Of a stretch of 51,107 bases of DNA, positions 1-51,107 are shown piece after piece. Both the position numbers and the translations under genes were made by a program. The DNA is from Candidatus Omnitrophota bacterium (lineage in GTDB: Bacteria > Omnitrophota > Gorgyraeia > Pluralincolimonadales > Pluralincolimonadaceae). The notes below the pieces were generated by a model. That model saw only the letters and a list, made by a program, of their open reading frames with translations. It made no database searches and was not told the DNA's origin. The first letter of the stretch is position 1, and the number at the start of each line of letters is the position of its first letter. Location: the NCBI GenBank assembly GCA_003141835.1, contig PLNR01000005.1, positions 1 through 51,107 on the forward strand. Direction: 5' to 3'.

Positions 1-59
1 TGGTGTGCCCCGCTTGAAAACTGTACCACTTAAATGGTATAAAAGTCAAGGAGGCGGAG

Positions 60-404
60 ATGGATGAAATGCACGTAGCGGTAACAAAGGGCGGTAAAAG
101 GAAGTGGAGTCTAGAGCAGAAGATGGGCATCATAGGCGAGCTTAACTCCGGGGTGGATGCAGCGGAGCTGTGCCGCAAGTACAATATCCACGCTCAGATG
201 CTGTATAAGTGGAGAAGGACGTTGGAGTCCGGCGGTAAGGAAGGCCTAAAGGCGGGTAGTGAGATCGTTGCCAAAGGCCAGTACCAGGCGGCCTTGAAGA
301 AGATAGACGAGCTTGAGCGCGCCTTAGGCAGAAAGACCTTAGAGCTCGACATTTTAAAAAAAAGCTTCGAACTAAAGGGGTTAAAATTACCCGAGGGGAT
401 ATAA
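60..404 (+). CDS. IS3-family transposase OrfA (HTH)
   Basis: RKWSLEQK...AAELCRKYNIHAQMLYKWRR HTH followed by a coiled coil (IDELERALGRKTLELDILKK). GGAGG RBS upstream. Confidence 0.9.
   Translation: MDEMHVAVTKGGKRKWSLEQKMGIIGELNSGVDAAELCRKYNIHAQMLYKWRRTLESGGKEGLKAGSEIVAKGQYQAALKKIDELERALGRKTLELDILKKSFELKGLKLPEGI
356..364 (+). other. Programmed -1 frameshift site (AAAAAAAAG) fusing OrfA to OrfB
   Basis: A8G run near the end of orfA. The -1 frame is open from 362 straight into the orfB frame at 434. Confidence 0.8.
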
Positions 405-433
405 GGCTCCTCTCTCTTCGTTGTAACTGCTCT

Positions 434-1255
434 TTGAGAATAGTCTTAAAGGTATTAGGCAAAGGCCAGGGTTGGTACTTTTACAGGATAAAGCCCCGGC
501 GCCTTATCCCCATAATCCGCAGGCCTGAAGTGGCAGAGGCGATAAGAAAAATCATCAAGGACAGGCCTGCCACATACGGTTATCGTCGGGTGCATGCCAA
601 GATAAGGCATATGGGCATAGTATGCGATTCTAAGACGGTAAACCGGTATATGAGGCTTAAATTATGGCTAGCCTCAGACCGCCAGAAGCGCAAAGCGCGG
701 GAGCGCCGGGAAGGCGTGGTCTCAGTTCCTGAGCCTAATATGCGCTGGGCATCGGACTTTACGATCATCAAGGCCTGGAACAACGAAAAAGGCAGGCTTG
801 CAATCGTTATTGATTGCGGTTCCCGTCAGGTGATAGAATACCTATGGGCGAGATCCATCAAAGGCGATGATATCGGCCGTATGGTAGAGAGGGCAACAGA
901 GAAGCGCTTTGCAGATGGACGGGTTCCTTTAGTCGAGTTCCTAAGCGACAACGGTCCCGAGTACATCAAGACGGAGTTGCGGCTCCTGTTAAAGCAAATG
1001 GGCTTTACGGTATGCAATACCCCGATAAGGAGCCCCGAAAGTAACGGCATCGCCGAGTCGTTCTTTAAGAGCTTTAAAAGGGATTACGTCTACCAGAACG
1101 TCTGTGAGAGCTTTGAAGACATTGCCGCTAAAATAGGCGGCTGGATAGAGGACTACAACACCCAGGCGCCTCATAGCGGCTTGGGGATGCGGACACCGGC
1201 GCAGTTCTATGAGGAATGGAAGCTGAAAAGCAGGTTAAAAGTGGTACAGATTTGA
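434..1255 (+). CDS. IS3-family transposase OrfB (DDE integrase core), probably made as an OrfAB fusion
   Basis: YGYRRV, WASDFT, SDNGPEY, SPESNGIAESFFKSFK and YN..PHSGLG..TP motifs. Confidence 0.92.
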   Translation: MRIVLKVLGKGQGWYFYRIKPRRLIPIIRRPEVAEAIRKIIKDRPATYGYRRVHAKIRHMGIVCDSKTVNRYMRLKLWLASDRQKRKARERREGVVSVPEPNMRWASDFTIIKAWNNEKGRLAIVIDCGSRQVIEYLWARSIKGDDIGRMVERATEKRFADGRVPLVEFLSDNGPEYIKTELRLLLKQMGFTVCNTPIRSPESNGIAESFFKSFKRDYVYQNVCESFEDIAAKIGGWIEDYNTQAPHSGLGMRTPAQFYEEWKLKSRLKVVQI

Positions 1256-1416
1256 CTGGGGCGGTCCAATTTAGACATATTGAAGAAACTTTTTTGTGTT
1301 CAAGCCTGGTGGATAAATGAAGTTTTTGATGGGATACCAGATGAAATATGTTCTGACCCAATTGAAAGATACGAGGATAGGCCTCCTTATCCAAGCCCCT
1401 AATGGTATAGGATATA

Positions 1417-2139
1417 ATGAATAATAAATTATTAATGAAGATTATTTTATCGTTAGTTCCTATTTTTTTATTATGTTTTTGTGTTTTCGCAATGTCAGAT
1501 GCTTCTGAGAAAATCGATAATAATTTAGAGGTAAGTCCTAAAGGTGCGTCTCAAGAATTAAATTGGCCTTCTGAAAAGATTATCCAAGAGAAGGCCATAG
1601 CTAAAAATAAAATACCCGTATCTGACTATAACTATCTTAAAGTATGGGTTAATGCAGTGCTAAAAAAAGAATGGATTCCCGCTGATCTTACAGATCAATT
1701 TATTCTTCTGGAAAATTTATATGATGAAAGTGATTATTTCATCGGAAGATATAAAAAGGACAATAACATAATCCAAATTAGGATTGGAGACGGTTACCTC
1801 TGGCTTACCATAGGGCCCAGCAAGGGTCTTTCTTTTTACAAGAACAAAAAAGATTTTGTCTTAGCCGTAGCAAAGACTTTTATAAATTACGACAATACTC
1901 AACATGCAAAAATGAAGATATTATCAAACAGGTATGATGATAATGTTGGAGGAATTAAAATTGAAGAAACTAATACTAAAGGTAATATACAACAAGAATA
2001 TTGGTACGAAGATATCGTGTGGAAAATTACGGATGAATATATAAATTTCAAAATATCTCCACCCAAGAAGATTAAAATTAGCGGTAGGCCGATAGGAGTA
2101 AAGACCGATTGGAAGGGCAGAATGGTTATATCTAAATAA
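1417..2139 (+). CDS. Hypothetical secreted protein, AT-rich
   Basis: 240-aa ORF with an N-terminal hydrophobic signal-like segment. Visibly more AT-rich than the rest of the window. No family recognised. Confidence 0.7.
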   Translation: MNNKLLMKIILSLVPIFLLCFCVFAMSDASEKIDNNLEVSPKGASQELNWPSEKIIQEKAIAKNKIPVSDYNYLKVWVNAVLKKEWIPADLTDQFILLENLYDESDYFIGRYKKDNNIIQIRIGDGYLWLTIGPSKGLSFYKNKKDFVLAVAKTFINYDNTQHAKMKILSNRYDDNVGGIKIEETNTKGNIQQEYWYEDIVWKITDEYINFKISPPKKIKISGRPIGVKTDWKGRMVISK

Positions 2140-2247
2140 GACTTATTTTAATTCGTCGCTCTGGACAAAAAATGACGTTTTATTTATCAAAAATTATATC
2201 ATTACAACATCAGCCACAAAATCAAGGAGGTCCCTCCCATGCGCAAG

Positions 2248-2389
2248 TGGACTGCCCCAGTCAAATCTGTACCACTTTTAACCTGCTTTTTAGCTTCCAT
2301 TCCTCATAGATCTGCGCCGGTGTCCGCATCCCCAGGGTGGTGTGCCCCGCTTAATAACTGTACTACTTTTAATCTGGTTTTTAGCTTCC
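2248..2389 (-). mobile_element. IS end remnants: inverted copy of the IS right end followed by a hybrid end
   Basis: 2248-2334 is near-identical to the reverse complement of about 1182-1268. 2338-2366 resembles the left IR (TGGTGTGCCCCGCTT) and continues with right-end-like inner sequence (TTTTAATCTGGTTTTTAGCTTCC). Confidence 0.85.
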
Positions 2390-2418
2390 GTTTCTTGTAT
2401 AATCGTCCTCAATCTTTC

Positions 2419-2511
2419 CATATCCGCCGCCTCCGCAGCAAGATAGAAGACCGTAAGCATACTTTCATCGAGACTATCCGCAACATCGGCTACAAATTCA
2501 TCGCAGAGTAA
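2419..2511 (+). pseudogene. C-terminal remnant of an OmpR/PhoB-family (GlnR-like) response regulator
   Basis: HIRRLRSKIED...FIETIRNIGYKF* is the recognition helix plus wing of a winged-helix effector domain. The 5' part is replaced by IS-end sequence. Confidence 0.75.
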
Positions 2512-2541
2512 CCCCGCTTTCCCCCTCCGTCCCTCCAAAAA

Positions 2542-2594
2542 TTAATCGGGATTTAACGCGCATGTAATACGGATTTAACATTGATGCGTATACT
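2542..2594 (+). promoter_or_regulatory. Promoter with 11-bp-periodic activator boxes and -10 TATACT
   Basis: TTAAT 2542, TTAAC 2553, GTAAT 2564, TTAAC 2575; TATACT 2589-2594. Confidence 0.7.
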
Positions 2595-2601
2595 TACGGG
2601 T

Positions 2602-2784
2602 ATGAAGATCAAAGAAGATGATCTTGATCGCAAGTTCAGGTGCGCAAAGTGCGGCTACTTGACGCAGCGGCAGGCGCCCCCGAGGAGCTGCCCGATATGC
2701 AGGGCCGGTCCCGGAGCTTTTGACGACATCGGTGTCGACAGGTCAGCGGAGAGAAAAGCGGTTTTTAACCCAAAATTAATTTAG
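2602..2784 (+). CDS. Small rubredoxin-like metal-binding protein
   Basis: FRCAKCGY...PPRSCPICRA..F, the CxxC/CPxC pattern of rubrerythrin-type rubredoxin domains. Start reassigned to ATG 2602. Confidence 0.65.
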   Translation: MKIKEDDLDRKFRCAKCGYLTQRQAPPRSCPICRAGPGAFDDIGVDRSAERKAVFNPKLI

Positions 2785-2817
2785 GGTTAATATGTTTGTA
2801 ATATTGATCGCTATACT
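2765..2817 (+). promoter_or_regulatory. Promoter with 11-bp-periodic activator boxes and -10 TATACT
   Basis: TTAAC 2765, TTAAT 2776, TTAAT 2787, GTAAT 2798; TATACT 2812-2817. Confidence 0.65.
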
Positions 2818-2855
2818 TGCTTAGTGAAAACATTGGGAGAAAGAGAGATGAACAG

Positions 2856-3647
2856 ATGTTCCGTCAAAAGGTATTGGTTTTATGCGTTCTTGGTTTATCT
2901 TCATTAATATTCCCCGCGGCATGCTTCGCGACCGCCACCACCCACATCTGGGCACCGTCCACTGACGTACAGCCGTATGGTGTCATCCACGTAACCCCCG
3001 CGGACGTGTATCTCCCCGTAAAAAAGGACTCATCCGGGAATAGGGTGCCCGTGATAACGAATTCGGGGCTTACCGTGGGCGTGTTGCCTTTCGATAAGTT
3101 CAACGTTGAAGCCGGATTCGACTACAAGGCAGGGTTGGGGGACCTGGATCATGATCCGATGTATTTCAACGCGAAAGGCGGGATACCTGAAGGCGCGTTT
3201 GGAGAGTGGTTCCCGGCCCTGGCTATCGGCGCTTATGATATAGGCACAAAAACCGACAAGACCAATAATAACGTGCTCTACTTCAAAGGTGCGAAGACAT
3301 TCAAGATCAAGGGTTTCGACCTCGGCCGCCTCTCTATGGGGTATTTTAACGGCAATGGCAAGTTGTTACGCGGCCCGAACGGCGGAAAGGACAACGCCGA
3401 TGTTTTCGGCGCCTGGGAGCGCACCATGACTGAAATATCACCAAAGCTCTGGCTCTGCGTCGAGTACCAGGGGACGAAGAGCACCTACGGTTCGTGGAAT
3501 TTCGGCGGGTCGTGGAAATTTTCCGATAACGTCTCGCTGCTCGTAGGTTTCGACCGTTACAACAACAGGAATCTTGCCGATACGGTAACCGTGCAGGTCG
3601 ATATAGATTTTGACGCGTTCAGCAAGCTGTTTAAAGGAAAGAAATAA
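2856..3647 (+). CDS. Secreted protein, probable outer-membrane beta-barrel/porin
   Basis: Signal peptide MFRQKVLVLCVLGLSSLIFPAACFA, then alternating amphipathic Gly/aromatic-rich strands. Start moved to ATG 2856 because the upstream TTG overlaps the predicted -10. Confidence 0.55.
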   Translation: MFRQKVLVLCVLGLSSLIFPAACFATATTHIWAPSTDVQPYGVIHVTPADVYLPVKKDSSGNRVPVITNSGLTVGVLPFDKFNVEAGFDYKAGLGDLDHDPMYFNAKGGIPEGAFGEWFPALAIGAYDIGTKTDKTNNNVLYFKGAKTFKIKGFDLGRLSMGYFNGNGKLLRGPNGGKDNADVFGAWERTMTEISPKLWLCVEYQGTKSTYGSWNFGGSWKFSDNVSLLVGFDRYNNRNLADTVTVQVDIDFDAFSKLFKGKK

Positions 3648-3657
3648 GGAGGCTGCC

Positions 3658-5505
3658 ATGACTGACCTTAAAACGACTTCTCCGGTAGTAAAACCTACGC
3701 TCGGATTATTGGGCGCAACGGTAAACGCCATGGCGCTGATCGCGCCGGGAGCGTTCCTCTGGATCACTTACCAGCTGCAGGCCGCGGCCACGGCGCCGAA
3801 CGGCGCCTCGGTCTCGAGCGATATCTGGGCCGGCATAGTCCTCGCGCTGATCGTCGCGTTCCTTACCGCATTTTCGTACGCGGAGCTGGCGAAGATCTAT
3901 CCGGAAGCGGGTTTTGCGAGCTGCGTCTATTTTGCGGAAAAAGCTTTTCTGGACCGCCACAAAGATAATAAGAGGAGCGCGCCGAATTCTTTAGCGCGTT
4001 TCGCCAAAATAGCAACGGGGTGGGCAGCCCATTTGTTCTACTGGGTATATCCGGGCGTCATGGTCGCGATGATGGCGACGCTTATCGGTTATATTTATAC
4101 CCAGTTTACCGGCCATGCGCTATCGAGCATAGTCCTGACGGTCATAGGCGTGGTTTTTGCGATAGCCACAGGATACATCGCTTTCCGCGGGGTGACCGGC
4201 TCGACCAAGACGGCGTTATGGATAAACGTCATACAGCTTGTCACGCTGGTCATATTCAGCGGATTGGCCATCTGGTACCGTTTTTCCAATCCCCAGCACG
4301 CGGCCCAATGGACGTTCAGCGGGGCCTTGGATATAATGCGGCCCCATTCGATCAGCGGCGTGCTGATACAATCTACGCTGGCCATCCTCATCCTTGTCGG
4401 GTTTGAAAGCTGCACGGCACTCGCCGCCGAGACGAAAAACCCGGAGACTACAATACCGAAGGCGATCATCATATCGCTCGTCATCCAGGGCCTGTTCGCT
4501 TATCTGCTCGAGTATCTTGCGGCAGGGCTCATGCTAAGCGACAAATTTACCATGACTGCCGCAGCCGCCTCAGGGGCTCCCATAGGCGACCTGGCAAAGC
4601 TTATCGGCAATAACCTGCTGGGCGGTCTCGGCTTCGGGCTTATGATAACGATGGCGGTCACGGTGGCTATCGCCATAATAGGCACGACATTAAGCTGTAT
4701 GAGCACGGCCATGCGCGTAAGCTGCGGAATGGCTGCCGACCGTGAATTGCCCGAGATGCTCGGTTTCATGCATGAACGTTTCAGCACTCCCCATGTCTCC
4801 CTCTGGACGCTGGTGATCGTTACCTCGGTGATCGCCGCTATCGGAGTGAGATCTGTCGTGGGCCTGACCGGCATCACGCTTGCCTCGAACTTCGGGACGT
4901 TCATATTATACGGCCTGACCTGCCTCTGGACCATAATCGCGTTCAAGGGCAGGGTGAGGTTTAATTTCATAAAACACTGGCTCATTCCCGCGCTGGGCCT
5001 GGTCACTAATGTAGTAATGGCGATCGCGATCATTTATCTGTACAGCGTCGGTAATGCCGACGCGAAAGCCGAAGCGAATATCTGCTTCCTTATCGCGGGG
5101 GCGTGGGCTGTTATCAGCATCGCGTATGTCGCCGTGACTACCGTCAAGAGGTCATACCGCCTGAAGATGATCTCGTGCATGATACGGCCGGAGCAGCTTA
5201 ATATCGTGACAGAGGCCCTTAAGGAAGACGAACTTATCATGGGCATGACGGTGTCAAAGGTAAAGGGATTCGGCCGGCAGAAGGGTAATGTTGACGCGAG
5301 TTCGGATCCGGGCGAAGACAAGATCACATTCCTTCCCAAGATCAGGGTAGACCTGGTCGTAAAAGACTGGGATGTCAGGAAGGTGATGGATCTTATTGGA
5401 GAGGCTGTCCGTACCGGGAATTTCGGCGACGGAAAGATCTTCGTAGTCGATGCAACGGACGCCATGCGCATACGTACCGGCGAAAAAGGCGTCTGGGCCA
5501 TATAG
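3658..5505 (+). CDS. APC-superfamily amino acid/amine permease fused to a C-terminal PII domain
   Basis: About 12 TM segments with APC motifs (SYAELAKIYPEAG, GFESCTALAAETKNP, FSTPH). The last ~115 aa are PII-like (MIRP, VKGFGRQKG, FLPKIRVDLVV, TGNFGDGKIFV, RIRTGEKG). GGAGG RBS before ATG 3658. Confidence 0.9.
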   Translation: MTDLKTTSPVVKPTLGLLGATVNAMALIAPGAFLWITYQLQAAATAPNGASVSSDIWAGIVLALIVAFLTAFSYAELAKIYPEAGFASCVYFAEKAFLDRHKDNKRSAPNSLARFAKIATGWAAHLFYWVYPGVMVAMMATLIGYIYTQFTGHALSSIVLTVIGVVFAIATGYIAFRGVTGSTKTALWINVIQLVTLVIFSGLAIWYRFSNPQHAAQWTFSGALDIMRPHSISGVLIQSTLAILILVGFESCTALAAETKNPETTIPKAIIISLVIQGLFAYLLEYLAAGLMLSDKFTMTAAAASGAPIGDLAKLIGNNLLGGLGFGLMITMAVTVAIAIIGTTLSCMSTAMRVSCGMAADRELPEMLGFMHERFSTPHVSLWTLVIVTSVIAAIGVRSVVGLTGITLASNFGTFILYGLTCLWTIIAFKGRVRFNFIKHWLIPALGLVTNVVMAIAIIYLYSVGNADAKAEANICFLIAGAWAVISIAYVAVTTVKRSYRLKMISCMIRPEQLNIVTEALKEDELIMGMTVSKVKGFGRQKGNVDASSDPGEDKITFLPKIRVDLVVKDWDVRKVMDLIGEAVRTGNFGDGKIFVVDATDAMRIRTGEKGVWAI

Positions 5506-5516
5506 GGAGGATCGAG

Positions 5517-5855
5517 ATGAAAAAGATAGAAGCCATAATACGGCCCGCGAGGGTGGGCCAGGTATGTTCGGCGCTGGAAAAGTTAGGCCACCCGGGCTTG
5601 ATGATCACGGAGATCGAAGGGCACGGCAAACAGATGGGCCTGGAACAGCAGTTTCGCGGAGAAACATTCAAGACGGAGCTGTTGCCTAAAGCGAAGCTTG
5701 AGATCGTCGTGAAAGATGCCGATGTGGATAAGATAGTCGAGACGATCATAAGATCCGGCAGGACCGGCGAGATAGGCGACGGCAAGATCTTTATTTATAA
5801 CATGGAAGACGCCGTACGCATAAGGACGAGCGAGAGAGGCGAAGGCGCGATCTAA
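5517..5855 (+). CDS. PII nitrogen regulatory protein (GlnB/K family)
   Basis: MKKIEAIIRP...LLPKAKLEIVV...TGEIGDGKIFI...RIRT. Confidence 0.95.
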   Translation: MKKIEAIIRPARVGQVCSALEKLGHPGLMITEIEGHGKQMGLEQQFRGETFKTELLPKAKLEIVVKDADVDKIVETIIRSGRTGEIGDGKIFIYNMEDAVRIRTSERGEGAI

Positions 5856-5856
5856 A

Positions 5857-6033
5857 ATGATCAACAAGGAATTGATAGACAAGATAAGACGGCTGAAGGC
5901 CGATCAGGGATATACCCTGTACGAGTTATCGAAAAGGGTGGACGTCCAGCCGTCCACCCTTGAGAGATGGTTGAAGACCAACCGCATAAACAGGGTTTAT
6001 GCGGAGATGATCACCAGAAAGCTCGGGATATAG
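5857..6033 (+). CDS. Small XRE/Cro-type helix-turn-helix protein (58 aa, not in ORF track)
   Basis: Hand translation: MINKELIDKIRRLKADQGYTLYELSKRVDVQPSTLERWLKTNRINRVYAEMITRKLGI*. Starts 1 nt after the PII stop. Confidence 0.8.
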   Translation: MINKELIDKIRRLKADQGYTLYELSKRVDVQPSTLERWLKTNRINRVYAEMITRKLGI

Positions 6034-6105
6034 GGATTTTTTTTGCCGGTTTTTTGCAATTGGATATACAAATGGTTAAACGAAAGAAATAAAAGGAGGT
6101 AAGCG

Positions 6106-7443
6106 ATGGGAAAGTACCTGAAGAAGAGCGCGTTCTGGTTTTTCGCGGCTTTTCTGCTCTTCACTGTAATAGCGACGGTAGTCGCGGCCGCGGAGGTCAC
6201 TCCTGCGGCTAAGGTCGACACCGGTGATACGGCATGGCTTTTGACATCGGCGGCGCTGGTGTTATTGATGACGCCGGCCCTGGCATTTTTCTACGGCGGC
6301 CTCGTGCGCAGGAAGAACGTGCTTTCGATCCTGATGCAGTGCTTCATGCTGATGTGCCTCATAACCGTACAATGGGTACTTTTTGGTTACAGCCTTGCCT
6401 TCGGTCCCGATATAAAGGGGATAATAGGCAGCCTCGGGTGGTTCGGGCTCAAAGGAGTGGGGCTTGAACCGTATCCGGCCTATGCCGCGACCGTCCCTCA
6501 TCAGGCATTCATGATATTCCAGGCGATGTTTGCCATAATAACTCCCGGCCTAATATGCGGCGCATTCGCCGAGAGGATGAAGTTCTCGACGTTCTGTATC
6601 TTTACTCTTTTATGGGCAACGCTAGTATATGATCCTGTTTGCCACTGGGTCTGGGGCGTCGGAGGATTTTTAAGGGCGGGTGGTGCGCTCGATTTCGCGG
6701 GAGGCACGGTCGTCCATATCAATGCCGGTGTCGCAGCGTTAGCATGCGCCCTCGCATTGGGGAAACGTAAAGGCTATCCCGATAAGATATCCCCGCCGCA
6801 CAACCTGCCGTTCGCAGTCTTGGGGGCAGGCCTGCTCTGGTTCGGATGGTTCGGGTTCAACGGCGGAAGCGCTCTTGGTTCCGGCTCGCTTGCGACGAAC
6901 GCGTTTGTAGTGACGCACGTTGCGGCTGCTACTGCCGGCCTGACCTGGGCCCTCCTTGACTGGATATTCAGTTCCCGTTCCACCGTCTTAGGTATTATAA
7001 CCGGCGCTGTCGGAGGCCTTGTCGCGATAACCCCGGCGTCAGGTTTCGTCAATGTTGTCGGCGCATTATGGATAGGCATAGGCGTCTCGGTATTCTGCTA
7101 CATGGCCGTTGCCATATTAAAAGTGAAGTTTGGCTATGACGATTCGCTTGACGCTTTCGGCGTCCACGGCGTAGGAGGCATTTGGGGGGCCCTGGCTACC
7201 GGCCTCTGGGCGACAAAAATGGTCAATCCGGCCGGCGCGAACGGCCTTTTTTACGGCAACCCGGCGCAGTTCCTTATACAGTTCAAGGCCGTTATAATCA
7301 CCGCGGTTTATTCGTTCGTAATGACTTTCGTGATACTTAAGGCCCTCAATGCCTTTATGGGTGTTCGCGCTTCGGAACAGGATGAGCGTATCGGCCTGGA
7401 CCTTACACAACACCGTGAAGCCGGTTACACGGTCTTAGATTAG
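6106..7443 (+). CDS. amtB: Ammonium transporter, copy 1
   Basis: FYGGLVRRKN, FQAMFAIIT, DFAGGTVVH, LLWFGWFGFNGGS, DDSLDAFGVHG; both pore His conserved. Confidence 0.97.
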   Translation: MGKYLKKSAFWFFAAFLLFTVIATVVAAAEVTPAAKVDTGDTAWLLTSAALVLLMTPALAFFYGGLVRRKNVLSILMQCFMLMCLITVQWVLFGYSLAFGPDIKGIIGSLGWFGLKGVGLEPYPAYAATVPHQAFMIFQAMFAIITPGLICGAFAERMKFSTFCIFTLLWATLVYDPVCHWVWGVGGFLRAGGALDFAGGTVVHINAGVAALACALALGKRKGYPDKISPPHNLPFAVLGAGLLWFGWFGFNGGSALGSGSLATNAFVVTHVAAATAGLTWALLDWIFSSRSTVLGIITGAVGGLVAITPASGFVNVVGALWIGIGVSVFCYMAVAILKVKFGYDDSLDAFGVHGVGGIWGALATGLWATKMVNPAGANGLFYGNPAQFLIQFKAVIITAVYSFVMTFVILKALNAFMGVRASEQDERIGLDLTQHREAGYTVLD

Positions 7444-7451
7444 GAGGAACC

Positions 7452-7793
7452 ATGAAATATATTGTAGCAATAATACAACCCGATAAACTCGATGAGGTGC
7501 TTACGAAACTTGAAGAAAAGGAGATACACCTGGTGACCGTGACCAGCGTGATGGGCCGCGGCCGCCAGAAAGGCATCTCCGAGGTCTACAGGAGCCATAA
7601 GGAGGCGGGCAGCCTGCTTAAAAAGGTAAAGCTGGAGATCGCCGTGAACGATGATTTTGTAAAACCGACCATAGATGCCATAACGTCCGGCGCAAGGACC
7701 GGCCACGTAGGCGACGGAAAGATATTTATTCTCGATTTGCCGGAATGTATTCGTATACGTACAGGAGAGAAGGGAAATCCTGCAATTGGATAG
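7452..7793 (+). CDS. glnK: PII protein, amtB-linked copy 1
   Basis: PII motifs GRGRQKG, TGHVGDGKIFI, RIRTGE; directly downstream of amtB. Confidence 0.9.
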   Translation: MKYIVAIIQPDKLDEVLTKLEEKEIHLVTVTSVMGRGRQKGISEVYRSHKEAGSLLKKVKLEIAVNDDFVKPTIDAITSGARTGHVGDGKIFILDLPECIRIRTGEKGNPAIG

Positions 7794-7826
7794 ATTAAAG
7801 CGGGTGACTGGGCAGGCAGGACCCGC

Positions 7827-7890
7827 CCAAGCGAACTGATTGTCGGGGAGAGATTGCGATTTAACATTAACGTAACATGGATTTAACATT
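7827..7890 (+). repeat. Intergenic direct repeat, copy 1 (copy 2 at 9788-9853)
   Basis: CCAAGCGAACTGATTGTCGGGGAGAG..ATTG.GATTTAACAT...GTAA.ATGGATTTAACATT is shared upstream of amtB2 and glnA. Confidence 0.9.
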
Positions 7891-7903
7891 CAGTTAGTAC
7901 ACT
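7861..7903 (+). promoter_or_regulatory. amtB2 promoter with 11-bp-periodic boxes
   Basis: TTAAC 7861, GTAAC 7872, TTAAC 7883; TACACT 7898-7903. Confidence 0.7.
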
Positions 7904-8000
7904 ATTCCCATAAAATTGGGACGGAAACAAAGTAATTTTTTGCCCTAAATTTATCAATTGAATAATCAATTGTATAAATGACCGGCAAACAAAAGGATAT

Positions 8001-9344
8001 ATGGGAATGATAAAGTTGTTCAAACGTCCGCAGTTCTGGTTTCTTGCGGCCTTCCTGCTCTTCACGATAGCCGCGACAGTAGTGGCTGCGGCAGAAGCCG
8101 CTCCCGCGCCTAAGGTAGATTCCGGTGATACAGCATGGCTCCTCACTTCGGCGGCGTTAGTCCTGCTCATGACGCCGGGACTGGCATTCTTCTACGGCGG
8201 ACTGGTCCGCCGCAAGAACGTACTTTCATTATTGATGCAGTGTTTTATGCTCATGTGCCTCATCACGATGCAGTGGGCCTTGTTCGGTTACAGCCTTGCC
8301 TTCGGGCCTGACATAAAAGGTATCATAGGCAGCCTCGGGTGGTTCGGGCTCAAAGGAGTGGGGCTTGAACCGTATCCGGCCTATGCCGCGACCGTCCCTC
8401 ATCAGGCATTCATGATATTCCAGGCGATGTTTGCCATAATAACTCCCGGCCTAATATGCGGCGCATTCGCCGAGAGGATGAAATTCTCGACGTTCTGCGT
8501 ATTCACGCTTATCTGGGCGACCCTCGTATACGATCCGGTCTGCCACTGGGTATGGGGCGCCGGCGGGTTCCTTAAGGCCGCAGGAGTGCTTGATTTTGCC
8601 GGCGGTATCGTCGTCCACATCAATGCCGGCGTGGCGGCATTAGCATGCGCCCTCGTATTGGGGAAACGTAAAGGCTATCCCGACAAGATATCCCCGCCGC
8701 ACAACCTGCCGTTCGCAGTCTTGGGGGCAGGCCTGCTCTGGTTCGGATGGTTCGGGTTCAACGCAGGGAGCGCGCTCACATCAGGCGCACTGGCGACAAG
8801 CGCTTTTGTGAATACCCAGTTTGCCGGCGCGGCCGCAGGCCTGACCTGGGCCCTCCTTGACTGGATATTCAATTCCCGTTCGACGGTCTTAGGCATCATA
8901 ACCGGAGCTGTCGGCGGCCTCGCCGCGGTGACCCCTGCCTCGGGTTTTATAACTCCCATAGGCGCAATATGGATAGGGATCGTCGTTTCGGCATTATGCT
9001 ACATGGCGGTCGCGATATTGAAAAATAAATTGGGCTACGACGATTCGCTCGACGCTTTCGGCGTCCACGGCATCGGCGGAATGTGGGGGACGCTGGCTGC
9101 CGGCCTCTGGGCGACAACCATGGTCAATCCTGCCGGCGCGAACGGCCTTTTTTACGGCAACCCGGCGCAGTTCTTCATCCAGTTAAAGGCCGTGGTAATA
9201 ACTTCCGTATATTCATTTGTCATGACTTTTGTGATCCTTAAGGTCCTCAACGCGGTTATGGGCGTGCGCGCCTCGGAGCAGGACGAGCGCATCGGCCTCG
9301 ACCTTACGCAACACCGTGAAGCCGGCTACACGATCTTAGATTAA
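8001..9344 (+). CDS. amtB: Ammonium transporter, copy 2
   Basis: Same Amt motifs as copy 1; close paralogue of 6106-7443. Confidence 0.97.
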   Translation: MGMIKLFKRPQFWFLAAFLLFTIAATVVAAAEAAPAPKVDSGDTAWLLTSAALVLLMTPGLAFFYGGLVRRKNVLSLLMQCFMLMCLITMQWALFGYSLAFGPDIKGIIGSLGWFGLKGVGLEPYPAYAATVPHQAFMIFQAMFAIITPGLICGAFAERMKFSTFCVFTLIWATLVYDPVCHWVWGAGGFLKAAGVLDFAGGIVVHINAGVAALACALVLGKRKGYPDKISPPHNLPFAVLGAGLLWFGWFGFNAGSALTSGALATSAFVNTQFAGAAAGLTWALLDWIFNSRSTVLGIITGAVGGLAAVTPASGFITPIGAIWIGIVVSALCYMAVAILKNKLGYDDSLDAFGVHGIGGMWGTLAAGLWATTMVNPAGANGLFYGNPAQFFIQLKAVVITSVYSFVMTFVILKVLNAVMGVRASEQDERIGLDLTQHREAGYTILD

Positions 9345-9353
9345 GGAGGAACC

Positions 9354-9695
9354 ATGAAATATATTATTGCTATAATCCAGCCTGACAGGCTAGATGATGT
9401 GTTGACGAAATTGGAAGAAAAGGAGATACACCTGGTGACCGTGACCAGCGTGATGGGCCGCGGCCGCCAGAAAGGCATCTCCGAGGTCTACAGGAGCCAT
9501 AAGGAGGCGGGCAGCCTGCTTAAAAAGGTAAAGCTGGAGATCGCCGTGAATGACGATTTCGTAAAACCTGCGGTAGAGGCGATAAAGTCAGGCGCGCGCA
9601 CAGGCCACGTCGGCGACGGCAAGATATTCATCCTCGACCTGCAGGAAGCCATCCGCATCCGCACGGGCGAGAAGGGCGGCCCGGCGATAGGATAA
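9354..9695 (+). CDS. glnK: PII protein, amtB-linked copy 2
   Basis: PII motifs; near-identical to 7452-7793. Confidence 0.9.
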   Translation: MKYIIAIIQPDRLDDVLTKLEEKEIHLVTVTSVMGRGRQKGISEVYRSHKEAGSLLKKVKLEIAVNDDFVKPAVEAIKSGARTGHVGDGKIFILDLQEAIRIRTGEKGGPAIG

Positions 9696-9787
9696 TGTGT
9701 ATTTCGAAATGCCGACCGGACAATCAGGTTCGCGCAGAGCCGATTTATGACGCAGTTGCTATCGGTCGAAGCGAGTAATAAATAAGG

Positions 9788-9853
9788 CCAAGCGAACTGA
9801 TTGTCGGGGAGAGAGATTGAGATTTAACATCCGTGTAATATGGATTTAACATT
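9788..9853 (+). repeat. Intergenic direct repeat, copy 2 (copy 1 at 7827-7890)
   Basis: Direct sequence comparison with 7827-7890. Confidence 0.9.
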
Positions 9854-9866
9854 GGGGCTGTATACT
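9824..9866 (+). promoter_or_regulatory. glnA promoter with 11-bp-periodic boxes
   Basis: TTAAC 9824, GTAAT 9835, TTAAC 9846; TATACT 9861-9866. Confidence 0.7.
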
Positions 9867-9899
9867 TTTGGCATAAAATAAAAAGGGAGGTAAGCCAGC

Positions 9900-11411
9900 A
9901 TGAAAGGGAAAGCAGTAAAGAAGGGGGCAGCGGAAGTGAAGACAAAAAATCCGCTCGTGAACGGCGCGTTCGACGAAAAGGCCGCGCGCGACGTGATGAA
10001 GATGGTGAAGGAAAAGAAGATCGATATAATCGATCTTAAGTTCAACGACCTGCCGGGGTTGTGGCAGCATTTCTCGATACCGGCTTCGGAATTGCTCGAG
10101 ATGGATGATATAACACGCTCCATCTGGGTCGATGGCATCGGGTTCGACGGCTCCTCGATCCGCGGTTTCCAGAAGATACAGGAATCGGACATGATCATGA
10201 TACCGGACCCGGCTACCGCGGTCATCGACCCCATATGCGAGGTCCCGACCTTAAGCATTATCTGCGATATTTACGACCCGTTGACGCGTAAACCGTATTC
10301 ACGCGATCCGCGTTATATCGCGAAGAAAGCTGAGAAATACCTCAAAGAAACCGGCATAGCCGACTCGATCTATTTCGGCCCCGAAGCCGAGTTCTTCCTT
10401 TTTAACGACGTCCGTTTCGACCAGAACGAGAATTCCGGTTATTACTATATCGATTCGGATGAAGCCGACTGGAACACCGGGCGCAAGGAAGACCCGAACT
10501 TAGGGTATAAGATCCGTTTCAAGGAAGGGTATTTCCCTGTCCCGCCGCACGATACGCTCCAGGATCTAAGGAGCCGCATGATCTTGAAGATGAAGGAAGC
10601 GGGAGTGACCATAGAGGTTCATCATCACGAGGTTGCCACAGCCGGACAATGCGAGATCGACATCAAATTCGATAAACTGACCAAGATGGCCGACAAACTT
10701 TTGATGTACAAATACATCATAAAGAACATGGCCAGGAAGAACGGCATGGTAGCGACATTCATGCCGAAGCCGCTCTTCGCGGACAACGGTTCGGGAATGC
10801 ATTGCCACCAGAGCCTCTGGAAAAACGGCGTCAACCTCTTCTACGACAAGAACGGCTACGCGCTCATAAGCCAGACCGCCAAATATTACATCGGCGGCCT
10901 GTTAAAGCACGCGAACAGCCTTATGGCCTTCTGTGCCCCTACGACAAACTCTTATAAGAGATTGGTCCCGGGCTATGAAGCGCCTGTAAACCTTGTATAT
11001 TCGGCGCGCAACCGCTCGGCGGCCGTCCGCATACCGATGTACAGCGACAGCCCGAAATCCAAGAGGATCGAGTTCAGGCCTCCGGATCCGTCATGCAACG
11101 GCTACATCGCCTTCAGCGCCATGCTCATGGCCGGTTTGGACGGTATCATCAACAAGATCGATCCGGGCAAACCGACCGACAAGGACCTCTTCGAATTGAG
11201 CGGCGAAGAGATAGCCAAGATACCTACGGTGCCGTCATCGCTGAAGCGCGCGATGGATGCATTGGAAGCGGACCACGAGTACCTGCTTAGAGGCGGGGTA
11301 TTCACAAAGGATGTTATAGACATTTGGCTGGAATTCAAGAGGAAGAAAGAGATAGACGCGGTGAGAATGCGTCCGCATCCTTACGAGTTCTACCTCTATT
11401 TCGATATTTAA
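9900..11411 (+). CDS. glnA: Glutamine synthetase type I (GSI-beta-like)
   Basis: [60 protein letters not shown]. Carries the beta-type insertion. Confidence 0.97.
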
Positions 11412-11416
11412 GGGTA

Positions 11417-11438
11417 TGGTAGAGAGTCTACTCTACCA
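11417..11438. terminator. Hairpin between convergent genes
   Basis: TGGTAGAG-AGTCTA-CTCTACCA, 8-bp perfect stem between the two stop codons. No clear U-tract. Confidence 0.45.
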
Positions 11439-12284
11439 CTATTCGAGAGGCGGTTTATAAGTAGGGGCGGTTCCTAATTGATTGGCTGGCTGCCCACCCC
11501 CAATGTTGGGCGCAGGAGCTGCCCCTTCTTTTTTAGAGAAGGCCAGGTACCCCATAGTAAATAATCCTACGACGGGAATGATCGTAATAACCCCGATCCA
11601 TCCCTCCTTGCCGCGCGCCAAAGCGATCCTGAACCAGATGAAACCGAAGAGGAACAGGTCGCATATCGGCGCCAAGAAAGCTCCCAGTATCGGCACAAAC
11701 CCGGTAAGGAGCAACAATAGCCAAACATATCTTACGTTCCCTATCTTGCATGCCAGGAAGAGGTTCGCAATGGGTATCCATGCCATCCAGCCGTTTTGGG
11801 TATCCGTTTTCCTTGCGATGGCCTGGAGGCATACGGCAGAATAGATATAAAAGATCAGGCAGGCGATTATTATGACCCCGAGGAATGCCATTATGATGGC
11901 GGCTAACACGACCTTGCTTTCTTTATCCGGTAATTTGATCTTAGGGGTTTCTGTGACGGAAAGGCCCGATAATTTTTCTTCCTGGGACGGGCTTAGAGGT
12001 GTCACGGCTTCAGCCACCGGCGGGACAGTCTCGACGGTTTCGGCCTGAGGCGCGGGCGATGCTTCCGCAGGTTTAAGGTCCACCGCCTGCCCGTTTATCT
12101 CCCGTATGTCGGCGAGGTCATAAGTCATCTCGGTTACGCCGTAAAGGTCTACGGTCACGGAATTATTGGTTATCGCCTTGATATTCCCTTCGACCTTCTT
12201 GCCGGACCTGAAAGTTACCGTATCCGCCCACGCGTTCACCGTTAAAAGCGCAATCGCCGCGCACACTAAGAGTATCTTTTTCAT
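11439..12284 (-). CDS. Membrane protein: signal peptide, small periplasmic domain, DUF5684-like C-terminal TM region
   Basis: MKKILLVCAAIALLTVNAWA, Pro/Ala/Glu linker, then IARKT...GWMAWIPIANL...GYLAFS. Confidence 0.7.
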   Translation of the reverse strand: MKKILLVCAAIALLTVNAWADTVTFRSGKKVEGNIKAITNNSVTVDLYGVTEMTYDLADIREINGQAVDLKPAEASPAPQAETVETVPPVAEAVTPLSPSQEEKLSGLSVTETPKIKLPDKESKVVLAAIIMAFLGVIIIACLIFYIYSAVCLQAIARKTDTQNGWMAWIPIANLFLACKIGNVRYVWLLLLLTGFVPILGAFLAPICDLFLFGFIWFRIALARGKEGWIGVITIIPVVGLFTMGYLAFSKKEGAAPAPNIGGGQPANQLGTAPTYKPPLE

Positions 12285-12358
12285 TGTTACCCCCTATATA
12301 CCTAAATTGTATCCAAACTTACCCCCAAAGGCAAGGATTATCGTCAAAAAATCTTTTC

Positions 12359-12386
12359 TTGCATTTTCAGGAAAGTTTGGTATAAT
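12359..12386 (+). promoter_or_regulatory. Sigma70-type promoter for nadE-glnA2-ANTAR
   Basis: TTGCAT-16 bp-TATAAT with extended -10 TG. Confidence 0.6.
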
Positions 12387-12405
12387 AGGGGGCTAAATTA
12401 GCGAG

Positions 12406-14124
12406 GTGAAAATGGATCCGATCCGCTTTGGCATAGCCCAAATAAACCCCACCGTGGGTAACCTTCAGGGCAATAAAGAGAAGATAATAAAGTGCATAAG
12501 TGACGCAAGATCATTGGGTTGCGACATCGTTATCCTCCCGGAGCTCGCTATAACCGGCTATCCGCCGGAAGACCTCCTCCTAAAGCCCCAGTTTGCCGAT
12601 GACGCCATGAAGATCCTTAATGAGATAGCCCATAAGACCGATAATATCATAGTGATCCTGGGTTGCCTGGACAAGACCAAGGACGGGATCTATAATTCGG
12701 CCGCTCTTATCCGCGACAAGGAACTTATCCATATATATCATAAGATACTGCTCCCGAATTACGGCGTTTTTGACGAAAAGAGGTATTTCAGGGCCGGCAA
12801 CGAGTCCTTTGCGTTCAAATTCGAGGGGCTTAAGATCGGCCTGAATATCTGCGAGGATATCTGGGATGGCAGCGGACCGGCCAGTTTCGAGGCTGTCGAT
12901 ATGGGCGCGCAGGTCATAATAAATATTTCAGCCTCTCCTTACCACGCCGGCAAGCTGCATGCCCGCGAGAAGATGCTTGTCGAAAGGGCGCAGCAGACCG
13001 CCTCGATAATCCTTTATGACAACCTCGTAGGCGGGCAGGATGAGCTCGTATTCGACGGCGGTAGCATGGTAATAGGCTGGAAGGGCAGCATTCTCGCACG
13101 CGGGAAACAATTTGAAGAGGACATAGCGCTCTTCGACCTCAATCCCGAGGAATACCTTAAATACAGGAAGGTGCCGGCCAGGAAGCCGGCCGTAAATAAT
13201 TACAGGGCCAAGGAACTTTCCCTTAAGAGATGCGAAGTGAAGATAAGGCCGCCTTTCCCGCCGCGCCGCCTTGAGAAATTAGGCAGCGTAGAGGAGATAT
13301 ACAAGGCGCTTGTCCTGGGCACCAGGGATTATATGACTAAGAACGGGTTCAAGAAGGCGGTAGTCGGAGTGAGCGGGGGAATAGATTCGGCCCTGACCGC
13401 CTGCATAGCCGTAGACGCGCTCGGCAAGGACAATGTCGCGGCCGTGACGATGCCTTCGATGTACACAAAAGAAGAGACCCGCGCCGACGCTGTCGCCGTC
13501 GCAAAAAACCTCGGCCTGAAGACGATAACCATACCCATAAATACCATCCACCTGGCGTATACGCGCATGCTTAAAAAGGAGTTCAAGGACTCCAAGGTCG
13601 ACATAACCGAGGAGAACCTGCAGGCGAGGATACGCGGCAACATCCTTATGGCGCTTTCGAATAAATTCAACTGGCTCGTCCTGACGACCGGCAATAAGAG
13701 TGAGATGTCGGTGGGTTACTGCACCCTTTACGGCGATATGGCCGGCGGTTTCGCGGTACTGAAGGATGTCCTGAAGACCGTAGTCTACCAGTTGTCTGAA
13801 TACAGGAACGCAATCGCCGGGAAAGAGGTCATCCCGGTCACGACGATAAAGAGGGCTCCGACCGCCGAATTGAAACCCAACCAGAAAGACCAGGACACGC
13901 TTCCGCCTTATCACGTGCTTGATGGCATACTGAAACTTTATGTCGAGGAAGACAAGTCGGCTGGCGAGATCGTCGCCCAGCGTTTCGACGCTAAGGTCGT
14001 GAAGAAGGTCATCTCGATGGTCGATAAGAGCGAGTATAAAAGGCGCCAGAGCCCGCCCGGGGTCAAGATAACCCCGAAGGCCTTCGGCAAGGACCGCAGG
14101 GTGCCCATAACAAACAGATATTAA
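12406..14124 (+). CDS. nadE: Glutamine-dependent NAD+ synthetase
   Basis: Nitrilase domain (PELAITGYPPEDL, LPNYGVFDEKRYF, ICEDIW) plus synthetase domain (GVSGGIDS, ENLQARIRG, TGNKSE, EYKRRQ). Confidence 0.97.
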   Translation: MKMDPIRFGIAQINPTVGNLQGNKEKIIKCISDARSLGCDIVILPELAITGYPPEDLLLKPQFADDAMKILNEIAHKTDNIIVILGCLDKTKDGIYNSAALIRDKELIHIYHKILLPNYGVFDEKRYFRAGNESFAFKFEGLKIGLNICEDIWDGSGPASFEAVDMGAQVIINISASPYHAGKLHAREKMLVERAQQTASIILYDNLVGGQDELVFDGGSMVIGWKGSILARGKQFEEDIALFDLNPEEYLKYRKVPARKPAVNNYRAKELSLKRCEVKIRPPFPPRRLEKLGSVEEIYKALVLGTRDYMTKNGFKKAVVGVSGGIDSALTACIAVDALGKDNVAAVTMPSMYTKEETRADAVAVAKNLGLKTITIPINTIHLAYTRMLKKEFKDSKVDITEENLQARIRGNILMALSNKFNWLVLTTGNKSEMSVGYCTLYGDMAGGFAVLKDVLKTVVYQLSEYRNAIAGKEVIPVTTIKRAPTAELKPNQKDQDTLPPYHVLDGILKLYVEEDKSAGEIVAQRFDAKVVKKVISMVDKSEYKRRQSPPGVKITPKAFGKDRRVPITNRY

Positions 14125-14138
14125 AAAAGGAGAAAGAG

Positions 14139-15479
14139 ATGGCAGCCAAATCGATCAAGGACAAAGAATATGTATTAAAGATGGCCAAGGAGGCCAACGT
14201 AAAGTTCATCAGGCTGTGGTTCACCGACATCCTGGGATTTGTAAAATCTTTCGCAATAACGGTAGAGGAGCTCGAAGGGGCGCTCGAAGAGGGCATGGGA
14301 TTTGACGGTTCCTCTATCGAGGGTTTCGCGCGCATAGACGAGTCGGACATGATGGCGCGGCCCGACCCAAGCACTTTCGTACTTCTTCCCTGGAGGCCGA
14401 AGGACGAATTCGCCGTCGCCAGGATGTTCTGCGATATCGTCCGGCCTGACGGTTCGCCTTTCGAGGGGGACCCGAGATATATATTGAAGCAGAACCTGAA
14501 GCGCGCGGCGAAACTCGGATTCACTTTTTACGTCGGGCCCGAGCTGGAGTTCTTCTATTTCAAGGATAATAAAGGGACCGAGCCGCTAGACGCGGGCGGG
14601 TATTTCGACCTTATACCGCCTGACCCGGCATCGGATTTGAGGCGCGATACGGTCCTCATGCTCGAGGCGATGGGCATAGGCGTCGAATACAGCCATCACG
14701 AAGTCGCGCCGAGCCAGCACGAGATAGACTTAAGATATACCGACGCGCTCACGATGGCGGATGCGGCGATGACATACCGCGTCGTCGTCAAGGAGGTCGC
14801 CCAGCGCTACGGTTATTACGCGACGTTCATGCCCAAGCCGGTGTACGGGGTGAATGGGTCGGGCATGCACGTCCACCAGTCGCTCTTTAAGGGCGACAAG
14901 AACGCCTTCTTTGAAGCGAAGGATAAATACCATCTTTCAAAGCTGGCAAAGAACTATATCGCAGGCCTGCTCAAGCATTCGCGCGAGATAACCTCGGTCA
15001 CGAGCCAGTGGGTCAACTCATACAAGAGGCTCGTCCCGGGCTATGAGGCGCCGGTATACATCGCGTGGGCAAAGAGGAACCGCTCGACGCTGGTAAGGAT
15101 ACCCGAATACAAGCCCGGAAAAGAGAAGGCGACGCGCGTAGAATACCGCTCGCCGGACCCCGCGTGCAATCCTTATCTTGCGTTCAGTGTCATGCTTGCC
15201 GCGGGACTAGAGGGCATTGAGAAGAATTACGAGCTAATCCCTCCGACCGAAGAGAACGTCTTTGAATTGACGCCGGAAGAGAGGACGAAGCGCGGGATAA
15301 GGCCGTTACCCGGCGACCTTTATGAGGCTATATGCGAAACCGAGAAGAGTTCCGTGGTAAGGAAAGCCCTCGGCGAGCACGCCTTCCGTTCGTTTATCGA
15401 GAACAAGAAGATAGAGTGGGATAAATACAGGGCCCGCGTCACCGATTATGAGTTAAAGGAATACCTTTCGATATTATGA
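14139..15479 (+). CDS. glnA: Glutamine synthetase type I (GSI-alpha-like), second copy
   Basis: [50 protein letters not shown]. 446 aa, lacking the beta insertion. Confidence 0.92.
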   Translation: MAAKSIKDKEYVLKMAKEANVKFIRLWFTDILGFVKSFAITVEELEGALEEGMGFDGSSIEGFARIDESDMMARPDPSTFVLLPWRPKDEFAVARMFCDIVRPDGSPFEGDPRYILKQNLKRAAKLGFTFYVGPELEFFYFKDNKGTEPLDAGGYFDLIPPDPASDLRRDTVLMLEAMGIGVEYSHHEVAPSQHEIDLRYTDALTMADAAMTYRVVVKEVAQRYGYYATFMPKPVYGVNGSGMHVHQSLFKGDKNAFFEAKDKYHLSKLAKNYIAGLLKHSREITSVTSQWVNSYKRLVPGYEAPVYIAWAKRNRSTLVRIPEYKPGKEKATRVEYRSPDPACNPYLAFSVMLAAGLEGIEKNYELIPPTEENVFELTPEERTKRGIRPLPGDLYEAICETEKSSVVRKALGEHAFRSFIENKKIEWDKYRARVTDYELKEYLSIL

Positions 15480-16207
15480 CGCGTAAACCCGCGGCCAAAA
15501 GCCCGAAATCGCAGTCGTCATACGAGAAACAGATAGAGGCGTTATCGAAAATAAGCCAGACGATAGCCTCAAACCTTTACCTGGAAGACGTCCTGCGCCT
15601 TATAGTCATGGTCACGGCCGAGGTGATGAACTCAAAAATATGCTCGCTCATGCTCGTGGACGAGGAGAAGGGCGAACTTGTCATACGCGCTACCCAGAGC
15701 GTCAGCGAAGCGTATAACAAGAAACCCAACATGAAGATAGGCGCCGGGATAGCCGGGAAGGCCGCCAAGGAAGGAAAGCCGATCCAGGTATCGGATGTCC
15801 GCGGCGACCCGCGTTACCTGAACAGGGATATCGCCAAAAGCGAGAAGCTCTGCTCGCTCCTCTCGATGCCGATGACGGTGAAAGGGAAGGTCATAGGCGT
15901 CCTGAACGTCTATACATCGACGCCCCATATCTTTACTCGGAATGAGATAAACGTCCTGACTTCGGTCGCCAACCAGGCGGCAGTCGCCATAGAGAACGCC
16001 CAGCTGATGGTCAGGTCCAAGGTAATACAGGAGGAGCTCGAGGCCCGCAAGATGGTCGAGAGGGCGAAGGGGATACTGATGCGCAGGGGCATGGCCGAGG
16101 AAGACGCTTTCAGGAAGATACAGAAACAGGCGATGAGCCTGCGCAAGACGATGAAGCAGATCGCCGAAGCTATAATACTGACCGACGAGCTGGAGCGGGA
16201 CAAGTAG
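15476..16207 (+). CDS. GAF + ANTAR domain RNA-binding regulator
   Basis: GAF (GIAGKAA...VIGVLNV...VANQAAVAIENA) followed by ANTAR (RKMVERAKGILM..EEDAFRKIQKQAMSLRKTMKQIAEAII). Confidence 0.92.
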   Translation: MTRKPAAKSPKSQSSYEKQIEALSKISQTIASNLYLEDVLRLIVMVTAEVMNSKICSLMLVDEEKGELVIRATQSVSEAYNKKPNMKIGAGIAGKAAKEGKPIQVSDVRGDPRYLNRDIAKSEKLCSLLSMPMTVKGKVIGVLNVYTSTPHIFTRNEINVLTSVANQAAVAIENAQLMVRSKVIQEELEARKMVERAKGILMRRGMAEEDAFRKIQKQAMSLRKTMKQIAEAIILTDELERDK

Positions 16208-16212
16208 CCCTA

Positions 16213-16241
16213 TTGACTTTAATAAGTTTTTATAATATAAT
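16213..16241 (+). promoter_or_regulatory. Sigma70-type promoter for the glycan locus
   Basis: TTGACT-17 bp-TATAAT. Confidence 0.7.
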
Positions 16242-16300
16242 CGAAAAAAGATTTTTTCAAGTCTGGCTGAACTTTAACCCAAAAAACGAAGGAGATTAAC

Positions 16301-16972
16301 GTGAAAAGAACTCTTTTTGCCTTGGGAATGTCGGTTTTGTTCGTTATGACGTTATCGGCATGCGGGCAGAAGACCGCAGTTTCGCAGAAAACCGAGGCCT
16401 CTAAGGCCGAGGCCCAGCGGGCCGAAGTACCAGCCGTCCAGGCGCCCAAACCCGAGGCCAAGGAGATCATCCTGGCCGATTTCAACTCGGGAAAGAAACC
16501 CAATAATTTCGGCGGCGATTTTGGCGGATGGAACAAAGACCCGAATGATACGACCCAGGGCTGCAAGGACTCTTTTACTTCCGATGAGCGGTACGGGATG
16601 GAGGGTTTTTCCCTTCAGCTCGATTATGATGTTGATTCCCCGAATCCCGCGTACAACGGTTTCTGGATGAAATTGGGAAATTTCGACGCGACGCCTTATA
16701 GCAAGCTCGTTTTTTACGTCAAGGGGGACGCGAAAATAGGATATCCCGCGAAATTCAAGATAGAGCTTAAGAACGCGAACGGAGAAACCGGAAAATATTA
16801 CGTGACGCAGATAAGCCCGACATGGGCGCCGGTAGAGGTGCCGTTCTCGAGTTTCGACGGTATAAAAGATTTCAGCAAATTGACCGAGTTTACCATCGTC
16901 TTTGAGGATTCCGTGACAAGGCCCAAGGTCGGCAGGATATACCTCGACAACATCGGCTTCGCGAAAGACTAA
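16301..16972 (+). CDS. Lipoprotein with a CBM11-like carbohydrate-binding module
   Basis: Lipobox LSAC. LADFNSG...LDYDV..YNGFWMKL..KLVFYVKG..GRIYLDNIGF jelly-roll pattern. Confidence 0.7.
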   Translation: MKRTLFALGMSVLFVMTLSACGQKTAVSQKTEASKAEAQRAEVPAVQAPKPEAKEIILADFNSGKKPNNFGGDFGGWNKDPNDTTQGCKDSFTSDERYGMEGFSLQLDYDVDSPNPAYNGFWMKLGNFDATPYSKLVFYVKGDAKIGYPAKFKIELKNANGETGKYYVTQISPTWAPVEVPFSSFDGIKDFSKLTEFTIVFEDSVTRPKVGRIYLDNIGFAKD

Positions 16973-16978
16973 AAACCC

Positions 16979-19387
16979 ATGGACTTCAAGATAACCGAAG
17001 ATAATTTCAAATTAAGCGGACAGGACATTTACGTATTCTCCGGGGAGGTCCATTACTTCAGGATAAGGCCGGAGAACTGGGCCACCCACCTAAAGAAGGC
17101 CAAGGCCGCAAACCTTAATACGGTAAGCACCTACATACCCTGGGACTGGCACGAATACGAAGAGGGGAAGTTCGATTTCTCGGGCCATACGAACCCGCAG
17201 AGGAACCTCCTCGGTTTCATAGAGTTATGCAAGAAGAATGGCTTGTACCTGATAGTCAAGCCGGGCCCTTATATCCTCGCCGAATACCTCGACCACGGCA
17301 TACCGCAGTGGCTGCTCTCATCGCACCCCGAGATACTCTCGCTCAACAGGGACGGCAAGCCTTTCAGCCATGCCCGCGTGACGCTGATGCACCCGGTCTA
17401 TTTGAAGTACGCGAGGCTGTGGTATGACAAGGTCCTCGAGATAATAAAAAATAATTCGATAACAAAGACCGGCGGGATAATACTCTCGATGCAGCTGTGC
17501 AACGAGATAGGCGTCTTCGCCTGGCTCGACAAGGAAGCCGATTACAACCCGGCCGCGCTGGACTATTACAGGAAATTCCTCTCCGAAAAATACAAGAAGA
17601 TAAACCGCCTGAATGTCCTCTATAAGTCTAAATACAAGAGCTTCTCGTCCGTGGTCCCGCCGTCGGGAAGCACGTCGAGATTGACCGAGCTCGCATCTGA
17701 CCTGGATTGGCATCTCTTCTGGCGCCATTATTATGCCGCTTACATAGAACATCTGTTAAAGGAAGCGACGAAGAGCGGCGTCCGCCTGCCGTTCACGCAC
17801 AACCTCCCGGGATGGGTCTGGGGCAGGGCGGTAGAATACCCGCTGAATATCACCATGTACCAGGATGTGGCCAAGCTGTACCCGAAGGTTTTTCTCACGG
17901 TCGACCATATCCCGGAGAACGTCTCTTACAGGAATTTCCACGACGCGGCCATAATACAGCAGTTCACAAGGGCGATCCAGGGGAACAGGGGCCCGGTTTT
18001 CGTCGCCGAAATGCAGGCCGGGACGCGCGAGCATAACGTCGTCACTTATCCCGACGAGCTGGAACTTTTTTACAAGTCCTCCATGGCATACGGCGCGGCC
18101 GGGATGAACTTCTACATGTTCTCGCAGGGGAAGAACCCCAAAGGCAAGTCCGCGGTCGGCCCGACTTTCTACTGGCAGACGCCGCTCGATTACGACGGCA
18201 AGGAGACCGCGCTTTATCCCGTAGTAAGGCGCTTCGGGAAACTCGCCTCGACATTCGGCGCGCTTGTATCAAGGGCGAAGACCGACCCGAAAGTGGCGTT
18301 GCTCTTCTATAAGCCTTATTACTATACCGAACTTACCCATAATTACGACCTGGAGAAGATGGGCCTGAGTTATAGCCCGAAGACGTTAAGGGATAATATC
18401 TTTTACGAGGGCATGGCGAAGATCCTCAAGATGGTCAATTGCGATTACGATATCCTCGACATCGAACTTACCAAGCCGAAAGACCTGGCCAAATATAAAC
18501 AGGCGTGGGTCGTCTCGCTCGAATACATGGACGCGGAGCCGCAGAAACTGCTGGCGAACTATGTCGCCGGCGGCGGACACCTGGTCATCCTGCCGAGGGT
18601 CCCGAAGTACGACCTCTCGCTGAAGCCGTGCGAGGTGCTGGGGCAATTCCTGAAAGTCGGCGAGACAGAGGAAGTCTCTCCCCGCGGCCCCACGATAGAT
18701 TTTTTTGACGTCAAGGAGATGTCCGTCCTTAACCCGGTGCAGGTCTTCAAGGAGCCTAATGCTGAACCTATGGCGCTGCTTCCCGACGGCAGCACCTGCG
18801 GTTTCGTCAAGCATTTCGGCGGCGGCTGGGCGCTGGTTGTGGGGACGGCGTTCGGGCATTCGACCGAAGAGAACATAGACGCGTATTCGCGCATCCTGAA
18901 GATGGATGATATACGCGGCAGCGCGGTCCCGACGAACGAAAAGATGATCGTCCAGGAGTCTTTCGTAGAAGACCGGGCGTTCCTCTTCATCGCGAATTAT
19001 TACAGGACCACGGAATCCGGATACATAACTTTCACCGACCCGGTCTCGAAGAACGAGAGGAAGATGCCGCATAACATGCCGCTGGTGCTCGCGGGGCTGA
19101 CCGGCCTCATCATACCGGTGAATTTCCCGGTGCATGGCAGCGCCGCGAAGATAATCTTCTCGACGTCGCAGATATTGAGCGCTTTCGAGAAGGGCGATTC
19201 CGTATTCGTGGAATTACACGGCCAGCCCGGATCGGAAGGCGAATTGACCGTCGCCATCAAGAAAAAGCCCAAGCAGGTATACGCCGACGGCAGGAAATTG
19301 GAATTTTCCTACAGGTCGGGCGAGGCGATAATACCCTTCAGGCACAGCGACGAAGGCCCTGTCCTAATGAAGATCAATTTAATCTAA
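16979..19387 (+). CDS. Glycoside hydrolase family 35 protein (beta-galactosidase-like fold)
   Basis: SGEVHYFR, NTVSTYIPWDWHE, KPGPYILAE, QLCNEIG (acid/base), FVAEMQAG (nucleophile), NFYMF. Confidence 0.88.
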   Translation: MDFKITEDNFKLSGQDIYVFSGEVHYFRIRPENWATHLKKAKAANLNTVSTYIPWDWHEYEEGKFDFSGHTNPQRNLLGFIELCKKNGLYLIVKPGPYILAEYLDHGIPQWLLSSHPEILSLNRDGKPFSHARVTLMHPVYLKYARLWYDKVLEIIKNNSITKTGGIILSMQLCNEIGVFAWLDKEADYNPAALDYYRKFLSEKYKKINRLNVLYKSKYKSFSSVVPPSGSTSRLTELASDLDWHLFWRHYYAAYIEHLLKEATKSGVRLPFTHNLPGWVWGRAVEYPLNITMYQDVAKLYPKVFLTVDHIPENVSYRNFHDAAIIQQFTRAIQGNRGPVFVAEMQAGTREHNVVTYPDELELFYKSSMAYGAAGMNFYMFSQGKNPKGKSAVGPTFYWQTPLDYDGKETALYPVVRRFGKLASTFGALVSRAKTDPKVALLFYKPYYYTELTHNYDLEKMGLSYSPKTLRDNIFYEGMAKILKMVNCDYDILDIELTKPKDLAKYKQAWVVSLEYMDAEPQKLLANYVAGGGHLVILPRVPKYDLSLKPCEVLGQFLKVGETEEVSPRGPTIDFFDVKEMSVLNPVQVFKEPNAEPMALLPDGSTCGFVKHFGGGWALVVGTAFGHSTEENIDAYSRILKMDDIRGSAVPTNEKMIVQESFVEDRAFLFIANYYRTTESGYITFTDPVSKNERKMPHNMPLVLAGLTGLIIPVNFPVHGSAAKIIFSTSQILSAFEKGDSVFVELHGQPGSEGELTVAIKKKPKQVYADGRKLEFSYRSGEAIIPFRHSDEGPVLMKINLI

Positions 19388-19392
19388 AGGAG

Positions 19393-21333
19393 ATGCAGGC
19401 GGTGAGGACCCTACCGATATTTCTTGTCTTGTCTTTTGCCTTTCTTTTCTCGCTCCCCTGTAACGCCCAGGAAGATATCCTTGTAAAGATACCCCCCCGT
19501 TCCGATATTAAAGTCGTAGCCGATTTCGACAGCGGCAAAGACCCGAACAGCATCGGCGGATACCCGTCGATGGATTTCAAAAAACCCGCTTTCCTCCAAT
19601 CCGCATACAGCAAAAAAGAAAAACACGGCGCCGCCGGTTATTCGCTTGAACTTGGATTTTATGTGCCAAAGGGCGAGGATGCTGTATGGTCGACCGGCCT
19701 CAACGAACTCGATATCAGCGCGGCAAAGGGCATATCGTTCTGGATAAAAGGCACCGAGGGTTCCGAAAAGTTCTGGATGGCGCTGGAAGATAAGGCCGGC
19801 AAGAAAGACGAAGTCAACCTGGCCGGTTACATCAAGCCGACGACCGATTGGCAGGAGATAAAAGTCCCGATAGAAAAATTCCCGTCGATCGACACGAACA
19901 GCATGGCAAAATTCAGCCTTGACTTCAAGGGCGACCCCAGTGTGATCAGCGGTAAGATATACCTGGACGATATCGCCTTCTACGGCGACCCGGAGCTATT
20001 CTTCCTGGGGTTAAAAGATAATATCGCCTATTACCCGGCAAACATCCTCGCGGACGCGCGCAAGAAGGAGCTGCTCACCAGTTCGGACAGCCAGATGCTT
20101 ATGGGGATAGCGCAGGATACATGGGGTTTCTTCAAGAACGTGGTGGACAAGAGGAGCCACCTGCCGCTCGACTGGATAGAGATGGCGCCGGAGAGGGCGA
20201 TGGGCGATTACACCTCTCCCACTAATACAGGGCTCTATTTCATAAATATAACGGCGGCTTGCGACCTTAAATTAATAACGAGGGAAGAGGCTGTCCAAAG
20301 GATATCTGACACGCTTGATGTGATGGAGAAGATGCCGCGATGGCGCGGGCTGTGGGATAATTACCATTCCACTACTAACCTGCAGGTCACGCGCCGCTAT
20401 ATCTCATCGGTCGATAACGGATGGCTTGCCGGCGGCCTTATCATAGCCAGGCAGGCTTTCGACAAGGAACTGGGCAAGCGCTGCTCGAAATTCCTGGATG
20501 AGATGGACTTCTCGGCCCTTTATAACAAGGAGCTCGGCCAGCTCAACCTCGGCTACGACAGGGAGACCGAAAAATATTCGCCTTATAATTATGGCCAGTT
20601 GAACGGCGAGGCGCGGTTCACCAGCCTCGTTGCGATAGGGAAAGGCAACGTCCCGCAGGAGCACTGGTACAAGATGGCGAGGACCTTCCCGCCTGAGATA
20701 GACTGGCAGGCGCAGAAGCCGGAGGGCAAATGGGTCAAGAAGTCAGGGGTCAAATATTTCCAGGGTTATTATACCTATAAAGGCGAAAAGATCGTCCCGA
20801 GCTGGGGCGGGAGCCTATTCGAGTTCCTGATGCCCTCGCTTATGGTTAAAGAGAAAGAGCTTGCGCCGAAAGGGCTGGGTTTGAACGACCTGAAAGGCGC
20901 CAACGCCCATATCGGGATGGCTAAAGATAAAGGATATAATGCCTGGGGGTTCTCGCCGTGCTCGACGCCTGACGGAAGCTACGGCGGGTATACCGAATTC
21001 GGCGTCGGAGGGATAGGATTTAAAGGATATAAGGACGAGGGCGTGGTCACGCCGCACGTGGTTTTCCTCTCCCTTACTTTTGTGCCGGATGAAGCGATCT
21101 CGAATATCAGGAGACTCCTTTATTATTACAATATATACGGCGAGTTCGGGATGTATGATGCCGTGAACGTGAAGAGCGGGAAGGTCTCTTACAGGTATCT
21201 TGCGCTCGACCAGGGCATGATACTCCCCTCCATAGATAACTACCTGAATAACGGCGCGATAAGGGAGCGTTTCCACAAGGACCCGGTAGCCAAGAGGACG
21301 GAAAAGCTCTTAAACGAGGATTTTTTCGAATAG
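19393..21333 (+). CDS. Secreted CBM11-like + glucoamylase-like (GH144/DUF3131-type) protein, probable beta-1,2-glucan-active enzyme
   Basis: YTSPTNTG, ISSVDNGWL, EARFTS, SWGGSLFEFLMP, WGFS, VVTPH, YGEFGMYDAVN, YLALDQGM motifs, as in the cyclic beta-1,2-glucan synthase middle domain and GH144 relatives. Confidence 0.78.
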   Translation: MQAVRTLPIFLVLSFAFLFSLPCNAQEDILVKIPPRSDIKVVADFDSGKDPNSIGGYPSMDFKKPAFLQSAYSKKEKHGAAGYSLELGFYVPKGEDAVWSTGLNELDISAAKGISFWIKGTEGSEKFWMALEDKAGKKDEVNLAGYIKPTTDWQEIKVPIEKFPSIDTNSMAKFSLDFKGDPSVISGKIYLDDIAFYGDPELFFLGLKDNIAYYPANILADARKKELLTSSDSQMLMGIAQDTWGFFKNVVDKRSHLPLDWIEMAPERAMGDYTSPTNTGLYFINITAACDLKLITREEAVQRISDTLDVMEKMPRWRGLWDNYHSTTNLQVTRRYISSVDNGWLAGGLIIARQAFDKELGKRCSKFLDEMDFSALYNKELGQLNLGYDRETEKYSPYNYGQLNGEARFTSLVAIGKGNVPQEHWYKMARTFPPEIDWQAQKPEGKWVKKSGVKYFQGYYTYKGEKIVPSWGGSLFEFLMPSLMVKEKELAPKGLGLNDLKGANAHIGMAKDKGYNAWGFSPCSTPDGSYGGYTEFGVGGIGFKGYKDEGVVTPHVVFLSLTFVPDEAISNIRRLLYYYNIYGEFGMYDAVNVKSGKVSYRYLALDQGMILPSIDNYLNNGAIRERFHKDPVAKRTEKLLNEDFFE

Positions 21334-21346
21334 AGAGGGTTTAGCC

Positions 21347-22582
21347 ATGAGGACCACCAAGGCAAACAGCGTATTGGCGACCGACAGGATCCTGTCCGAT
21401 AAACAGAGGAAGAACCTCTCCATCCTTGAGCTTGTCGTAAAGCACGGCCCCATATCGAGGACCGAGATCTCGCGCCAGACCGGCCTCAATATCGTCACTA
21501 TCTCCAATTACATAAATGAGTTCATAGAGGCCGACCTCGCCGTAGAGAAAGGTTTCGACGTTTCCACCGGCGGCAGGCGCCCGACGCTCGTGGAGCTCAA
21601 CCCTAAATTCGGTTATATAATCGGCGTCGGCCTGACCGCCCTGAATATCGTGGGGATCCTTGTCGACCCCAAGATGCAGGTCGTCTGCGAGGTCAAGAAG
21701 GAGCGGCCCGCCGATAACAGCGAGGTGATAATCGGCAAGCTCGTCGAGACGGTCGAGGAGGTCCTCGCCAGATCGAAGATCGAGCCTGAGAAGATAAAAG
21801 GCTTAGGGATAGGCATACCCGGCGTCATAGACGTCGAGGGGCAGACGATAAGATGGCTCGGAGCGATGGGCCTTTCGATGGTATCCATATCCGGCGTGTC
21901 CCTTAAGGACATATTCGAGAAGGAATTTGACATACCCACACTGGTCGAGCATGACGCGGCGTGCGCCGTCTTCGGCGAGCGCTGGTTCGGTTTTGAGTCG
22001 GGGATAAAGGATATGATCTATATGTACACCGGCGTCGGCTGCGGGCTGATAATAAACGGCCAGATATACAGGGGATCGAACGGATCGGCCGGGGAAGTGG
22101 GTATCTTCAATACCGCCGTGCCTGACCCCGAGGCGAGAAGGCGCGAATCCCTCACCCTTGGCACATGGGAGCTCGACCTCGGTATCGGGTATTACGCAAG
22201 GGAAGAGATGAAAAAAGGGACGAAGTCGAGGATATTCGAATTGGCAGGGAACGATCAGGGCAAGATAAATCTTAATTTGGTGATAGAGGCGTCCAAGGCC
22301 GGGGATAAACTCGCCAGCGAGCTGCTCGAGAATGCCGGCAACCAGCTGGGGAAGAAGGTGGCGTTCCTCGTCAACCTCCTCAATCCCGAGGTTGTGGTGA
22401 TCGGAGGGGGGGTCGAGCAGGCCGGCTCGATATTCATGGATTCGGCGAAGAGGACAGTCCATTCCTGGGCGCGCGAAGAGAATATAAGGAATTTAAAGAT
22501 AGTTCCTGCCAGGCTGGGGGAAAATGCCGTCGCGATGGGCGCGGCCTGCCTCGTCTTGCAGAGGATATTCACGAATGCCTAA
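21347..22582 (+). CDS. ROK-family transcriptional regulator (NagC/XylR-like)
   Basis: N-terminal HTH (ISRTEISRQTGL, STGGRRP) and ROK motifs (GIGIPG, GVGCGLIING..G..GSAGEVG). Confidence 0.93.
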   Translation: MRTTKANSVLATDRILSDKQRKNLSILELVVKHGPISRTEISRQTGLNIVTISNYINEFIEADLAVEKGFDVSTGGRRPTLVELNPKFGYIIGVGLTALNIVGILVDPKMQVVCEVKKERPADNSEVIIGKLVETVEEVLARSKIEPEKIKGLGIGIPGVIDVEGQTIRWLGAMGLSMVSISGVSLKDIFEKEFDIPTLVEHDAACAVFGERWFGFESGIKDMIYMYTGVGCGLIINGQIYRGSNGSAGEVGIFNTAVPDPEARRRESLTLGTWELDLGIGYYAREEMKKGTKSRIFELAGNDQGKINLNLVIEASKAGDKLASELLENAGNQLGKKVAFLVNLLNPEVVVIGGGVEQAGSIFMDSAKRTVHSWAREENIRNLKIVPARLGENAVAMGAACLVLQRIFTNA

Positions 22583-22620
22583 AAAACGCAAGCATCAGGC
22601 AAAACGCAGGAGGCACTGGG

Positions 22621-23922
22621 ATGAAGGGATTTAACAGGTTGTTGGCGTTTTTTGTCGTAATGGTTTTCGCGTTGCAGATCACGGGTTGCGGCGGGACCGG
22701 CGAAGGGGCCGGTAAACCCAGGAAGGTGCCGATAAAAGTCGCTTTCTGGGGCAGCCCGGAAGAGATAGAGATACTCAACGCGACGATAAAGGACTGGCAG
22801 AAGACACGCCCGGATATCGAGGTAAAGGTCGAGCATATACCGTTCGGGAGCTATGTCAGCAAGATACTTACCGAGATCGCCGGAAGGTCGGCGCCGGATA
22901 TCATCGCCTCAGAAGTCAATATGTTCGCATCTTTCGCGGATAAGGACGTCTTCGTCGATCTCAAGCCTTTCATAGATAAGGACAAATCGTTCAATTTCGG
23001 GGATTTCTTCCCGGAGGTCGTGGACAGGTATACGGTCAACGGAAAGATCCTCGGCATCCCCCGTGATACTGCGCCGATGGCGTGCATATATTATAACAAG
23101 AGACTTTTCGACGAAGCGGGCGTGCCCTATCCCACCGATGACTGGGATTGGAGCGGCCTTCTTGACAAGGCGCAGAAACTTACCAAGGTCGATAAAGAGG
23201 GCAAGGTGATCCAGTACGGCTTCTACAGCGACATGTGGCCTAACTTTGTCCTTTCCGCGGGCGGTAAGATCGTCAACGACGTAAAGCACCCCACGAAATG
23301 CCTCCTGAATTCCCCGGAATCAATAGAGGGCTTGCAGTTTTTGGTCGATCTCTCGCTTAAATATAAGGTATCGCCCACTTCAAATACGTTCCGCAACCTC
23401 GGCCTCGGCGTCATCCAGATGTTCATGATGCAGAGGGTGGCGATGTTCCATTCGGGCATATGGGAGACTCCTGTAGTCGGGAAGACGAAGGATTTTAGTT
23501 GGGATGTCGCGATGTTCCCGAAGGGCCCGACCGGCATAAGGAGATTCGCGACCGGCGGGACCGCGTACAGCATATTGAACACCACGAAACATCCCGAGCA
23601 GGCCTGGGAGGTGTTGAAGGCGTTAAGCGGCGACGAAGGCCAGATAATACTTGCCGAGTCCGGGCTCGCGCAGCCGGCGAACAAGAAGATCGCGGAAAGC
23701 GAACATTTCGCCGGGAGCAACAAGCCGCCGCTCAACAAGAAGATGCTGAACGAGGCGGTAAAATACTGCGTCTACGACCCCTTCAACTCCAAGTGGCGCG
23801 AGATACGCGACCTGTACATAAACCCGGAATTCGACCTGATGTTCAACGGGCTTAAACCGGTGAAGGAATCGGTCGACGCGATAGTGCCGAAAGCCAATGA
23901 ACTGTTAAAGGAAGGAAAGTAG
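22621..23922 (+). CDS. Sugar ABC transporter substrate-binding lipoprotein
   Basis: Lipobox ITGC; APDII, IYYNKRLFDEAG, WDVAMFP. Confidence 0.92.
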   Translation: MKGFNRLLAFFVVMVFALQITGCGGTGEGAGKPRKVPIKVAFWGSPEEIEILNATIKDWQKTRPDIEVKVEHIPFGSYVSKILTEIAGRSAPDIIASEVNMFASFADKDVFVDLKPFIDKDKSFNFGDFFPEVVDRYTVNGKILGIPRDTAPMACIYYNKRLFDEAGVPYPTDDWDWSGLLDKAQKLTKVDKEGKVIQYGFYSDMWPNFVLSAGGKIVNDVKHPTKCLLNSPESIEGLQFLVDLSLKYKVSPTSNTFRNLGLGVIQMFMMQRVAMFHSGIWETPVVGKTKDFSWDVAMFPKGPTGIRRFATGGTAYSILNTTKHPEQAWEVLKALSGDEGQIILAESGLAQPANKKIAESEHFAGSNKPPLNKKMLNEAVKYCVYDPFNSKWREIRDLYINPEFDLMFNGLKPVKESVDAIVPKANELLKEGK

Positions 23923-23931
23923 AGCGAGAAA

Positions 23932-26301
23932 ATGAAATTCCAGACTGACTACGGTTATTTCACCGATGACGGCAAGGAATATGTGATAACCCGGCCCGAT
24001 ACCCCGCGGCCGTGGGCAAACGTGATCTCCAACGGTTCGTATTCGCTCGTGATATCCCAGACCGGTTCGGGTTTCTCGTGGTGGGAGAACTCTAACCTCG
24101 CCAGGCTTACCAGGTGGGAACAGGACCTGGTCAAGGACGAGTGGGGCAAATACCTTTATATAAAGGACAGGGATAGCGGTGATTTCTGGTCCCTGGGATG
24201 GAAACCCGTATGCCGCGATTTCGACAGCTATGAATGCCGCCACGGAATGGGCTATACCGTCCTGTCTAACAAATACATGGGCATAGCCTCCTCCATGACC
24301 GTTTTTGTCCCGCGCGAAGAGCCGGTCGAGATATGGAAGGTCACTTTAAAGAACGAATCAGGCACCGTAAGGCCGCTGTCGCTTTTTTCGTATTTTGAAT
24401 GGCTTCTCGGCAACAAGGACGACTCCCACAGGGAGTTCCACAAGACCTTTATCGGCACGTCATACGAAAAAGGGGTACACGCGCTTTACGGCGAGAAGAG
24501 GAAAGAGCTGAGGCTCCCCGGTTCGATAATGGGCGAGTACCCGTGTACCGCGTTCTTCGCCTCGTCGGTCGAGCCGGAGTTCTACGAAGGCGAGAAGGAA
24601 AATTTTATCGGGATGTACCGCTCGCTCGCTGATCCGCTCGCGGTCGAGAAGGGCTCTCTCACGAATACCACCGGCAGGTGGAACGACTCGATAGCCAGCC
24701 TCCACGTCAACGTCGACCTGAACCCGGGCGAGAGCAAGGAGATCATATTTATCCTGGGCTTAAGCCAGGGCAAGGCAAAGGACGCGAAGATAATAAAGAA
24801 ATATTTCGACGTCAATAACGCGAACGCCGCGCTTACCGAGGTCAAGAAATACTGGGGAAAGATGCTCTCCGGCCTTACGGTAAATACGCCGGACGACGCG
24901 CTTAACCTTATGACGAACACCTGGCTCAAATACCAGGCGATATCAGGCAGGATCTGGGCCCGCGCCGCCTATTACCAGTCGAGCGGCGCGTACGGTTTCA
25001 GGGACCAGCTCCAGGACAGCCAGATATTCCTTCCTTTGGATACGTCGCTCACCAGGAAACAGATACTTTTGCATGCGGCGCACCAGTTCAAGGACGGCAC
25101 AGTCTATCACTGGTGGCATACGCTCGCCGAATGGGGCCCGAGGACGAAGAAGGTGGACGACCTGCTCTGGCTCGTATTCGTTACGTTGAGTTATATAGAA
25201 GAGACCGCTGATTACGGCATACTGAGGCAGAAAGTCAAATTCGTGGACGGCGGAAGCGCCACGCTCCTCGACCATTGCGAACGCTCGATAAAGAAGGTGC
25301 TGTCGAGGTTCTCGAAACGCGGGTTGCCGCTGATAGGCGAGGGCGACTGGAACGACGGCATGAACTTCGTAGGCGTGAAGTTCAAGGGCGAGTCGGTCTG
25401 GATGGCGCATTTCTTCGCCGACATATTGAAGAGGTGGTCTGAGGAGGTCCTCTCCAGCAAAAAAGTTGGCAGGAAAGCCGACGCGAAAAAATATATCAGG
25501 AAGTTCGAAGACCTCAAGAAGGCGATCAATAAGTACGCATGGGACGGCGAATGGTACTGGCGCGCGACCTGCGACGACGGTTCCCTTGTGGGAAGCTCCA
25601 AATGCAGAGAGGGCAAGATATTCCTTAACGCGCAGATCTGGGCCGTCATCGCCGGGACAGGCACCGAAGAGCGCATAAAGAAGGCCCTGGCTTCCTGCTC
25701 GAAATATATTTACAGGGACTACGGCGCAATATTGCTTTATCCCGCGTTCTCCGAGCCTAACGAGAAGATAGGTTATATCAGCCGCTACGCGGCCGGCGTA
25801 AGGGAGAACGGAGGGGTCTATACCCACGCCGCGACCTGGGCTGTCATCGCAGAATGCATGAGAAAGGACGCGGATACCGCCTTTGACCTTTACAGCAAGA
25901 TATGCCCTCCGAACAGGAGTAAAGATATAGACCATTACAAGGCCGAGCCTTATGTCACCCCGGGCAACACCGACGGCCCGGATTCCGTGAATTACGGCAG
26001 GGGGAGCTGGACCTGGTATACGGGTTCGGCGGCCTGGCTTTGCAGGGTTGCGACAAACTGGATCCTCGGCGTCAGGCCGGTCCCTGAGGGGCTCCTCATA
26101 GACCCGTGCATCCCCAAGGAATGGAACGGGTTCGAGATGACGCGCAAGTTCAGGGGAGCCACCTACAAAATAATCATTTCAAACGCTTCACACGTCTCGC
26201 ACGGCATAAAAGAGATAAAGCTGGACGGCAAAAAGCTGGACGGCAATATCGTGCCGCCGCTCAGGGACAAGAAGATCCACCTGGTGGAAGCGTCTCTTTA
26301 A
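23932..26301 (+). CDS. GH94 glycoside phosphorylase
   Basis: TPRPWANVI, GAYGFRDQLQD, GDWNDG (catalytic Asp), RENGGVYTHA, WYTGSAAW. Confidence 0.93.
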   Translation: MKFQTDYGYFTDDGKEYVITRPDTPRPWANVISNGSYSLVISQTGSGFSWWENSNLARLTRWEQDLVKDEWGKYLYIKDRDSGDFWSLGWKPVCRDFDSYECRHGMGYTVLSNKYMGIASSMTVFVPREEPVEIWKVTLKNESGTVRPLSLFSYFEWLLGNKDDSHREFHKTFIGTSYEKGVHALYGEKRKELRLPGSIMGEYPCTAFFASSVEPEFYEGEKENFIGMYRSLADPLAVEKGSLTNTTGRWNDSIASLHVNVDLNPGESKEIIFILGLSQGKAKDAKIIKKYFDVNNANAALTEVKKYWGKMLSGLTVNTPDDALNLMTNTWLKYQAISGRIWARAAYYQSSGAYGFRDQLQDSQIFLPLDTSLTRKQILLHAAHQFKDGTVYHWWHTLAEWGPRTKKVDDLLWLVFVTLSYIEETADYGILRQKVKFVDGGSATLLDHCERSIKKVLSRFSKRGLPLIGEGDWNDGMNFVGVKFKGESVWMAHFFADILKRWSEEVLSSKKVGRKADAKKYIRKFEDLKKAINKYAWDGEWYWRATCDDGSLVGSSKCREGKIFLNAQIWAVIAGTGTEERIKKALASCSKYIYRDYGAILLYPAFSEPNEKIGYISRYAAGVRENGGVYTHAATWAVIAECMRKDADTAFDLYSKICPPNRSKDIDHYKAEPYVTPGNTDGPDSVNYGRGSWTWYTGSAAWLCRVATNWILGVRPVPEGLLIDPCIPKEWNGFEMTRKFRGATYKIIISNASHVSHGIKEIKLDGKKLDGNIVPPLRDKKIHLVEASL

Positions 26302-26308
26302 GAGAGAG

Positions 26309-27709
26309 TTGATGAAAAAACTCGTCGTTTTGATATTCGCCGCGATTTTAGCCTTCCAATCGGCCGGTTGCGCCAACAAAGGGGAAAATCTCGATACGGT
26401 AAAGGTGGTTTACTGGGAAAAGTGGACCGGCTTCGAGGCCGACGCCATGCAGGCGGTCATAGACCTTTTTAATTCCAGGAAATTCACCAATAAGGACGGC
26501 AAGGTCATACATGTCGAGATGAGCGTGGTGAGCGAACTCGACAGGCGGCTGCTTACGGCGGCCGCCGGAGGGAACCCGCCTGATGTAGCCGGCGTCTGGA
26601 CATGGCTTGTCACCGCATACGCGGAAAAAGGGGCGCTTACCTGCATCGATGATTACCTCCGCGAAGCGAACATCACCGAAGACAGCTATCTGCCCGTCTT
26701 CTGGGAGATATGCAGGTACAAGGGAAAGATGTGGGGCCTCCCGTCCACGCCCGGGTCCGCAGCGCTGCACTGGAACAAAAGGCTCTTCAGGGAAGCCGGC
26801 CTCGACCCGAATACCCCTCCGAGGACTATCCAGGAGCTCGACATAATGGCGGAAAAACTGACCCTCGTCAAATTGCCGGGCCAGGATAGCCCCATATCGT
26901 TTTACGAATTGAAAAGCAGGACGAATTATAAGGACCAACTTGCCCAGGGCAGGATAATACAGATGGGCTTCCTCCCGTCCGAGCCCGGATGGTGGCCGTG
27001 GTCGTGGGGCTATTGGTTCGGCGGGAAATTATGGGACGGGAAGGGGACGGTAACGACCGATGAGCCGGGGAACATAAAGGCTTACGAATGGGTCAGGTCC
27101 TATTCGGAAAAATTCGGCGTTGATAACATAAAAAAATTTTCGAGCAGCTTCGGCGTCTTCTCCTCGCCGCAAAACGCCTTCCTCTCCTCAAAAGTGGCCA
27201 TGATCGTGCAGGGCGTATGGATGTATAATTTCATAGACAAGTATGCCGCGGGAATGGATTGGGCCGCGGCCCCGTTCCCGTCGGATGAGGGCAGGTTAAA
27301 GGACGTAGCTTACGTCGAAGCGGACGTCCTCGTCATGCCGAGGGGCGCGAAACACCCGGCCGAGGCGTTCAAGTTCATAAGTTTCGTCAATACCCAGGAA
27401 GCAATGGAGCTGTTGTGCGAAGGGCAGGTGAAGTTTACTCCGCTTAAAAATGTAAGCGAAGGTTTTTATGCCAGGAACAAGAATCCGTATATCCGCGTAT
27501 TCAGGTCGCTGGCCGAGAGCCCGAACGCCTTTATTACGCCAAAGATGATAATATGGCAGGAGTACCAGCGCGAGATGAGTTTCGCCTACGAATTAGTACG
27601 GGATCTGAAGGCCGCGCCTAAAGATGCGTTGGCTGAGGTAAAAAAAGTGATGCAAAGAAGGCTGGAGAGGGAACTAAAGATGGCGGAGAGGGCCGAGGGA
27701 AAGAAATGA
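26309..27709 (+). CDS. Sugar ABC transporter substrate-binding lipoprotein, second
   Basis: Lipobox SAGC; GNPPDV, LHWNKRLFREAG, KVAMIVQGVW. True start may be ATG 26312. Confidence 0.9.
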   Translation: MMKKLVVLIFAAILAFQSAGCANKGENLDTVKVVYWEKWTGFEADAMQAVIDLFNSRKFTNKDGKVIHVEMSVVSELDRRLLTAAAGGNPPDVAGVWTWLVTAYAEKGALTCIDDYLREANITEDSYLPVFWEICRYKGKMWGLPSTPGSAALHWNKRLFREAGLDPNTPPRTIQELDIMAEKLTLVKLPGQDSPISFYELKSRTNYKDQLAQGRIIQMGFLPSEPGWWPWSWGYWFGGKLWDGKGTVTTDEPGNIKAYEWVRSYSEKFGVDNIKKFSSSFGVFSSPQNAFLSSKVAMIVQGVWMYNFIDKYAAGMDWAAAPFPSDEGRLKDVAYVEADVLVMPRGAKHPAEAFKFISFVNTQEAMELLCEGQVKFTPLKNVSEGFYARNKNPYIRVFRSLAESPNAFITPKMIIWQEYQREMSFAYELVRDLKAAPKDALAEVKKVMQRRLERELKMAERAEGKK

Positions 27710-28590
27710 CCAAAGGGGAGAAGAAGGACCTGCTAAAGGGCATCCTGTTCACCTCGCCGTGGCTGGTCGGCCTGTCGATATTCGTCATCTATCCGGTCGT
27801 GGCGTCGTTCTATTACAGTTTCTGCTATTATTCCGTGCTCCAACCGCCCCGGTTCATCGGGCTCCTCAATTACAGGGACCTTTTTACCGACCCGATATTC
27901 TGGAAATCGTTGTGGAACACGGCCTATTTTGTCATCTTCATGATACCGCTCGGCTTCGTGACATCGCTTTCATTGGCGATGCTCCTCAATACGAAAGTGA
28001 GGGGCATGGCTTTTTACAGGATGATATTCTTCATACCGTCCTTAGTGCCGATGGTCGCGGGTTCGCTGCTCTGGATGTGGATCTTTAACGGCGAGTACGG
28101 CCTCCTCAATAGTTTCCTGGTAAAGATAGGGATCCCTAACCCGCCGAACTGGCTCATGGACGTGAACTTTGCGAAACCCGCCATCATAATCATGAGCCTC
28201 TGGGGGCTCGGCCAGACGATAGTCATCTATCTCGCCGGCCTGCAGGATGTGCCGGTCACGCTTATCGAGGCGGCCGACCTCGACGGCGCCAGCTGGTTTG
28301 ACAAGCTGTGGAATATCACGATACCGATGATATCTCCGGTGATCTATTTCAATATCATTATGGGGATAATAGGCAGTTTCCAGATCTTCGCCCAGGCCTA
28401 CATCATGACCAACGGCGGCCCGCAGCGCTCGACGACTTTTTACGCGCTTTACCTGTACCAGACCGCGTTCGAGGATTTCAGGATGGGTTACGCCAGCGCG
28501 ATGGCATGGATATTATTCGTCATAATACTCTTGTTGACGATGCTCGTGCAGCGCATCTCCAAAGAGAAAGTCTATTACCATGGGGGCTGA
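27706..28590 (+). CDS. Sugar ABC transporter permease (MalF-type)
   Basis: YLAGLQDVP..LIEAADLDGA EAA motif; multiple TM segments. Confidence 0.94.
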   Translation: MTKGEKKDLLKGILFTSPWLVGLSIFVIYPVVASFYYSFCYYSVLQPPRFIGLLNYRDLFTDPIFWKSLWNTAYFVIFMIPLGFVTSLSLAMLLNTKVRGMAFYRMIFFIPSLVPMVAGSLLWMWIFNGEYGLLNSFLVKIGIPNPPNWLMDVNFAKPAIIIMSLWGLGQTIVIYLAGLQDVPVTLIEAADLDGASWFDKLWNITIPMISPVIYFNIIMGIIGSFQIFAQAYIMTNGGPQRSTTFYALYLYQTAFEDFRMGYASAMAWILFVIILLLTMLVQRISKEKVYYHGG

Positions 28591-29744
28591 TGATGCCGCA
28601 AGGTAAAGGCATAAGATTTTTCACGTACCTGGCTTTGACCGCCTGCTCGGTAGTCTTCGCGCTGCCGTTCGTATGGGTAATGGTCACTTCCTTAAAACCC
28701 GTCGAGCAGACGATGACGATCCCGCCGACGTGGGTCCCGAAGACCTATTATATACAGGTCGCCGGCAAGAAGCTCGAGGTGAAGAAAGGCGTCGTTACGC
28801 AGGAGGCCGGAGTCATTGCCGTCGTCAAGGACGGGCCGAAGAGAGGGGAACGCGTTTTTGTGGCCGACTCCCAACTCAAGGACGGAAAGGCCCTCCTGCA
28901 GGTCCAAGTAGCCGACAGGATCGAGGAAAATTACTATGCCGTGGATATCGAGAAAAAAGTACAACCAGGGTGGGTGCAGGTCATAGAGAAATTTTCGACG
29001 CAGTACGAAAAGGTCGAGCCTTACTGGACGTTCGTCCCGCCGCAGGAAGTGACCGAGAAGGTGAAATTCTGGTTCACTAATTACCTGGACGTCTTCGCGA
29101 AGATACCGTTCCTCAACTACGCCAAGAACACGCTTATCGTCTGCATCCTCGGCGTCATCGGGATGACATTCTCCAGCGCGCTTGTGGCATACGGCTTCTC
29201 CAGGATCACCTGGAAGGGCAGGGATTTCATATTCACACTGACGCTTGCGTCGATGATGATACCTTTTGCGGTGGTAATGGTCCCTCTTTACGGCGTATTC
29301 AAGAATTTCGGATGGATAGGGACCTTAAAGCCGCTGTGGTTCCCGTGTTTCTTCGGCGGCGCCTTTAATATCTTCCTCCTGAAACAATTCTTCATGACGA
29401 TACCCCGCGACCTGACCGACGCGGCCAGGGTCGACGGCTGCAACGAGTTCGAGATCTTCTGGAGGATAATACTGCCGCTGTCGAGACCCGCGCTTTCCGT
29501 AGTGGCGCTCTTCCATTTCATGTACGCGTGGAACGACTTCATGGGGCCCTTGATATACCTCACGAACAAGGACACATATACGCTTTCACTCGGTTTGCAG
29601 GTATTCCAGAGCCAGCACGGCGGGACCGAATGGCACCTGTTGATGGCCGCTTCGGCGATGGTATTATTGCCGATATTGATATTGTTCTTCTTCGCGCAGA
29701 AGACATTCATCCAGGGTGTCGCGCTGACGGGATTGAAGGAATAA
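28590..29744 (+). CDS. Sugar ABC transporter permease (MalG-type) with a large extracytoplasmic insertion
   Basis: IPRDLTDAARVDG EAA motif, WNDFMGPLIY. Start reassigned to the ATG overlapping the upstream TGA. Confidence 0.92.
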   Translation: MMPQGKGIRFFTYLALTACSVVFALPFVWVMVTSLKPVEQTMTIPPTWVPKTYYIQVAGKKLEVKKGVVTQEAGVIAVVKDGPKRGERVFVADSQLKDGKALLQVQVADRIEENYYAVDIEKKVQPGWVQVIEKFSTQYEKVEPYWTFVPPQEVTEKVKFWFTNYLDVFAKIPFLNYAKNTLIVCILGVIGMTFSSALVAYGFSRITWKGRDFIFTLTLASMMIPFAVVMVPLYGVFKNFGWIGTLKPLWFPCFFGGAFNIFLLKQFFMTIPRDLTDAARVDGCNEFEIFWRIILPLSRPALSVVALFHFMYAWNDFMGPLIYLTNKDTYTLSLGLQVFQSQHGGTEWHLLMAASAMVLLPILILFFFAQKTFIQGVALTGLKE

Positions 29745-29761
29745 CGAAACGCTGTTTTGGC

Positions 29762-29790
29762 TTGAAATAGGTGTATGGTTAGTGTAAGAT
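29762..29790 (+). promoter_or_regulatory. Sigma70-type promoter
   Basis: TTGAAA-17 bp-TAAGAT, followed by a strong GGAGG RBS. Confidence 0.5.
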
Positions 29791-29824
29791 TTAACCTTAT
29801 AAGAGAGGAAAGGAGGAGGTTCAG

Positions 29825-30406
29825 ATGAAGAAGGTGTATTCCGCGTTAACCGCAATGGCGATCGTGTTGCTTTTTGCGGGGCAGGTATGTGCCGCCACCC
29901 TGGTCATAGCCGACTTTGATTCCGGGACCAAACCTAACAACATAGGCGGCGATTTCGGCGCCTGGAACAAGGACGAGGCCGATGCGACCCAGGGCTGCAA
30001 GATGGACTTTGATTCGAAGGTGGTGCACGGCACCAAGGGCTTTTCTATCCGCCTGGATTACGATGTAGATTCGCCCAATCCGGCCTACAACGGCTTATGG
30101 ATGAAGCTCCAGAACACGGATGCCTCCAAGTACAGCAAGCTCAGTTTCTGGATCAAGGGTGATGAGACAGCCGGTTTCTCCCCCAAGGTAAAGCTCGAAG
30201 TCAAGAATGCCAAGGGAGAGGTAGGTAAATACCTGGTCACCGGTATCACCAAGGACTGGCAGGAGATATCGATACCGTTAAACCAGTTAACGGGCCTGAC
30301 AGACCTCACTTCCTTGACAGAGTTCGTCATAGTATTCGATGATATGACCTGCGCGTCGAAGAAACAGGGAACGATCTACATAGACGACATAGCGTTCGTT
30401 AAGTAA
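29825..30406 (+). CDS. Secreted stand-alone CBM11-like protein, paralogue of 16301-16972
   Basis: Shares GGDFG.WNKD..D.TQGCK and LDYDVDSPNPAYNG.WMKL with 16301-16972; Sec-type signal peptide. Confidence 0.72.
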   Translation: MKKVYSALTAMAIVLLFAGQVCAATLVIADFDSGTKPNNIGGDFGAWNKDEADATQGCKMDFDSKVVHGTKGFSIRLDYDVDSPNPAYNGLWMKLQNTDASKYSKLSFWIKGDETAGFSPKVKLEVKNAKGEVGKYLVTGITKDWQEISIPLNQLTGLTDLTSLTEFVIVFDDMTCASKKQGTIYIDDIAFVK

Positions 30407-30417
30407 GATATGAAGTA

Positions 30418-31407
30418 ATGGGGCTCCTTGTAGGCCTGACATTCGATATCAGATCCCACAAAGTCCCCAAAGGTTTTCCGGACGATACATGGGCCGAACA
30501 CGATGGTAGAGACACTATCTCTACCATCGTTGAGGCCATTAATTCGGCCGGGAACAAGGCTATACGCATAGGCTCTTCCAGGCGCCTCCTCTCCGCATTA
30601 TCCTCCCTCAAATGCGATATAGTCTTTAATATAGCCGAAGGCATATCCGGGAGGAACCGCGAATCCGAAGTCCCGGTGCTCCTCGACATCGCCGGGATAC
30701 CTTATGCGGGTTCCGACGCGCTCACGCTTTCACTTTCCCTCGATAAGATAATCTCAAAAAAAATATTCATGCATCACGGGATCCCTACGCCGGCATATTT
30801 CGAATGCGTAAAAGGCGGCAGGACTGTCGTGCCCGGGGGATCGGGATTCCCGTTCATAGTAAAGCCGAGGTACGAAGGCTCGGCCAAGGGAATAGAGCCG
30901 GGTTCGGTGGTCAGGGATATGCCGTCTCTCAAGAAGCAAGTGAATAAAATAATCAAAAGATACGGGCAGCCTGCCCTTGTCGAGGAATTTATTGACGGCT
31001 GGGAATTTACCGTAGGCATAATAGGCAACAAGGACCCCGTAGTCCTTCCGGTCGTGCAGCGGCACGTGGAGAAGGAGACCGGATTGAGCAGCCACATCTT
31101 CGGCAAGGCCTGCGCGGATAAGCAAGGCTTGGCTTACAGGGACCTTTTGGATATAGGCGCGCCGCTCGAGGAAAAAATAAAAAAACTTGCGCTCGAAGCG
31201 TTCAAAGGTCTGGAATGCAGGGATTTTGCCAGGATCGATTTCCGCGTCGACCGGAAGAGGCAGCCCCACATACTGGAAATAAACCCGCTTCCGTCCCTGG
31301 CGAGGGACGATTATTTTTCAATGGTCGCGGAGCTGATGGGGATGACGTACGAGAGGATGATAAACATGATGTTAGGGGCAGCCCTGGACAGGTGCGGACT
31401 GCGATGA
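30418..31407 (+). CDS. D-Ala-D-Ala ligase-like ATP-grasp protein
   Basis: VFNIAEG, GIPYAGS, LDKIISK, VKPRYEGSAKGI, ARIDFR, LEINPLP. Confidence 0.88.
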   Translation: MGLLVGLTFDIRSHKVPKGFPDDTWAEHDGRDTISTIVEAINSAGNKAIRIGSSRRLLSALSSLKCDIVFNIAEGISGRNRESEVPVLLDIAGIPYAGSDALTLSLSLDKIISKKIFMHHGIPTPAYFECVKGGRTVVPGGSGFPFIVKPRYEGSAKGIEPGSVVRDMPSLKKQVNKIIKRYGQPALVEEFIDGWEFTVGIIGNKDPVVLPVVQRHVEKETGLSSHIFGKACADKQGLAYRDLLDIGAPLEEKIKKLALEAFKGLECRDFARIDFRVDRKRQPHILEINPLPSLARDDYFSMVAELMGMTYERMINMMLGAALDRCGLR

Positions 31408-32255
31408 AAGACGCGTATTCGCATCCGGGTTTCTGCGACGTCGCCTACGACTGGGACAGGAGGCCGGAATGCGACTTCATAGAGCGGTGCATCGAGAAAT
31501 ATTCCGGCGCGAAAGTCCGCTCCATCCTTGATATAGCTTGCGGGACCGGCATACACTTGATGGAATTCGCGCGGCGAGGATACGATGCGGCGGGTATAGA
31601 CGCGAGAAGAGAGATGGTCGATTTCGTCCAGAAGAGATCCGCTGCCGAAGGCCTCGACGTAAAATGCGCGCAGGCGGATATGAAGAGGTTCGACATTGGA
31701 CGCAGGTTCGGATGCGCTATCTGCATGCTCGATTCATTCAGGTACCTGTTGACCGACAAAGATATATTATCCCACCTAAGATCCGTCTCCGCTTCACTCG
31801 AGGACGGCGGGATCTATGTCATAGACCTCTGGATGCCGGAGGACGACCGCATCGGAGGATGGGAAGACCTCCGCTGGACCCAATCCCGCGGGAATATCCG
31901 CGTCGACGCGAGGTATCTCCAGCACGGGGAGACTTTTAACCCGGGAGAGAAGACATTCGATGACGAGCTCATATTCAAGGTGACCGGCCCTTCGGTCAAC
32001 TCTACCCTGAACTCGAGGGCGAAGACCAGGGCCCTGCTCTTTTCCGAGTTCCGGGAATTGGCGGAAAGGGGAGGATCGTTCGAGCTGAAGGAAAAATTTT
32101 ATAATTTTGACTTTGATTCCAAAGAGGGCTATAATATTAAATCAATGCCGAATGAAGCAGCTCACAGCAGTGATTCTTCGGCATGCCGGCGCATAACTAG
32201 CCAAGTTACTGCATCCGGCATAAGAACGAACCTGGTCCTCAAAAAACGGAGGTAA
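31404..32255 (+). CDS. Class I SAM-dependent methyltransferase
   Basis: ILDIACGTG motif I, GID, ADM, LEDGGIYVID. Start reassigned to the ATGA overlap at 31404. Confidence 0.88.
   Translation: MKDAYSHPGFCDVAYDWDRRPECDFIERCIEKYSGAKVRSILDIACGTGIHLMEFARRGYDAAGIDARREMVDFVQKRSAAEGLDVKCAQADMKRFDIGRRFGCAICMLDSFRYLLTDKDILSHLRSVSASLEDGGIYVIDLWMPEDDRIGGWEDLRWTQSRGNIRVDARYLQHGETFNPGEKTFDDELIFKVTGPSVNSTLNSRAKTRALLFSEFRELAERGGSFELKEKFYNFDFDSKEGYNIKSMPNEAAHSSDSSACRRITSQVTASGIRTNLVLKKRR
32145..32221. repeat. Tandem REP-like palindromes inside the methyltransferase ORF
   Basis: ATGCCGAA(32145)...TTCGGCAT(32184) and ATGCCGG(32183)...CCGGCAT(32221), each with additional inner pairing. Confidence 0.7.
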
Positions 32256-32259
32256 AGAT

Positions 32260-32604
32260 ATGCAGAAAAGCCTGCTTAAATGTTTTATTTTTACCGTTTT
32301 AGCCGCTGTCTTAACCTATCTTCCCGGTTGCGCAGGCATAGAACCTCCGTCCCCCAAACAGATAATAGAACACCCGTTCGGCACCTCTATGCTCAGGGCC
32401 GGCCTCACTAAAGACCAGGTCCTCGCGCAGTGGGGGGAGCCTGACCTGAAGGAATTCGACGACGGTACCAGCAAATGGGGCAACGCCAAGGAGAGATGGA
32501 CGTATTACGGCAGGATGACCGGCCTGCCGGTGGACGAAGGATATCTTACGAAGACGCAGTACCTGTATTTTGACGGAAAGAACCTGGTCAGATATAATGA
32601 ATGA
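32260..32604 (+). CDS. Small lipoprotein, SmpA/BamE-like
   Basis: Lipobox LPGC; GLTKDQVLAQWGEP...ERWTYY...LYFD. Confidence 0.7.
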   Translation: MQKSLLKCFIFTVLAAVLTYLPGCAGIEPPSPKQIIEHPFGTSMLRAGLTKDQVLAQWGEPDLKEFDDGTSKWGNAKERWTYYGRMTGLPVDEGYLTKTQYLYFDGKNLVRYNE

Positions 32605-32785
32605 CGGTACGAAAAAGTTCGATTGCTGTGTCCAGTGCAAGATGTTCTGGGATTGCAGTACCCGCCCGGACAACTTGGCCAGGGAGGGGGAGAGCCATTG
32701 CTGTTCCTCTTGCGGAAATTTCGAATTATGCAGGATAGTTAATGAAAAGATAAAAAAGGAAGGCCCTTTATTTACCCGTATCTAA
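32597..32785 (+). CDS. Small Cys-rich protein (twin CCxxC-x5-C)
   Basis: CCVQCKMFWDC and CCSSCGNFELC. ATG 32597 overlaps the end of the upstream gene. Confidence 0.6.
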   Translation: MNDGTKKFDCCVQCKMFWDCSTRPDNLAREGESHCCSSCGNFELCRIVNEKIKKEGPLFTRI

Positions 32786-33931
32786 TTTAAACGCCAGCTT
32801 TGAGAGGTCAACGCTCTCTTTTATATGGATGCTTTGCTGTTTTGCGAGGTCGATCGTCTTTATCTCGTCCAGTCTCCTTCCGTTTATATCGAAGACCACA
32901 TTTACAACCGGACGCAAGAGATAATCTTCATGGACTTCCGCTACCTTGCCGATCTCATCGGTATTCAACTTGACCCACGTCCCAATAGGATAGAGGCTGA
33001 CGCGTTTTATCAGGGCCTTGATAACTAACGGCGAGAACTGTTCCGAATTCCTTAATATTTCCCTGATCGCATCATGCGGGAAATATTTATCCCTGTAAGG
33101 GCGGGGGTGCGTCATCGCCTCGTACATATCCGCTAACGCGATGATCTGCGTATATTCATGAGTATCTTCGCCTTTGATGCCATCGGGATAACCCGAGCCG
33201 TCCACCCTTTCATGGGCCTGGTGGGCGATCTTAACGGCGAGCTGCAGTATATCGTCCTTGGGGCCTTTTAAAATATCGGATGAGTAGCAGGTATGTTTTT
33301 TAACCTCATCAAATTCAGTTTCACATAACGGTTTCGGGGTTTCGACCAGGTCCAGGACTTTAACCATCCCCAGGTCATAAAGGTATGACGCTATCCCTAA
33401 TTCCTGGAGTTTGGACTTGTTATAGCCTAATGTTGCCCCAATCAAAAGGGAGAGGATGCAGGCGTTCACGGAATGGCACCACAGGTAGTTCTCGGGTGAG
33501 CACCTGTTTGTTATAACTGCCAGCTCGTGTCCGCCTAAACAGACCTGGTCGACCATCTTCCTGATCACCGGGACCACTTGCTGGCAATCGAAAGGTTCGT
33601 CGTTTTTTACCTTAACGAAGATATCCTTTATCAGGTTATACGCTTCCTCGTAAATTTGGGAGGACTCTTCCTTATCTTCTTTCATCTTATTTATCGCTTT
33701 TGAGATCTGGACCTGGTAGGTCGGTTCTTCCTTTTTGGATTCTTTGCGGTCCATCTCCTTTATTGCCTGCGCGAGTTTAAGGTAAGATTGTTCCGTCTTT
33801 TTTTCTTCTTGTTTTTCTGCCGGCTCCTCTTTCTTCTCCTCAATTTTCTTATCTTCAACCGGGGTTTTCGGCGGTTCGGGTTTTTTTGAGATTTTTTGCG
33901 TAAGTTTTATTAAGTCTGAGAGCCGTATCAT
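32768..33931 (-). CDS. HD-GYP domain protein with a degenerate HD dyad
   Basis: HSVN, HERVDGSGYP, ADMYEAMTHPRPYR present; the expected LHD reads LYD. Confidence 0.88.
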   Translation of the reverse strand: MIRLSDLIKLTQKISKKPEPPKTPVEDKKIEEKKEEPAEKQEEKKTEQSYLKLAQAIKEMDRKESKKEEPTYQVQISKAINKMKEDKEESSQIYEEAYNLIKDIFVKVKNDEPFDCQQVVPVIRKMVDQVCLGGHELAVITNRCSPENYLWCHSVNACILSLLIGATLGYNKSKLQELGIASYLYDLGMVKVLDLVETPKPLCETEFDEVKKHTCYSSDILKGPKDDILQLAVKIAHQAHERVDGSGYPDGIKGEDTHEYTQIIALADMYEAMTHPRPYRDKYFPHDAIREILRNSEQFSPLVIKALIKRVSLYPIGTWVKLNTDEIGKVAEVHEDYLLRPVVNVVFDINGRRLDEIKTIDLAKQQSIHIKESVDLSKLAFKLDTGK

Positions 33932-34743
33932 CTTTTTACGACGCCAAAGTCCTCGGCTACTTCCTGCATGATCTTTTCATCCACGTTCTGCGCTTTGGCC
34001 ATCATGCCCACTATCAACCCCATATCGCAGAGGTTGTTCACCCTTCTCGGGATCCCTTCGGAGGCTTCATAGATGACTTTACAGGCGTCATCGGTAAAGA
34101 TCTCGTTTTCCCTGCCGGCTATCGTGCAGCGATGGATGATATACTGCCTCATCTCTTCATAGTCTAATTTATTCAGGTGATATCTTATGGCGAGCCGTTG
34201 TTCAAGCTGGGGGATCTTGTAAACCTTCTCTTTGAGTTCCGGCTGGCCGACGAGGATAAGGGTAAGGAGGAACCTGTTGTTCAACTGGAAATTAAGAAGC
34301 AGCCTTAATTCCTCAAAGACCTCGGGCCTGTCGATCGCCTGCGCCTCGTCAATGATGATCACGGTTTCCACGTCGTTATTCAAGTCGGCGTATAATTTTT
34401 CGTTTAACATATGGAGCAGTTGCAGTTTGCCGCCGACCACGTCCGTGCCTTCAATTTGGAATAATATCTCCCTCAGGAAATCCCGGGGGGAAAGTTTCGG
34501 GTTTACGATCAAAGCGACTTTATACTTGGAATCCTTCTTAGTGAGTTCCGAGATAAGCACGCGGCTTAAGATGGTCTTGCCGCTTCCGTATTCGCCCGTA
34601 AGCAAGGCGGCGCCTTTTCTTTCCCTTACGGCGTAGAACATGCGCATGAGCGCCTCTTCGTGTTTCGGGGAATGGTATAAAAAACGGGGATCGGGTACGT
34701 TCTCGAAAGGTTTTTCTTTAAGCTTCCAATATTCCTCGTACAT
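33928..34743 (-). CDS. ExeA/GspA-family AAA ATPase
   Basis: MYEEYW.L...PF...PDP.F N-terminus, Walker A GEYGSGKT, Walker B IIIDEAQ, LVGQPEL, GIPRRVN. Confidence 0.9.
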   Translation of the reverse strand: MYEEYWKLKEKPFENVPDPRFLYHSPKHEEALMRMFYAVRERKGAALLTGEYGSGKTILSRVLISELTKKDSKYKVALIVNPKLSPRDFLREILFQIEGTDVVGGKLQLLHMLNEKLYADLNNDVETVIIIDEAQAIDRPEVFEELRLLLNFQLNNRFLLTLILVGQPELKEKVYKIPQLEQRLAIRYHLNKLDYEEMRQYIIHRCTIAGRENEIFTDDACKVIYEASEGIPRRVNNLCDMGLIVGMMAKAQNVDEKIMQEVAEDFGVVKR

Positions 34744-34745
34744 CG

Positions 34746-35765
34746 TTACCTCGTCGCCTTTTTACCGGCGACCATTAAAGCAGCAATGAGGATAAAGATT
34801 ATGGATATCTGCACCAAAATCAGTATAGCATGAATCAAGGGTGCTTTCAATAAAACAATTGCGCTGATCCCAAGCGATAAGCTTACAAAATAGATAAATA
34901 TCGTTGCTTTCAACGGGCTGAAACCCATGTCCAGGAGGCGATGGTGGAAATGGTCCCTTCCGGTATACTCCAGCCATTCCTTGAAATTTTTTACTTCCCC
35001 GTGCCTGACCCGCATGATCGTCGTGAAGATAACATCGAAGATCGGGACGCCCAGGATCAGGACCGGCACGACAAGCGCCACCTCATTATTGTATGCCCAA
35101 TCCCCTAAAACAGCAAAGCCGGCCAAAATAAAGCCTAAAAAATTGCTGCCGGCGTCGCCTAAAAAAATATTGAAAGGCCTCAGGTTATATATTAAAAATC
35201 CCAAACAGGCGCCTAAGGCGGCCAATGTTAACGCTATAATGGCCGGCTGGCCGGTCAATATGGCGATTACCAGAAAACAGGCCAAAACTATTGCGCTGAC
35301 CCCGGTCGCCAGCCCGTCCAAGCCATCCAGGAAATTCATGGCGTTAGTTATGCCGACGACCCAAAATATCGTCAGCAATATTTCCGCCATATCTCCCCAT
35401 AGGGTAGGAGGAAAGAACGACAGGCAGACGCCGTATTTTATTATTATTACCGATGCAATGACCTGGATTATAAGCCTGAATAGCGCGGATAGCCCTTTTA
35501 TGTCGTCGATCAGCCCGACGAGCATGACCAGGCTCCCGCCTAAGACCAGCCCCTTTATTTCGGTCTGCCGCGGCCCGGCGTATAGAAGCGCGATCAAGAA
35601 AGAAGCCCAGACAACGACCCCGCCCAAAAGGGGCACGGGGGTTTTGTGGATCTTTCTCTTGTTAGGATAGTCTAATATCTTAAAACGCCCGGCAATTAAT
35701 TTCGCGAGGGGGGTCAGGATAATGGCGGCTAAAAAAGAGGCCAGGAACAGGACCAGCGGCTTCAT
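34746..35765 (-). CDS. WecA/TagO-like polyprenyl-phosphate HexNAc-1-phosphate transferase (MraY family)
   Basis: RKIH..PVP.LGG, GLIDD, NAMNFLDGLDGLA, IFLGDAGS, DHFHHRL. Confidence 0.92.
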   Translation of the reverse strand: MKPLVLFLASFLAAIILTPLAKLIAGRFKILDYPNKRKIHKTPVPLLGGVVVWASFLIALLYAGPRQTEIKGLVLGGSLVMLVGLIDDIKGLSALFRLIIQVIASVIIIKYGVCLSFFPPTLWGDMAEILLTIFWVVGITNAMNFLDGLDGLATGVSAIVLACFLVIAILTGQPAIIALTLAALGACLGFLIYNLRPFNIFLGDAGSNFLGFILAGFAVLGDWAYNNEVALVVPVLILGVPIFDVIFTTIMRVRHGEVKNFKEWLEYTGRDHFHHRLLDMGFSPLKATIFIYFVSLSLGISAIVLLKAPLIHAILILVQISIIFILIAALMVAGKKATR

Positions 35766-36376
35766 ATCTTTAGCAACAACCGGTGGGACTTGAAACCTTC
35801 GGCGTATTTTACCCTTGCTTGCGCTCCCCTGAAGGCCGCCCAGGACTTTACGGTCCCTAAAATGTTTGAATTATGGTTCGGCGTTTTTTTGATCTGTGAA
35901 CGGTGGGACCTTAGCAGTTTTATCTTGGCGTCCAGGGTGCCGCTTATGTCTATGAAAATATTGGGGTCAAGGCCCTGGCTGCCAGGTAATTCATAATGGA
36001 GGACATTTTTTATGAACCGGGCCGCCGCAAGGCTCGCTTTTCCGGCATTCCTATGGTCCTGGTGAATGTCATCCGGATAACAGGTAAAGACGATGTCCGG
36101 GTGGATCTTATCGAGGATATCCTCGATAAAGGAGATGAGCGGCTGTCCTTCGGGGATCATCGCGTCGGAGAAATCTCCCCAGTATATCTTTTTTGGTTTC
36201 AGGAGCCTTGCCGATTTCTCCTGCTCCTTCGTCCTTAATGCCGGGTTACCTCCCGCCTCACCCCTGCTTAGGACCAGAAGGTATATCTTGTGCCCGCTCC
36301 TGGAATATTTTGTTAAAGCCCCGCCGCAGCCGAATTCAATGTCATCCGGATGCGCCCCGATCGCTAATATATTCAT
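35762..36376 (-). CDS. PIG-L/LmbE-family deacetylase
   Basis: AHPDDIE and HQDH motifs. Confidence 0.92.
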   Translation of the reverse strand: MNILAIGAHPDDIEFGCGGALTKYSRSGHKIYLLVLSRGEAGGNPALRTKEQEKSARLLKPKKIYWGDFSDAMIPEGQPLISFIEDILDKIHPDIVFTCYPDDIHQDHRNAGKASLAAARFIKNVLHYELPGSQGLDPNIFIDISGTLDAKIKLLRSHRSQIKKTPNHNSNILGTVKSWAAFRGAQARVKYAEGFKSHRLLLKI

Positions 36377-37064
36377 GTTCGAGTTTTCCCGAGAGTATAG
36401 ACAGGCTTTTTTGCCCGTAGTTAAAGATCAGGTCCATTATCGACATATACGGTATGAACGGGTGATATAATTGGTTATACGCGGGATGAGTGAAATCCTG
36501 GAATTTGAGCTTTATCTTCTCTTTGGTGAATTTTGCCGCGTCGATATAATCGTATGCGCCGGTCCCGGACAGGTACGTGTCGGCGTTCAAGCACTTGCAA
36601 ATGTTGATCAACCTGTCGGTGCTGTTGCCGTCGATCTTCAAATGAGAGGCAAAATATATCTTCCGTTCGATACCCAGGTAACTCAGTATATATTTTGTTA
36701 TGAAGATATTCAGGTCGACCAACCTGTCCCAGCGCTTGAAGTATACCGCGTCGAGGAACGGGCCGTGCTCTTTAAAATGTTTTGCCCTGTTGTAATTTAT
36801 TTTAATGCTCTGCCAGTGCTTGTGCTGCCAGCAGACTTTGTTGTTTATCTCGACTTCGTTCAAGGCCTGCCCGAAATGCCCTTTTGTTATGACCGGGACG
36901 GTCAGCCAGATCCAGCCGTCCTTTGTCCTTATCCGGTTCCTGTTCTGGAAGCTGCCCTTGGCGAACTGGACGTTATCGAGCAGGACGAAACTCTCGGCGC
37001 TCTCTATTTTGTCGAAATAGCCGAGCCAGGGCAAATATTGAGGCTGATGGATAGAGATATTCAT
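36342..37064 (-). CDS. WbqC-family protein
   Basis: IHQPQYLPWLGYF, QNRNRI, WLTVPV, YLSG, MSIMDLIFN. Start reassigned to ATG 37064. Confidence 0.9.
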   Translation of the reverse strand: MNISIHQPQYLPWLGYFDKIESAESFVLLDNVQFAKGSFQNRNRIRTKDGWIWLTVPVITKGHFGQALNEVEINNKVCWQHKHWQSIKINYNRAKHFKEHGPFLDAVYFKRWDRLVDLNIFITKYILSYLGIERKIYFASHLKIDGNSTDRLINICKCLNADTYLSGTGAYDYIDAAKFTKEKIKLKFQDFTHPAYNQLYHPFIPYMSIMDLIFNYGQKSLSILSGKLEHEYISDRGASG

Positions 37065-37083
37065 CTTTTTGCGAATAATACGC

Positions 37084-37112
37084 ATTATGATTAGAAAACG
37101 TCCCCTTGTCAA
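37084..37112 (-). promoter_or_regulatory. Sigma70-type promoter for the wbqC operon
   Basis: Minus strand TTGACA-17 bp-CATAAT. Confidence 0.7.
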
Positions 37113-37182
37113 GAAAAAAAGGCCGAAATCCGAGATCGGGCCCGTTGTGTGCCCGGCCGGCGGCGGTGATATTTTTCGCTCC

Positions 37183-37211
37183 TTGACAATCATGCGTATT
37201 TTATGTATAAT
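37183..37211 (+). promoter_or_regulatory. Consensus sigma70 promoter for the giant protein/RiPP operon
   Basis: TTGACA-17 bp-TATAAT, perfect consensus; AAGGAG RBS before ATG 37258. Confidence 0.8.
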
Positions 37212-37257
37212 TATACAGCGAAAATAGTTAGGAAGATCTTAAGGAGAGCGGATTTGC

Positions 37258-40200
37258 ATGATAGTTAGGCGTAGGTCTAACAAGAAAAAGGGATTTTTTA
37301 ACGAGATAAGGGCGGGATATTTTCCCGCCCTTTTGCTTTTTGCGGCGGTATTTTCGCTGGTTGCCGTCAGCAATGAGGCCGTTGCGGGCGCCCTCGGCCT
37401 CGTATTAAATGGAGATTTTGAAGAAGGCAGCACGGGAGGATTAGGCACGATCACTAGCTGGAACAGCTGGGGCGGCAGCGGCTACCATCACAACGATTAT
37501 AACCATACGATCAGCGGTTCAAAGGCGGTAAAGATCTGGTGGGATGACTCCGGCATATGGCAGAATTTTGCCGTAAGCGCTAGTACGGATTATTACTTTA
37601 ATGCTTATTTTTATAATCTATCTACCGACCCCTTGCACATTTGGAAGGGGTACCTTAAAGTCGAGTGGTATTTATCAGATGGATCTACGAAGATCTCGGA
37701 AGATACGATAGGCTTGCTTTATCCGGATGGTACCGATCCTTATAATATTTGGAAAAATGTATCCGCAAAAATTACGTCACCGGCCACTGCCGCTTACGGC
37801 AGGCCGGTCTTTGGGGTAAAAGACTGGACCTCGGCCGGCCCTTCGGGGGCGGTAAGCTTAGATGATCTGTATGCCGGCACATCCGCTCCGTCGGGACCCA
37901 CTGTGGGAGGCACCGCCTACACCGATGACACTGAGGCTACACCAATAGCCAGCGCGCCCGTTAAAGTGATCGTCTACGACAGCTCGTTGTCCAGGACGTC
38001 CATTTTTACGGCCACAACAAACGGCAGCGGCGTCTATTCCGTGACCCTGCAAAGCGGAGAGCTCGGCGCCGGCGATATAATCTGCGCCTACCTCGACGGC
38101 AGCGATAAGGCTACCTCCGTCTATAGGTGCGGGGGCACAAGCAACGTATCCAACCTAAACCTTTATAAAAACAATGTCGTCGTGTTTAATAACGACACAA
38201 CCGACATGACAAACGATGACCTTTACAAGGTTGACGACGGTAATGCAAATATACTCTATTCCGTCTCCGCCGCCTCAAGCGGCAACCTCACCGTCGACAG
38301 CAATATCGAACTCTTCCTCGAAGGCTCGAGCTCTAAAACCTTCGCCCCGGGAGGCAGTGTGACCCTCCAGGGCACAGGGGCCTTGAAGATAGAGTCAGGG
38401 GCGACGTTGAGCATGGCAAGTTTTGCCCTCACAGTCCCGGATAACTTGACAAACGCAGGCACCATAACCCAAACATCTTCAGGCACTACGACCCTCACAG
38501 GCACAACCAAGACCGTAACAGGCGGCGGCTCGACAACGTTCTATAACCTGACAGTGTCGGGCACGTATACCTTAAGTACCAACATAAAGGCATCCAATAC
38601 CCTGACCATAGACGACAATAAATACCTGTCAGTAAATGCGTCAAGCGCCTCAGTGACGGTCGAGGTCGGGGGAAGCATAGTAAATAACGGGAACGCTGCC
38701 GGCGAAGGCATAGTCCTTGCGAATTCGACCAATTCGATAATAATAAAGGGCTCGGCAGGCGCCAAGAGGGCCCTTACCAACAATAACATCGACTTTAACG
38801 GTAAGACCGTCCACCTCGATAACATGGACGTCCAGGTGGCGACTAACCTAGGTGCGGCAGGCGACACCATAGTCCTCGACTCAGCCTGCGAGTTCGACGA
38901 TATGACGGTCAACCCCGGCACGCTTAATAACTCGGGAGGCTACGATTTAACGGTAAGCGGCAGCTGGGAGGTCTCCGGCACGGGGACTTTCACGCCGGGC
39001 ACAGGCACAGCCTCGGTGAGCTTAACCGGCACAGCCAAGAACATAACCACCACCTCCAGTAATTCCTGCGCCTTTTATAACCTGGTCGTCTCAGGCAGTT
39101 ATACCCTGCAATCGTCTATAGGGGTGGCCCATAATATGACGATCAGCAGTACGGGCACCCTGGATGCCTCTAATAAGACTATCACCCTGACGGGCAGCGC
39201 GGGCAATTTTGATGTTGAGGGTACCTTCACTTACGGCACTTCTACGGTTGTCATACAGGCAACAGGCGATATCCAGGGCGCAGCCAGCGGCGGTACTTTT
39301 AAAGCCGGATTTTATAATTTGACTATCGGTAAAGTGTCGGCGACCCCGACTGTAACAGTCACCGCCGGCGGCACGTGGGAAGGCATACAGGTTTATCATA
39401 CCCTGACCATACTATCGGGAGCCACTCTTACCGGCGTCGCCGACAGAAAAGTCCAGATGCTAAACGGCTCGACGGTAGTCAACAGCGGCACGTGCAACCC
39501 GGTAGAGTTCGAGTTTAACCTTGGCAGCAGCGCAGGCACCGCCACCATGGGCGGCGGCAGTTACACAGGCGACCACATCCAGATCGTCCAGGGCACAGTG
39601 ACCCTGGCCGGGGCCGTGACCGCCTCTTATGAGTGGAGAATAGGTTATTGGCAATCTAACTCGCCCGGTGTCCTTAACCTTAATGGTTATAATCTTACAT
39701 CCTCAGGAAGTATTATCCTCGGGCAACATACATTCGGGGACCAGGTAGGCCAGCTAACCACCGGTTCGGGAAGCATAACTGCGCTCAACCTTTTTGTAAA
39801 CGAGACGATAACCAGCGGCGGCGACCACTGTTCTATTACCGTGGGAAGCGGCAGTGTTTGCACTTTTTCAGGAGCAGTTTTGACCCACGCGAACGGCATC
39901 ATTACAAATAACGGTTCGATCATTTGCGGAAATTTCACTAACGAGAGCGGCGGTACCTATACCGCCAATACCGCAAGCTGTTCCATATCCTGCGCGGATT
40001 TCACCAATGACGGGACGTTTACCAACAGCCAGACCAATACCGTATCCGCCTCGGGAAATGTGGCAATAACCGCTTTCGGCGCCACAACCACCAAGAACAC
40101 CCTTACCATGACAGGCGACGGCAAATACATAAATTCCAGCGCGAATCTGGGCAATCTCGTCAATAACGGCGGTACCACCGGCAGCAGGAATTATATCCAT

Positions 40201-43200
40201 ACCAATAACCTGGTCCTCGACGGGACGTTTACAAACAACTCCGGGAAATATTTTACCACCCTTGACGACGACGCCTTGACCAGCAGGAACCTCACTACCG
40301 GCGCCGGCGGCGTAAACGGCACGATAAGTATAAACGGCCCTTTCTACGCGAACGCCTCGACGATAACCATTGACGACGCCGCAACAGGCAACTTCGATGT
40401 GAACGTACAGGCTAATTTTCAATGGGGCACTTCTCTCGTCGACCTTAAGGGCACGGGCTCGATAATCGGCCATAGCCACTACATAACTTTCAATAGTTTG
40501 ACCTGCGGCTATGCCGGCAAGACTACTTCGATCAACATGGGCGCCGACTGGATGGGCTTCGATATCCATGGGACGTTGACCGTCGGGACAGGCGTTCTCC
40601 AGCAAAGCATCGCTAATCAAAAGATTTTTGTATACGGCGCTACGATCGTAAACAGCGGCACAATTTACGTGACGGAGCTTTGGTTCGACTTAGCCGCCCC
40701 CACCATCATGAATGGCGGGGATCTATCGACCACCCAGATATTTATTGCCAACGGCGCCACATTGACCCTTACCGGGAACGTGACCCATTCCGGAAATTGG
40801 CAGACAGGCCATCAGGGCCAGAATACGACTAACGTCCTTAACGTCAACCAGTACAATATTGTAAGTTCGGGATGGTTCGACGCGGGAGAATGGAACCTGA
40901 CCGAATTTGCATGCGTAGGCCAGGTGAACGTTACGACAGGCAACATCACGGTAGGATTGGATATGCATGTATATCCCAGAAAAAACGGCTCTGATGTCTC
41001 TTCCATTAATTTAGGAAGCGGCACTCACAGCATCGGGCTTGAACTTGGTATTGTAACGAGCGGCACCGTCCCTGAATCCACCGCAAATGGCGTGCTCACT
41101 CTTTCAAGCGCCACAACCACCGTAGGGGGGAATTTTAAGAACCTGGGGACTTCCGCCCAGGTCATCGCCAACGGCGGCACGCTCATATTTAACGACAATA
41201 CCAGGACCTCTACCATATACGGAAGCAGCTCATTTTATAACCTGACCTGCGCGACCGCGGGCAAGACATTGCTTTTTAATGTGGAAACGGGCCTTAATAA
41301 TTACATCACGACCGTCACCCGCAACCTGAATTTTTCCGGCAGCTCGGGTACAGGCAACAAGATCACTCTGGGCCGTTCGGACGGAAGCGGTTCACAGCAA
41401 TGGGCCATATATCCGGCGGGTTCTAAGGGCGCCTCGCCCGGTTGGACGGTTGCGTACGTGGATGTGTCGAATTCCGTAAACCTCAATAGCAATTATATCA
41501 ATCCCGATAATTCCAACGACGGCGGGAATAACAGCAACTGGTTTTCTCCGACCCTGGTCAAATTATCGGCTTTTTACGCCATCGGTTATTTTGACAAGGT
41601 GGGGGTATATTGGAAGACGGCCTCGGAATACAATAACGCGGGTTTTAATGTTTACGTAAGCGAGAATCCCGGCGGCCCGTATAAGAAGCTGAATCCCGCG
41701 TTGATCGCCGGCCTGGGCACATCCACTACCGGAGGGGAATATTCATATACCGATACCGGCATAATAAACAAAAGGACTTATTATTATAAACTGGAGGACG
41801 TGGAATTAAGCGGCCGCTCAAAGATGCACGGGCCGGTAGCGGCCCATCCGGGCCTGGATTCGGACGGCGACGGTATGACTGACGATTGGGAGACCTATTA
41901 CGGGCTTGACCCGCATAATCCCAACGACGCCTTGCTTGACCCGGACGGCGACGGGCTCACTAATTTAGATGAATTTTTGAAGGGTACGGACCCGACACAA
42001 AAAGATGAAGAGGCGCAGGAGGGAGTGCGCATAATCAGTTCGGACGAAACAGGCATAACCCTGGAGCTCGTAACCTCAGAATTTAAAGCGACTCCTAAAA
42101 AAATAGACAAAGTCACATACCAGGTCCTTAAGATCCCCGGATATGAGCACGGGTATACCGACGAACCGGGAAAGCCCCAAATGCCGCTCAAGCCGGTCCT
42201 CTTGGGTATCCCGCAAGACGTATCCTGCGCTATTGCGGACCTGGACCTTGATGTGACCGAGCTGTCCGGATACAATATCTATCCTGTCAGGAGTTCCCGC
42301 CTTGTAGACGACCTAAGGAAAACAATGGCCGGAAAAGAAGACCTGAAAGCGGAAAAACCAGTGTTCAAAAAGATAGAATCACATCTCGTAATAGACGAGA
42401 AATTTTATTCCACGGATACTTATTATCCTGCCGATATAGTCAGCCTCGGGTTTGTGGGAGATATGAGAGGCCAAAGAACGGCTTGCGTGGACATCTCCCC
42501 GCTGGTTTTCAACCCGGCCCAGCACAGCTTAAAATTTTATAAAAGGATAAAGTTCAAATTGCAATTTAAGAGTGCCGAAGCCGGTCCTCCGATAGGGCCG
42601 CCCCCGTCTTCGCCGAGCCTGGATGCCAAGATAAAGATATACACAACGAAAGAAGGATTGTGCCGGATAGGATGGGACGCGCTTTGGAATGCCAAATTTT
42701 ATGATGCCATCTGGCTGGATCCGCGCAAGATAAGGCTTTATAACAAGGGCCAGGAAGTGGCAATACGCATCGCCGGGGAAGAGGACGGGAGGTTCAATAG
42801 CGACGACTACATCGAATTTTACGCCCAGGCCAATAATTCAAAATATTCAACGGAGAACGTCTATTGGCTCACCTACACCCAGGGAAAAGGCCTGAGGATG
42901 GAGAATATTCCCAGTAGCCCCGGTGTCCCGGTCGCGGTCCCGGACAGGTATAGGGCGAAAGTGCACCTCGAGAAGAACGATTTTTACTGGGGTGAGCGCG
43001 AAGGCCCCGAAGATATCGACCGCTGGTTCTGGAGCAGCTACATCTGGGGAGGTACCGAGGTCAATTACCCTATAGGCCTTAAGGATGTAAACCCCCTCCA
43101 TCCGGGAGACGAAGCGAGAGTGAAGATCGCCTATTATGCCCTGTTTGACGTCGACCATCATACGTTGTCCCGCCTGAATGGCGGGACCGTCAATGATGCG

Positions 43201-44922
43201 TCATGGACGGGCCAATGTGAGCATGTGGCGGAGGTGAGCGTGCCGCAGAACGTTCTCGCCGAGGGGGGTAATACCATAACCCTGGCGGCGCAACTTGCCC
43301 CGGGGACAGAATATGACTTGCTTGTGCCCAATTATTTTGAGGTGGAGTACTGGCGGAATTTCGTCGCGTCCGACAATGCCCTGGATTTTTCTTACAGGCC
43401 GGTTGGCGGCGGAGTGACAGAATTTAATATATCCGGGTTTACGAAAGATAATGTCGAATTATTTGATATAACCGAACCGGCCAGGGCCAGGTACGTTACC
43501 GGGTCCGAGACCGTATTCCAACCGAACGGTTCATATTCGCTGGTATTTAAATACGATTTTAAACCGGATGAAGGGAAGAGGTTCCTCGCCTTGACCCCGG
43601 ATAAAGCGGATCCGGCCGGGCGCTTAAAGATCTACGCGCCTTCGGGCCTCTCTTCACCGGAAAACAAGGCCGATTATATAATGATCTCGTACGGGGCCTT
43701 TAAAGACAACCTCTACCCCCTTAAGAGATTGTATGAAAGGAAGGGGCTAAGCGTCAGCGTGGTCGACGTAGAGGATGTATACGATGAGTTTAATTACGGC
43801 CTAATGAGCCCCTATGCGATAAAGGATTTTTTAAGGTACGCCTATAATACATGGCAGCGCCCGGCGCCTACATACGTGCTTCTGGTCGGAGACGCAAATT
43901 ACGATTACAGGGATAACCTGGGTTCCGGAAAAATAAACTACGTCCCCGCTTATCTTTTGCCCAACACGCCGTATCTGGGCGAGACCGCTTCGGACAACTG
44001 GTTCGTATGCTTGGACCCTCCCCAGCTTATCGCCGGTCAGGTCCAGGATGATGTATTGCCGGATATGTTCATCGGCAGGATCCCCGCGAGCGGGAAGGAT
44101 GAGGTCGATAACGTGGTCAAAAAGATCATAGATTATACCTCCCTGCCTTACAGGTATCAGAGCAAAAAAGTCACTTTTGCGGCAGATGACGAGGCTATCT
44201 TTGAACAGACCTCTGATAACCTGGTGCAATACCTGCCCGGGAACATGATCCCGTCGAAATTATATCTTTCCGGCTATACGGATTATTCGCGGTTTACCCG
44301 GGACCTGATAAACGAGATCAATAGCGGCACGGTCTTGCTGAATTACGCAGGACACGGCTCGACCAACCTTTGGACCGAGGAGGAATTATTTAATACGGGC
44401 ACGGTCGGCCTGTTAAATAATTACCGCAAGTATCCCTTTGTCGTCTCCTTCGATTGCCTGGACGGTTATTTCCTTGACCCGGACGACGGGTTTAGGTCTA
44501 TGGCCGAGGTGTTTTTAAATAAAAAAGATGCCGGCGCGATCGCCTGTTTTTCTCCTACGGGCATGGGAATGCCGGAAGGGCAGCAAGCCTTAAGCGAAGA
44601 ATTATTTAAGTCGATCTTTGTGGACGGTAATTACAGGCTCGGCCCGGCCACGACCCGGGCGAAGATCAACTTTTATTCCAGGATGGGAGGGCAGTATAAG
44701 GACCTGATAGAGACGCAGACTCTCTTCGGAGACCCGGCCTTGTCTTTAAAGACGGGAGTAAAAGAGGAGAAGAAGTGGCGGAAGAAATCATTGGGCCGGC
44801 AGCCCCTGGCGGTTTCCTCAGACGATGATTTTAAGGACATCCTCCAGCAGCTTATGCAAAACGCCAAAGATAGCGGGAAATGGGGCAACGGTTTTAAAAG
44901 ATCCAGAAGGCCGGAAGACTAG
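37258..44922 (+). CDS. 2554-aa secreted protein: CBM-like head, beta-helical repeat stalk, Ig/Fn3-like module, Ca-binding repeats, propeptide and C25 (gingipain/PorU-family) peptidase
   Basis: Signal peptide; NGDFEEG head; G/T/S/N-rich repeats (FYNLT); DSDGDG/DPDGDG; VEDVYDEFNYG, YVLLVGDA, SDNWF, PDMFIGRIP, YAGHGS (His2366), SFDCLDG (Cys2400), LFGDP. Confidence 0.88.
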   Translation: MIVRRRSNKKKGFFNEIRAGYFPALLLFAAVFSLVAVSNEAVAGALGLVLNGDFEEGSTGGLGTITSWNSWGGSGYHHNDYNHTISGSKAVKIWWDDSGIWQNFAVSASTDYYFNAYFYNLSTDPLHIWKGYLKVEWYLSDGSTKISEDTIGLLYPDGTDPYNIWKNVSAKITSPATAAYGRPVFGVKDWTSAGPSGAVSLDDLYAGTSAPSGPTVGGTAYTDDTEATPIASAPVKVIVYDSSLSRTSIFTATTNGSGVYSVTLQSGELGAGDIICAYLDGSDKATSVYRCGGTSNVSNLNLYKNNVVVFNNDTTDMTNDDLYKVDDGNANILYSVSAASSGNLTVDSNIELFLEGSSSKTFAPGGSVTLQGTGALKIESGATLSMASFALTVPDNLTNAGTITQTSSGTTTLTGTTKTVTGGGSTTFYNLTVSGTYTLSTNIKASNTLTIDDNKYLSVNASSASVTVEVGGSIVNNGNAAGEGIVLANSTNSIIIKGSAGAKRALTNNNIDFNGKTVHLDNMDVQVATNLGAAGDTIVLDSACEFDDMTVNPGTLNNSGGYDLTVSGSWEVSGTGTFTPGTGTASVSLTGTAKNITTTSSNSCAFYNLVVSGSYTLQSSIGVAHNMTISSTGTLDASNKTITLTGSAGNFDVEGTFTYGTSTVVIQATGDIQGAASGGTFKAGFYNLTIGKVSATPTVTVTAGGTWEGIQVYHTLTILSGATLTGVADRKVQMLNGSTVVNSGTCNPVEFEFNLGSSAGTATMGGGSYTGDHIQIVQGTVTLAGAVTASYEWRIGYWQSNSPGVLNLNGYNLTSSGSIILGQHTFGDQVGQLTTGSGSITALNLFVNETITSGGDHCSITVGSGSVCTFSGAVLTHANGIITNNGSIICGNFTNESGGTYTANTASCSISCADFTNDGTFTNSQTNTVSASGNVAITAFGATTTKNTLTMTGDGKYINSSANLGNLVNNGGTTGSRNYIHTNNLVLDGTFTNNSGKYFTTLDDDALTSRNLTTGAGGVNGTISINGPFYANASTITIDDAATGNFDVNVQANFQWGTSLVDLKGTGSIIGHSHYITFNSLTCGYAGKTTSINMGADWMGFDIHGTLTVGTGVLQQSIANQKIFVYGATIVNSGTIYVTELWFDLAAPTIMNGGDLSTTQIFIANGATLTLTGNVTHSGNWQTGHQGQNTTNVLNVNQYNIVSSGWFDAGEWNLTEFACVGQVNVTTGNITVGLDMHVYPRKNGSDVSSINLGSGTHSIGLELGIVTSGTVPESTANGVLTLSSATTTVGGNFKNLGTSAQVIANGGTLIFNDNTRTSTIYGSSSFYNLTCATAGKTLLFNVETGLNNYITTVTRNLNFSGSSGTGNKITLGRSDGSGSQQWAIYPAGSKGASPGWTVAYVDVSNSVNLNSNYINPDNSNDGGNNSNWFSPTLVKLSAFYAIGYFDKVGVYWKTASEYNNAGFNVYVSENPGGPYKKLNPALIAGLGTSTTGGEYSYTDTGIINKRTYYYKLEDVELSGRSKMHGPVAAHPGLDSDGDGMTDDWETYYGLDPHNPNDALLDPDGDGLTNLDEFLKGTDPTQKDEEAQEGVRIISSDETGITLELVTSEFKATPKKIDKVTYQVLKIPGYEHGYTDEPGKPQMPLKPVLLGIPQDVSCAIADLDLDVTELSGYNIYPVRSSRLVDDLRKTMAGKEDLKAEKPVFKKIESHLVIDEKFYSTDTYYPADIVSLGFVGDMRGQRTACVDISPLVFNPAQHSLKFYKRIKFKLQFKSAEAGPPIGPPPSSPSLDAKIKIYTTKEGLCRIGWDALWNAKFYDAIWLDPRKIRLYNKGQEVAIRIAGEEDGRFNSDDYIEFYAQANNSKYSTENVYWLTYTQGKGLRMENIPSSPGVPVAVPDRYRAKVHLEKNDFYWGEREGPEDIDRWFWSSYIWGGTEVNYPIGLKDVNPLHPGDEARVKIAYYALFDVDHHTLSRLNGGTVNDASWTGQCEHVAEVSVPQNVLAEGGNTITLAAQLAPGTEYDLLVPNYFEVEYWRNFVASDNALDFSYRPVGGGVTEFNISGFTKDNVELFDITEPARARYVTGSETVFQPNGSYSLVFKYDFKPDEGKRFLALTPDKADPAGRLKIYAPSGLSSPENKADYIMISYGAFKDNLYPLKRLYERKGLSVSVVDVEDVYDEFNYGLMSPYAIKDFLRYAYNTWQRPAPTYVLLVGDANYDYRDNLGSGKINYVPAYLLPNTPYLGETASDNWFVCLDPPQLIAGQVQDDVLPDMFIGRIPASGKDEVDNVVKKIIDYTSLPYRYQSKKVTFAADDEAIFEQTSDNLVQYLPGNMIPSKLYLSGYTDYSRFTRDLINEINSGTVLLNYAGHGSTNLWTEEELFNTGTVGLLNNYRKYPFVVSFDCLDGYFLDPDDGFRSMAEVFLNKKDAGAIACFSPTGMGMPEGQQALSEELFKSIFVDGNYRLGPATTRAKINFYSRMGGQYKDLIETQTLFGDPALSLKTGVKEEKKWRKKSLGRQPLAVSSDDDFKDILQQLMQNAKDSGKWGNGFKRSRRPED

Positions 44923-44939
44923 GACCTGTCCGAGGGGAG

Positions 44940-45782
44940 ATGAAAAGAGAGCTTAAAATAGAGGTCGCTAACCATGTCGTGGGCCTCAACATCGATGAAG
45001 AGCGCCACCCGTCTTTTATAAAAGACGTCCTTGGGGCGTATAATATGTTCATTTCCGGCGCTGAGCCGACGATCTCCGTCGATGTAGAGTTAACCGGCGA
45101 TGCGCCTCCGGAATACTTCCCTTCTTCAAGGCTCATTTTTGAAAATAACACTATTGCCATAGAAGATGACTGTCTTTTAGGCAGTTTAGACCTGAAAAAA
45201 AAGCGCGGCCGGATAAAATTAAATCCCGTAAATCCCCTGTATCCGCTGGGCACATTCCTGAGGAATGTTTATACGTTTTTGGTGGTACTGGAAGACAAAG
45301 GGGTAGCCCTGCACGCAGTTGGCGTATTGGAAGAGGAAGAGGCGCATGTATTTATCGGTCCGTCAACCGCGGGCAAGTCCACCGTGGCGAGCCTCTCCCC
45401 GGGCAAAGTCATCCTGAGCGACGACCTGATACTTGCCAAAAAAGTTAACGGAGAATTTAAAGTTTTTCCTACCCCGGCCTGGGGCGACAGGCAAACAGGG
45501 CCGAGGCGGAACAGGCCTTACCGGATAAAGAATTTGTTTAAATTAATAAAAGACAAGACGGTGTACCTGGAAAAATTCTCGCCCGCGTATGCCTTGGCGA
45601 ATATATTTACCGTACCCCATATACCGGCTGAATTGATCCCAGAGGACGAGTTGCTGACTACATTTTCAGAACTTTTATCCGCTGTGCCGTGTTATGGGAT
45701 GCATTTCCTGCCGGAGCCGTCGTTCTGGCGGCATATCGAAGGGCTTAAACCTGAAATAGAGTTCTCAAAGAGAGAGAGTTGA
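44940..45782 (+). CDS. HPr-kinase-related P-loop protein
   Basis: LHAVGV, FIGPSTAGKST (Walker A) and ILSDD, the HPrK-type signature. Confidence 0.75.
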   Translation: MKRELKIEVANHVVGLNIDEERHPSFIKDVLGAYNMFISGAEPTISVDVELTGDAPPEYFPSSRLIFENNTIAIEDDCLLGSLDLKKKRGRIKLNPVNPLYPLGTFLRNVYTFLVVLEDKGVALHAVGVLEEEEAHVFIGPSTAGKSTVASLSPGKVILSDDLILAKKVNGEFKVFPTPAWGDRQTGPRRNRPYRIKNLFKLIKDKTVYLEKFSPAYALANIFTVPHIPAELIPEDELLTTFSELLSAVPCYGMHFLPEPSFWRHIEGLKPEIEFSKRES

Positions 45783-45784
45783 CC

Positions 45785-46060
45785 ATGGATATGAAGACCA
45801 GGATACCGGCCAGGTCCGGCAAGACCGCTTCAAGGGTCATAGACGGGGAAGCCGTTATAGTCCTTTTGGATAAACAGGAGACCATTGTCTTGAGCGACGT
45901 CGGTTCGCGCATATGGGAGATCATGGACGGCAAGAAGGATATAGGCGAGATCAGCGGCGCGATCATATCGGAATTCGACGCCACGCATGAAGAGGCATTG
46001 AAAGACATTACCGAGTTCGTGGAGGATATGGTACAGAGAGGGGCGGTGGAGGTCAAATAA
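45785..46060 (+). CDS. PqqD-family RiPP recognition element (RRE)
   Basis: RVIDGEAVIV...LSDVGSRIWEIMDG...EFD...DITEFVEDM..RG. Confidence 0.92.
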   Translation: MDMKTRIPARSGKTASRVIDGEAVIVLLDKQETIVLSDVGSRIWEIMDGKKDIGEISGAIISEFDATHEEALKDITEFVEDMVQRGAVEVK

Positions 46061-46061
46061 G

Positions 46062-47114
46062 ATGAGAGAAGCCGATAAGGGCCGGGACCAGTATTTAAGG
46101 ATATACCGCAAGACGATGGATAATTCTATCTGCTTCCTTGCCCATTGGGAATTGACCTATAAATGCAACTTGGGATGCAGGCATTGTTACGCCGCCGGAA
46201 GGAAAGACGGTAAGGAATTTTCTTACGAAGAGGCGAGGCCTATCATAGACGAACTCAGGGATATGGGCTGCCTCTATCTCATCTTCAGCGGGGGCGAGAT
46301 CTTGATGAGGGATGATTTTTTCGATATCGCGTCGTATGCGAGAGGGCAGGGTTTCGCGCTGCGGCTGATGACGAACGCCACCCTGATCGACGAAGCTGTC
46401 AGCGAGAAGATAGCGTCTCTCTACCCTTTAGCGGTCGAGACGAGCATATATGCCGCTGATAAGGACCTTCACGATGCCATCACTTCTTCCGCGGGTTCTT
46501 TCGATAAGACGATAAAAGCTGCGAGGCTCCTCAAGGAAAGGAACGTAAGGGTCATCTTTAAATTCCTTATCATGAATGACAATATCGGAGAGTTCAGGGC
46601 CGTAAGATCATTAGCGGGAGAGATCGGCGCGGATTTTGTATTCGATTTTTGCGTCGTAGGCAAAAATGACGGCTCTAAGGCCCCATTAAGATACAGGCTC
46701 GATAAGGAGAAGATCAAAGATTTTTTTATATCGAACGATCTCCCTCTGGGAAAAAAGGAAGCCGATGACGAGGATCTTCTTTGTATCGCGGGCCTTAATA
46801 ATATTTTCATTACGCCCCATCTCGATGTTTATCCCTGTATCGGGCTGGACGTGAAATTAGGCAACCTCCGCGAAGGGAGCCTCAAGGATATATGGCGTTC
46901 CTCGGAGGAATTGAATTTTGTAAGAAACATAAACCTGCCCGACTTGCCGAAGTGCAAAAGCTGCGGCCTCGCTCAATTTTGTTTTAGATGCTCGGGAATA
47001 GCGCTTTCCGAAGATAACGATATTTTAGGGCCGTCGAATTTCGACTGTTCGGTCGCCGCAGCGGTAAGTGAAATTGCGGCGGAAAAAGAGGAGTTGATAA
47101 ACAATGGAAAATAG
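46062..47114 (+). CDS. Radical SAM/SPASM peptide maturase
   Basis: CNLGCRHC, SGGE, and SPASM cysteines (CIAG, VYPC, CKSC, CFRC, C). Confidence 0.93.
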   Translation: MREADKGRDQYLRIYRKTMDNSICFLAHWELTYKCNLGCRHCYAAGRKDGKEFSYEEARPIIDELRDMGCLYLIFSGGEILMRDDFFDIASYARGQGFALRLMTNATLIDEAVSEKIASLYPLAVETSIYAADKDLHDAITSSAGSFDKTIKAARLLKERNVRVIFKFLIMNDNIGEFRAVRSLAGEIGADFVFDFCVVGKNDGSKAPLRYRLDKEKIKDFFISNDLPLGKKEADDEDLLCIAGLNNIFITPHLDVYPCIGLDVKLGNLREGSLKDIWRSSEELNFVRNINLPDLPKCKSCGLAQFCFRCSGIALSEDNDILGPSNFDCSVAAAVSEIAAEKEELINNGK

Positions 47115-47262
47115 CCCGCGTAAAGACAAGAAAAGGCCGTACCGCAAACCGGCCGTCATTTTTTCCAAAAAGATAGAGGTGATATCCACGGTTTGTAATA
47201 CATCCAGGGGAGGCGAAAGCGGTTGCAGGAAAGCAATCCCTTGTTTTCGCCTTCTTTCATAA
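47104..47262 (+). CDS. Putative RiPP precursor peptide (52 aa, not in ORF track)
   Basis: Hand translation: MENSPRKDKKRPYRKPAVIFSKKIEVISTVCNTSRGGESGCRKAIPCFRLLS*. GAGGAG RBS at 47088-47093; YxxPxV leader motif; three Cys in the C-terminal part. Confidence 0.82.
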   Translation: MENSPRKDKKRPYRKPAVIFSKKIEVISTVCNTSRGGESGCRKAIPCFRLLS

Positions 47263-47280
47263 ATAAGGGCCGGACCTGAG

Positions 47281-47784
47281 ATGACGGAAGCAACGGCGCG
47301 CGTACGGGAATCGTTCTCTATCATGCGTGAGGCCATGATACGAGGGGGGTCTGCGATGAGGCTGCGCGCTAAGGGAGACAGCATGGGCCCGCTGATAAAA
47401 GAAGGGGACGTCATAGTCATAAGGCCCAGCACGTTTGACGAGATTGGGATCGGCGATATAGCCGTGTTTGGCGTCAGGGGTAAGCTGTGCGCCCACAGGC
47501 TTATAATGAAACGCGCCAAGGGCAACCGGCATGTCTTTGTTACGAAATCAGACAGGACTTTTACGGCCGACGCGCCTTTCGGGCATAAAAATTTATTCGG
47601 CAAGATATCCCATATCCAAAAAAACGCGCTGACGTTAAACCTCGAATCGTCCTTTTGGGTGCCGCTCAACCGCGTCCTGGGCTTATATCATTTAATACTG
47701 TGCCAGGCTGCCGTCCGTCTTCGCCTTCTTTACGCTGTATTTAAAAAAGGCGATGCTCAACGGGATGAGCAACGCGGAGAATAG
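47281..47784 (+). CDS. S24/S26-family serine peptidase
   Basis: GDSMGP.IKEGD (Ser), GDIAVF, AHRL (His base), TKSD. Confidence 0.85.
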   Translation: MTEATARVRESFSIMREAMIRGGSAMRLRAKGDSMGPLIKEGDVIVIRPSTFDEIGIGDIAVFGVRGKLCAHRLIMKRAKGNRHVFVTKSDRTFTADAPFGHKNLFGKISHIQKNALTLNLESSFWVPLNRVLGLYHLILCQAAVRLRLLYAVFKKGDAQRDEQRGE

Positions 47785-48498
47785 CAGCAAAAACCCCGCC
47801 TCTTTGGCGAGTTGCGCTAAAGAATAGCCTTTATAGACCGATAATTCCATGGCCCGGATAGCGTAAGTGATGGGAAAAAATTTCGCCAGGAATTGAAGCC
47901 ACCCCGGCAATACGGTAATGGGGAAATATACCCCGCCTATCAAACCCTCGACGCTGTTTATTATCCAACCCAAAGGATTCCCGCGCTTGAAGACCATAAT
48001 AAAACCTGCGGATATTATCCCTAAACCGCTGAAAGACGCGACTGTCAAAAACAGGATCACAATAGCGGATAATATATTTATGTGGGTAAAGTCTATTTTA
48101 AACAGGAAGATCCCCAATGCGATATAGATGGCCATATCCATGGTCGCGAAGATCAGGTTCCACAAGGCCATAGAGAGTAATATGGCCGGTATCCCGGCGG
48201 GGGTCAGGAGTATCGCTTCCAGGGTCCCCTGCGCTTGTTCGGACTGTATCCGGCTTGAAAAAGAACCCAACCCGATGCCGACATAGCTGAAAAACGCCAT
48301 ACCCAGCAGGACATAGGAAAAATAATTCACGCCGAATTCTTCCAAATGGCTGACCAGCATCCGGCCGAATAATTTATCGATAAAGAAATAACCCAGCAGG
48401 CTTATCAGTACCCCGAAGATATTGGCGAGAAAAGCCAGTTTATAACTGGACTCGATAAGGAAGTCTTTCTTTATGAAGGCCAGCGGTATTTTGCACAT
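47692..48498 (-). CDS. ABC-2 type exporter permease
   Basis: EQAQGTLEAILLTP, GGVYFPITVLPGWLQ..FFPITYAI; multiple TM segments. Confidence 0.9.
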   Translation of the reverse strand: MCKIPLAFIKKDFLIESSYKLAFLANIFGVLISLLGYFFIDKLFGRMLVSHLEEFGVNYFSYVLLGMAFFSYVGIGLGSFSSRIQSEQAQGTLEAILLTPAGIPAILLSMALWNLIFATMDMAIYIALGIFLFKIDFTHINILSAIVILFLTVASFSGLGIISAGFIMVFKRGNPLGWIINSVEGLIGGVYFPITVLPGWLQFLAKFFPITYAIRAMELSVYKGYSLAQLAKEAGFLLLFSALLIPLSIAFFKYSVKKAKTDGSLAQY

Positions 48499-48499
48499 C

Positions 48500-49282
48500 C
48501 TATGACCCCGCAGTCAGCTTCACGAATACCTCGCCAAGCGTAGCGGTCGGACCGCCCACTTGCTTGCGTAATTCTTCCAATGTCCCGAATGCGCGGAGCC
48601 TTCCTTTATCCAGGACCATGAACAGGTCGCAGAAATCCAGGGCTTCGTCCATATGGTGGGTGGCAATTATTGCGGTTTTATTCCGCGCCTTCACTAAAGT
48701 TTCTTTGATGAATCCCCTTAAGCTCAAAGCGGCGGCGTAATCGAGGCTTTTTGTCGGCTCATCCAGTAACAGGAGTTCCGGGTCGTGAAGCAGCCCCCTC
48801 ATCAACGCAAAACGCCTCTTCATGCCCGTCGAGTAGGAATCGAACCTTTTACCCGCGTAATCGACCGCAAATAATTCCGACAGCTCGCCTATCCTGGCCC
48901 CGGCGGTTTTCCTGTCGAGCCCGTAGAGGGCGGCAAAGAATTCCAGGTTTTGCCTGCCCGTGAGGCGCCAATAGAAACTCCTTTCTTCCTCGGCCACCAA
49001 TCCGATGGACATCTTTATCTTCTCTTCAAGGCCGGAGCCGTTTAATAAGACAGAGCCCCTGTCAGGCAAAAGGAGCGTAGCGATTATCTTTAAAAGGGTG
49101 GTCTTGCCCGCCCCGTTCGGCCCCAGCACGGCAAGTATCTTCCCCCTCTCGAGGCGGAAGGAAACATCATCGAGCGCCCTGACCGGTATCCCGCGCCCGA
49201 GATCGAATTTGATCAATTTTCCGAAAGAGAGGGGAGGGGTAAAATCCTTGGTTAGCCCGTCTACTTCTAATATAGGTCTCAT
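48500..49282 (-). CDS. ABC exporter ATP-binding protein
   Basis: GPNGAGKTT, YSTGMKRR, LLLDEPT, ATHHM. Confidence 0.95.
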   Translation of the reverse strand: MRPILEVDGLTKDFTPPLSFGKLIKFDLGRGIPVRALDDVSFRLERGKILAVLGPNGAGKTTLLKIIATLLLPDRGSVLLNGSGLEEKIKMSIGLVAEEERSFYWRLTGRQNLEFFAALYGLDRKTAGARIGELSELFAVDYAGKRFDSYSTGMKRRFALMRGLLHDPELLLLDEPTKSLDYAAALSLRGFIKETLVKARNKTAIIATHHMDEALDFCDLFMVLDKGRLRAFGTLEELRKQVGGPTATLGEVFVKLTAGS

Positions 49283-49311
49283 CTGGTTAGGTTTTATTTC
49301 GCCTTTGACTA

Positions 49312-49340
49312 ACTATACCACCGCAAAAAGTAATTGGCAA
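49312..49340 (-). promoter_or_regulatory. Sigma70-type promoter for the ABC exporter
   Basis: Minus strand TTGCCA-17 bp-TATAGT. Confidence 0.5.
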
Positions 49341-49366
49341 CCAGTTTATTCGTAATAAGAAAACCA

Positions 49367-49395
49367 TTGAAAGAAAGGCGGGATGCTGTTATAAT
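49367..49395 (+). promoter_or_regulatory. Sigma70-type promoter for the wza-like gene
   Basis: TTGAAA-17 bp-TATAAT. Confidence 0.65.
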
Positions 49396-49405
49396 AGCCG
49401 CTGAG

Positions 49406-50176
49406 ATGAAAGATAAAAATCAGTTTATCGCAGTAAGCCTTATCCTTTGCCTCCTAGCTTTTTTGCCCGCCCCTGTCTTTTCCGAAGAGAAACAGCCCGA
49501 AACCGGTAATAGAGGTTATCTTGCGGGAGGCCCTAAAGCAGCGGCTCCGGCCCCGGCCGTAGTAGAAGAGGAATACTGGACGAGGCCCCTGGAATATCAC
49601 ATAGGTAATGGCGATGTTATCGAAATTTCAGTGTGGGACATTGCCGCACTTTCCAAGGATATAACGGTCCGGCCGGACGGGAAAATTTCATATCCGTTGA
49701 TAGGCGAGGTCGACGTCTACGGATTAAGCATGAACCAGTTGAACGACGAGTTGACGAAAAGATTTTCCGTTTACGTCAGGCATCCGCAAGTTACGGTCAT
49801 CCTCAAGAAATTCGAAGGCAAGAGCGTATTTGTATTAGGTGAAGTCAAGAGCCCGGGTGTTTATAAGTATGGCGGACAAATACGGCTTATAGAGGCCATC
49901 AGCGTGGCGGGCGGGTTCACTCTTGATGCGGTCCCGAGAAGCGTATTGGTGATAAGGGGGGATATTACGAAGGATAAAAAACCCCAACTTATAAAGATCG
50001 ATGTGGCGAATATCTATACAAAAGCATATTTACGTAACAATATTTTATTGCAGCCGAATGACATCGTTTTCGTCTCCCGCTCGATCATAGCAAACGCGAC
50101 AGATTTCTTCACGAAGATAAATCAACCGTTGACCACGTATATTTTGACTAAACAAATCGTCAACCCGGGCTGGTAG
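49406..50176 (+). CDS. Polysaccharide export protein (Wza-like, Poly_export + SLBB)
   Basis: YHIGNGDVIEISVW, VRPDGKISYPLIGEV, VLGEVKSPG, AGGFT, LQPNDIVFV. Start reassigned to ATG 49406. Confidence 0.9.
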   Translation: MKDKNQFIAVSLILCLLAFLPAPVFSEEKQPETGNRGYLAGGPKAAAPAPAVVEEEYWTRPLEYHIGNGDVIEISVWDIAALSKDITVRPDGKISYPLIGEVDVYGLSMNQLNDELTKRFSVYVRHPQVTVILKKFEGKSVFVLGEVKSPGVYKYGGQIRLIEAISVAGGFTLDAVPRSVLVIRGDITKDKKPQLIKIDVANIYTKAYLRNNILLQPNDIVFVSRSIIANATDFFTKINQPLTTYILTKQIVNPGW

Positions 50177-50177
50177 A

Positions 50178-51107
50178 ATGGTTTTAGATGAATTAGCAAA
50201 AAGGGCGCATGAGGAAGGACTCAGCGCCCTTTTGTATTACGGCATTAAAGATACAAGCCTTTTAGGCTTGTTACCGCCCGAATTTATTTCAGGATTGGCC
50301 CGCCATTATTACAATAACGCCTCTTTCAACCTGTTCGCCCAAAAGAAATTAGGCGAAGTTCTGGCCGCTTTTGAAACGGCCGGGATCGACGCTATAGTCT
50401 TAAAAGGCCTCTCGCTGATGGATACGGTATATCCAAATATAGCCGTACGCCCCATAACCGATATAGACCTTTTGATCAAAGAAAGCGATCTTCCGCGCGC
50501 GAAAAATAAGTTGAACGAATTAGGATACGCTTGCGAAGAATATTGCCGGGAGGATTTCTATAACGGCGAAATAGCCATCGACATCCATTCGAGCCTGTTA
50601 AATTCGGTCAGGGTGAAGAGCCGGCATAAAACCTGCGAGGTCGATAACGCCGAGTTATGGAGGGATTCCGGTTCCATGATTTTGGACGGGAGAAAGGCCA
50701 GGGTCCTCTCGCCCGAGGACCAGTTGATCTCGCTCTGCCTGCACTTGTTCTATCACCACGGCCTGAAAAGGCTGATCTGGTTCGTGGATATTTACGCGTT
50801 GTTAAATACGCATGAAAATGTATTTGATTGGGCCAGGTTCCTGGACAAATGCCGCAGGTTTAAGGTCAAAAGCCCAGTTTACTATTGTCTTTCGGCTGCC
50901 GAAATAAAACTCGGGACCCTTGTCCCGCGGGAAGTTTTGGAAAGGTTAAAACCGCCGGCCGAGAACATCTTGACGAGGAAGATCCTGGATCTGGCGATGC
51001 ATAAAGATATATCCGAGAAGGTAAGGTTCTATTTTATCCTGTTATCTTTGGAAAAGCTTAAGGATAAGCTTTTGTACTTATTCGAGATCATACTGCCGCG
51101 CCCAAGC
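50178..51107 (+). CDS. Nucleotidyltransferase family protein (NTP_transf_5-like), 3' truncated by the window edge
   Basis: Hand translation: MVLDELAKRAHEEGLSALLY...IVLKGLSL..VYP..RPITDIDLLI...IDIH...; no stop seen before 51107, which is why it is missing from the ORF track. Confidence 0.85.
   Translation, partial: MVLDELAKRAHEEGLSALLYYGIKDTSLLGLLPPEFISGLARHYYNNASFNLFAQKKLGEVLAAFETAGIDAIVLKGLSLMDTVYPNIAVRPITDIDLLIKESDLPRAKNKLNELGYACEEYCREDFYNGEIAIDIHSSLLNSVRVKSRHKTCEVDNAELWRDSGSMILDGRKARVLSPEDQLISLCLHLFYHHGLKRLIWFVDIYALLNTHENVFDWARFLDKCRRFKVKSPVYYCLSAAEIKLGTLVPREVLERLKPPAENILTRKILDLAMHKDISEKVRFYFILLSLEKLKDKLLYLFEIILPRPS

Follow-up and report, generated by a model that had tools for sequence, protein, structure and literature searches.

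Gene content of the locus

The window, by which we mean the whole 51,107-nucleotide stretch of Candidatus Omnitrophota contig PLNR01000005.1 that was analysed, encodes on its forward strand an APC-type permease continuing into a PII domain. The reading frame is open throughout positions 3610–5505 (+), and an ATG at 3658, with AGGAGG 7 nt upstream, gives a product of 615 amino acids in one open frame (3658–5505), as an earlier note on this DNA had claimed in placing a PII domain behind the last transmembrane (TM) helix of a single ORF.

Upstream of the operon lies an operator-like 33-nt motif (2550–2582, +) with two GATTTAAC half-sites 22 nt apart (direct-repeat family D4). Between the motif and the barrel gene is a small ORF of 60 amino acids (2602–2784, +) which, as read from the sequence, has two CxxC pairs and resembles a zinc ribbon. 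The barrel gene itself (2856–3647, +) ends 10 nt upstream of the fusion; its ORF opens at 2817, and M14 at 2856 is the likely start, the Atlas record also beginning at residue 14. AlphaFold2 (AF2) predicts a signal helix and 12 β-strands (pLDDT 82), and the best Foldseek match in the PDB is the COG4313 outer-membrane channel 4rl8 (E 8.9e-07, TM 0.47–0.48), followed by OmpC/OmpF. The term 'porin-like' in the earlier note holds as a fold class only, that of a predicted outer-membrane barrel; the gene had no match in Pfam or NCBIfam, and an Atlas search with it returned unnamed clusters only. Homologues of the barrel gene adjoin the fusion in 14 fused loci and BBP2 porins were found in 6 of 36 neighbour genes tested; outer-membrane barrels accompanying the fusion fit import.

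A free PII gene (5517–5855, +; 112 amino acids, Pfam P-II 98.8 bits) begins 11 nt past the fusion stop codon, immediately downstream as had been described, with its own GGGAGGA upstream. One nucleotide after it starts a gene for a 58-amino-acid helix-turn-helix (HTH) protein (5857–6033, +; weak Pfam matches to HTH_26 and HTH_23), homologues of which occupy the equivalent position in seven loci; it is a candidate to bind the 33-nt motif. Two true amt–PII pairs lie in the same window as the fusion. The first consists of Amt copy 1 (6106–7443, +; TIGR00836 468.9 bits, PF00909) and a GlnK-type PII (7452–7793, +), the second of Amt copy 2 (8001–9344, +; recognised by NCBIfam and Pfam), a tandem duplicate of copy 1 according to repeat families D1 and D2, and another GlnK-type PII (9354–9695, +). 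Both PIIs were assigned by Pfam and by membership in an Amt-linked clade (48 rows, support 99). A type I glutamine synthetase, GlnA, follows (9900–11411, +; TIGR00653 673.4 bits).

Two further copies of the 33-nt motif, identified as direct repeats and by a genome pattern search, lie upstream of amt copy 2 (7858–7890, +) and of glnA (9821–9853, +). With up to three mismatches allowed, exactly three sites exist in the 1.57 Mb genome, all in this locus, and a reversed control gave none. Related loci lack the motif, other matches occurring only in loci cut from the same genome. The motif links the fusion operon to amt and glnA. The sigma-54 consensus gave 19 matches (at most two mismatches) against 35 expected, none of them upstream of the operon; sigma-70 promoter and terminator scans did not rise above shuffled controls, and positions 1–17,000 of the window had no Rfam match at E values up to 0.1.

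Structure and conservation of the fusion

The permease part (residues 1–497; 3658–5148, +) comprises 12 TM helices and a cytoplasmic C-terminus. Hydropathy gives 12 hydrophobic segments and assigns the K/R-rich loop at 75–125 to the inside, and the AF2 helices concur (fusion model pLDDT 82.7, pTM 0.81). Pfam recognises AA_permease_2 at residues 56–464 (73.2 bits, cut-off 27) and AA_permease at residues 114–503 (59.4 bits, cut-off 24.6). The APC/SLC7 fold was recovered by Foldseek, which matched the permease model to GkApcT (5oqt; E 2.5e-12, TMt 0.79), ApcT (TMt 0.79), BasC (0.78) and AdiC (0.75), with at most 18% identity across the solved APC matches; KimA (PDB 8b70) was also among the matches (TMt 0.61). 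Based on alignment A1, the permease core is strongly conserved in the manner of a working carrier. Among NCBIfam families with known cargo, none came near its cut-off (best TIGR00909, 71.7 bits against 556.8), and the permease scored far below the cut-offs of the BcaP, FrlA and urea-carboxylase permease models. A Pfam scan of 36 flanking genes recovered porins, regulators, further APC permeases and two GGACT genes, and no shared catabolic enzyme that could serve as a clue to the cargo. The amino acid or amine cargo named in the earlier note is presumptive, as are the transport direction and the gating.

The TM12 helix (residues 467–500) leads straight into strand 1 of the PII domain (residues 502–509) in the AF2 secondary structure. 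At this junction (5149–5160, +), alignment A1 has no indel among 38 fused sequences, and the geometry is therefore fixed. The PII domain (residues 502–615; 5161–5505, +) matches Pfam P-II over residues 503–609 (75.5 bits, cut-off 25, E 4.7e-21), with PII position 1 at residue 502 and nucleotide 5161, where the earlier note had begun a complete PII fold. The predicted strands (502–509, 529–539, 557–569, 594–598) and helices (511–523, 570–584) form the canonical β-α-β-β-α-β arrangement. The best PDB sequence match is GlnK1 (7p4v, E 3.9e-25), and the AmtB–GlnK structures 2ns1 and 2nuu are also among the matches. The domain scores below the NCBIfam GlnB/GlnK equivalog cut-offs (86.2 bits against 181 and 83.8 bits against 202).

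The ligand signature is kept across 75 fused domains: G27 is present in 75, T29 in 74, G37 in 75, R38 in 72, Q39 in 63, K58 in 75, G87, D88, G89 and K90 in 75, R101 in 75 and R103 in 65. The domain of the window retains the whole set (G27, T29, G37, R38, Q39, K58, G87–K90, R101, R103), which we take to be the residues binding ATP/ADP, Mg and 2-oxoglutarate in canonical PII, and the earlier idea of a built-in sensor for 2-oxoglutarate and ATP/ADP is thereby strengthened. The T-loop is variable and acidic. The stretch from 37 to 58 spans 20–35 residues with E, D or G at position 47 and D or E at 51, and the canonical T-loop of fixed length with R47 and a modifiable Y51 was not found in the fused domain.

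A lost stop codon or an assembly frameshift could in principle have created the fusion. At the read level, a Logan contig of run X1, built by a second assembler, covers positions 3600–6100 with no differences and no gaps at a depth of about 20. This run, from a peat metagenome, may be the source sample and is not independent evidence; it alone contains the full stretch. Runs X7 and X8 contain only short pieces of relatives, no RNA run was listed with the stretch, and RNA run X9 yielded only fragments below 90% identity to it. Relatives provide the independent support. All 120 best relatives (597–654 aa, 69–96% identity) combine PF00543 with an AA_permease-family domain. A permease ORF was called in 76 related loci; the fusion is present in 74 of these 76, which derive from many independent assemblies with equal junction length, mostly MAGs from peat, fen or bog that span about ten phyla. 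We reject an artefact, whose chance we consider negligible, since the conservation of the architecture already refutes it. The APC–PII architecture is one widespread design.

No description of an APC–PII fusion was found in literature searches (a supplementary table of PII–nadE islands in PMC7196632 lay outside their scope), in line with the statement of the earlier note that it knew of no characterised example. Databases contain many proteins of this architecture under generic names, and it is unstudied rather than unseen.

The partner PII

The gene directly 3′ of the fusion encodes a PII in 56 of 70 loci, starting between −4 and +156 nt relative to the fusion; in four more it lies within 1.5 kb, and in 10 of the 70 it is absent nearby. 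Among 56 partners, the T-loop (37–58) measures 22 residues in 55, R47 occurs in 47 and Y51 in 52; the copy in the window has R47 and F51. In the PII tree, each of the three types (fused, partner and Amt-linked) has a clade of its own, with supports of 100, 96 and 99, and 52 of the 61 rows in the partner clade are partners (SH-aLRT 96). Judging from phylogeny and adjacency, the free PII is a dedicated, co-inherited partner of the fusion. Distance correlations (Mantel/mirror-tree) reach r 0.72 between fused and partner PII, and r 0.51–0.64 between Amt-linked PII and permease, fused PII or partner PII; the test singles out no PII class, as all co-vary with the permease (r 0.51–0.72). One database protein, P0274, has a fused PII continuing into a partner-type PII in one frame. 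It was not counted as a Rosetta stone, as its N-terminus looks frameshifted.

To evaluate a complex, one fusion and two partner chains were modelled, the sole stoichiometry considered. The model gave an ipSAE of 0.61 (runs 0.60–0.65), against 0.00 for the best of three controls. Of 80 solved complexes, 58 attained the mark that the model reaches, as did 2 of 110 mismatched pairs. The runs share at least 87% of their contacts, and the partner chains have a pLDDT of 71 or more. Every confident contact falls within residues 503–615, and both partner copies are touched. The earlier proposal that the sensor trimerises with itself or with the adjacent PII thus gains a predicted PII-type trimer of one fusion and two adjacent PIIs that passes its controls, although this pass may only mirror likeness to solved PII trimers. 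None of the confident partner contacts involves residues 1–500, where a residue that goes unnamed is no evidence against contact; gating by T-loops is therefore without support from the model.

Alternatively, three fused PII domains could trimerise with one another and force the permease into a trimer, like the betaine/carnitine-type LeuT-fold carriers, which are trimeric, leaving a free PII trimer to dock or to regulate glutamine synthetase, NadE or a transcription factor. The fused domain retains the complete ligand and core signature that a PII working on its own would be expected to have, and the lineages without a partner are nested inside the fused clade of the permease tree. Since the partner is absent nearby from ten of the 70 loci, the fusion apparently works there alone or with another PII. 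A homotrimer nevertheless appears fairly unlikely to us, since the partner belongs to a dedicated clade that occurs almost exclusively next to the fusion, is often translationally coupled to it (the genes overlap by 4 nt, start −4, in five loci) and passes the controls in the 1:2 model.

A sister lineage without PII

In the nearest unfused relatives (loci L081, L084, L085, L086 and L089), the permease gene is followed by genes for a PP2C phosphatase and a Ser/Thr kinase. In the permease tree, the fused clade branches directly next to L081, L084 and L086, and L084 also has the upstream barrel gene. These sister loci lack both a fused PII and an adjacent partner PII. The sister lineage shares the APC subfamily with the fusion, with a phosphorylation module in place of PII. 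A metagenome scan with the unfused relative P0124 recovered five loci only.

Comparison with known systems

PII proteins are the most widespread nitrogen/carbon/energy sensors, and to our knowledge their transporter targets are Amt channels, a few ABC importers and SbtA. GlnK blocks AmtB, and AmtB sequesters GlnK. The fusion resembles AmtB–GlnK in that a PII gene sits beside a nitrogen transporter within a nitrogen-assimilation locus, an adjacency conserved here in the 56 of 70 loci noted above, and in that the partner PII carries R47 at the T-loop tip, as do the Amt-linked PIIs of these loci (57/57). Unlike AmtB, the carrier has an APC/SLC7 fold, and the fusion has no Ammonium_transp match while the two downstream Amt genes do. 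One PII domain is covalently attached, alongside a second PII of a different kind that is required or, at the least, inherited together with it. In AmtB–GlnK the T-loop inserts into the cytoplasmic side of the transporter; here the 1:2 model gave no confident contact between T-loop and carrier, which does not speak against one.

Cyanobacterial PII controls Amt1 and the nitrate and urea ABC importers (PMC6603209), and SbtB regulates SbtA (PMC9974498); in both cases PII-family proteins act post-translationally on nutrient transporters other than AmtB. These regulators are free and their targets are ABC, Amt or SbtA proteins; none of the targets is an APC carrier and none of the regulators is fused. 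PMC13170310 (mBio 2026) describes AexB (YvjA) of Bacillus subtilis, a 5-TM amino-acid exporter with a fused cytoplasmic PII-like cap modelled as a trimer. Like the fusion, it is a membrane transporter covalently attached to a PII-fold domain. However, the fusion spans the membrane with 12 TM helices in an APC fold unrelated to the 5-TM fold of AexB, and AexB as portrayed there is an exporter whose domain is PII-like rather than PF00543, with neither partner PII nor nitrogen locus. No natural PII–transporter fusion other than AexB was found in the literature, passages of PMC10433425 included. KimA, an APC-superfamily K+ carrier, likewise combines a LeuT/APC fold with a fused C-terminal nucleotide-sensing regulatory domain, but it differs in subfamily, sensor fold and ligand (its domain binds c-di-AMP), and lacks PII. 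PII heterotrimers have a precedent in van Heeswijk 2000, as cited in passages of PMC5448240.

A proposed regulatory mechanism

We propose, as the best explanation and with a confidence somewhat short of even, a nitrogen-regulated uptake module in which a heterotrimer of fused PII and partner gates the APC carrier. The module would consist of an outer-membrane barrel, an inner-membrane APC-fold permease for a small nitrogen compound and a two-part PII switch. The fused PII would act as a permanent membrane tether that joins two co-translated partner subunits, forming a PII-type heterotrimer under the transporter, with ATP/ADP and 2-oxoglutarate bound in the clefts between its subunits. Under nitrogen scarcity (high 2-oxoglutarate, Mg-ATP), the switch would not hinder the carrier; a renewed nitrogen supply (low 2-oxoglutarate, ADP) would reshape the basic, conserved T-loops of the partner subunits so that they lock the cytoplasmic side of the carrier, and uptake would cease within seconds, much as GlnK shuts AmtB. 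The analysis itself yields the architecture and its conservation, the intact ligand signature, the dedicated partner clade, the cis-motif common to this operon, amt and glnA, and a complex model that passes its controls; from these we infer that the carrier imports, what kind of cargo it takes, that the stoichiometry in cells is 1:2 and that the T-loops do the gating.

The permease might instead serve mainly as an anchor and substrate sensor that captures and releases the partner PII and signals to cytoplasmic targets, as in AmtB–GlnK. The four PII domains of the genome all lie in this one locus, and no GlnD uridylyltransferase was found in the genome, which is 97.7% complete, so that PII output must rest on ligand and partner binding. 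NadE, a published PII target according to passages of PMC7196632, is encoded just downstream in the locus together with a second GlnA. We nonetheless judge such a transceptor or sequestration role improbable, given a permease core as highly conserved as that of a working carrier and a permease that travels with outer-membrane channels.

Export is a further alternative, in which the carrier would act as a safety valve for a nitrogen compound under nitrogen excess. AexB shows that a transporter with a fused PII-like domain can export amino acids (PMC13170310). However, the gene lies in a scavenging cluster with a motif common to amt and glnA and with outer-membrane channels, and the membrane fold and domain of AexB differ as described above. 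We consider export highly improbable.

Returning to the preferred uptake module, a more specific version would make the fused PII an obligate anchor that forms a fixed 1:2 heterotrimer with its specialised partner under a monomeric LeuT-fold carrier, the same carrier lineage having swapped this module for one of PP2C and kinase. This version is possible, if rather on the unlikely side.

Implications

If the obligate 1:2 anchor is correct, it would provide the first example of an inherently asymmetric PII switch and the first of an APC transporter controlled by PII. Together with the module swap, it would single out the carrier as a central point of control, or a transceptor, for nitrogen scavenging by microbes of anoxic peat from some ten phyla. 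An APC/SLC7 carrier with a covalent PII and a dedicated second PII would represent a new class of PII target and a new wiring that is tethered and may be heterotrimeric. Fusion of the sensor makes the pairing of regulator and target certain, which provides a clean system for studying how a PII trimer controls a rocking-bundle carrier, and the sister lineage with phosphatase and kinase allows two ways of regulating one carrier to be compared in nature. The fusion family appears to move between phyla and is frequent among uncultured anaerobes in peat and wetland poor in nitrogen; its cargo would therefore reveal a nitrogen source contested in these habitats.

The fusion gene and its conservation

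The frame at 3610-5505 (+) is open, and translation from the ATG at 3658, which has AGGAGG ahead of it, yields 615 aa, confirming the coordinates of the gene that the earlier note had read as an APC permease covalently fused to a PII domain. Pfam assigns AA_permease_2 to residues 56-464 (73.2 bits, cut-off 27), AA_permease to residues 114-503 and P-II to residues 503-609 (75.5 bits, cut-off 25), with residue 502 corresponding to PII position 1 (nt 5161). NCBIfam assigns both halves consistently with Pfam, with no family at or above its own cut-off. At the junction, a contig from the peat metagenome run X1, built with a second assembler, is identical over 3600-6100 (0 differences, 0 gaps, depth ~20). 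This run may be the source sample of the assembly, and independent support for a genuine fusion is its conservation in related sequences. PF00543 occurs together with an AA_permease family in 120 of the 120 best relatives listed (597-654 aa, 69-96% identity), and a query with the PII part only returned 621 clusters of 338-1077 aa (E ≤1e-5, among 782 candidates), the best 120 of which nearly all have the permease-PII architecture. A relative is encoded on 304 stretches (contigs, one genome per species). In the 80 loci kept, a script called the permease ORF in 76 (L039 and L072 had no call, and L058 and L078 end at the contig edge); permease and PII are fused in 74 of these 76, the unfused loci being L081 and L084. 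An assembly artefact as the origin of the fusion is ruled out by the conserved architecture.

The fusion relatives are annotated in the database solely as 'amino acid permease', 'APC family permease' or 'P-II family nitrogen regulator'. Our literature search brought up no publication on an APC-PII fusion; the earlier note knew of no characterised example. The nearest system found is AexB, an exporter with five TM helices and a PII-like cap (PMC13170310).

Predicted structure

Hydropathy indicates 12 membrane segments (TM12, 475-493), which, together with a K/R-rich loop at 75-125, would place the C-terminus of the fusion in the cytoplasm. In the AF2 model (50-row alignment, pLDDT 82.7, pTM 0.81), strand 502-509 directly continues helix 467-500, and the junction is indel-free in all 38 fused sequences of the alignment of relatives; given this continuity and the lack of indels, the PII domain is predicted to sit rigidly at the membrane surface. 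The permease part resembles solved APC/SLC7 carriers in structure (TMt: GkApcT 5oqt 0.79, BasC 0.78, ApcT 0.79, AdiC 0.75) at ≤18% identity, and its sequence matches to solved carriers are marginal (xCT 7ccs, E 1.6e-6). For the PII part, the sequence search gives matches to GlnK proteins at E 1e-25 to 1e-20.

Three PII classes and a modelled trimer

The free PII gene claimed directly downstream is present at 5517-5855 (112 aa), starting 11 nt past the fusion stop with its own GGGAGGA. In total, 208 PII sequences were extracted from the related loci and the window, and a quick maximum-likelihood tree separates the fused domains (77 rows, 75 fused, support 100), the free partners (61 rows: 52 partners, 7 'other' and 2 Amt-linked, support 96) and the Amt-linked PIIs (48 rows, support 99), with several of the 'other' rows being partners one gene away from the fusion. 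The T-loop stretch compared across classes (37-58) comprises 20-35 residues in the 75 fused rows, with E/D/G at position 47 and D/E at 51. It comprises 22 residues in 55/56 partners (R47 in 47, Y51 in 52; the window's own copy has R47 and F51) and in 56/57 Amt-linked PIIs (R47 in 57, E51 in 48). The fused domains retain the nucleotide-, Mg- and 2-oxoglutarate-binding residues of canonical PII, with counts among the 75 of G27 (75), T29 (74), G37 (75), R38 (72), Q39 (63), K58 (75), G87-K90 (75), R101 (75) and R103 (65). The four PII domains of the window's genome all lie within this locus, and since no GlnD domain was found in that genome (97.7% complete), its PII signalling should depend on ligand binding alone.

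The earlier note had envisaged a trimer of the fusion with itself or with the adjacent PII. Modelling one fusion with two copies of the 5517-5855 product scored 0.61 (runs 0.60, 0.61, 0.65), with 0.00 for the highest-scoring of three controls. A mark of 0.61 is attained by 58 out of 80 solved complexes and by 2 out of 110 mismatched pairs; as PII trimers have been solved many times, this demonstrates likeness and steric plausibility, not binding. Contact agreement between runs was at least 87% and partner pLDDT at least 71. The confident contacts all lie in fusion residues 503-615 and reach both partner copies, with none from the partners to the membrane part, so that the modelled arrangement is a PII-type trimer. 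Heterotrimers of PII proteins have been documented experimentally in E. coli (van Heeswijk 2000, as cited in PMC5448240).

Genomic context

The upstream gene (2817/2856-3647), ending 10 nt before the fusion, has no family match in Pfam or NCBIfam. Its description as porin-like holds for the outer-membrane channel fold class and no further than fold level, on a predicted fold with 12 strands and a signal helix (pLDDT 82) that matches 4rl8 (E 8.9e-07, TM 0.47-0.48) and then OmpC/OmpF. Homologues of this barrel adjoin the fusion in 14 fused loci and are also found in unfused L084, BBP2 porins account for 6/36 neighbour genes tested, and outer-membrane genes are thus recurrent neighbours. Partner linkage was counted in the 70 of 74 fused loci with at least 400 nt 3' of the fusion: a free PII starts -4 to +156 nt after the fusion stop in 56 and lies 0.8-1.5 kb away in four, with a barrel or porin gene between in at least three; none was found near the fusion in ten, mostly of a divergent branch (54-64% identity). 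Many loci carry amt-PII pairs and glnA further along, or open with a GAF/sigma-54 activator. Four loci (L053, L057, L068, L076) have another APC permease of greater length (626-681 aa, AA_permease_2) next to the fusion. In protein P0274, known from one contig, a single frame runs from the fused PII across a 15-residue linker and on into a PII of partner type; the protein's N-terminus looks frameshifted, and it may be an assembly error.

A 33-nt motif, in which the half-site GATTTAAC is repeated directly at a distance of 22 nt, precedes the fusion operon (2550-2582), the second amt copy (7858-7890) and glnA (9821-9853). These nitrogen genes account for all three sites in the 1.57-Mb genome (3 mismatches allowed), the reversed motif giving none; as these copies themselves defined the pattern, the count is informative only for absence elsewhere. 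Just upstream of the first copy, ORF 2239-2511 (90 aa) looks like a response-regulator remnant, since its match is confined to the last ~30 positions of an OmpR-type winged-helix domain. The contig starts with an IS3-type transposase pair (HTH_Tnp_1, 60-404; rve integrase, 434-1255), and the amt-PII pair is tandemly duplicated at 6106-9695 (copies 78-88% identical, 1.9 kb apart). After the locus, 12406-16207 carries genes for an NAD synthetase of the glutamine-dependent type (CN_hydrolase + NAD_synthase), for another glutamine synthetase and for a GAF-ANTAR regulator; PMC7196632 reports NadE as a target of PII. A glycan-utilisation cluster at 16301-30406 encodes CBM11 proteins, GH35/42 beta-galactosidase-like and glucoamylase-like enzymes, a ROK regulator, two solute-binding proteins, a GH94 phosphorylase and an ABC permease, and 37258-44922 encodes a protein of 2554 aa that combines a TSP3 repeat with a gingipain-type (C25) peptidase domain at the C-terminus and the propeptide of this domain.

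Evolution of the carrier lineage

In a FastTree phylogeny built from 88 permease domains, the 75 fused sequences all fall into a single clade (support 100), which includes the partner-less loci as nested lineages and is compatible with one origin of the fusion. Unfused L081, L084 and L086 are the immediate neighbours of this clade within a clade of 78 (support 100), with P0124 and L085 branching deeper outside it. Phyla are intermixed in this tree. Within the window's own phylum, 9 of 201 genomes match at E ≤1e-30, including the window's genome and one matching in the PII part only, and no match was found in the same-genus genome or in either of the two same-family genomes; this patchy distribution points to horizontal transfer.

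In each of the five unfused relatives for which sequence extends downstream (L081, L084, L085, L086, L089), the permease is followed by a PP2C phosphatase and then a Ser/Thr kinase gene, the phosphatase being Pfam-supported in four and represented in L089 by a 261-aa gene without a match at that position. No PII gene directly adjoins the permease in any of the five, and a BLAST search of L085-L089 detected none at any position; in L084, a canonical PII lies 1.9 kb downstream. One carrier lineage thus comes with a PII module in some loci and a phosphorylation module in others, an argument for tight post-translational control of carrier activity. The permease-PII fusion is genuine and conserved, and represents an unstudied variant of putatively PII-controlled nitrogen transport.

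Follow-up and report, generated by a model that had tools for sequence, protein, structure and literature searches.

Genes and features of the locus

The analysed stretch (hereafter the window; 51,107 nt) belongs to a 1.57 Mb genome of the Omnitrophota. In it, the open reading frame of a giant protein with a C25 peptidase module lies back to back with wbqC and genes for a PIG-L deacetylase, a WecA-like transferase, an ExeA-like ATPase and an HD-domain protein. Only 17 nt separate its stop codon from the start of the next gene, the first of a set resembling a peptide-maturation cassette. The features are as follows.

32768-33931, minus strand: HD_5 (HD-GYP-like) domain protein, final gene of the minus-strand operon (Pfam)
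33928-34743, minus strand: AAA_22 ATPase, ExeA-like (top NCBIfam model TIGR03015, 229 bits, cut-off 324.5)
34746-35765, minus strand: polyprenyl-phosphate GlcNAc-1-phosphate transferase family (Glycos_transf_4, 3.6e-36; WecA 123.6 bits, cut-off 326)
35762-36376, minus strand: PIG-L family de-N-acetylase (Pfam PIG-L, 3.2e-25; top NCBIfam model BshB1, 108 bits, cut-off 182.5)
36342-37064, minus strand: WbqC-family protein, 240 aa, start revised to Met44 (Pfam WbqC, E 5e-80)
37065-37257, no strand: intergenic gap between the divergent genes, promoter-like sites placed back to back (sigma-70 consensus scan)
37258-44922, plus strand: giant, predicted secreted protein, 2554 aa (Pfam, alignments, PorU model NF033707)
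44940-45782, plus strand: HprK-related kinase-like protein, 280 aa, P-loop GPSTAGKST (weak match to ScmC, E 1.9e-4)
45779-46060, plus strand: PqqD-family peptide chaperone (RiPP recognition element; family profiles)
46062-47114, plus strand: radical SAM/SPASM peptide-maturase-like enzyme (Pfam, NCBIfam)
47104-47262, plus strand: precursor peptide, 52 aa (alignment of homologues)
47281-47784, plus strand: S24/S26 archaeal-type (SipW-like) signal peptidase, GDSMGP serine motif plus AHR (family profiles)
47692-49282, minus strand: ABC-2 type exporter pair, permease 47692-48498 and ATPase 48500-49282 (family profiles)
49334-50176, plus strand: Wza-like polysaccharide export protein, Poly_export plus SLBB (TIGR03027 129 bits, cut-off 180)
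50178-51107, plus strand: PF14907 nucleotidyltransferase (NTP_transf_5) of PsmN/LppN type, continuing past the window end (Pfam; PMC6993621, PMC13381572)

The wbqC frame was listed as 36342-37193 (283 aa), but its start is most likely Met44, because 22 relatives begin M..IHQP.YLPWLGYF; the divergent gap is therefore 193 nt. Three sigma-70-like sites were found in this gap against 0.7 expected, including TTGACA-17-TATAAT on the plus strand (37183-37211, 12/12 consensus positions) and a minus-strand site at 37112-37084 (11/12). With sites on both strands, the gap fits the original prediction that the C25 gene diverges from glycan genes across a common promoter region. Pfam likewise recovered the families named for these neighbours, although 'exeA' and 'wecA' denote family-level likeness, with scores under the curated cut-offs, and the wbqC start has shifted. 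TIGR03015, the best model for the ATPase, describes an XrtA/PEP-CTERM system-associated ATPase, and the HD gene accompanies the ATPase at three other loci (L139, L148 and L104).

The C25 protein and the sugar block

The 2554-aa protein begins with a signal or anchor segment. Residues ~45-1530 form a passenger rich in T, G, S and N (together 46% over 45-1530), in which the Pfam search found no family and BLAST no internal repeat; 'adhesin-like', the term first applied to it, is therefore a description and not a finding. The remainder of that claim, an intact His/Cys dyad in a C25 domain behind a large passenger, stands on an open reading frame, Pfam matches and an invariant dyad. Pfam places a single TSP3 repeat at residues 1534-1555, Propeptide_C25 at 1588-1772 (E 6.3e-14) and Peptidase_C25 at 2140-2497 (E 9.1e-82). 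Neither His2366 nor Cys2400 (777 and 811 in the 965-aa C-terminal query) varies in two alignments, one with 23 relatives and one with 9. These residues align with NYAGHGG and TATCD of PorU (6za2) and with NYTGHGS and VACVNG of RgpB (1cvr), whose aligned His and Cys we take to be catalytic. The protein would be exported by Sec and reside at the surface.

PorU, the T9SS sortase of Bacteroidota, matches the C25 module best among solved structures (PDB 6za2, E 4.3e-13) as well as among curated models (NF033707, 264 bits). Both proteins have a propeptide-like domain N-terminal to a C25 catalytic domain that contains a His/Cys pair. The score nevertheless falls below the cut-off of 420, the match covers positions 59-734 of 1095 so that the last third of the profile is missing, and the module stands C-terminal to a ~1500-aa passenger. 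The C-terminal tail is basic and carries no T9SS signal domain, and the genome differs from those with PorU in having no T9SS: SprA, PorV and the T9SS C-terminal signal gave no matches in the source genome or its sister species, whereas identical searches of three control genomes found SprA in two, PorV in three and the signal in three. The expectation that the enzyme is independent of T9SS thus held. In a 62-row IQ-TREE phylogeny, a 98% branch separates the 11 PorU-like rows from the protein of the window.

The predicted model of WbqC (pLDDT 92) matches the bacillithiol ligase BshC best (4wbd, Z 14.6, 219 of 240 residues), with further matches to class I aminoacyl-tRNA synthetases (class I LysRS, Z 12.0) and MshC (Z 7.3). 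The fold marks WbqC as a putative ATP-dependent ligase with a sugar amine as its substrate, and lends support to a product that is an acylated amino sugar. Judged by fold and family, the sugar block should transfer GlcNAc-phosphate onto a carrier (the WecA-like step), remove the N-acetyl group (PIG-L) and then, at the expense of ATP, acylate the amine again. In line with the amine-bearing glycan originally proposed, production of an N-acylated or aminoacylated glucosamine is plausible given the WecA-like transferase, the BshB1-like PIG-L protein and the BshC-like fold. The logic resembles that of bacillithiol and mycothiol synthesis (BshA/BshB/BshC, MshA/MshB/MshC), in that a PIG-L family de-N-acetylase acts after the transfer of GlcNAc, and the enzyme that comes next in the window has a predicted fold closest to BshC. 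However, the transferase in the window is a membrane WecA-type phosphotransferase and not a BshA-type enzyme, and WbqC, with half as many residues as BshC, does not match it at sequence level. To our knowledge, the ligase activity of BshC itself has never been reconstituted.

Deacetylation and aminoacylation of a sugar, as proposed here for PIG-L and WbqC, are also reported for the Wbp/Vim pathway, in which VimE removes an N-acetyl group and VimA adds an amino acid to the T9SS linking sugar, generating the acceptor of the C25 sortase; the same text speculates that sugars carrying amino acids may also occur in connection with PEP-CTERM/exosortase loci (Veith et al., mBio 2020, PMC7468200). The enzymes described there are CE4 and FemAB-like, not PIG-L and WbqC, no Wbp genes were identified within the window, and its linkage of C25 to sugar genes is not conserved (see below).

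According to the original prediction, WecA, PIG-L and WbqC would supply a lipid-linked glycan with an amine-bearing, aminoacylated sugar, and the C25 enzyme, as a sortase-like transpeptidase working without T9SS, would cut its own passenger or other proteins and join the new C-terminus to the sugar amine. The lack of a T9SS, the nearest structure and curated model being PorU, the back-to-back promoter-like sites, which suggest possible co-regulation, and a predicted BshC-fold WbqC beside a BshB-like deacetylase, mirroring VimE/VimA as described in PMC7468200, all favour this model. It conflicts with the position outside the PorU branch and the missing profile segment, and no candidate sorting signal of a substrate was identified.

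Gene neighbourhoods across genomes

Relatives of the C25 module were compared at 102 loci (80 from genomes, 22 from metagenomes), and a locus was called cassette-bearing when it held at least two of five gene types (HprK-like, PqqD, radical SAM, S24 and PF14907). A cassette lies beside C25 at 44 of these loci, and at 16 of the 27 that are flanked on each side by 6 kb or more. Over 111 locus records, the gene types were counted 41, 35, 35, 28 and 17 times, respectively; relatives of the HprK-like protein at other loci match HprK_rel_A/B weakly. The cassette-bearing C25 loci span about nine phylum-level labels, Omnitrophota included, the others in record titles being Chloroflexota, Desulfobacterota, Pseudomonadota, Planctomycetota, Acidobacteriota, Nitrospirota, Coatesbacteria and 'Cytophagia'. 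The genes point the same way and keep a conserved order, of which there are two main forms. Among the closest relatives (L101, 56%; L103, L104 and L105) the order C25, HprK-like, PqqD, radical SAM, precursor is kept, with S24 and/or PF14907 coming next in L101, L103 and L105. These counts uphold the proposed tie between the C25 enzyme and a RiPP.

On the C25 tree, cassette labels change 27 times against a shuffled mean of 45.9, and 0 of 500 shuffles were as low, a contrast inflated by kinship. FastTree (134 rows) unites all cassette-linked C25 domains in one clade (support 95). The 62-row IQ-TREE did not recover them as one split; its smallest split containing them all also took in a PorU2-like group and other Omnitrophota C25 proteins.

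Alternatively, the C25 protein might be a conventional secreted protease or adhesin with which the bacterium feeds on other cells or attaches to them; it would lie by chance in a polysaccharide and peptide island and cooperate with neither the cassette nor the sugar genes. C25 peptidases outside Bacteroidota are annotated as generic peptidases only, and a dockerin-bearing 'gingipain-like peptidase' of Cloacimonadota is described as degradative in the text of PMC8542988. The cassette is missing at 11 of the 27 well-flanked loci, for example L025, though its sister L059 carries one, and in four of the six Omnitrophota genomes with C25 these proteins have a different architecture and housekeeping contexts. 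Even so, the recurrence of C25 by a co-directional, often abutting HprK-like gene in two gene orders under about nine phylum-level labels, the 17-nt spacing in the window and the clustering of labels on the tree (allowing for kinship) make unrelated neighbours clearly unlikely.

The glycan genes behave differently from the cassette genes. Of 201 Omnitrophota genomes, 58 carry WbqC and six carry C25, and the two occur together only in this genus; no C25 gene lies within ~6 kb at any of 20 WbqC loci in the phylum. WbqC and PIG-L were found within the flanks at only two of the 102 distant C25 loci (L077 and L116), and 20 of 32 genomes with a C25-plus-cassette locus have no WbqC at all. Conversely, the sugar block adjoins the cassette where C25 is absent in three other Omnitrophota genomes: in L147 and L146 (a single operon) WbqC and PIG-L alone stand beside it, and L148 carries, in this order, PIG-L, WbqC, GT4, ATPase, HD, S24, HprK, PqqD, radical SAM, precursor, MTase, PF14907 and ABC-2 genes. 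A conserved C25-glycan linkage was therefore not borne out, and together these observations render the glycan-anchoring model very unlikely. In its favour, three independent lineages (this genus, L077 and L116) have both WbqC and PIG-L no more than 10 kb from a C25 gene, which exceeds chance and could reflect real three-way cooperation.

The peptide cassette as a proposed hub

The 52-aa precursor has a leader motif, Y-R-K-P-A-V, at residues 13-18, followed by Cys31, Cys41, Cys47 and a C-terminal Ser52. Across 18 aligned peptides of the family the Tyr, the Pro and the first and last Cys are invariant, 18-21 residues separate Tyr from the first Cys, and 12 end in Ser or Thr. All curated NCBIfam scores of cassette proteins are below their cut-offs.

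The closest described system is that of the linear polyphosphorylated peptides (LPPs; LppA/B/K/S/D/N), said to be restricted to Bacillota and located in capsular polysaccharide loci (Popov et al., Nat Commun 2026, PMC13381572). As described there, the clusters share with the window a YxxPxV leader, a discrete PqqD-type recognition element (RRE), a kinase resembling HprK, a leader peptidase of the archaeal (SipW-like) type, a PF14907 NTP transferase, an exporter and the polysaccharide setting. The window differs in its host phylum, in an additional radical SAM/SPASM enzyme and three-Cys core, in an ABC-2 pair where LPP clusters have an MsbA-like pump, and in being joined to a giant C25 protease and a WbqC/PIG-L block; neither 'radical SAM' nor 'C25' occurs in the main text of that paper. 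The ABC-2 pair also adjoins the cassette in L022, L082, L101, L147 and L148. SynChlorMet cassettes (Scm, TIGR04248-04251) likewise combine PqqD-like, ScmC-type HprK-like and radical SAM/SPASM proteins, but the window's scores are far under the cut-offs (ScmC 20.8 versus 125, ScmD 38.6 versus 100, ScmE 79.5 versus 400).

By analogy with these characterised relatives, from which every enzyme role is drawn, the cassette would be a pathway of the LPP kind, supplemented by a radical SAM/SPASM enzyme. PqqD would bind the YxxPxV leader, the radical SAM enzyme would cross-link the three cysteines, and the HprK-like kinase would phosphorylate a serine residue, probably that at the C-terminus. The PF14907 transferase may then promote sugar addition to the phosphate, PsmN-type transferases being required for hexose to be attached to the phosphate that a C-terminal serine carries (as reported in PMC6993621). 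The SipW-like peptidase is probably the leader peptidase, as is LppS in PMC13381572, and the ABC-2 pair would export the modified peptide.

Other ribosomal peptides are known to be activated outside the cell by a second protease. The C25 enzyme might similarly trim a follower or residual leader from the exported peptide, activating it at the cell surface; the C25-cassette linkage supports this as it does the hub reading below, and in the alignment Omnitrophota-type precursors keep a basic residue 1-3 positions past the last Cys. Yet a surface protein of 1000-2500 aa is extravagant for trimming, the SipW-type peptidase already covers leader removal in LPP clusters (PMC13381572), and many cassettes lack C25, with HprK-like genes in 29 of the 201 Omnitrophota genomes against six with C25 and most HprK-like loci without it. 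We regard such trimming as unlikely.

On balance, we favour with moderate confidence a composite of three modules whose hub is the cassette downstream of the C25 gene. Against it count the well-flanked C25 loci that lack a cassette, the many HprK-like loci and differently built C25 proteins of Omnitrophota, and the IQ-TREE result, in which the cassette-linked C25 domains are not a single split. Since the WbqC block stands beside the cassette without C25 in three Omnitrophota genomes, the cassette is the shared element, to which C25 and the WbqC block each attach separately; the C25 gene adjoins the glycan operon because both attach to the cassette, and not as a dedicated pair. Given the lack of conserved C25-glycan linkage as well, their adjacency is indirect. 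The operon for WbqC, PIG-L, the WecA-like transferase, the ATPase and the HD protein is thus a second, independent cassette add-on, common in Omnitrophota. The PorU-like module would be one of many non-T9SS C25 proteins recurring beside a peptide cassette. As LppS covers leader removal in LPP biosynthesis, the C25 enzyme is left without an assigned step; most likely it works outside the cytoplasm with the exported peptide, which it may cut or attach, or by which it may be controlled.

The C25 protein and the divergent sugar operon

C25 peptidases are familiar from the gingipains and from the T9SS sortase PorU. A giant protein of this type is encoded in the window, whose genome (G000) comprises 1.57 Mb in 11 contigs and is 97.7% complete; the nearest proteins with a named source come from Candidatus Omnitrophota. 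Its parts, and the operon that lies opposite to it, are as follows.

37258-44922, plus strand: giant C25 ORF, 2554 aa
Start of the C25 protein: N-terminal hydrophobic signal or anchor segment
Residues 45-1530 of the C25 protein: passenger, 46% Thr, Gly, Ser and Asn
Residues 1588-1772 of the C25 protein: Propeptide_C25 (Pfam)
Residues 2140-2497 of the C25 protein: Peptidase_C25 (Pfam, E 9.1e-82)
Minus strand, divergent from the C25 gene: sugar operon with genes in the order WbqC, PIG-L, WecA-like phosphotransferase, AAA_22 ATPase, HD_5

The ORF, its Pfam domains, the His/Cys dyad and the minus-strand operon bear out the original prediction of a C25 fusion divergent from wbqC, PIG-L, wecA and exeA genes. 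Residues His2366 and Cys2400 are unchanged across an alignment of 23 relatives; in PorU (6za2, E 4.3e-13) and in the gingipain RgpB (1cvr, E 2.6e-11) they correspond to the GHG and Cys motifs. The passenger matches no Pfam family, contains no internal repeat detectable by BLAST and gave no usable match in a search of the ESM Atlas; the C25 protein carries one TSP3 repeat. In the divergent operon, the best match of the PIG-L protein is BshB1 (108 bits, under the cut-off of 182.5) and that of the AAA_22 ATPase is TIGR03015 (229 bits, below the cut-off of 324.5). Judging from the sequence, wbqC most likely begins at Met44 of its listed ORF, and the gap to the C25 gene would therefore be 193 nt. 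This gap holds a perfect sigma-70 consensus directed toward the C25 gene and an 11/12 consensus directed toward wbqC.

The entire arrangement is kept in a sister species (genome G047), as is expected within one genus. There the open frame of the C25 protein (locus L012) extends to approximately 3400 aa, compared with 2554 in the window, with a C25 module that is approximately 80% identical; passenger length is thus variable within one genus. A terminator-like hairpin at 37308-37332 (10 pairs, seven of them G-C, followed by a T-run) falls within the first 75 nt of the window's C25 ORF, where it overlies signal-peptide codons, and could be either a chance occurrence or an attenuator. The window also carries a co-directional block of sugar-utilisation genes:

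16301-29744: CBM11-like proteins, GH35/GH42 beta-galactosidase, glucoamylase-like protein, ROK regulator, two solute-binding proteins, GH94 phosphorylase and two ABC permeases

The C25 structure at this locus is real, and it is independent of the T9SS, as had been proposed. Neither G000 nor G047 has any match to SprA, PorV or the T9SS C-terminal signal. Among three control genomes, PorV and Por_Secre_tail were found in all three and SprA in two, and each contains at least 138 signal domains. The GldM model matched no genome, the three controls included, and is uninformative. The window protein shares the conserved catalytic His and Cys with PorU but differs from it in scoring 264.4 bits against NF033707 (cut-off 420) and in residing in a genome that lacks PorU's partners and cargo signals. 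With the NF033707 match limited to positions 59-734 of 1095, the window protein has no counterpart of the C-terminal third of PorU. Likeness to the gingipains RgpA, RgpB and Kgp is confined to the catalytic region, and Pfam shows neither an adhesin nor a CTD family in the window protein. An exosortase role for the ExeA-like ATPase was considered and rejected for G000, which differs from PEP-CTERM/exosortase systems in having no match to the exosortase family PF09721 and in the sub-cut-off TIGR03015 score of its ATPase; two PF09721 matches are present in the sister species, and the TIGR03015-like ATPase is retained in both genomes.

Phylogenetic analysis places the C25 domain, which the original prediction had likened to PorU, outside the PorU branch. 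In a quick IQ-TREE analysis of 62 sequences, a 98% branch sets 11 PorU-like sequences apart from all others, the window protein among them, in agreement with a FastTree analysis of 178 C25 cores; both trees test placement against PorU-like and PorU2-like groups only. In the FastTree phylogeny, all 53 sequences from loci that bear a peptide cassette like that of the window fall within one clade of 134 (support 95), which is separate from PorU-named proteins, from the PorU2-like group and from other Omnitrophota C25 proteins. The cassette-linked sequences were not recovered as a single split in the IQ-TREE analysis.

Genomic associations of C25 genes

The pairing of C25 with glycan genes is not conserved. 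In a sample of 201 Omnitrophota genomes, C25 is encoded in six and WbqC in 58, and both occur together only in G000 and G047. In the other four C25-bearing genomes the C25 module is N-terminal, with Ig-like, PKD or FG-GAP domains behind it, and the genes reside among housekeeping genes or, in one case, among LPS-core genes. An LPS-core locus of an Omnitrophota genome other than that of the window (L016, G139:C9:22000-41999) encodes a 1438-aa C25 protein with kdsA/B/C/D and lptC/lptA on one side and three GT9 heptosyltransferase genes on the other. At 20 WbqC loci of the phylum there is no C25 gene closer than approximately 6 kb; PIG-L adjoins WbqC in about nine of them, and the five-gene block of the window recurs in one (L139). 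Relatives of the C25 module are encoded at 102 loci elsewhere, of which just two (L077 and L116) have WbqC and PIG-L in their flanks, and 20 of 32 genomes that carry such loci with the cassette show no WbqC whatever. For three cassette genomes we considered that WbqC copies might share a contig with the C25 gene, and rejected this; the contigs differ in length, and neither C25 nor cassette genes are near these copies. G000 itself has a second WbqC copy (L129, G000:C8:98929-99573), near which PIG-L, GT4 and cassette genes are absent.

These distributions bear on the mechanism originally proposed, in which the C25 domain acts as a transpeptidase that transfers protein onto a glycan amine. The catalytic dyad shared with PorU and the independence from the T9SS are consistent with such an enzyme. 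The domain nevertheless falls outside the PorU branch, and the conserved linkage to glycan genes that had been anticipated fails beyond one genus, and we regard this mechanism as unlikely.

The conserved association of C25 genes is with the cassette that lies 3′ of the window's C25 gene, which encodes HprK-like, PqqD and radical SAM/SPASM proteins, a precursor peptide, an S24 (SipW-type) peptidase, an ABC-2 pair and a PF14907 protein. In 111 locus records, genes on the same strand beside C25 encode HprK-like proteins in 41, PqqD in 35, radical SAM/SPASM enzymes in 35, S24 peptidases in 28 and PF14907 proteins in 17. At least two of these five gene types are present at 44 of the 102 C25 loci elsewhere, and at 16 of the 27 C25 loci whose flanks extend for at least 6 kb in either direction. 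Two gene orders predominate: S24-PqqD-rSAM-small ORF-HprK-C25, and PqqD-small ORF-rSAM-HprK-C25-S24-PF14907-ABC-2. The closest relatives (L101, which is 56% identical, L103, L104 and L105) have the order of the window, namely C25, HprK-like, PqqD, radical SAM and precursor, with S24 and/or PF14907 next in three of the four. By their titles, the records represent about eight phylum-level groups in addition to Omnitrophota. In many uncultured phyla, a large set of T9SS-independent C25 relatives proves to be tied to a cassette for the maturation of ribosomal peptides, and our literature searches found no paper on this pairing. Several of a group of metagenome loci (L111-L115, L118 and L119) have one cassette between a pair of C25 genes that fall in different groups of the tree, in the order C25, PqqD, rSAM, HprK, S24, C25.

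The sugar block also adjoins the cassette where C25 is absent, in three other Omnitrophota genomes:

L148: PIG-L, WbqC, GT4, ATPase, HD, S24, HprK, PqqD, rSAM, precursor, methyltransferase, PF14907, ABC-2
L147: WbqC, PIG-L, PqqD, HprK, rSAM, precursor, PF14907, HprK, ABC-2
L146 (G183:C63:20000-39999), approximately 7885-19957, minus strand: one self-contained operon of overlapping genes with housekeeping genes on either side
L146, sugar part: glycosyltransferase, WbqC, PIG-L and DegT aminotransferase, with a CxxCxxCC protein also present
L146, peptide part: two rSAM/SPASM enzymes, and a complete LPP-like set with HprK-like, MsbA-type pump, PqqD, S24-like protein and PF14907

At L146, C25 and polysaccharide export genes are absent, and a motif scan did not find a precursor ORF. 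Given these C25-less loci, and HprK-like genes in 29 of the 201 Omnitrophota genomes against C25 in six, the cassette is the hub. It therefore has two separate optional partners, namely the WbqC block and the giant C25 protein, which occur together in the genus of the window and at L077 and L116.

A probable LPP-like peptide pathway

The small ORF of the cassette encodes a precursor peptide.

47104-47262: precursor ORF, 52 aa, with YRKPAV at residues 13-18, Cys31, Cys41, Cys47 and a C-terminal Ser

Among 18 aligned homologues, the Tyr, the Pro and the first and last Cys are invariant, and 12 end in Ser or Thr; six precursor peptides gave no NCBIfam match. The LPP clusters of Bacillota lie inside capsular polysaccharide loci (Popov et al. 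2026, PMC13381572). Each comprises a precursor with the leader YxxPxVLxHQxIxFETxxS together with a discrete recognition protein, a SipW-type leader peptidase, an exporter, an NTP transferase and an HprK-like kinase, by which a serine is polyphosphorylated. PsmN, the NTP transferase of a related lasso peptide, is needed to attach hexose to the C-terminal serine phosphate (PMC6993621).

The window has counterparts of most of these components: the 52-aa ORF with a leader of the Y-x-x-P-x-V type near a PqqD gene (E 2.3e-14), a kinase-like protein with a P-loop whose relatives match HprK_rel_A/B, a peptidase that scores 48.6 bits against sigpep_I_arch (cut-off 51.85) and has the GDSMGP serine motif, and an NTP_transf_5 protein (PF14907, E 1.1e-52). 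The P-loop of the kinase-like protein and the serine motif of the peptidase argue that the cassette is an LPP-like pathway with an added radical SAM enzyme and a Cys-rich core. Whereas phosphorylation is the sole primary modification in LPP, the window has in addition a radical SAM/SPASM gene and a core with three Cys; it also has an ABC-2 pair in place of an MsbA-like exporter, and its host belongs to Omnitrophota rather than Bacillota. The main text of PMC13381572 makes no mention of radical SAM or C25, and we found no paper on an LPP-like set that also has a Cys-rich core and a radical SAM enzyme.

Just beyond the minus-strand operon of the window, a D-Ala-D-Ala-ligase-like ATP-grasp gene and an overlapping methyltransferase gene (30418-32255) are kept in the sister species. 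The methyltransferase weakly matches a daptide-type RiPP methyltransferase, and the methyltransferase gene of L148 comes after the precursor gene. These two genes may encode further tailoring enzymes.

We judge it probable that the locus consists of three modules, with an uncharacterised LPP-like radical SAM peptide pathway at its centre and the C25 protein and the WbqC block as partners of that pathway. The giant PorU-like C25 protein would be an extracytoplasmic partner of the peptide pathway, and the WbqC block would be a sugar-tailoring or glycan add-on.

Predicted fold of WbqC and the role of the sugar block

WbqC is a widespread family without an assigned function that is found in O-antigen loci. 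From 22 sequences an AlphaFold model was obtained (pLDDT 92, pTM 0.88); among 48,161 solved chains, the one that it matches best is BshC of Bacillus subtilis (4wbd_A; Z 14.6, rmsd 3.1, 219 of 240 residues aligned). Lower Z scores were given by class I lysyl-tRNA synthetase (12.0), by glutamyl-tRNA synthetases (8.4-9.4), by pantothenate synthetase (7.5) and by MshC (7.3). By itself, Foldseek returned nothing at E ≤ 0.001, with BshC as its best row (E 1.4e-2). The WbqC profile had no match among PDB sequences and, at E up to 10, matched only WbqC in Pfam.

The adjacent PIG-L deacetylase and BshC-fold WbqC resemble the BshB/BshC pair, although WbqC has no sequence-level match to any solved chain and its likeness is one of predicted fold. 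By analogy with bacillithiol and mycothiol synthesis, the model fits a step in which the amine of a glucosamine would be acylated with the use of ATP. The part of the original prediction that concerned a modified amino sugar thereby gains support, through the predicted fold. In the T9SS linking-sugar pathway (PMC7468200), the VimE and VimA steps parallel those predicted for PIG-L and WbqC.

A more elaborate reading has all three modules cooperating. The cassette would make a cross-linked peptide with a phospho-linked glucosamine, PIG-L would de-acetylate and the BshC-like WbqC aminoacylate that glucosamine, and C25 would join the passenger that it carries itself, or other surface proteins, to the free amine of the sugar. 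Such a system would be the counterpart of the A-LPS linking sugar on a peptide and without a T9SS, and its complete form would be that of the genus of the window, L077 and L116. We consider cooperation of all three very improbable. The reading that we favour, a peptide pathway with two optional partners, carries the LPP peptide family (described in 2026) past Bacillota and adds radical SAM chemistry and the two partners to it. The BshC-like fold provides a testable function for the WbqC family and suggests that some of these peptides bear an acylated amino sugar. If it is true that the protease couples proteins or peptides to such a sugar, bacteria that have neither sortases nor a T9SS would possess a new means of attachment at the surface.

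Follow-up and report, generated by a model that had tools for sequence, protein, structure and literature searches.

Organisation of the locus

The window analysed here is the whole 51,107-nucleotide stretch of contig PLNR01000005.1 from a Candidatus Omnitrophota bacterium (assembly GCA_003141835.1). Towards its 3′ end lie the features below, with the genes that a sequence-only reading had named in 44940-51107 all recovered there by ORF and family assignments.

37258..44922, + strand: giant secreted protein of 2554 aa carrying a C25 propeptide (PF08126, E 6.3e-14) and, C-terminally, a Peptidase_C25 domain (PF01364, residues 2140-2497, E 9.1e-82)
44940..45782, + strand: HprK/PEPCK-fold P-loop kinase-like protein of 280 aa, putative counterpart of LppK and ScmC
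45779..46060, + strand: discrete RiPP recognition element (RRE) of the PqqD family (PF05402, E 2.3e-14), predicted lasso/LPP (linear polyphosphorylated peptide) type
46062..47114, + strand: radical SAM (rSAM)/SPASM enzyme (PF04055, 2.2e-21; PF13186, 2.3e-10)
47088..47093, + strand: Shine-Dalgarno GAGGAG, read in the sequence 10 nt ahead of the precursor start codon (ATG)
47104..47262, + strand: candidate precursor peptide of 52 aa, without family match
47281..47784, + strand: archaeal/SipW-type signal peptidase I-like leader peptidase (Peptidase_S24, 3.1e-09), putative LppS counterpart
47692..48498, - strand: ABC-2 type permease (PF01061, E 2.3e-15), putative exporter
48500..49282, - strand: ABC transporter ATPase, permease partner (PF00005, E 3.3e-27; DrrA-like, 192.9 bits)
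49334..50176, + strand: Wza-like outer-membrane polysaccharide export protein (PF02563, E 6.3e-24, with SLBB domains; pepcterm_export at 129.3 bits, cut-off 180)
50178..51107, + strand: NTP_transf_5 nucleotidyltransferase-like enzyme (PF14907, E 1.1e-52), putative PsmN/LppN counterpart, the 349-aa ORF extending beyond the window as far as contig position 51227

The kinase and PqqD genes overlap by 4 nt, 1 nt separates the PqqD gene from the rSAM gene, the rSAM and peptide genes overlap by 11 nt, and 18 nt lie between the peptide and peptidase genes; this spacing fits an operon-like arrangement. The ABC-2 permease and ATPase genes lie on the opposite strand to these five and are not co-oriented with them, and the exporter could serve the polysaccharide instead of the peptide. 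Each part of the cassette is single-copy in the source genome, which is 97.7% complete.

Conservation across loci

Forty-four loci from three phyla were selected by kinase homology, such that the kinase is present in 44/44 by construction. The expectation that the cassette genes would co-occur across genomes was borne out, with PqqD in 43/44 loci, an rSAM/SPASM gene within 3 kb in 37/44, an S24/S26 peptidase in 36/44 (three more carrying a lasso-B2-like Transglut_core3 gene instead), NTP_transf_5 in 34/44 and an exporter of some kind in 30/44. An ABC-2 permease is present in 23/44 loci and an MsbA-like exporter in 8 sister loci. The arrangement thus exceeds chance, the gene set being found again in 43 other loci. 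Gene order is shuffled among the 44 and parts are also fused, as S24-GNAT-NTP5 (3 loci), S24-methyltransferase-NTP5, S24-NTP5, S24-GNAT and S24-kinase, and these domain fusions tie the parts of the cassette together. On gene families and co-occurrence the assignment to a RiPP-type cassette holds, as does the combination of a lasso-type RRE, HprK-like kinase and PF14907 transferase with an rSAM/SPASM enzyme and a signal-peptidase-type leader peptidase.

The precursor peptide family

The 52-aa peptide has a Lys-rich N-terminus, a YRKPAV leader motif, Cys at 31, 41 and 47 and a C-terminal Ser. Its proposed role as the precursor gained support from a conserved peptide family, homologues being found by HMM in 28/44 loci and motif-only candidates in 7 more to give 37 peptides in 35/44 loci, every one with a [Y/W]xxP motif (for the family, [Y/W]xxPx[ILV]). 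No candidate was found in 9/44 loci, several of which end at a contig end. The C-terminal residue is Ser in 24/37 peptides and Thr in 4/37, against a background for Ser and Thr together of 13-16%. The first Cys falls 18-24 residues past the leader Tyr/Trp, at 19 or 21 residues in 20/31.

The Cys content of the peptides tracks the presence of the rSAM gene. Those beside an rSAM gene contain at least two Cys in 31/32 cases, with no Cys in 5/5 peptides from loci without a nearby rSAM gene. The motif-only candidate of locus L057 has no Cys despite two rSAM genes nearby.

The enzymes of the cassette

For the kinase-like protein Pfam gave no match, and its best NCBIfam match was ScmC at 20.8 bits (cut-off 125), with no curated family cut-off reached. 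The AF2 model (pLDDT 86) matched ATP-PEPCK best in Foldseek (E 1e-7), with matches to HprK/P at E 1.5e-3 to 2e-2. H125, G145-K146-T148 and D161 are kept in 44-45/45 homologues, and relatives of the protein match HprK_rel_A/B and hpr-ser, below cut-off. In the NTP_transf_5 enzyme, D95xD97 is kept in 33/34 homologues.

An RRE profile built from 23 homologues matched TbiB1 at 7e-18, LppB (9x8z_B) at 9e-14, PbaB1 at 5e-11 and PqqD itself at 6e-8; lying closer to LppB and the lasso B1 proteins than to PqqD, the RRE is by profile comparison of predicted lasso/LPP type. Complex prediction for the RRE with the precursor gave a score of 0.47, lending weak support, against 0.01 for the best of 3 controls. 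The mark used was reached by 58/80 solved complexes and 2/110 mismatched pairs, with only 7/80 solved complexes, plus both mismatches, reaching it at scores of 0.60 or below. At least 87% of contacts agreed between runs, with a partner pLDDT of at least 54, and the pass may reflect memory because similar RRE-leader complexes have already been solved.

In the rSAM enzyme, C35/C39/C42 are kept in 55/55 homologues, and the SPASM Cys 241, 259, 298 and 301 are conserved. Every NCBIfam family scored below cut-off, the top-scoring being the cofactor enzymes AhbD, NirJ2 and MftC with RiPP maturases lower, and as such the reaction type is a guess; the nearest solved relatives are SkfB (2e-10), CteB (3e-7) and SuiB (2e-6). 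The peptidase scores 48.6 bits on archaeal-type signal peptidase I (TIGR02228; cut-off 51.85, E 7.5e-13), with S34 kept in 30/34 homologues, H72-R73 in 34/34 and D91 in 33/34.

Genomic setting and alternative explanations

Wza and/or Wzc genes occur in 18/44 loci, with the cassette sitting between wza and wzc in 6/44, such that the association with polysaccharide loci noted from the window alone recurs. As this placement recurs, it suggests that the peptide product acts on the cell surface or within the matrix of polysaccharide. The same setting could point to polysaccharide biosynthesis itself, with sugars or lipid-linked glycans as the substrates of the rSAM enzyme, transferase and ABC-2 pair, and with an incidental small ORF. 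The window cassette lies within a Wzx/Wzy/Wzc locus that also contains further radical-SAM and B12-radical-SAM genes, and in other systems glycans are exported by ABC-2 transporters. Against this stand the RRE in all but one of the loci, the peptide family with its lasso-type leader motif in 35/44, the tracking of Cys with the rSAM gene and the fusion of the peptidase to transferase or kinase, as well as the homologous LPP enzymes, which the main text of the LPP paper shows acting on peptide (PMC13381572), and this explanation is unlikely.

The C25 gene ends 18 nt upstream of the kinase gene on the same strand and is the only one in the source genome; it is an accessory neighbour of the cassette, possibly in one operon with it. 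C25 genes adjoin the cassette in 7/44 loci, being interleaved with it in three phyla, and among 401 sampled genomes of the phylum 21 carry C25, 4 of them next to the cassette. The giant C25 protein, or another protein, could therefore be the substrate in place of the 52-aa peptide, with the signal peptidase and rSAM enzyme maturing that protease, but a gene found in only 7/44 loci, against peptides in 35/44, and an N-terminus that on reading the translation resembles an ordinary secretion signal without a [Y/W]xxP motif make this very unlikely.

Membership of SynChlorMet (Scm), a PqqD/SPASM system raised in the sequence-only reading, is highly improbable at NCBIfam cut-offs. The best NCBIfam matches of the kinase and PqqD homologue are indeed ScmC and ScmD, and the rSAM enzymes of sister loci L059 and L064 score 364 and 346 bits on ScmF (cut-off 400), but the window itself lies far under every cut-off, with ScmD at 38.6/100, ScmE at 79.5/400 and ScmF at 70.7/400 besides the ScmC score above. 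Scm is defined by two radical-SAM genes, and the cassette has one; to our knowledge that definition does not include the peptidase, transferase and exporter, all present here.

A lasso-peptide cluster with its cyclase elsewhere in the genome is scarcely credible, for although the RRE and [Y/W]xxP motif are of lasso type, kinase and PF14907 tailoring genes are described in paeninodin-type lasso clusters (review PMC8498205) and the source genome has 6 Asn_synthase genes, a search of the neighbourhood beyond 51107 and of the genome found neither a lasso cyclase nor a B2 protease (Transglut_core3), the nearest Asn synthase genes lie more than 20 kb off and pass the glutamine-hydrolysing cut-off (519 against 267) while falling far under that for lasso cyclases (254 against 525), and homologues are present in 2/44 loci, over 8 kb away from the kinase.

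Proposed pathway

The locus is most probably (at a probability of about 0.72) a ribosomal-peptide cassette of the LPP type extended by a radical-SAM/SPASM enzyme. The cassette has no lasso cyclase, and its backbone matches that of the LPPs, reported to be linear and confined to Bacillota; it would therefore be an LPP-like variant with rSAM-modified, Cys-rich cores outside Bacillota. The direct basis is the gene set with its conservation and fusions, the conserved motifs and the way Cys covaries with the rSAM gene; from these we infer the chemistry.

In such a pathway the 52-aa precursor would be translated and its YxxPxV leader motif bound by the discrete PqqD-type RRE, which would hand the core to the rSAM/SPASM enzyme for modification of its cysteines, most likely into Cys-derived thioether cross-links, the spacing from the leader motif to the first Cys being fixed. 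The HprK-like kinase would phosphorylate Ser or Thr, with the C-terminal Ser favoured as in paeninodin, and the PF14907 transferase may place a sugar on the phosphate; in the review account the C-terminal Ser is the target of the paeninodin kinase, and PsmN adds hexoses (PMC8498205). The alternative kinase target would be a Ser/Thr where leader and core meet, like Ser3 of the LPPs. The SipW-type peptidase would then cut off the leader and the ABC-2 pair export the product.

Comparison with known systems

Paeninodin/pseudomycoidin-type lasso clusters resemble these loci in the B2-like Transglut_core3 gene of three sister loci, and differ in that the source genome has neither cyclase nor B2 protease, an rSAM enzyme and a signal-peptidase-type leader peptidase taking their place in the cassette. 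SynChlorMet (TIGR04248-04251) shares an HprK-like protein (ScmC being homologous to the cassette kinase family), a PqqD homologue and radical-SAM/SPASM, and the cassette departs from it in its single rSAM gene, its peptidase, transferase and exporter, and an identifiable precursor. With sactipeptide and ranthipeptide pathways the cassette has in common a PqqD-type RRE with radical-SAM/SPASM, a Cys-rich core and an rSAM enzyme nearest SkfB, CteB and SuiB, with kinase and nucleotidyltransferase tailoring, the signal-peptidase leader peptidase, the polysaccharide-locus setting and a thioether that is here predicted setting it apart.

The closest likeness is to the LPP family (Popov et al., Nat Commun 2026; PMC13381572), in which, according to the main text, a backbone of signal peptidase, RRE, HprK kinase, NTP transferase and exporter lies within capsule loci, the leader carries a YxxPxVL... 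motif, cleavage by the SipW-like peptidase requires the RRE, the kinase polyphosphorylates a core Ser (Ser3) and not the C-terminus, and the transferase LppN had no activity in a heterologous host. On that description the cassette has in common a SipW-type signal peptidase with a Ser/His/Asp triad as leader peptidase, a discrete lasso-type RRE (the LppB match above), an HprK-like kinase, an uncharacterised NTP transferase, a dedicated exporter, the YxxPx[VLI] leader motif, the polysaccharide-locus setting and the lack of a macrolactam cyclase. The main text of the LPP paper, as distinct from its supplements, makes no mention of radical SAM, SPASM or thioether, and the cassette is unlike the LPPs described there in its extra rSAM/SPASM enzyme and Cys-rich cores, in peptides ending in a conserved Ser/Thr, in a Cys occupying position 19 counted from the Tyr, the place of the phospho-acceptor Ser in the LPP consensus, and in the C25 peptidase of some loci. 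The exporter is a two-gene ABC-2 type where that of the LPPs is MsbA-like, as also in the 8 sister loci, and the cassette lies outside Bacillota, to which the LPPs are said to be restricted. The earlier view that the cassette matched no characterised pathway thus gives way for the backbone, which is that of the LPPs as their main text describes them (PMC13381572), and only the radical-SAM/Cys component, the kind of exporter and the taxonomic spread lie beyond that description.

The Cassette and Its Locus

The genes from position 44940 of the window onward form a genuine, conserved RiPP cassette of the kind that makes linear polyphosphorylated peptides (LPP), with an added radical-SAM enzyme. 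Five tightly packed genes (280, 93, 350, 52 and 167 aa) lie on the forward strand of a host genome of 1.57 Mb (11 contigs, 97.7% complete), separated in order by a 4-nt overlap, 1 nt, an 11-nt overlap and 18 nt, with the sequence GAGGAG 10 nt 5′ of the ATG of the small ORF. The sequence-only reading had named these genes correctly; the exporter is not co-oriented with them and is encoded on the reverse strand:

From 44940, forward strand: kinase-like protein, 280 aa, without a Pfam match
Forward strand: PqqD protein, the putative leader-binding RRE, 93 aa (PF05402, E 2.3e-14)
Forward strand: radical-SAM/SPASM enzyme, 350 aa, between the RRE and precursor genes
Forward strand: precursor ORF, 52 aa
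Forward strand: S24/S26 peptidase, 167 aa, best NCBIfam match the archaeal-type signal peptidase I
Reverse strand, 3′ of the peptidase gene: ABC-2 permease and separate ATPase
Next in order: Wza-like gene, then a PF14907 nucleotidyltransferase gene (E 1.1e-52) that ends at contig position 51227

The convergent peptidase and permease ORFs share 93 nt at their 3′ ends (window 47692-47784), and in L036, a locus from the same genus, the equivalent overlap is 69 nt.

Upstream, only 18 nt separate the first cassette gene from the end of the gene for a 2554-aa protein, which carries a C25 propeptide and, at its C-terminus, a Peptidase_C25 domain; farther 5′ lie WbqC-like, PIG-L, family-4 glycosyl transferase (PF00953), AAA_22 and HD-domain genes. 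The 3′ side carries Wzc, a Wzx-like flippase, three more radical-SAM genes, an epimerase and two glycosyltransferases, together with a gene that has only a weak IctB match and clusters with the Wzy_C (O-antigen-ligase-like) genes of other loci. As glycan genes flank it both upstream and downstream, the cassette is embedded in a polysaccharide locus, as had been proposed. Unusual sugar chemistry is suggested by the presence, on the 3′ side of this locus (contig C1 56147-60952, or 12148-16953 in the numbering of L002, a stretch of the window's own contig), of a tungsten-cofactor-maturase-like radical-SAM/SPASM gene and of two radical-SAM genes with B12-binding domains, one of them AprD4-like. 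The 1.57-Mb genome holds more than 20 radical-SAM-like ORFs, and one copy each of the kinase, PqqD, transferase, C25 and precursor genes.

Conservation Across Related Loci

A profile of the kinase found matches in 105/401 genomes sampled from the same phylum, and 40 of these loci were fetched and annotated, with profiles built for this analysis, alongside the window and three named loci (two from Chloroflexota and one from Acidobacteriota, confirmed among the matches listed). The 44 loci were picked by the kinase, which is therefore present in 44/44 by construction. PqqD is found in 43/44 loci, a radical-SAM/SPASM gene within 3 kb in 37/44, an S24/S26 peptidase domain in 36/44, NTP_transf_5 in 34/44, an ABC-2 permease in 23/44, an MsbA-like exporter in 8/44, Wza and/or Wzc in 18/44 and a C25 protein in 7/44, and as many loci end at contig ends, absences here are to be read as lower bounds.

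Gene order varies among the loci, and in three of them (L038, L045 and L060) the S24/S26 peptidase is missing and a Transglut_core3 gene, of the lasso-B2 family, adjoins PqqD instead. Several of the enzymes occur as fusions:

L043, L047, L065: S24-GNAT-NTP_transf_5
L049: S24-methyltransferase-NTP_transf_5
L073: S24-NTP_transf_5
L052: S24-GNAT
L042: S24-kinase

The GNAT or methyltransferase domains joined to the peptidase, the PF14907 transferase or both (listed for L052, L043, L047, L065, L049 and L042) suggest that some lineages carry out additional tailoring, perhaps of the new N-terminus. The two Chloroflexota loci, L003 (10937-11128) and L004 (10704-10892), each combine two C25 proteins and a Cys-free YxxP peptide with the kinase and PqqD, L004 also having an S24/S26 peptidase, while both a radical-SAM gene and PF14907 are absent within 10 kb; these loci look like LPP-like systems outside Bacillota.

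The Precursor Family

Homologues of the 52-aa ORF adjoin the radical-SAM gene in other loci. An HMM based on 20 seeds retrieved 30 peptides in 28 loci, and 7 further candidates came from scanning the other loci for the motif. All 37 share a Lys-rich start and a [Y/W]xxPx[ILVMF] motif, which in the window peptide is YRKPAV. Against PDB chains the precursor profile found nothing significant, the best match being ribosomal protein S21 (E 0.49).

Cysteine follows the radical-SAM gene: at least two Cys lie after the motif in 31/32 peptides with such a gene nearby (the exception, from L057, is a motif-only candidate), while peptides from loci without one have none (5/5), and the C-terminal residue is Ser in 24/37 peptides and Thr in 4/37, set against 13-16% Ser plus Thr for other ORF ends in the same loci, all of these counts including related, non-independent genomes whose cores nonetheless differ widely by eye in the alignment. 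The Cys-bearing cores hold 2-9 Cys. Where a radical-SAM gene is near, the first Cys lies 18-24 residues past the Tyr/Trp, and at 19 or 21 residues in 20/31 peptides. The LPP precursor motif is given as YxxPxVLxHQxIxFETxxS in the main text of PMC13381572, with the phospho-acceptor Ser at position 19 from the Tyr. In ten peptides the first Cys falls exactly at that position, from which we infer that the RRE-bound leader may set the distance to the modification site.

The Tailoring Enzymes

The kinase-like protein reaches no curated family cut-off. It has 29 homologues in a set of 5.8 billion proteins, and across their alignment the P-loop GxxGK[ST] is retained together with a His and an Asp. Searched against the PDB by sequence the kinase profile gave P-loop matches only, so that a fold search was needed; with an AlphaFold model (pLDDT 86) as the Foldseek query, the best matches were ATP-dependent PEP carboxykinases (E 1e-7), HPr kinase/phosphorylases being weaker (E 1.5e-3 to 2e-2). 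Relatives from other loci match models for ScmC, PEPCK, HPr(Ser) kinase and the HprK-related kinases A and B, none of them reaching the cut-off, and among 1.84 billion representatives the profile had 505 matches at E <= 1e-30, rising to 4985 when the limit was relaxed to E <= 1e-10. Taken together, the profile counts, the sub-cut-off matches and the fold place this family in the HprK/PEPCK P-loop fold, as a large branch that has not been curated. Its precomputed Pfam label, PF27840, is absent from the Pfam set used for the domain search and was not found in the literature searched.

The PqqD profile is closest to RREs of the lasso and LPP type, matching the lasso RRE TbiB1 (7.1e-18), the LPP protein LppB (9x8z_B, 9.2e-14) and PbaB1 (9x90_B, 5e-11) ahead of PqqD itself (6e-8); 9x8z is described as LppB with the LppA leader and 9x90 as PbaB1 with the PbaA leader (main text of PMC13381572). 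Complex prediction gave weak support for RRE binding to the precursor (score 0.47; best of three controls 0.01), with at least 87% contact agreement between runs and a partner pLDDT of at least 54. The mark used is reached by 58/80 solved complexes and 2/110 mismatched pairs, but with a score no higher than 0.60 just 7/80 solved complexes reach it, as do both mismatches. As similar RRE-leader complexes have already been solved, the predictor may have passed by reproducing structures that it had learned.

The peptidase falls just below the cut-off for archaeal-type signal peptidase I (TIGR02228; E 7.5e-13, 48.6 bits, cut-off 51.85) and its putative catalytic residues are conserved, Ser34 in 30/34 homologues, His72-Arg73 in 34/34 and Asp91 in 33/34. 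In L050, L061, L063 and L075 (4/34), Cys takes the place of Ser as the nucleophile in the GxSM motif. In the radical-SAM enzyme the CxxxCxxC cysteines (C35/C39/C42) and the SPASM auxiliary-cluster cysteines are conserved; its closest relatives of known structure are SkfB, CteB and SuiB, but among curated families cofactor enzymes score higher.

Proposed Maturation Pathway

From these assignments a pathway may be proposed in which the leader would be bound by the RRE and Cys residues then modified by the radical-SAM enzyme, thioether links being the most likely outcome. The kinase would phosphorylate Ser/Thr, and the C-terminal Ser is favoured because of the bias in end residues and by analogy with the paeninodin kinases, for which C-terminal Ser phosphorylation is described (PMC8498205). 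The transferase may add a hexose, the activity given for PsmN in the same source (PMC8498205). The leader would subsequently be removed by the peptidase and the product exported by the ABC-2 pair.

Relationship to SynChlorMet and Lasso Peptide Clusters

Membership of the SynChlorMet (Scm) cassettes was rejected, all four scores lying far under the NCBIfam cut-offs (ScmC 20.8/125, ScmD 38.6/100, ScmE 79.5/400 and ScmF 70.7/400). Sister loci come nearer: L059 (6745-9496) and L064 (8288-13277) have two or three radical-SAM/SPASM genes and reach 364 and 346 bits for ScmF (cut-off 400). Given these loci and the shared HprK-like protein and RRE, it looks as if LPP, cassettes of the window's type and those resembling Scm grade into one another as a single group. 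No precursor is known for Scm cassettes. In L064 a small reverse-strand ORF with a YxxP motif and three Cys (9649-9831) lies between the kinase and radical-SAM genes and is a candidate for the missing precursor.

A lasso peptide cluster was rejected, the cyclase and B2 protease both being absent beside the RRE. The sequence-only reading had left room for these genes past position 51107; no lasso cyclase was found within 13 kb downstream of the cassette, and PF13471 (the B2 transglutaminase-like protease) was not found in the window's genome. The closest Asn synthase genes lie at a distance of over 20 kb and score above the cut-off for glutamine-hydrolysing Asn synthase and far under that for lasso cyclase, and across the 44 loci Asn synthase homologues occur in two, separated from the kinase by over 8 kb. 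The six Asn synthase paralogues of the window's genome (C1:71529-73427, C1:78171-81140 and four on C8) score best on the XrtA/PEP-CTERM amidotransferase model, under its cut-off, and one is fused to a heptosyltransferase-like domain.

Links to Polysaccharide Export and C25 Proteins

In polysaccharide-export loci wza and wzc are usually neighbours. The entire cassette lies between them in 6/44 loci (L049, L052, L065, L066, L073 and L041) and the transferase does so in 8/44, a recurrent placement that supports, and does not prove, a functional tie of the cassette to the polysaccharide. C25 genes occur in only 21/401 sampled genomes and are cassette-adjacent in four of these; a giant secreted C25 protein adjoins the cassette in three phyla (the window, at 37258-44922, and L003, L004, L005, L036, L039 and L041), and in the Chloroflexota and Acidobacteriota loci C25 genes are interleaved with it. 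As such the linkage of C25 to the cassette is real, though confined to a minority of loci.

A bolder reading, which we consider improbable, is that the modified peptide is physically coupled to the Wza/Wzc-exported polysaccharide rather than being a free antibiotic-like product, with phospho-Ser and its extension by the PF14907 enzyme providing a point of glycan attachment or priming. Were this so, the product would be a peptide-anchored or peptide-capped surface polymer, C25 would in some lineages be a processing or transpeptidase partner, LPP, the window's cassette and SynChlorMet would form one superfamily of polysaccharide-linked peptide systems, and a precursor would be supplied for Scm-like cassettes.

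Irrespective of such coupling, the cassette broadens a RiPP family whose first description dates from 2026 (reported as linear and restricted to Bacillota), taking it into other phyla and into a form with probable radical-SAM modification of Cys-rich cores, defines a precursor family with a simple recognisable signature, links LPP to the orphan SynChlorMet cassette via a common HprK-like protein and reveals a polysaccharide-export association conserved across phyla. Together these make the role of the peptide testable by heterologous expression, which is of relevance to both peptide natural-product and cell-envelope research.

Comparison with Known Systems

The conserved CxxxCxxC and SPASM cysteines and the Cys-bearing core are features that the window shares with sactipeptide and ranthipeptide systems. 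The closest likeness is to LPP, the core set of which comprises a SipW-like peptidase LppS, a discrete RRE LppB, an HprK-like kinase LppK, an uncharacterised NTP transferase LppN and an MsbA-like pump, encoded in capsular polysaccharide loci of Bacilli (main text of PMC13381572). There, LppS (catalytic residues S29/H68/D93) cleaves after T-1 in a reaction requiring LppB, LppK places several phosphates on core Ser3 and LppN was without activity in the heterologous host (PMC13381572). The window's backbone matches this family, having a SipW/archaeal-type signal peptidase with a Ser/His/Asp triad, a discrete RRE of lasso/LPP type, a kinase that is HprK-like in fold and in its conserved P-loop, His and Asp (LppK being compared by description), and a YxxPxV leader motif, with the rest of the published consensus loosely matched. 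A cyclase is absent from the window's cassette, as it is from the linear LPP core set. The window's transferase is PF14907; the main text of PMC13381572 names no Pfam family for LppN, and the same family is assumed.

The window's cassette also differs from LPP. Export in the window is assigned to an ABC-2 permease and separate ATPase and not to an MsbA-like exporter, which is found in 8 of the 44 related loci. While the LPP core set has no cross-linking enzyme, the window's type has a radical-SAM/SPASM gene, with which Cys covaries, and Cys-rich cores; radical SAM, SPASM and thioether find no mention in the main text of PMC13381572, and a radical-SAM-containing form of LPP was not found in the literature searched, in which PMC13381572 was the sole paper on LPP, although the supplements of that paper may bear on co-occurring domains and on hits outside Bacillota. 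Its authors describe LPP as Bacillota-restricted and of unknown biological role (main text of PMC13381572), whereas cassettes of the window's type are found in other phyla, where they are further distinguished by a conserved Ser/Thr at the end of the peptide and, in some loci, by a C25 neighbour.
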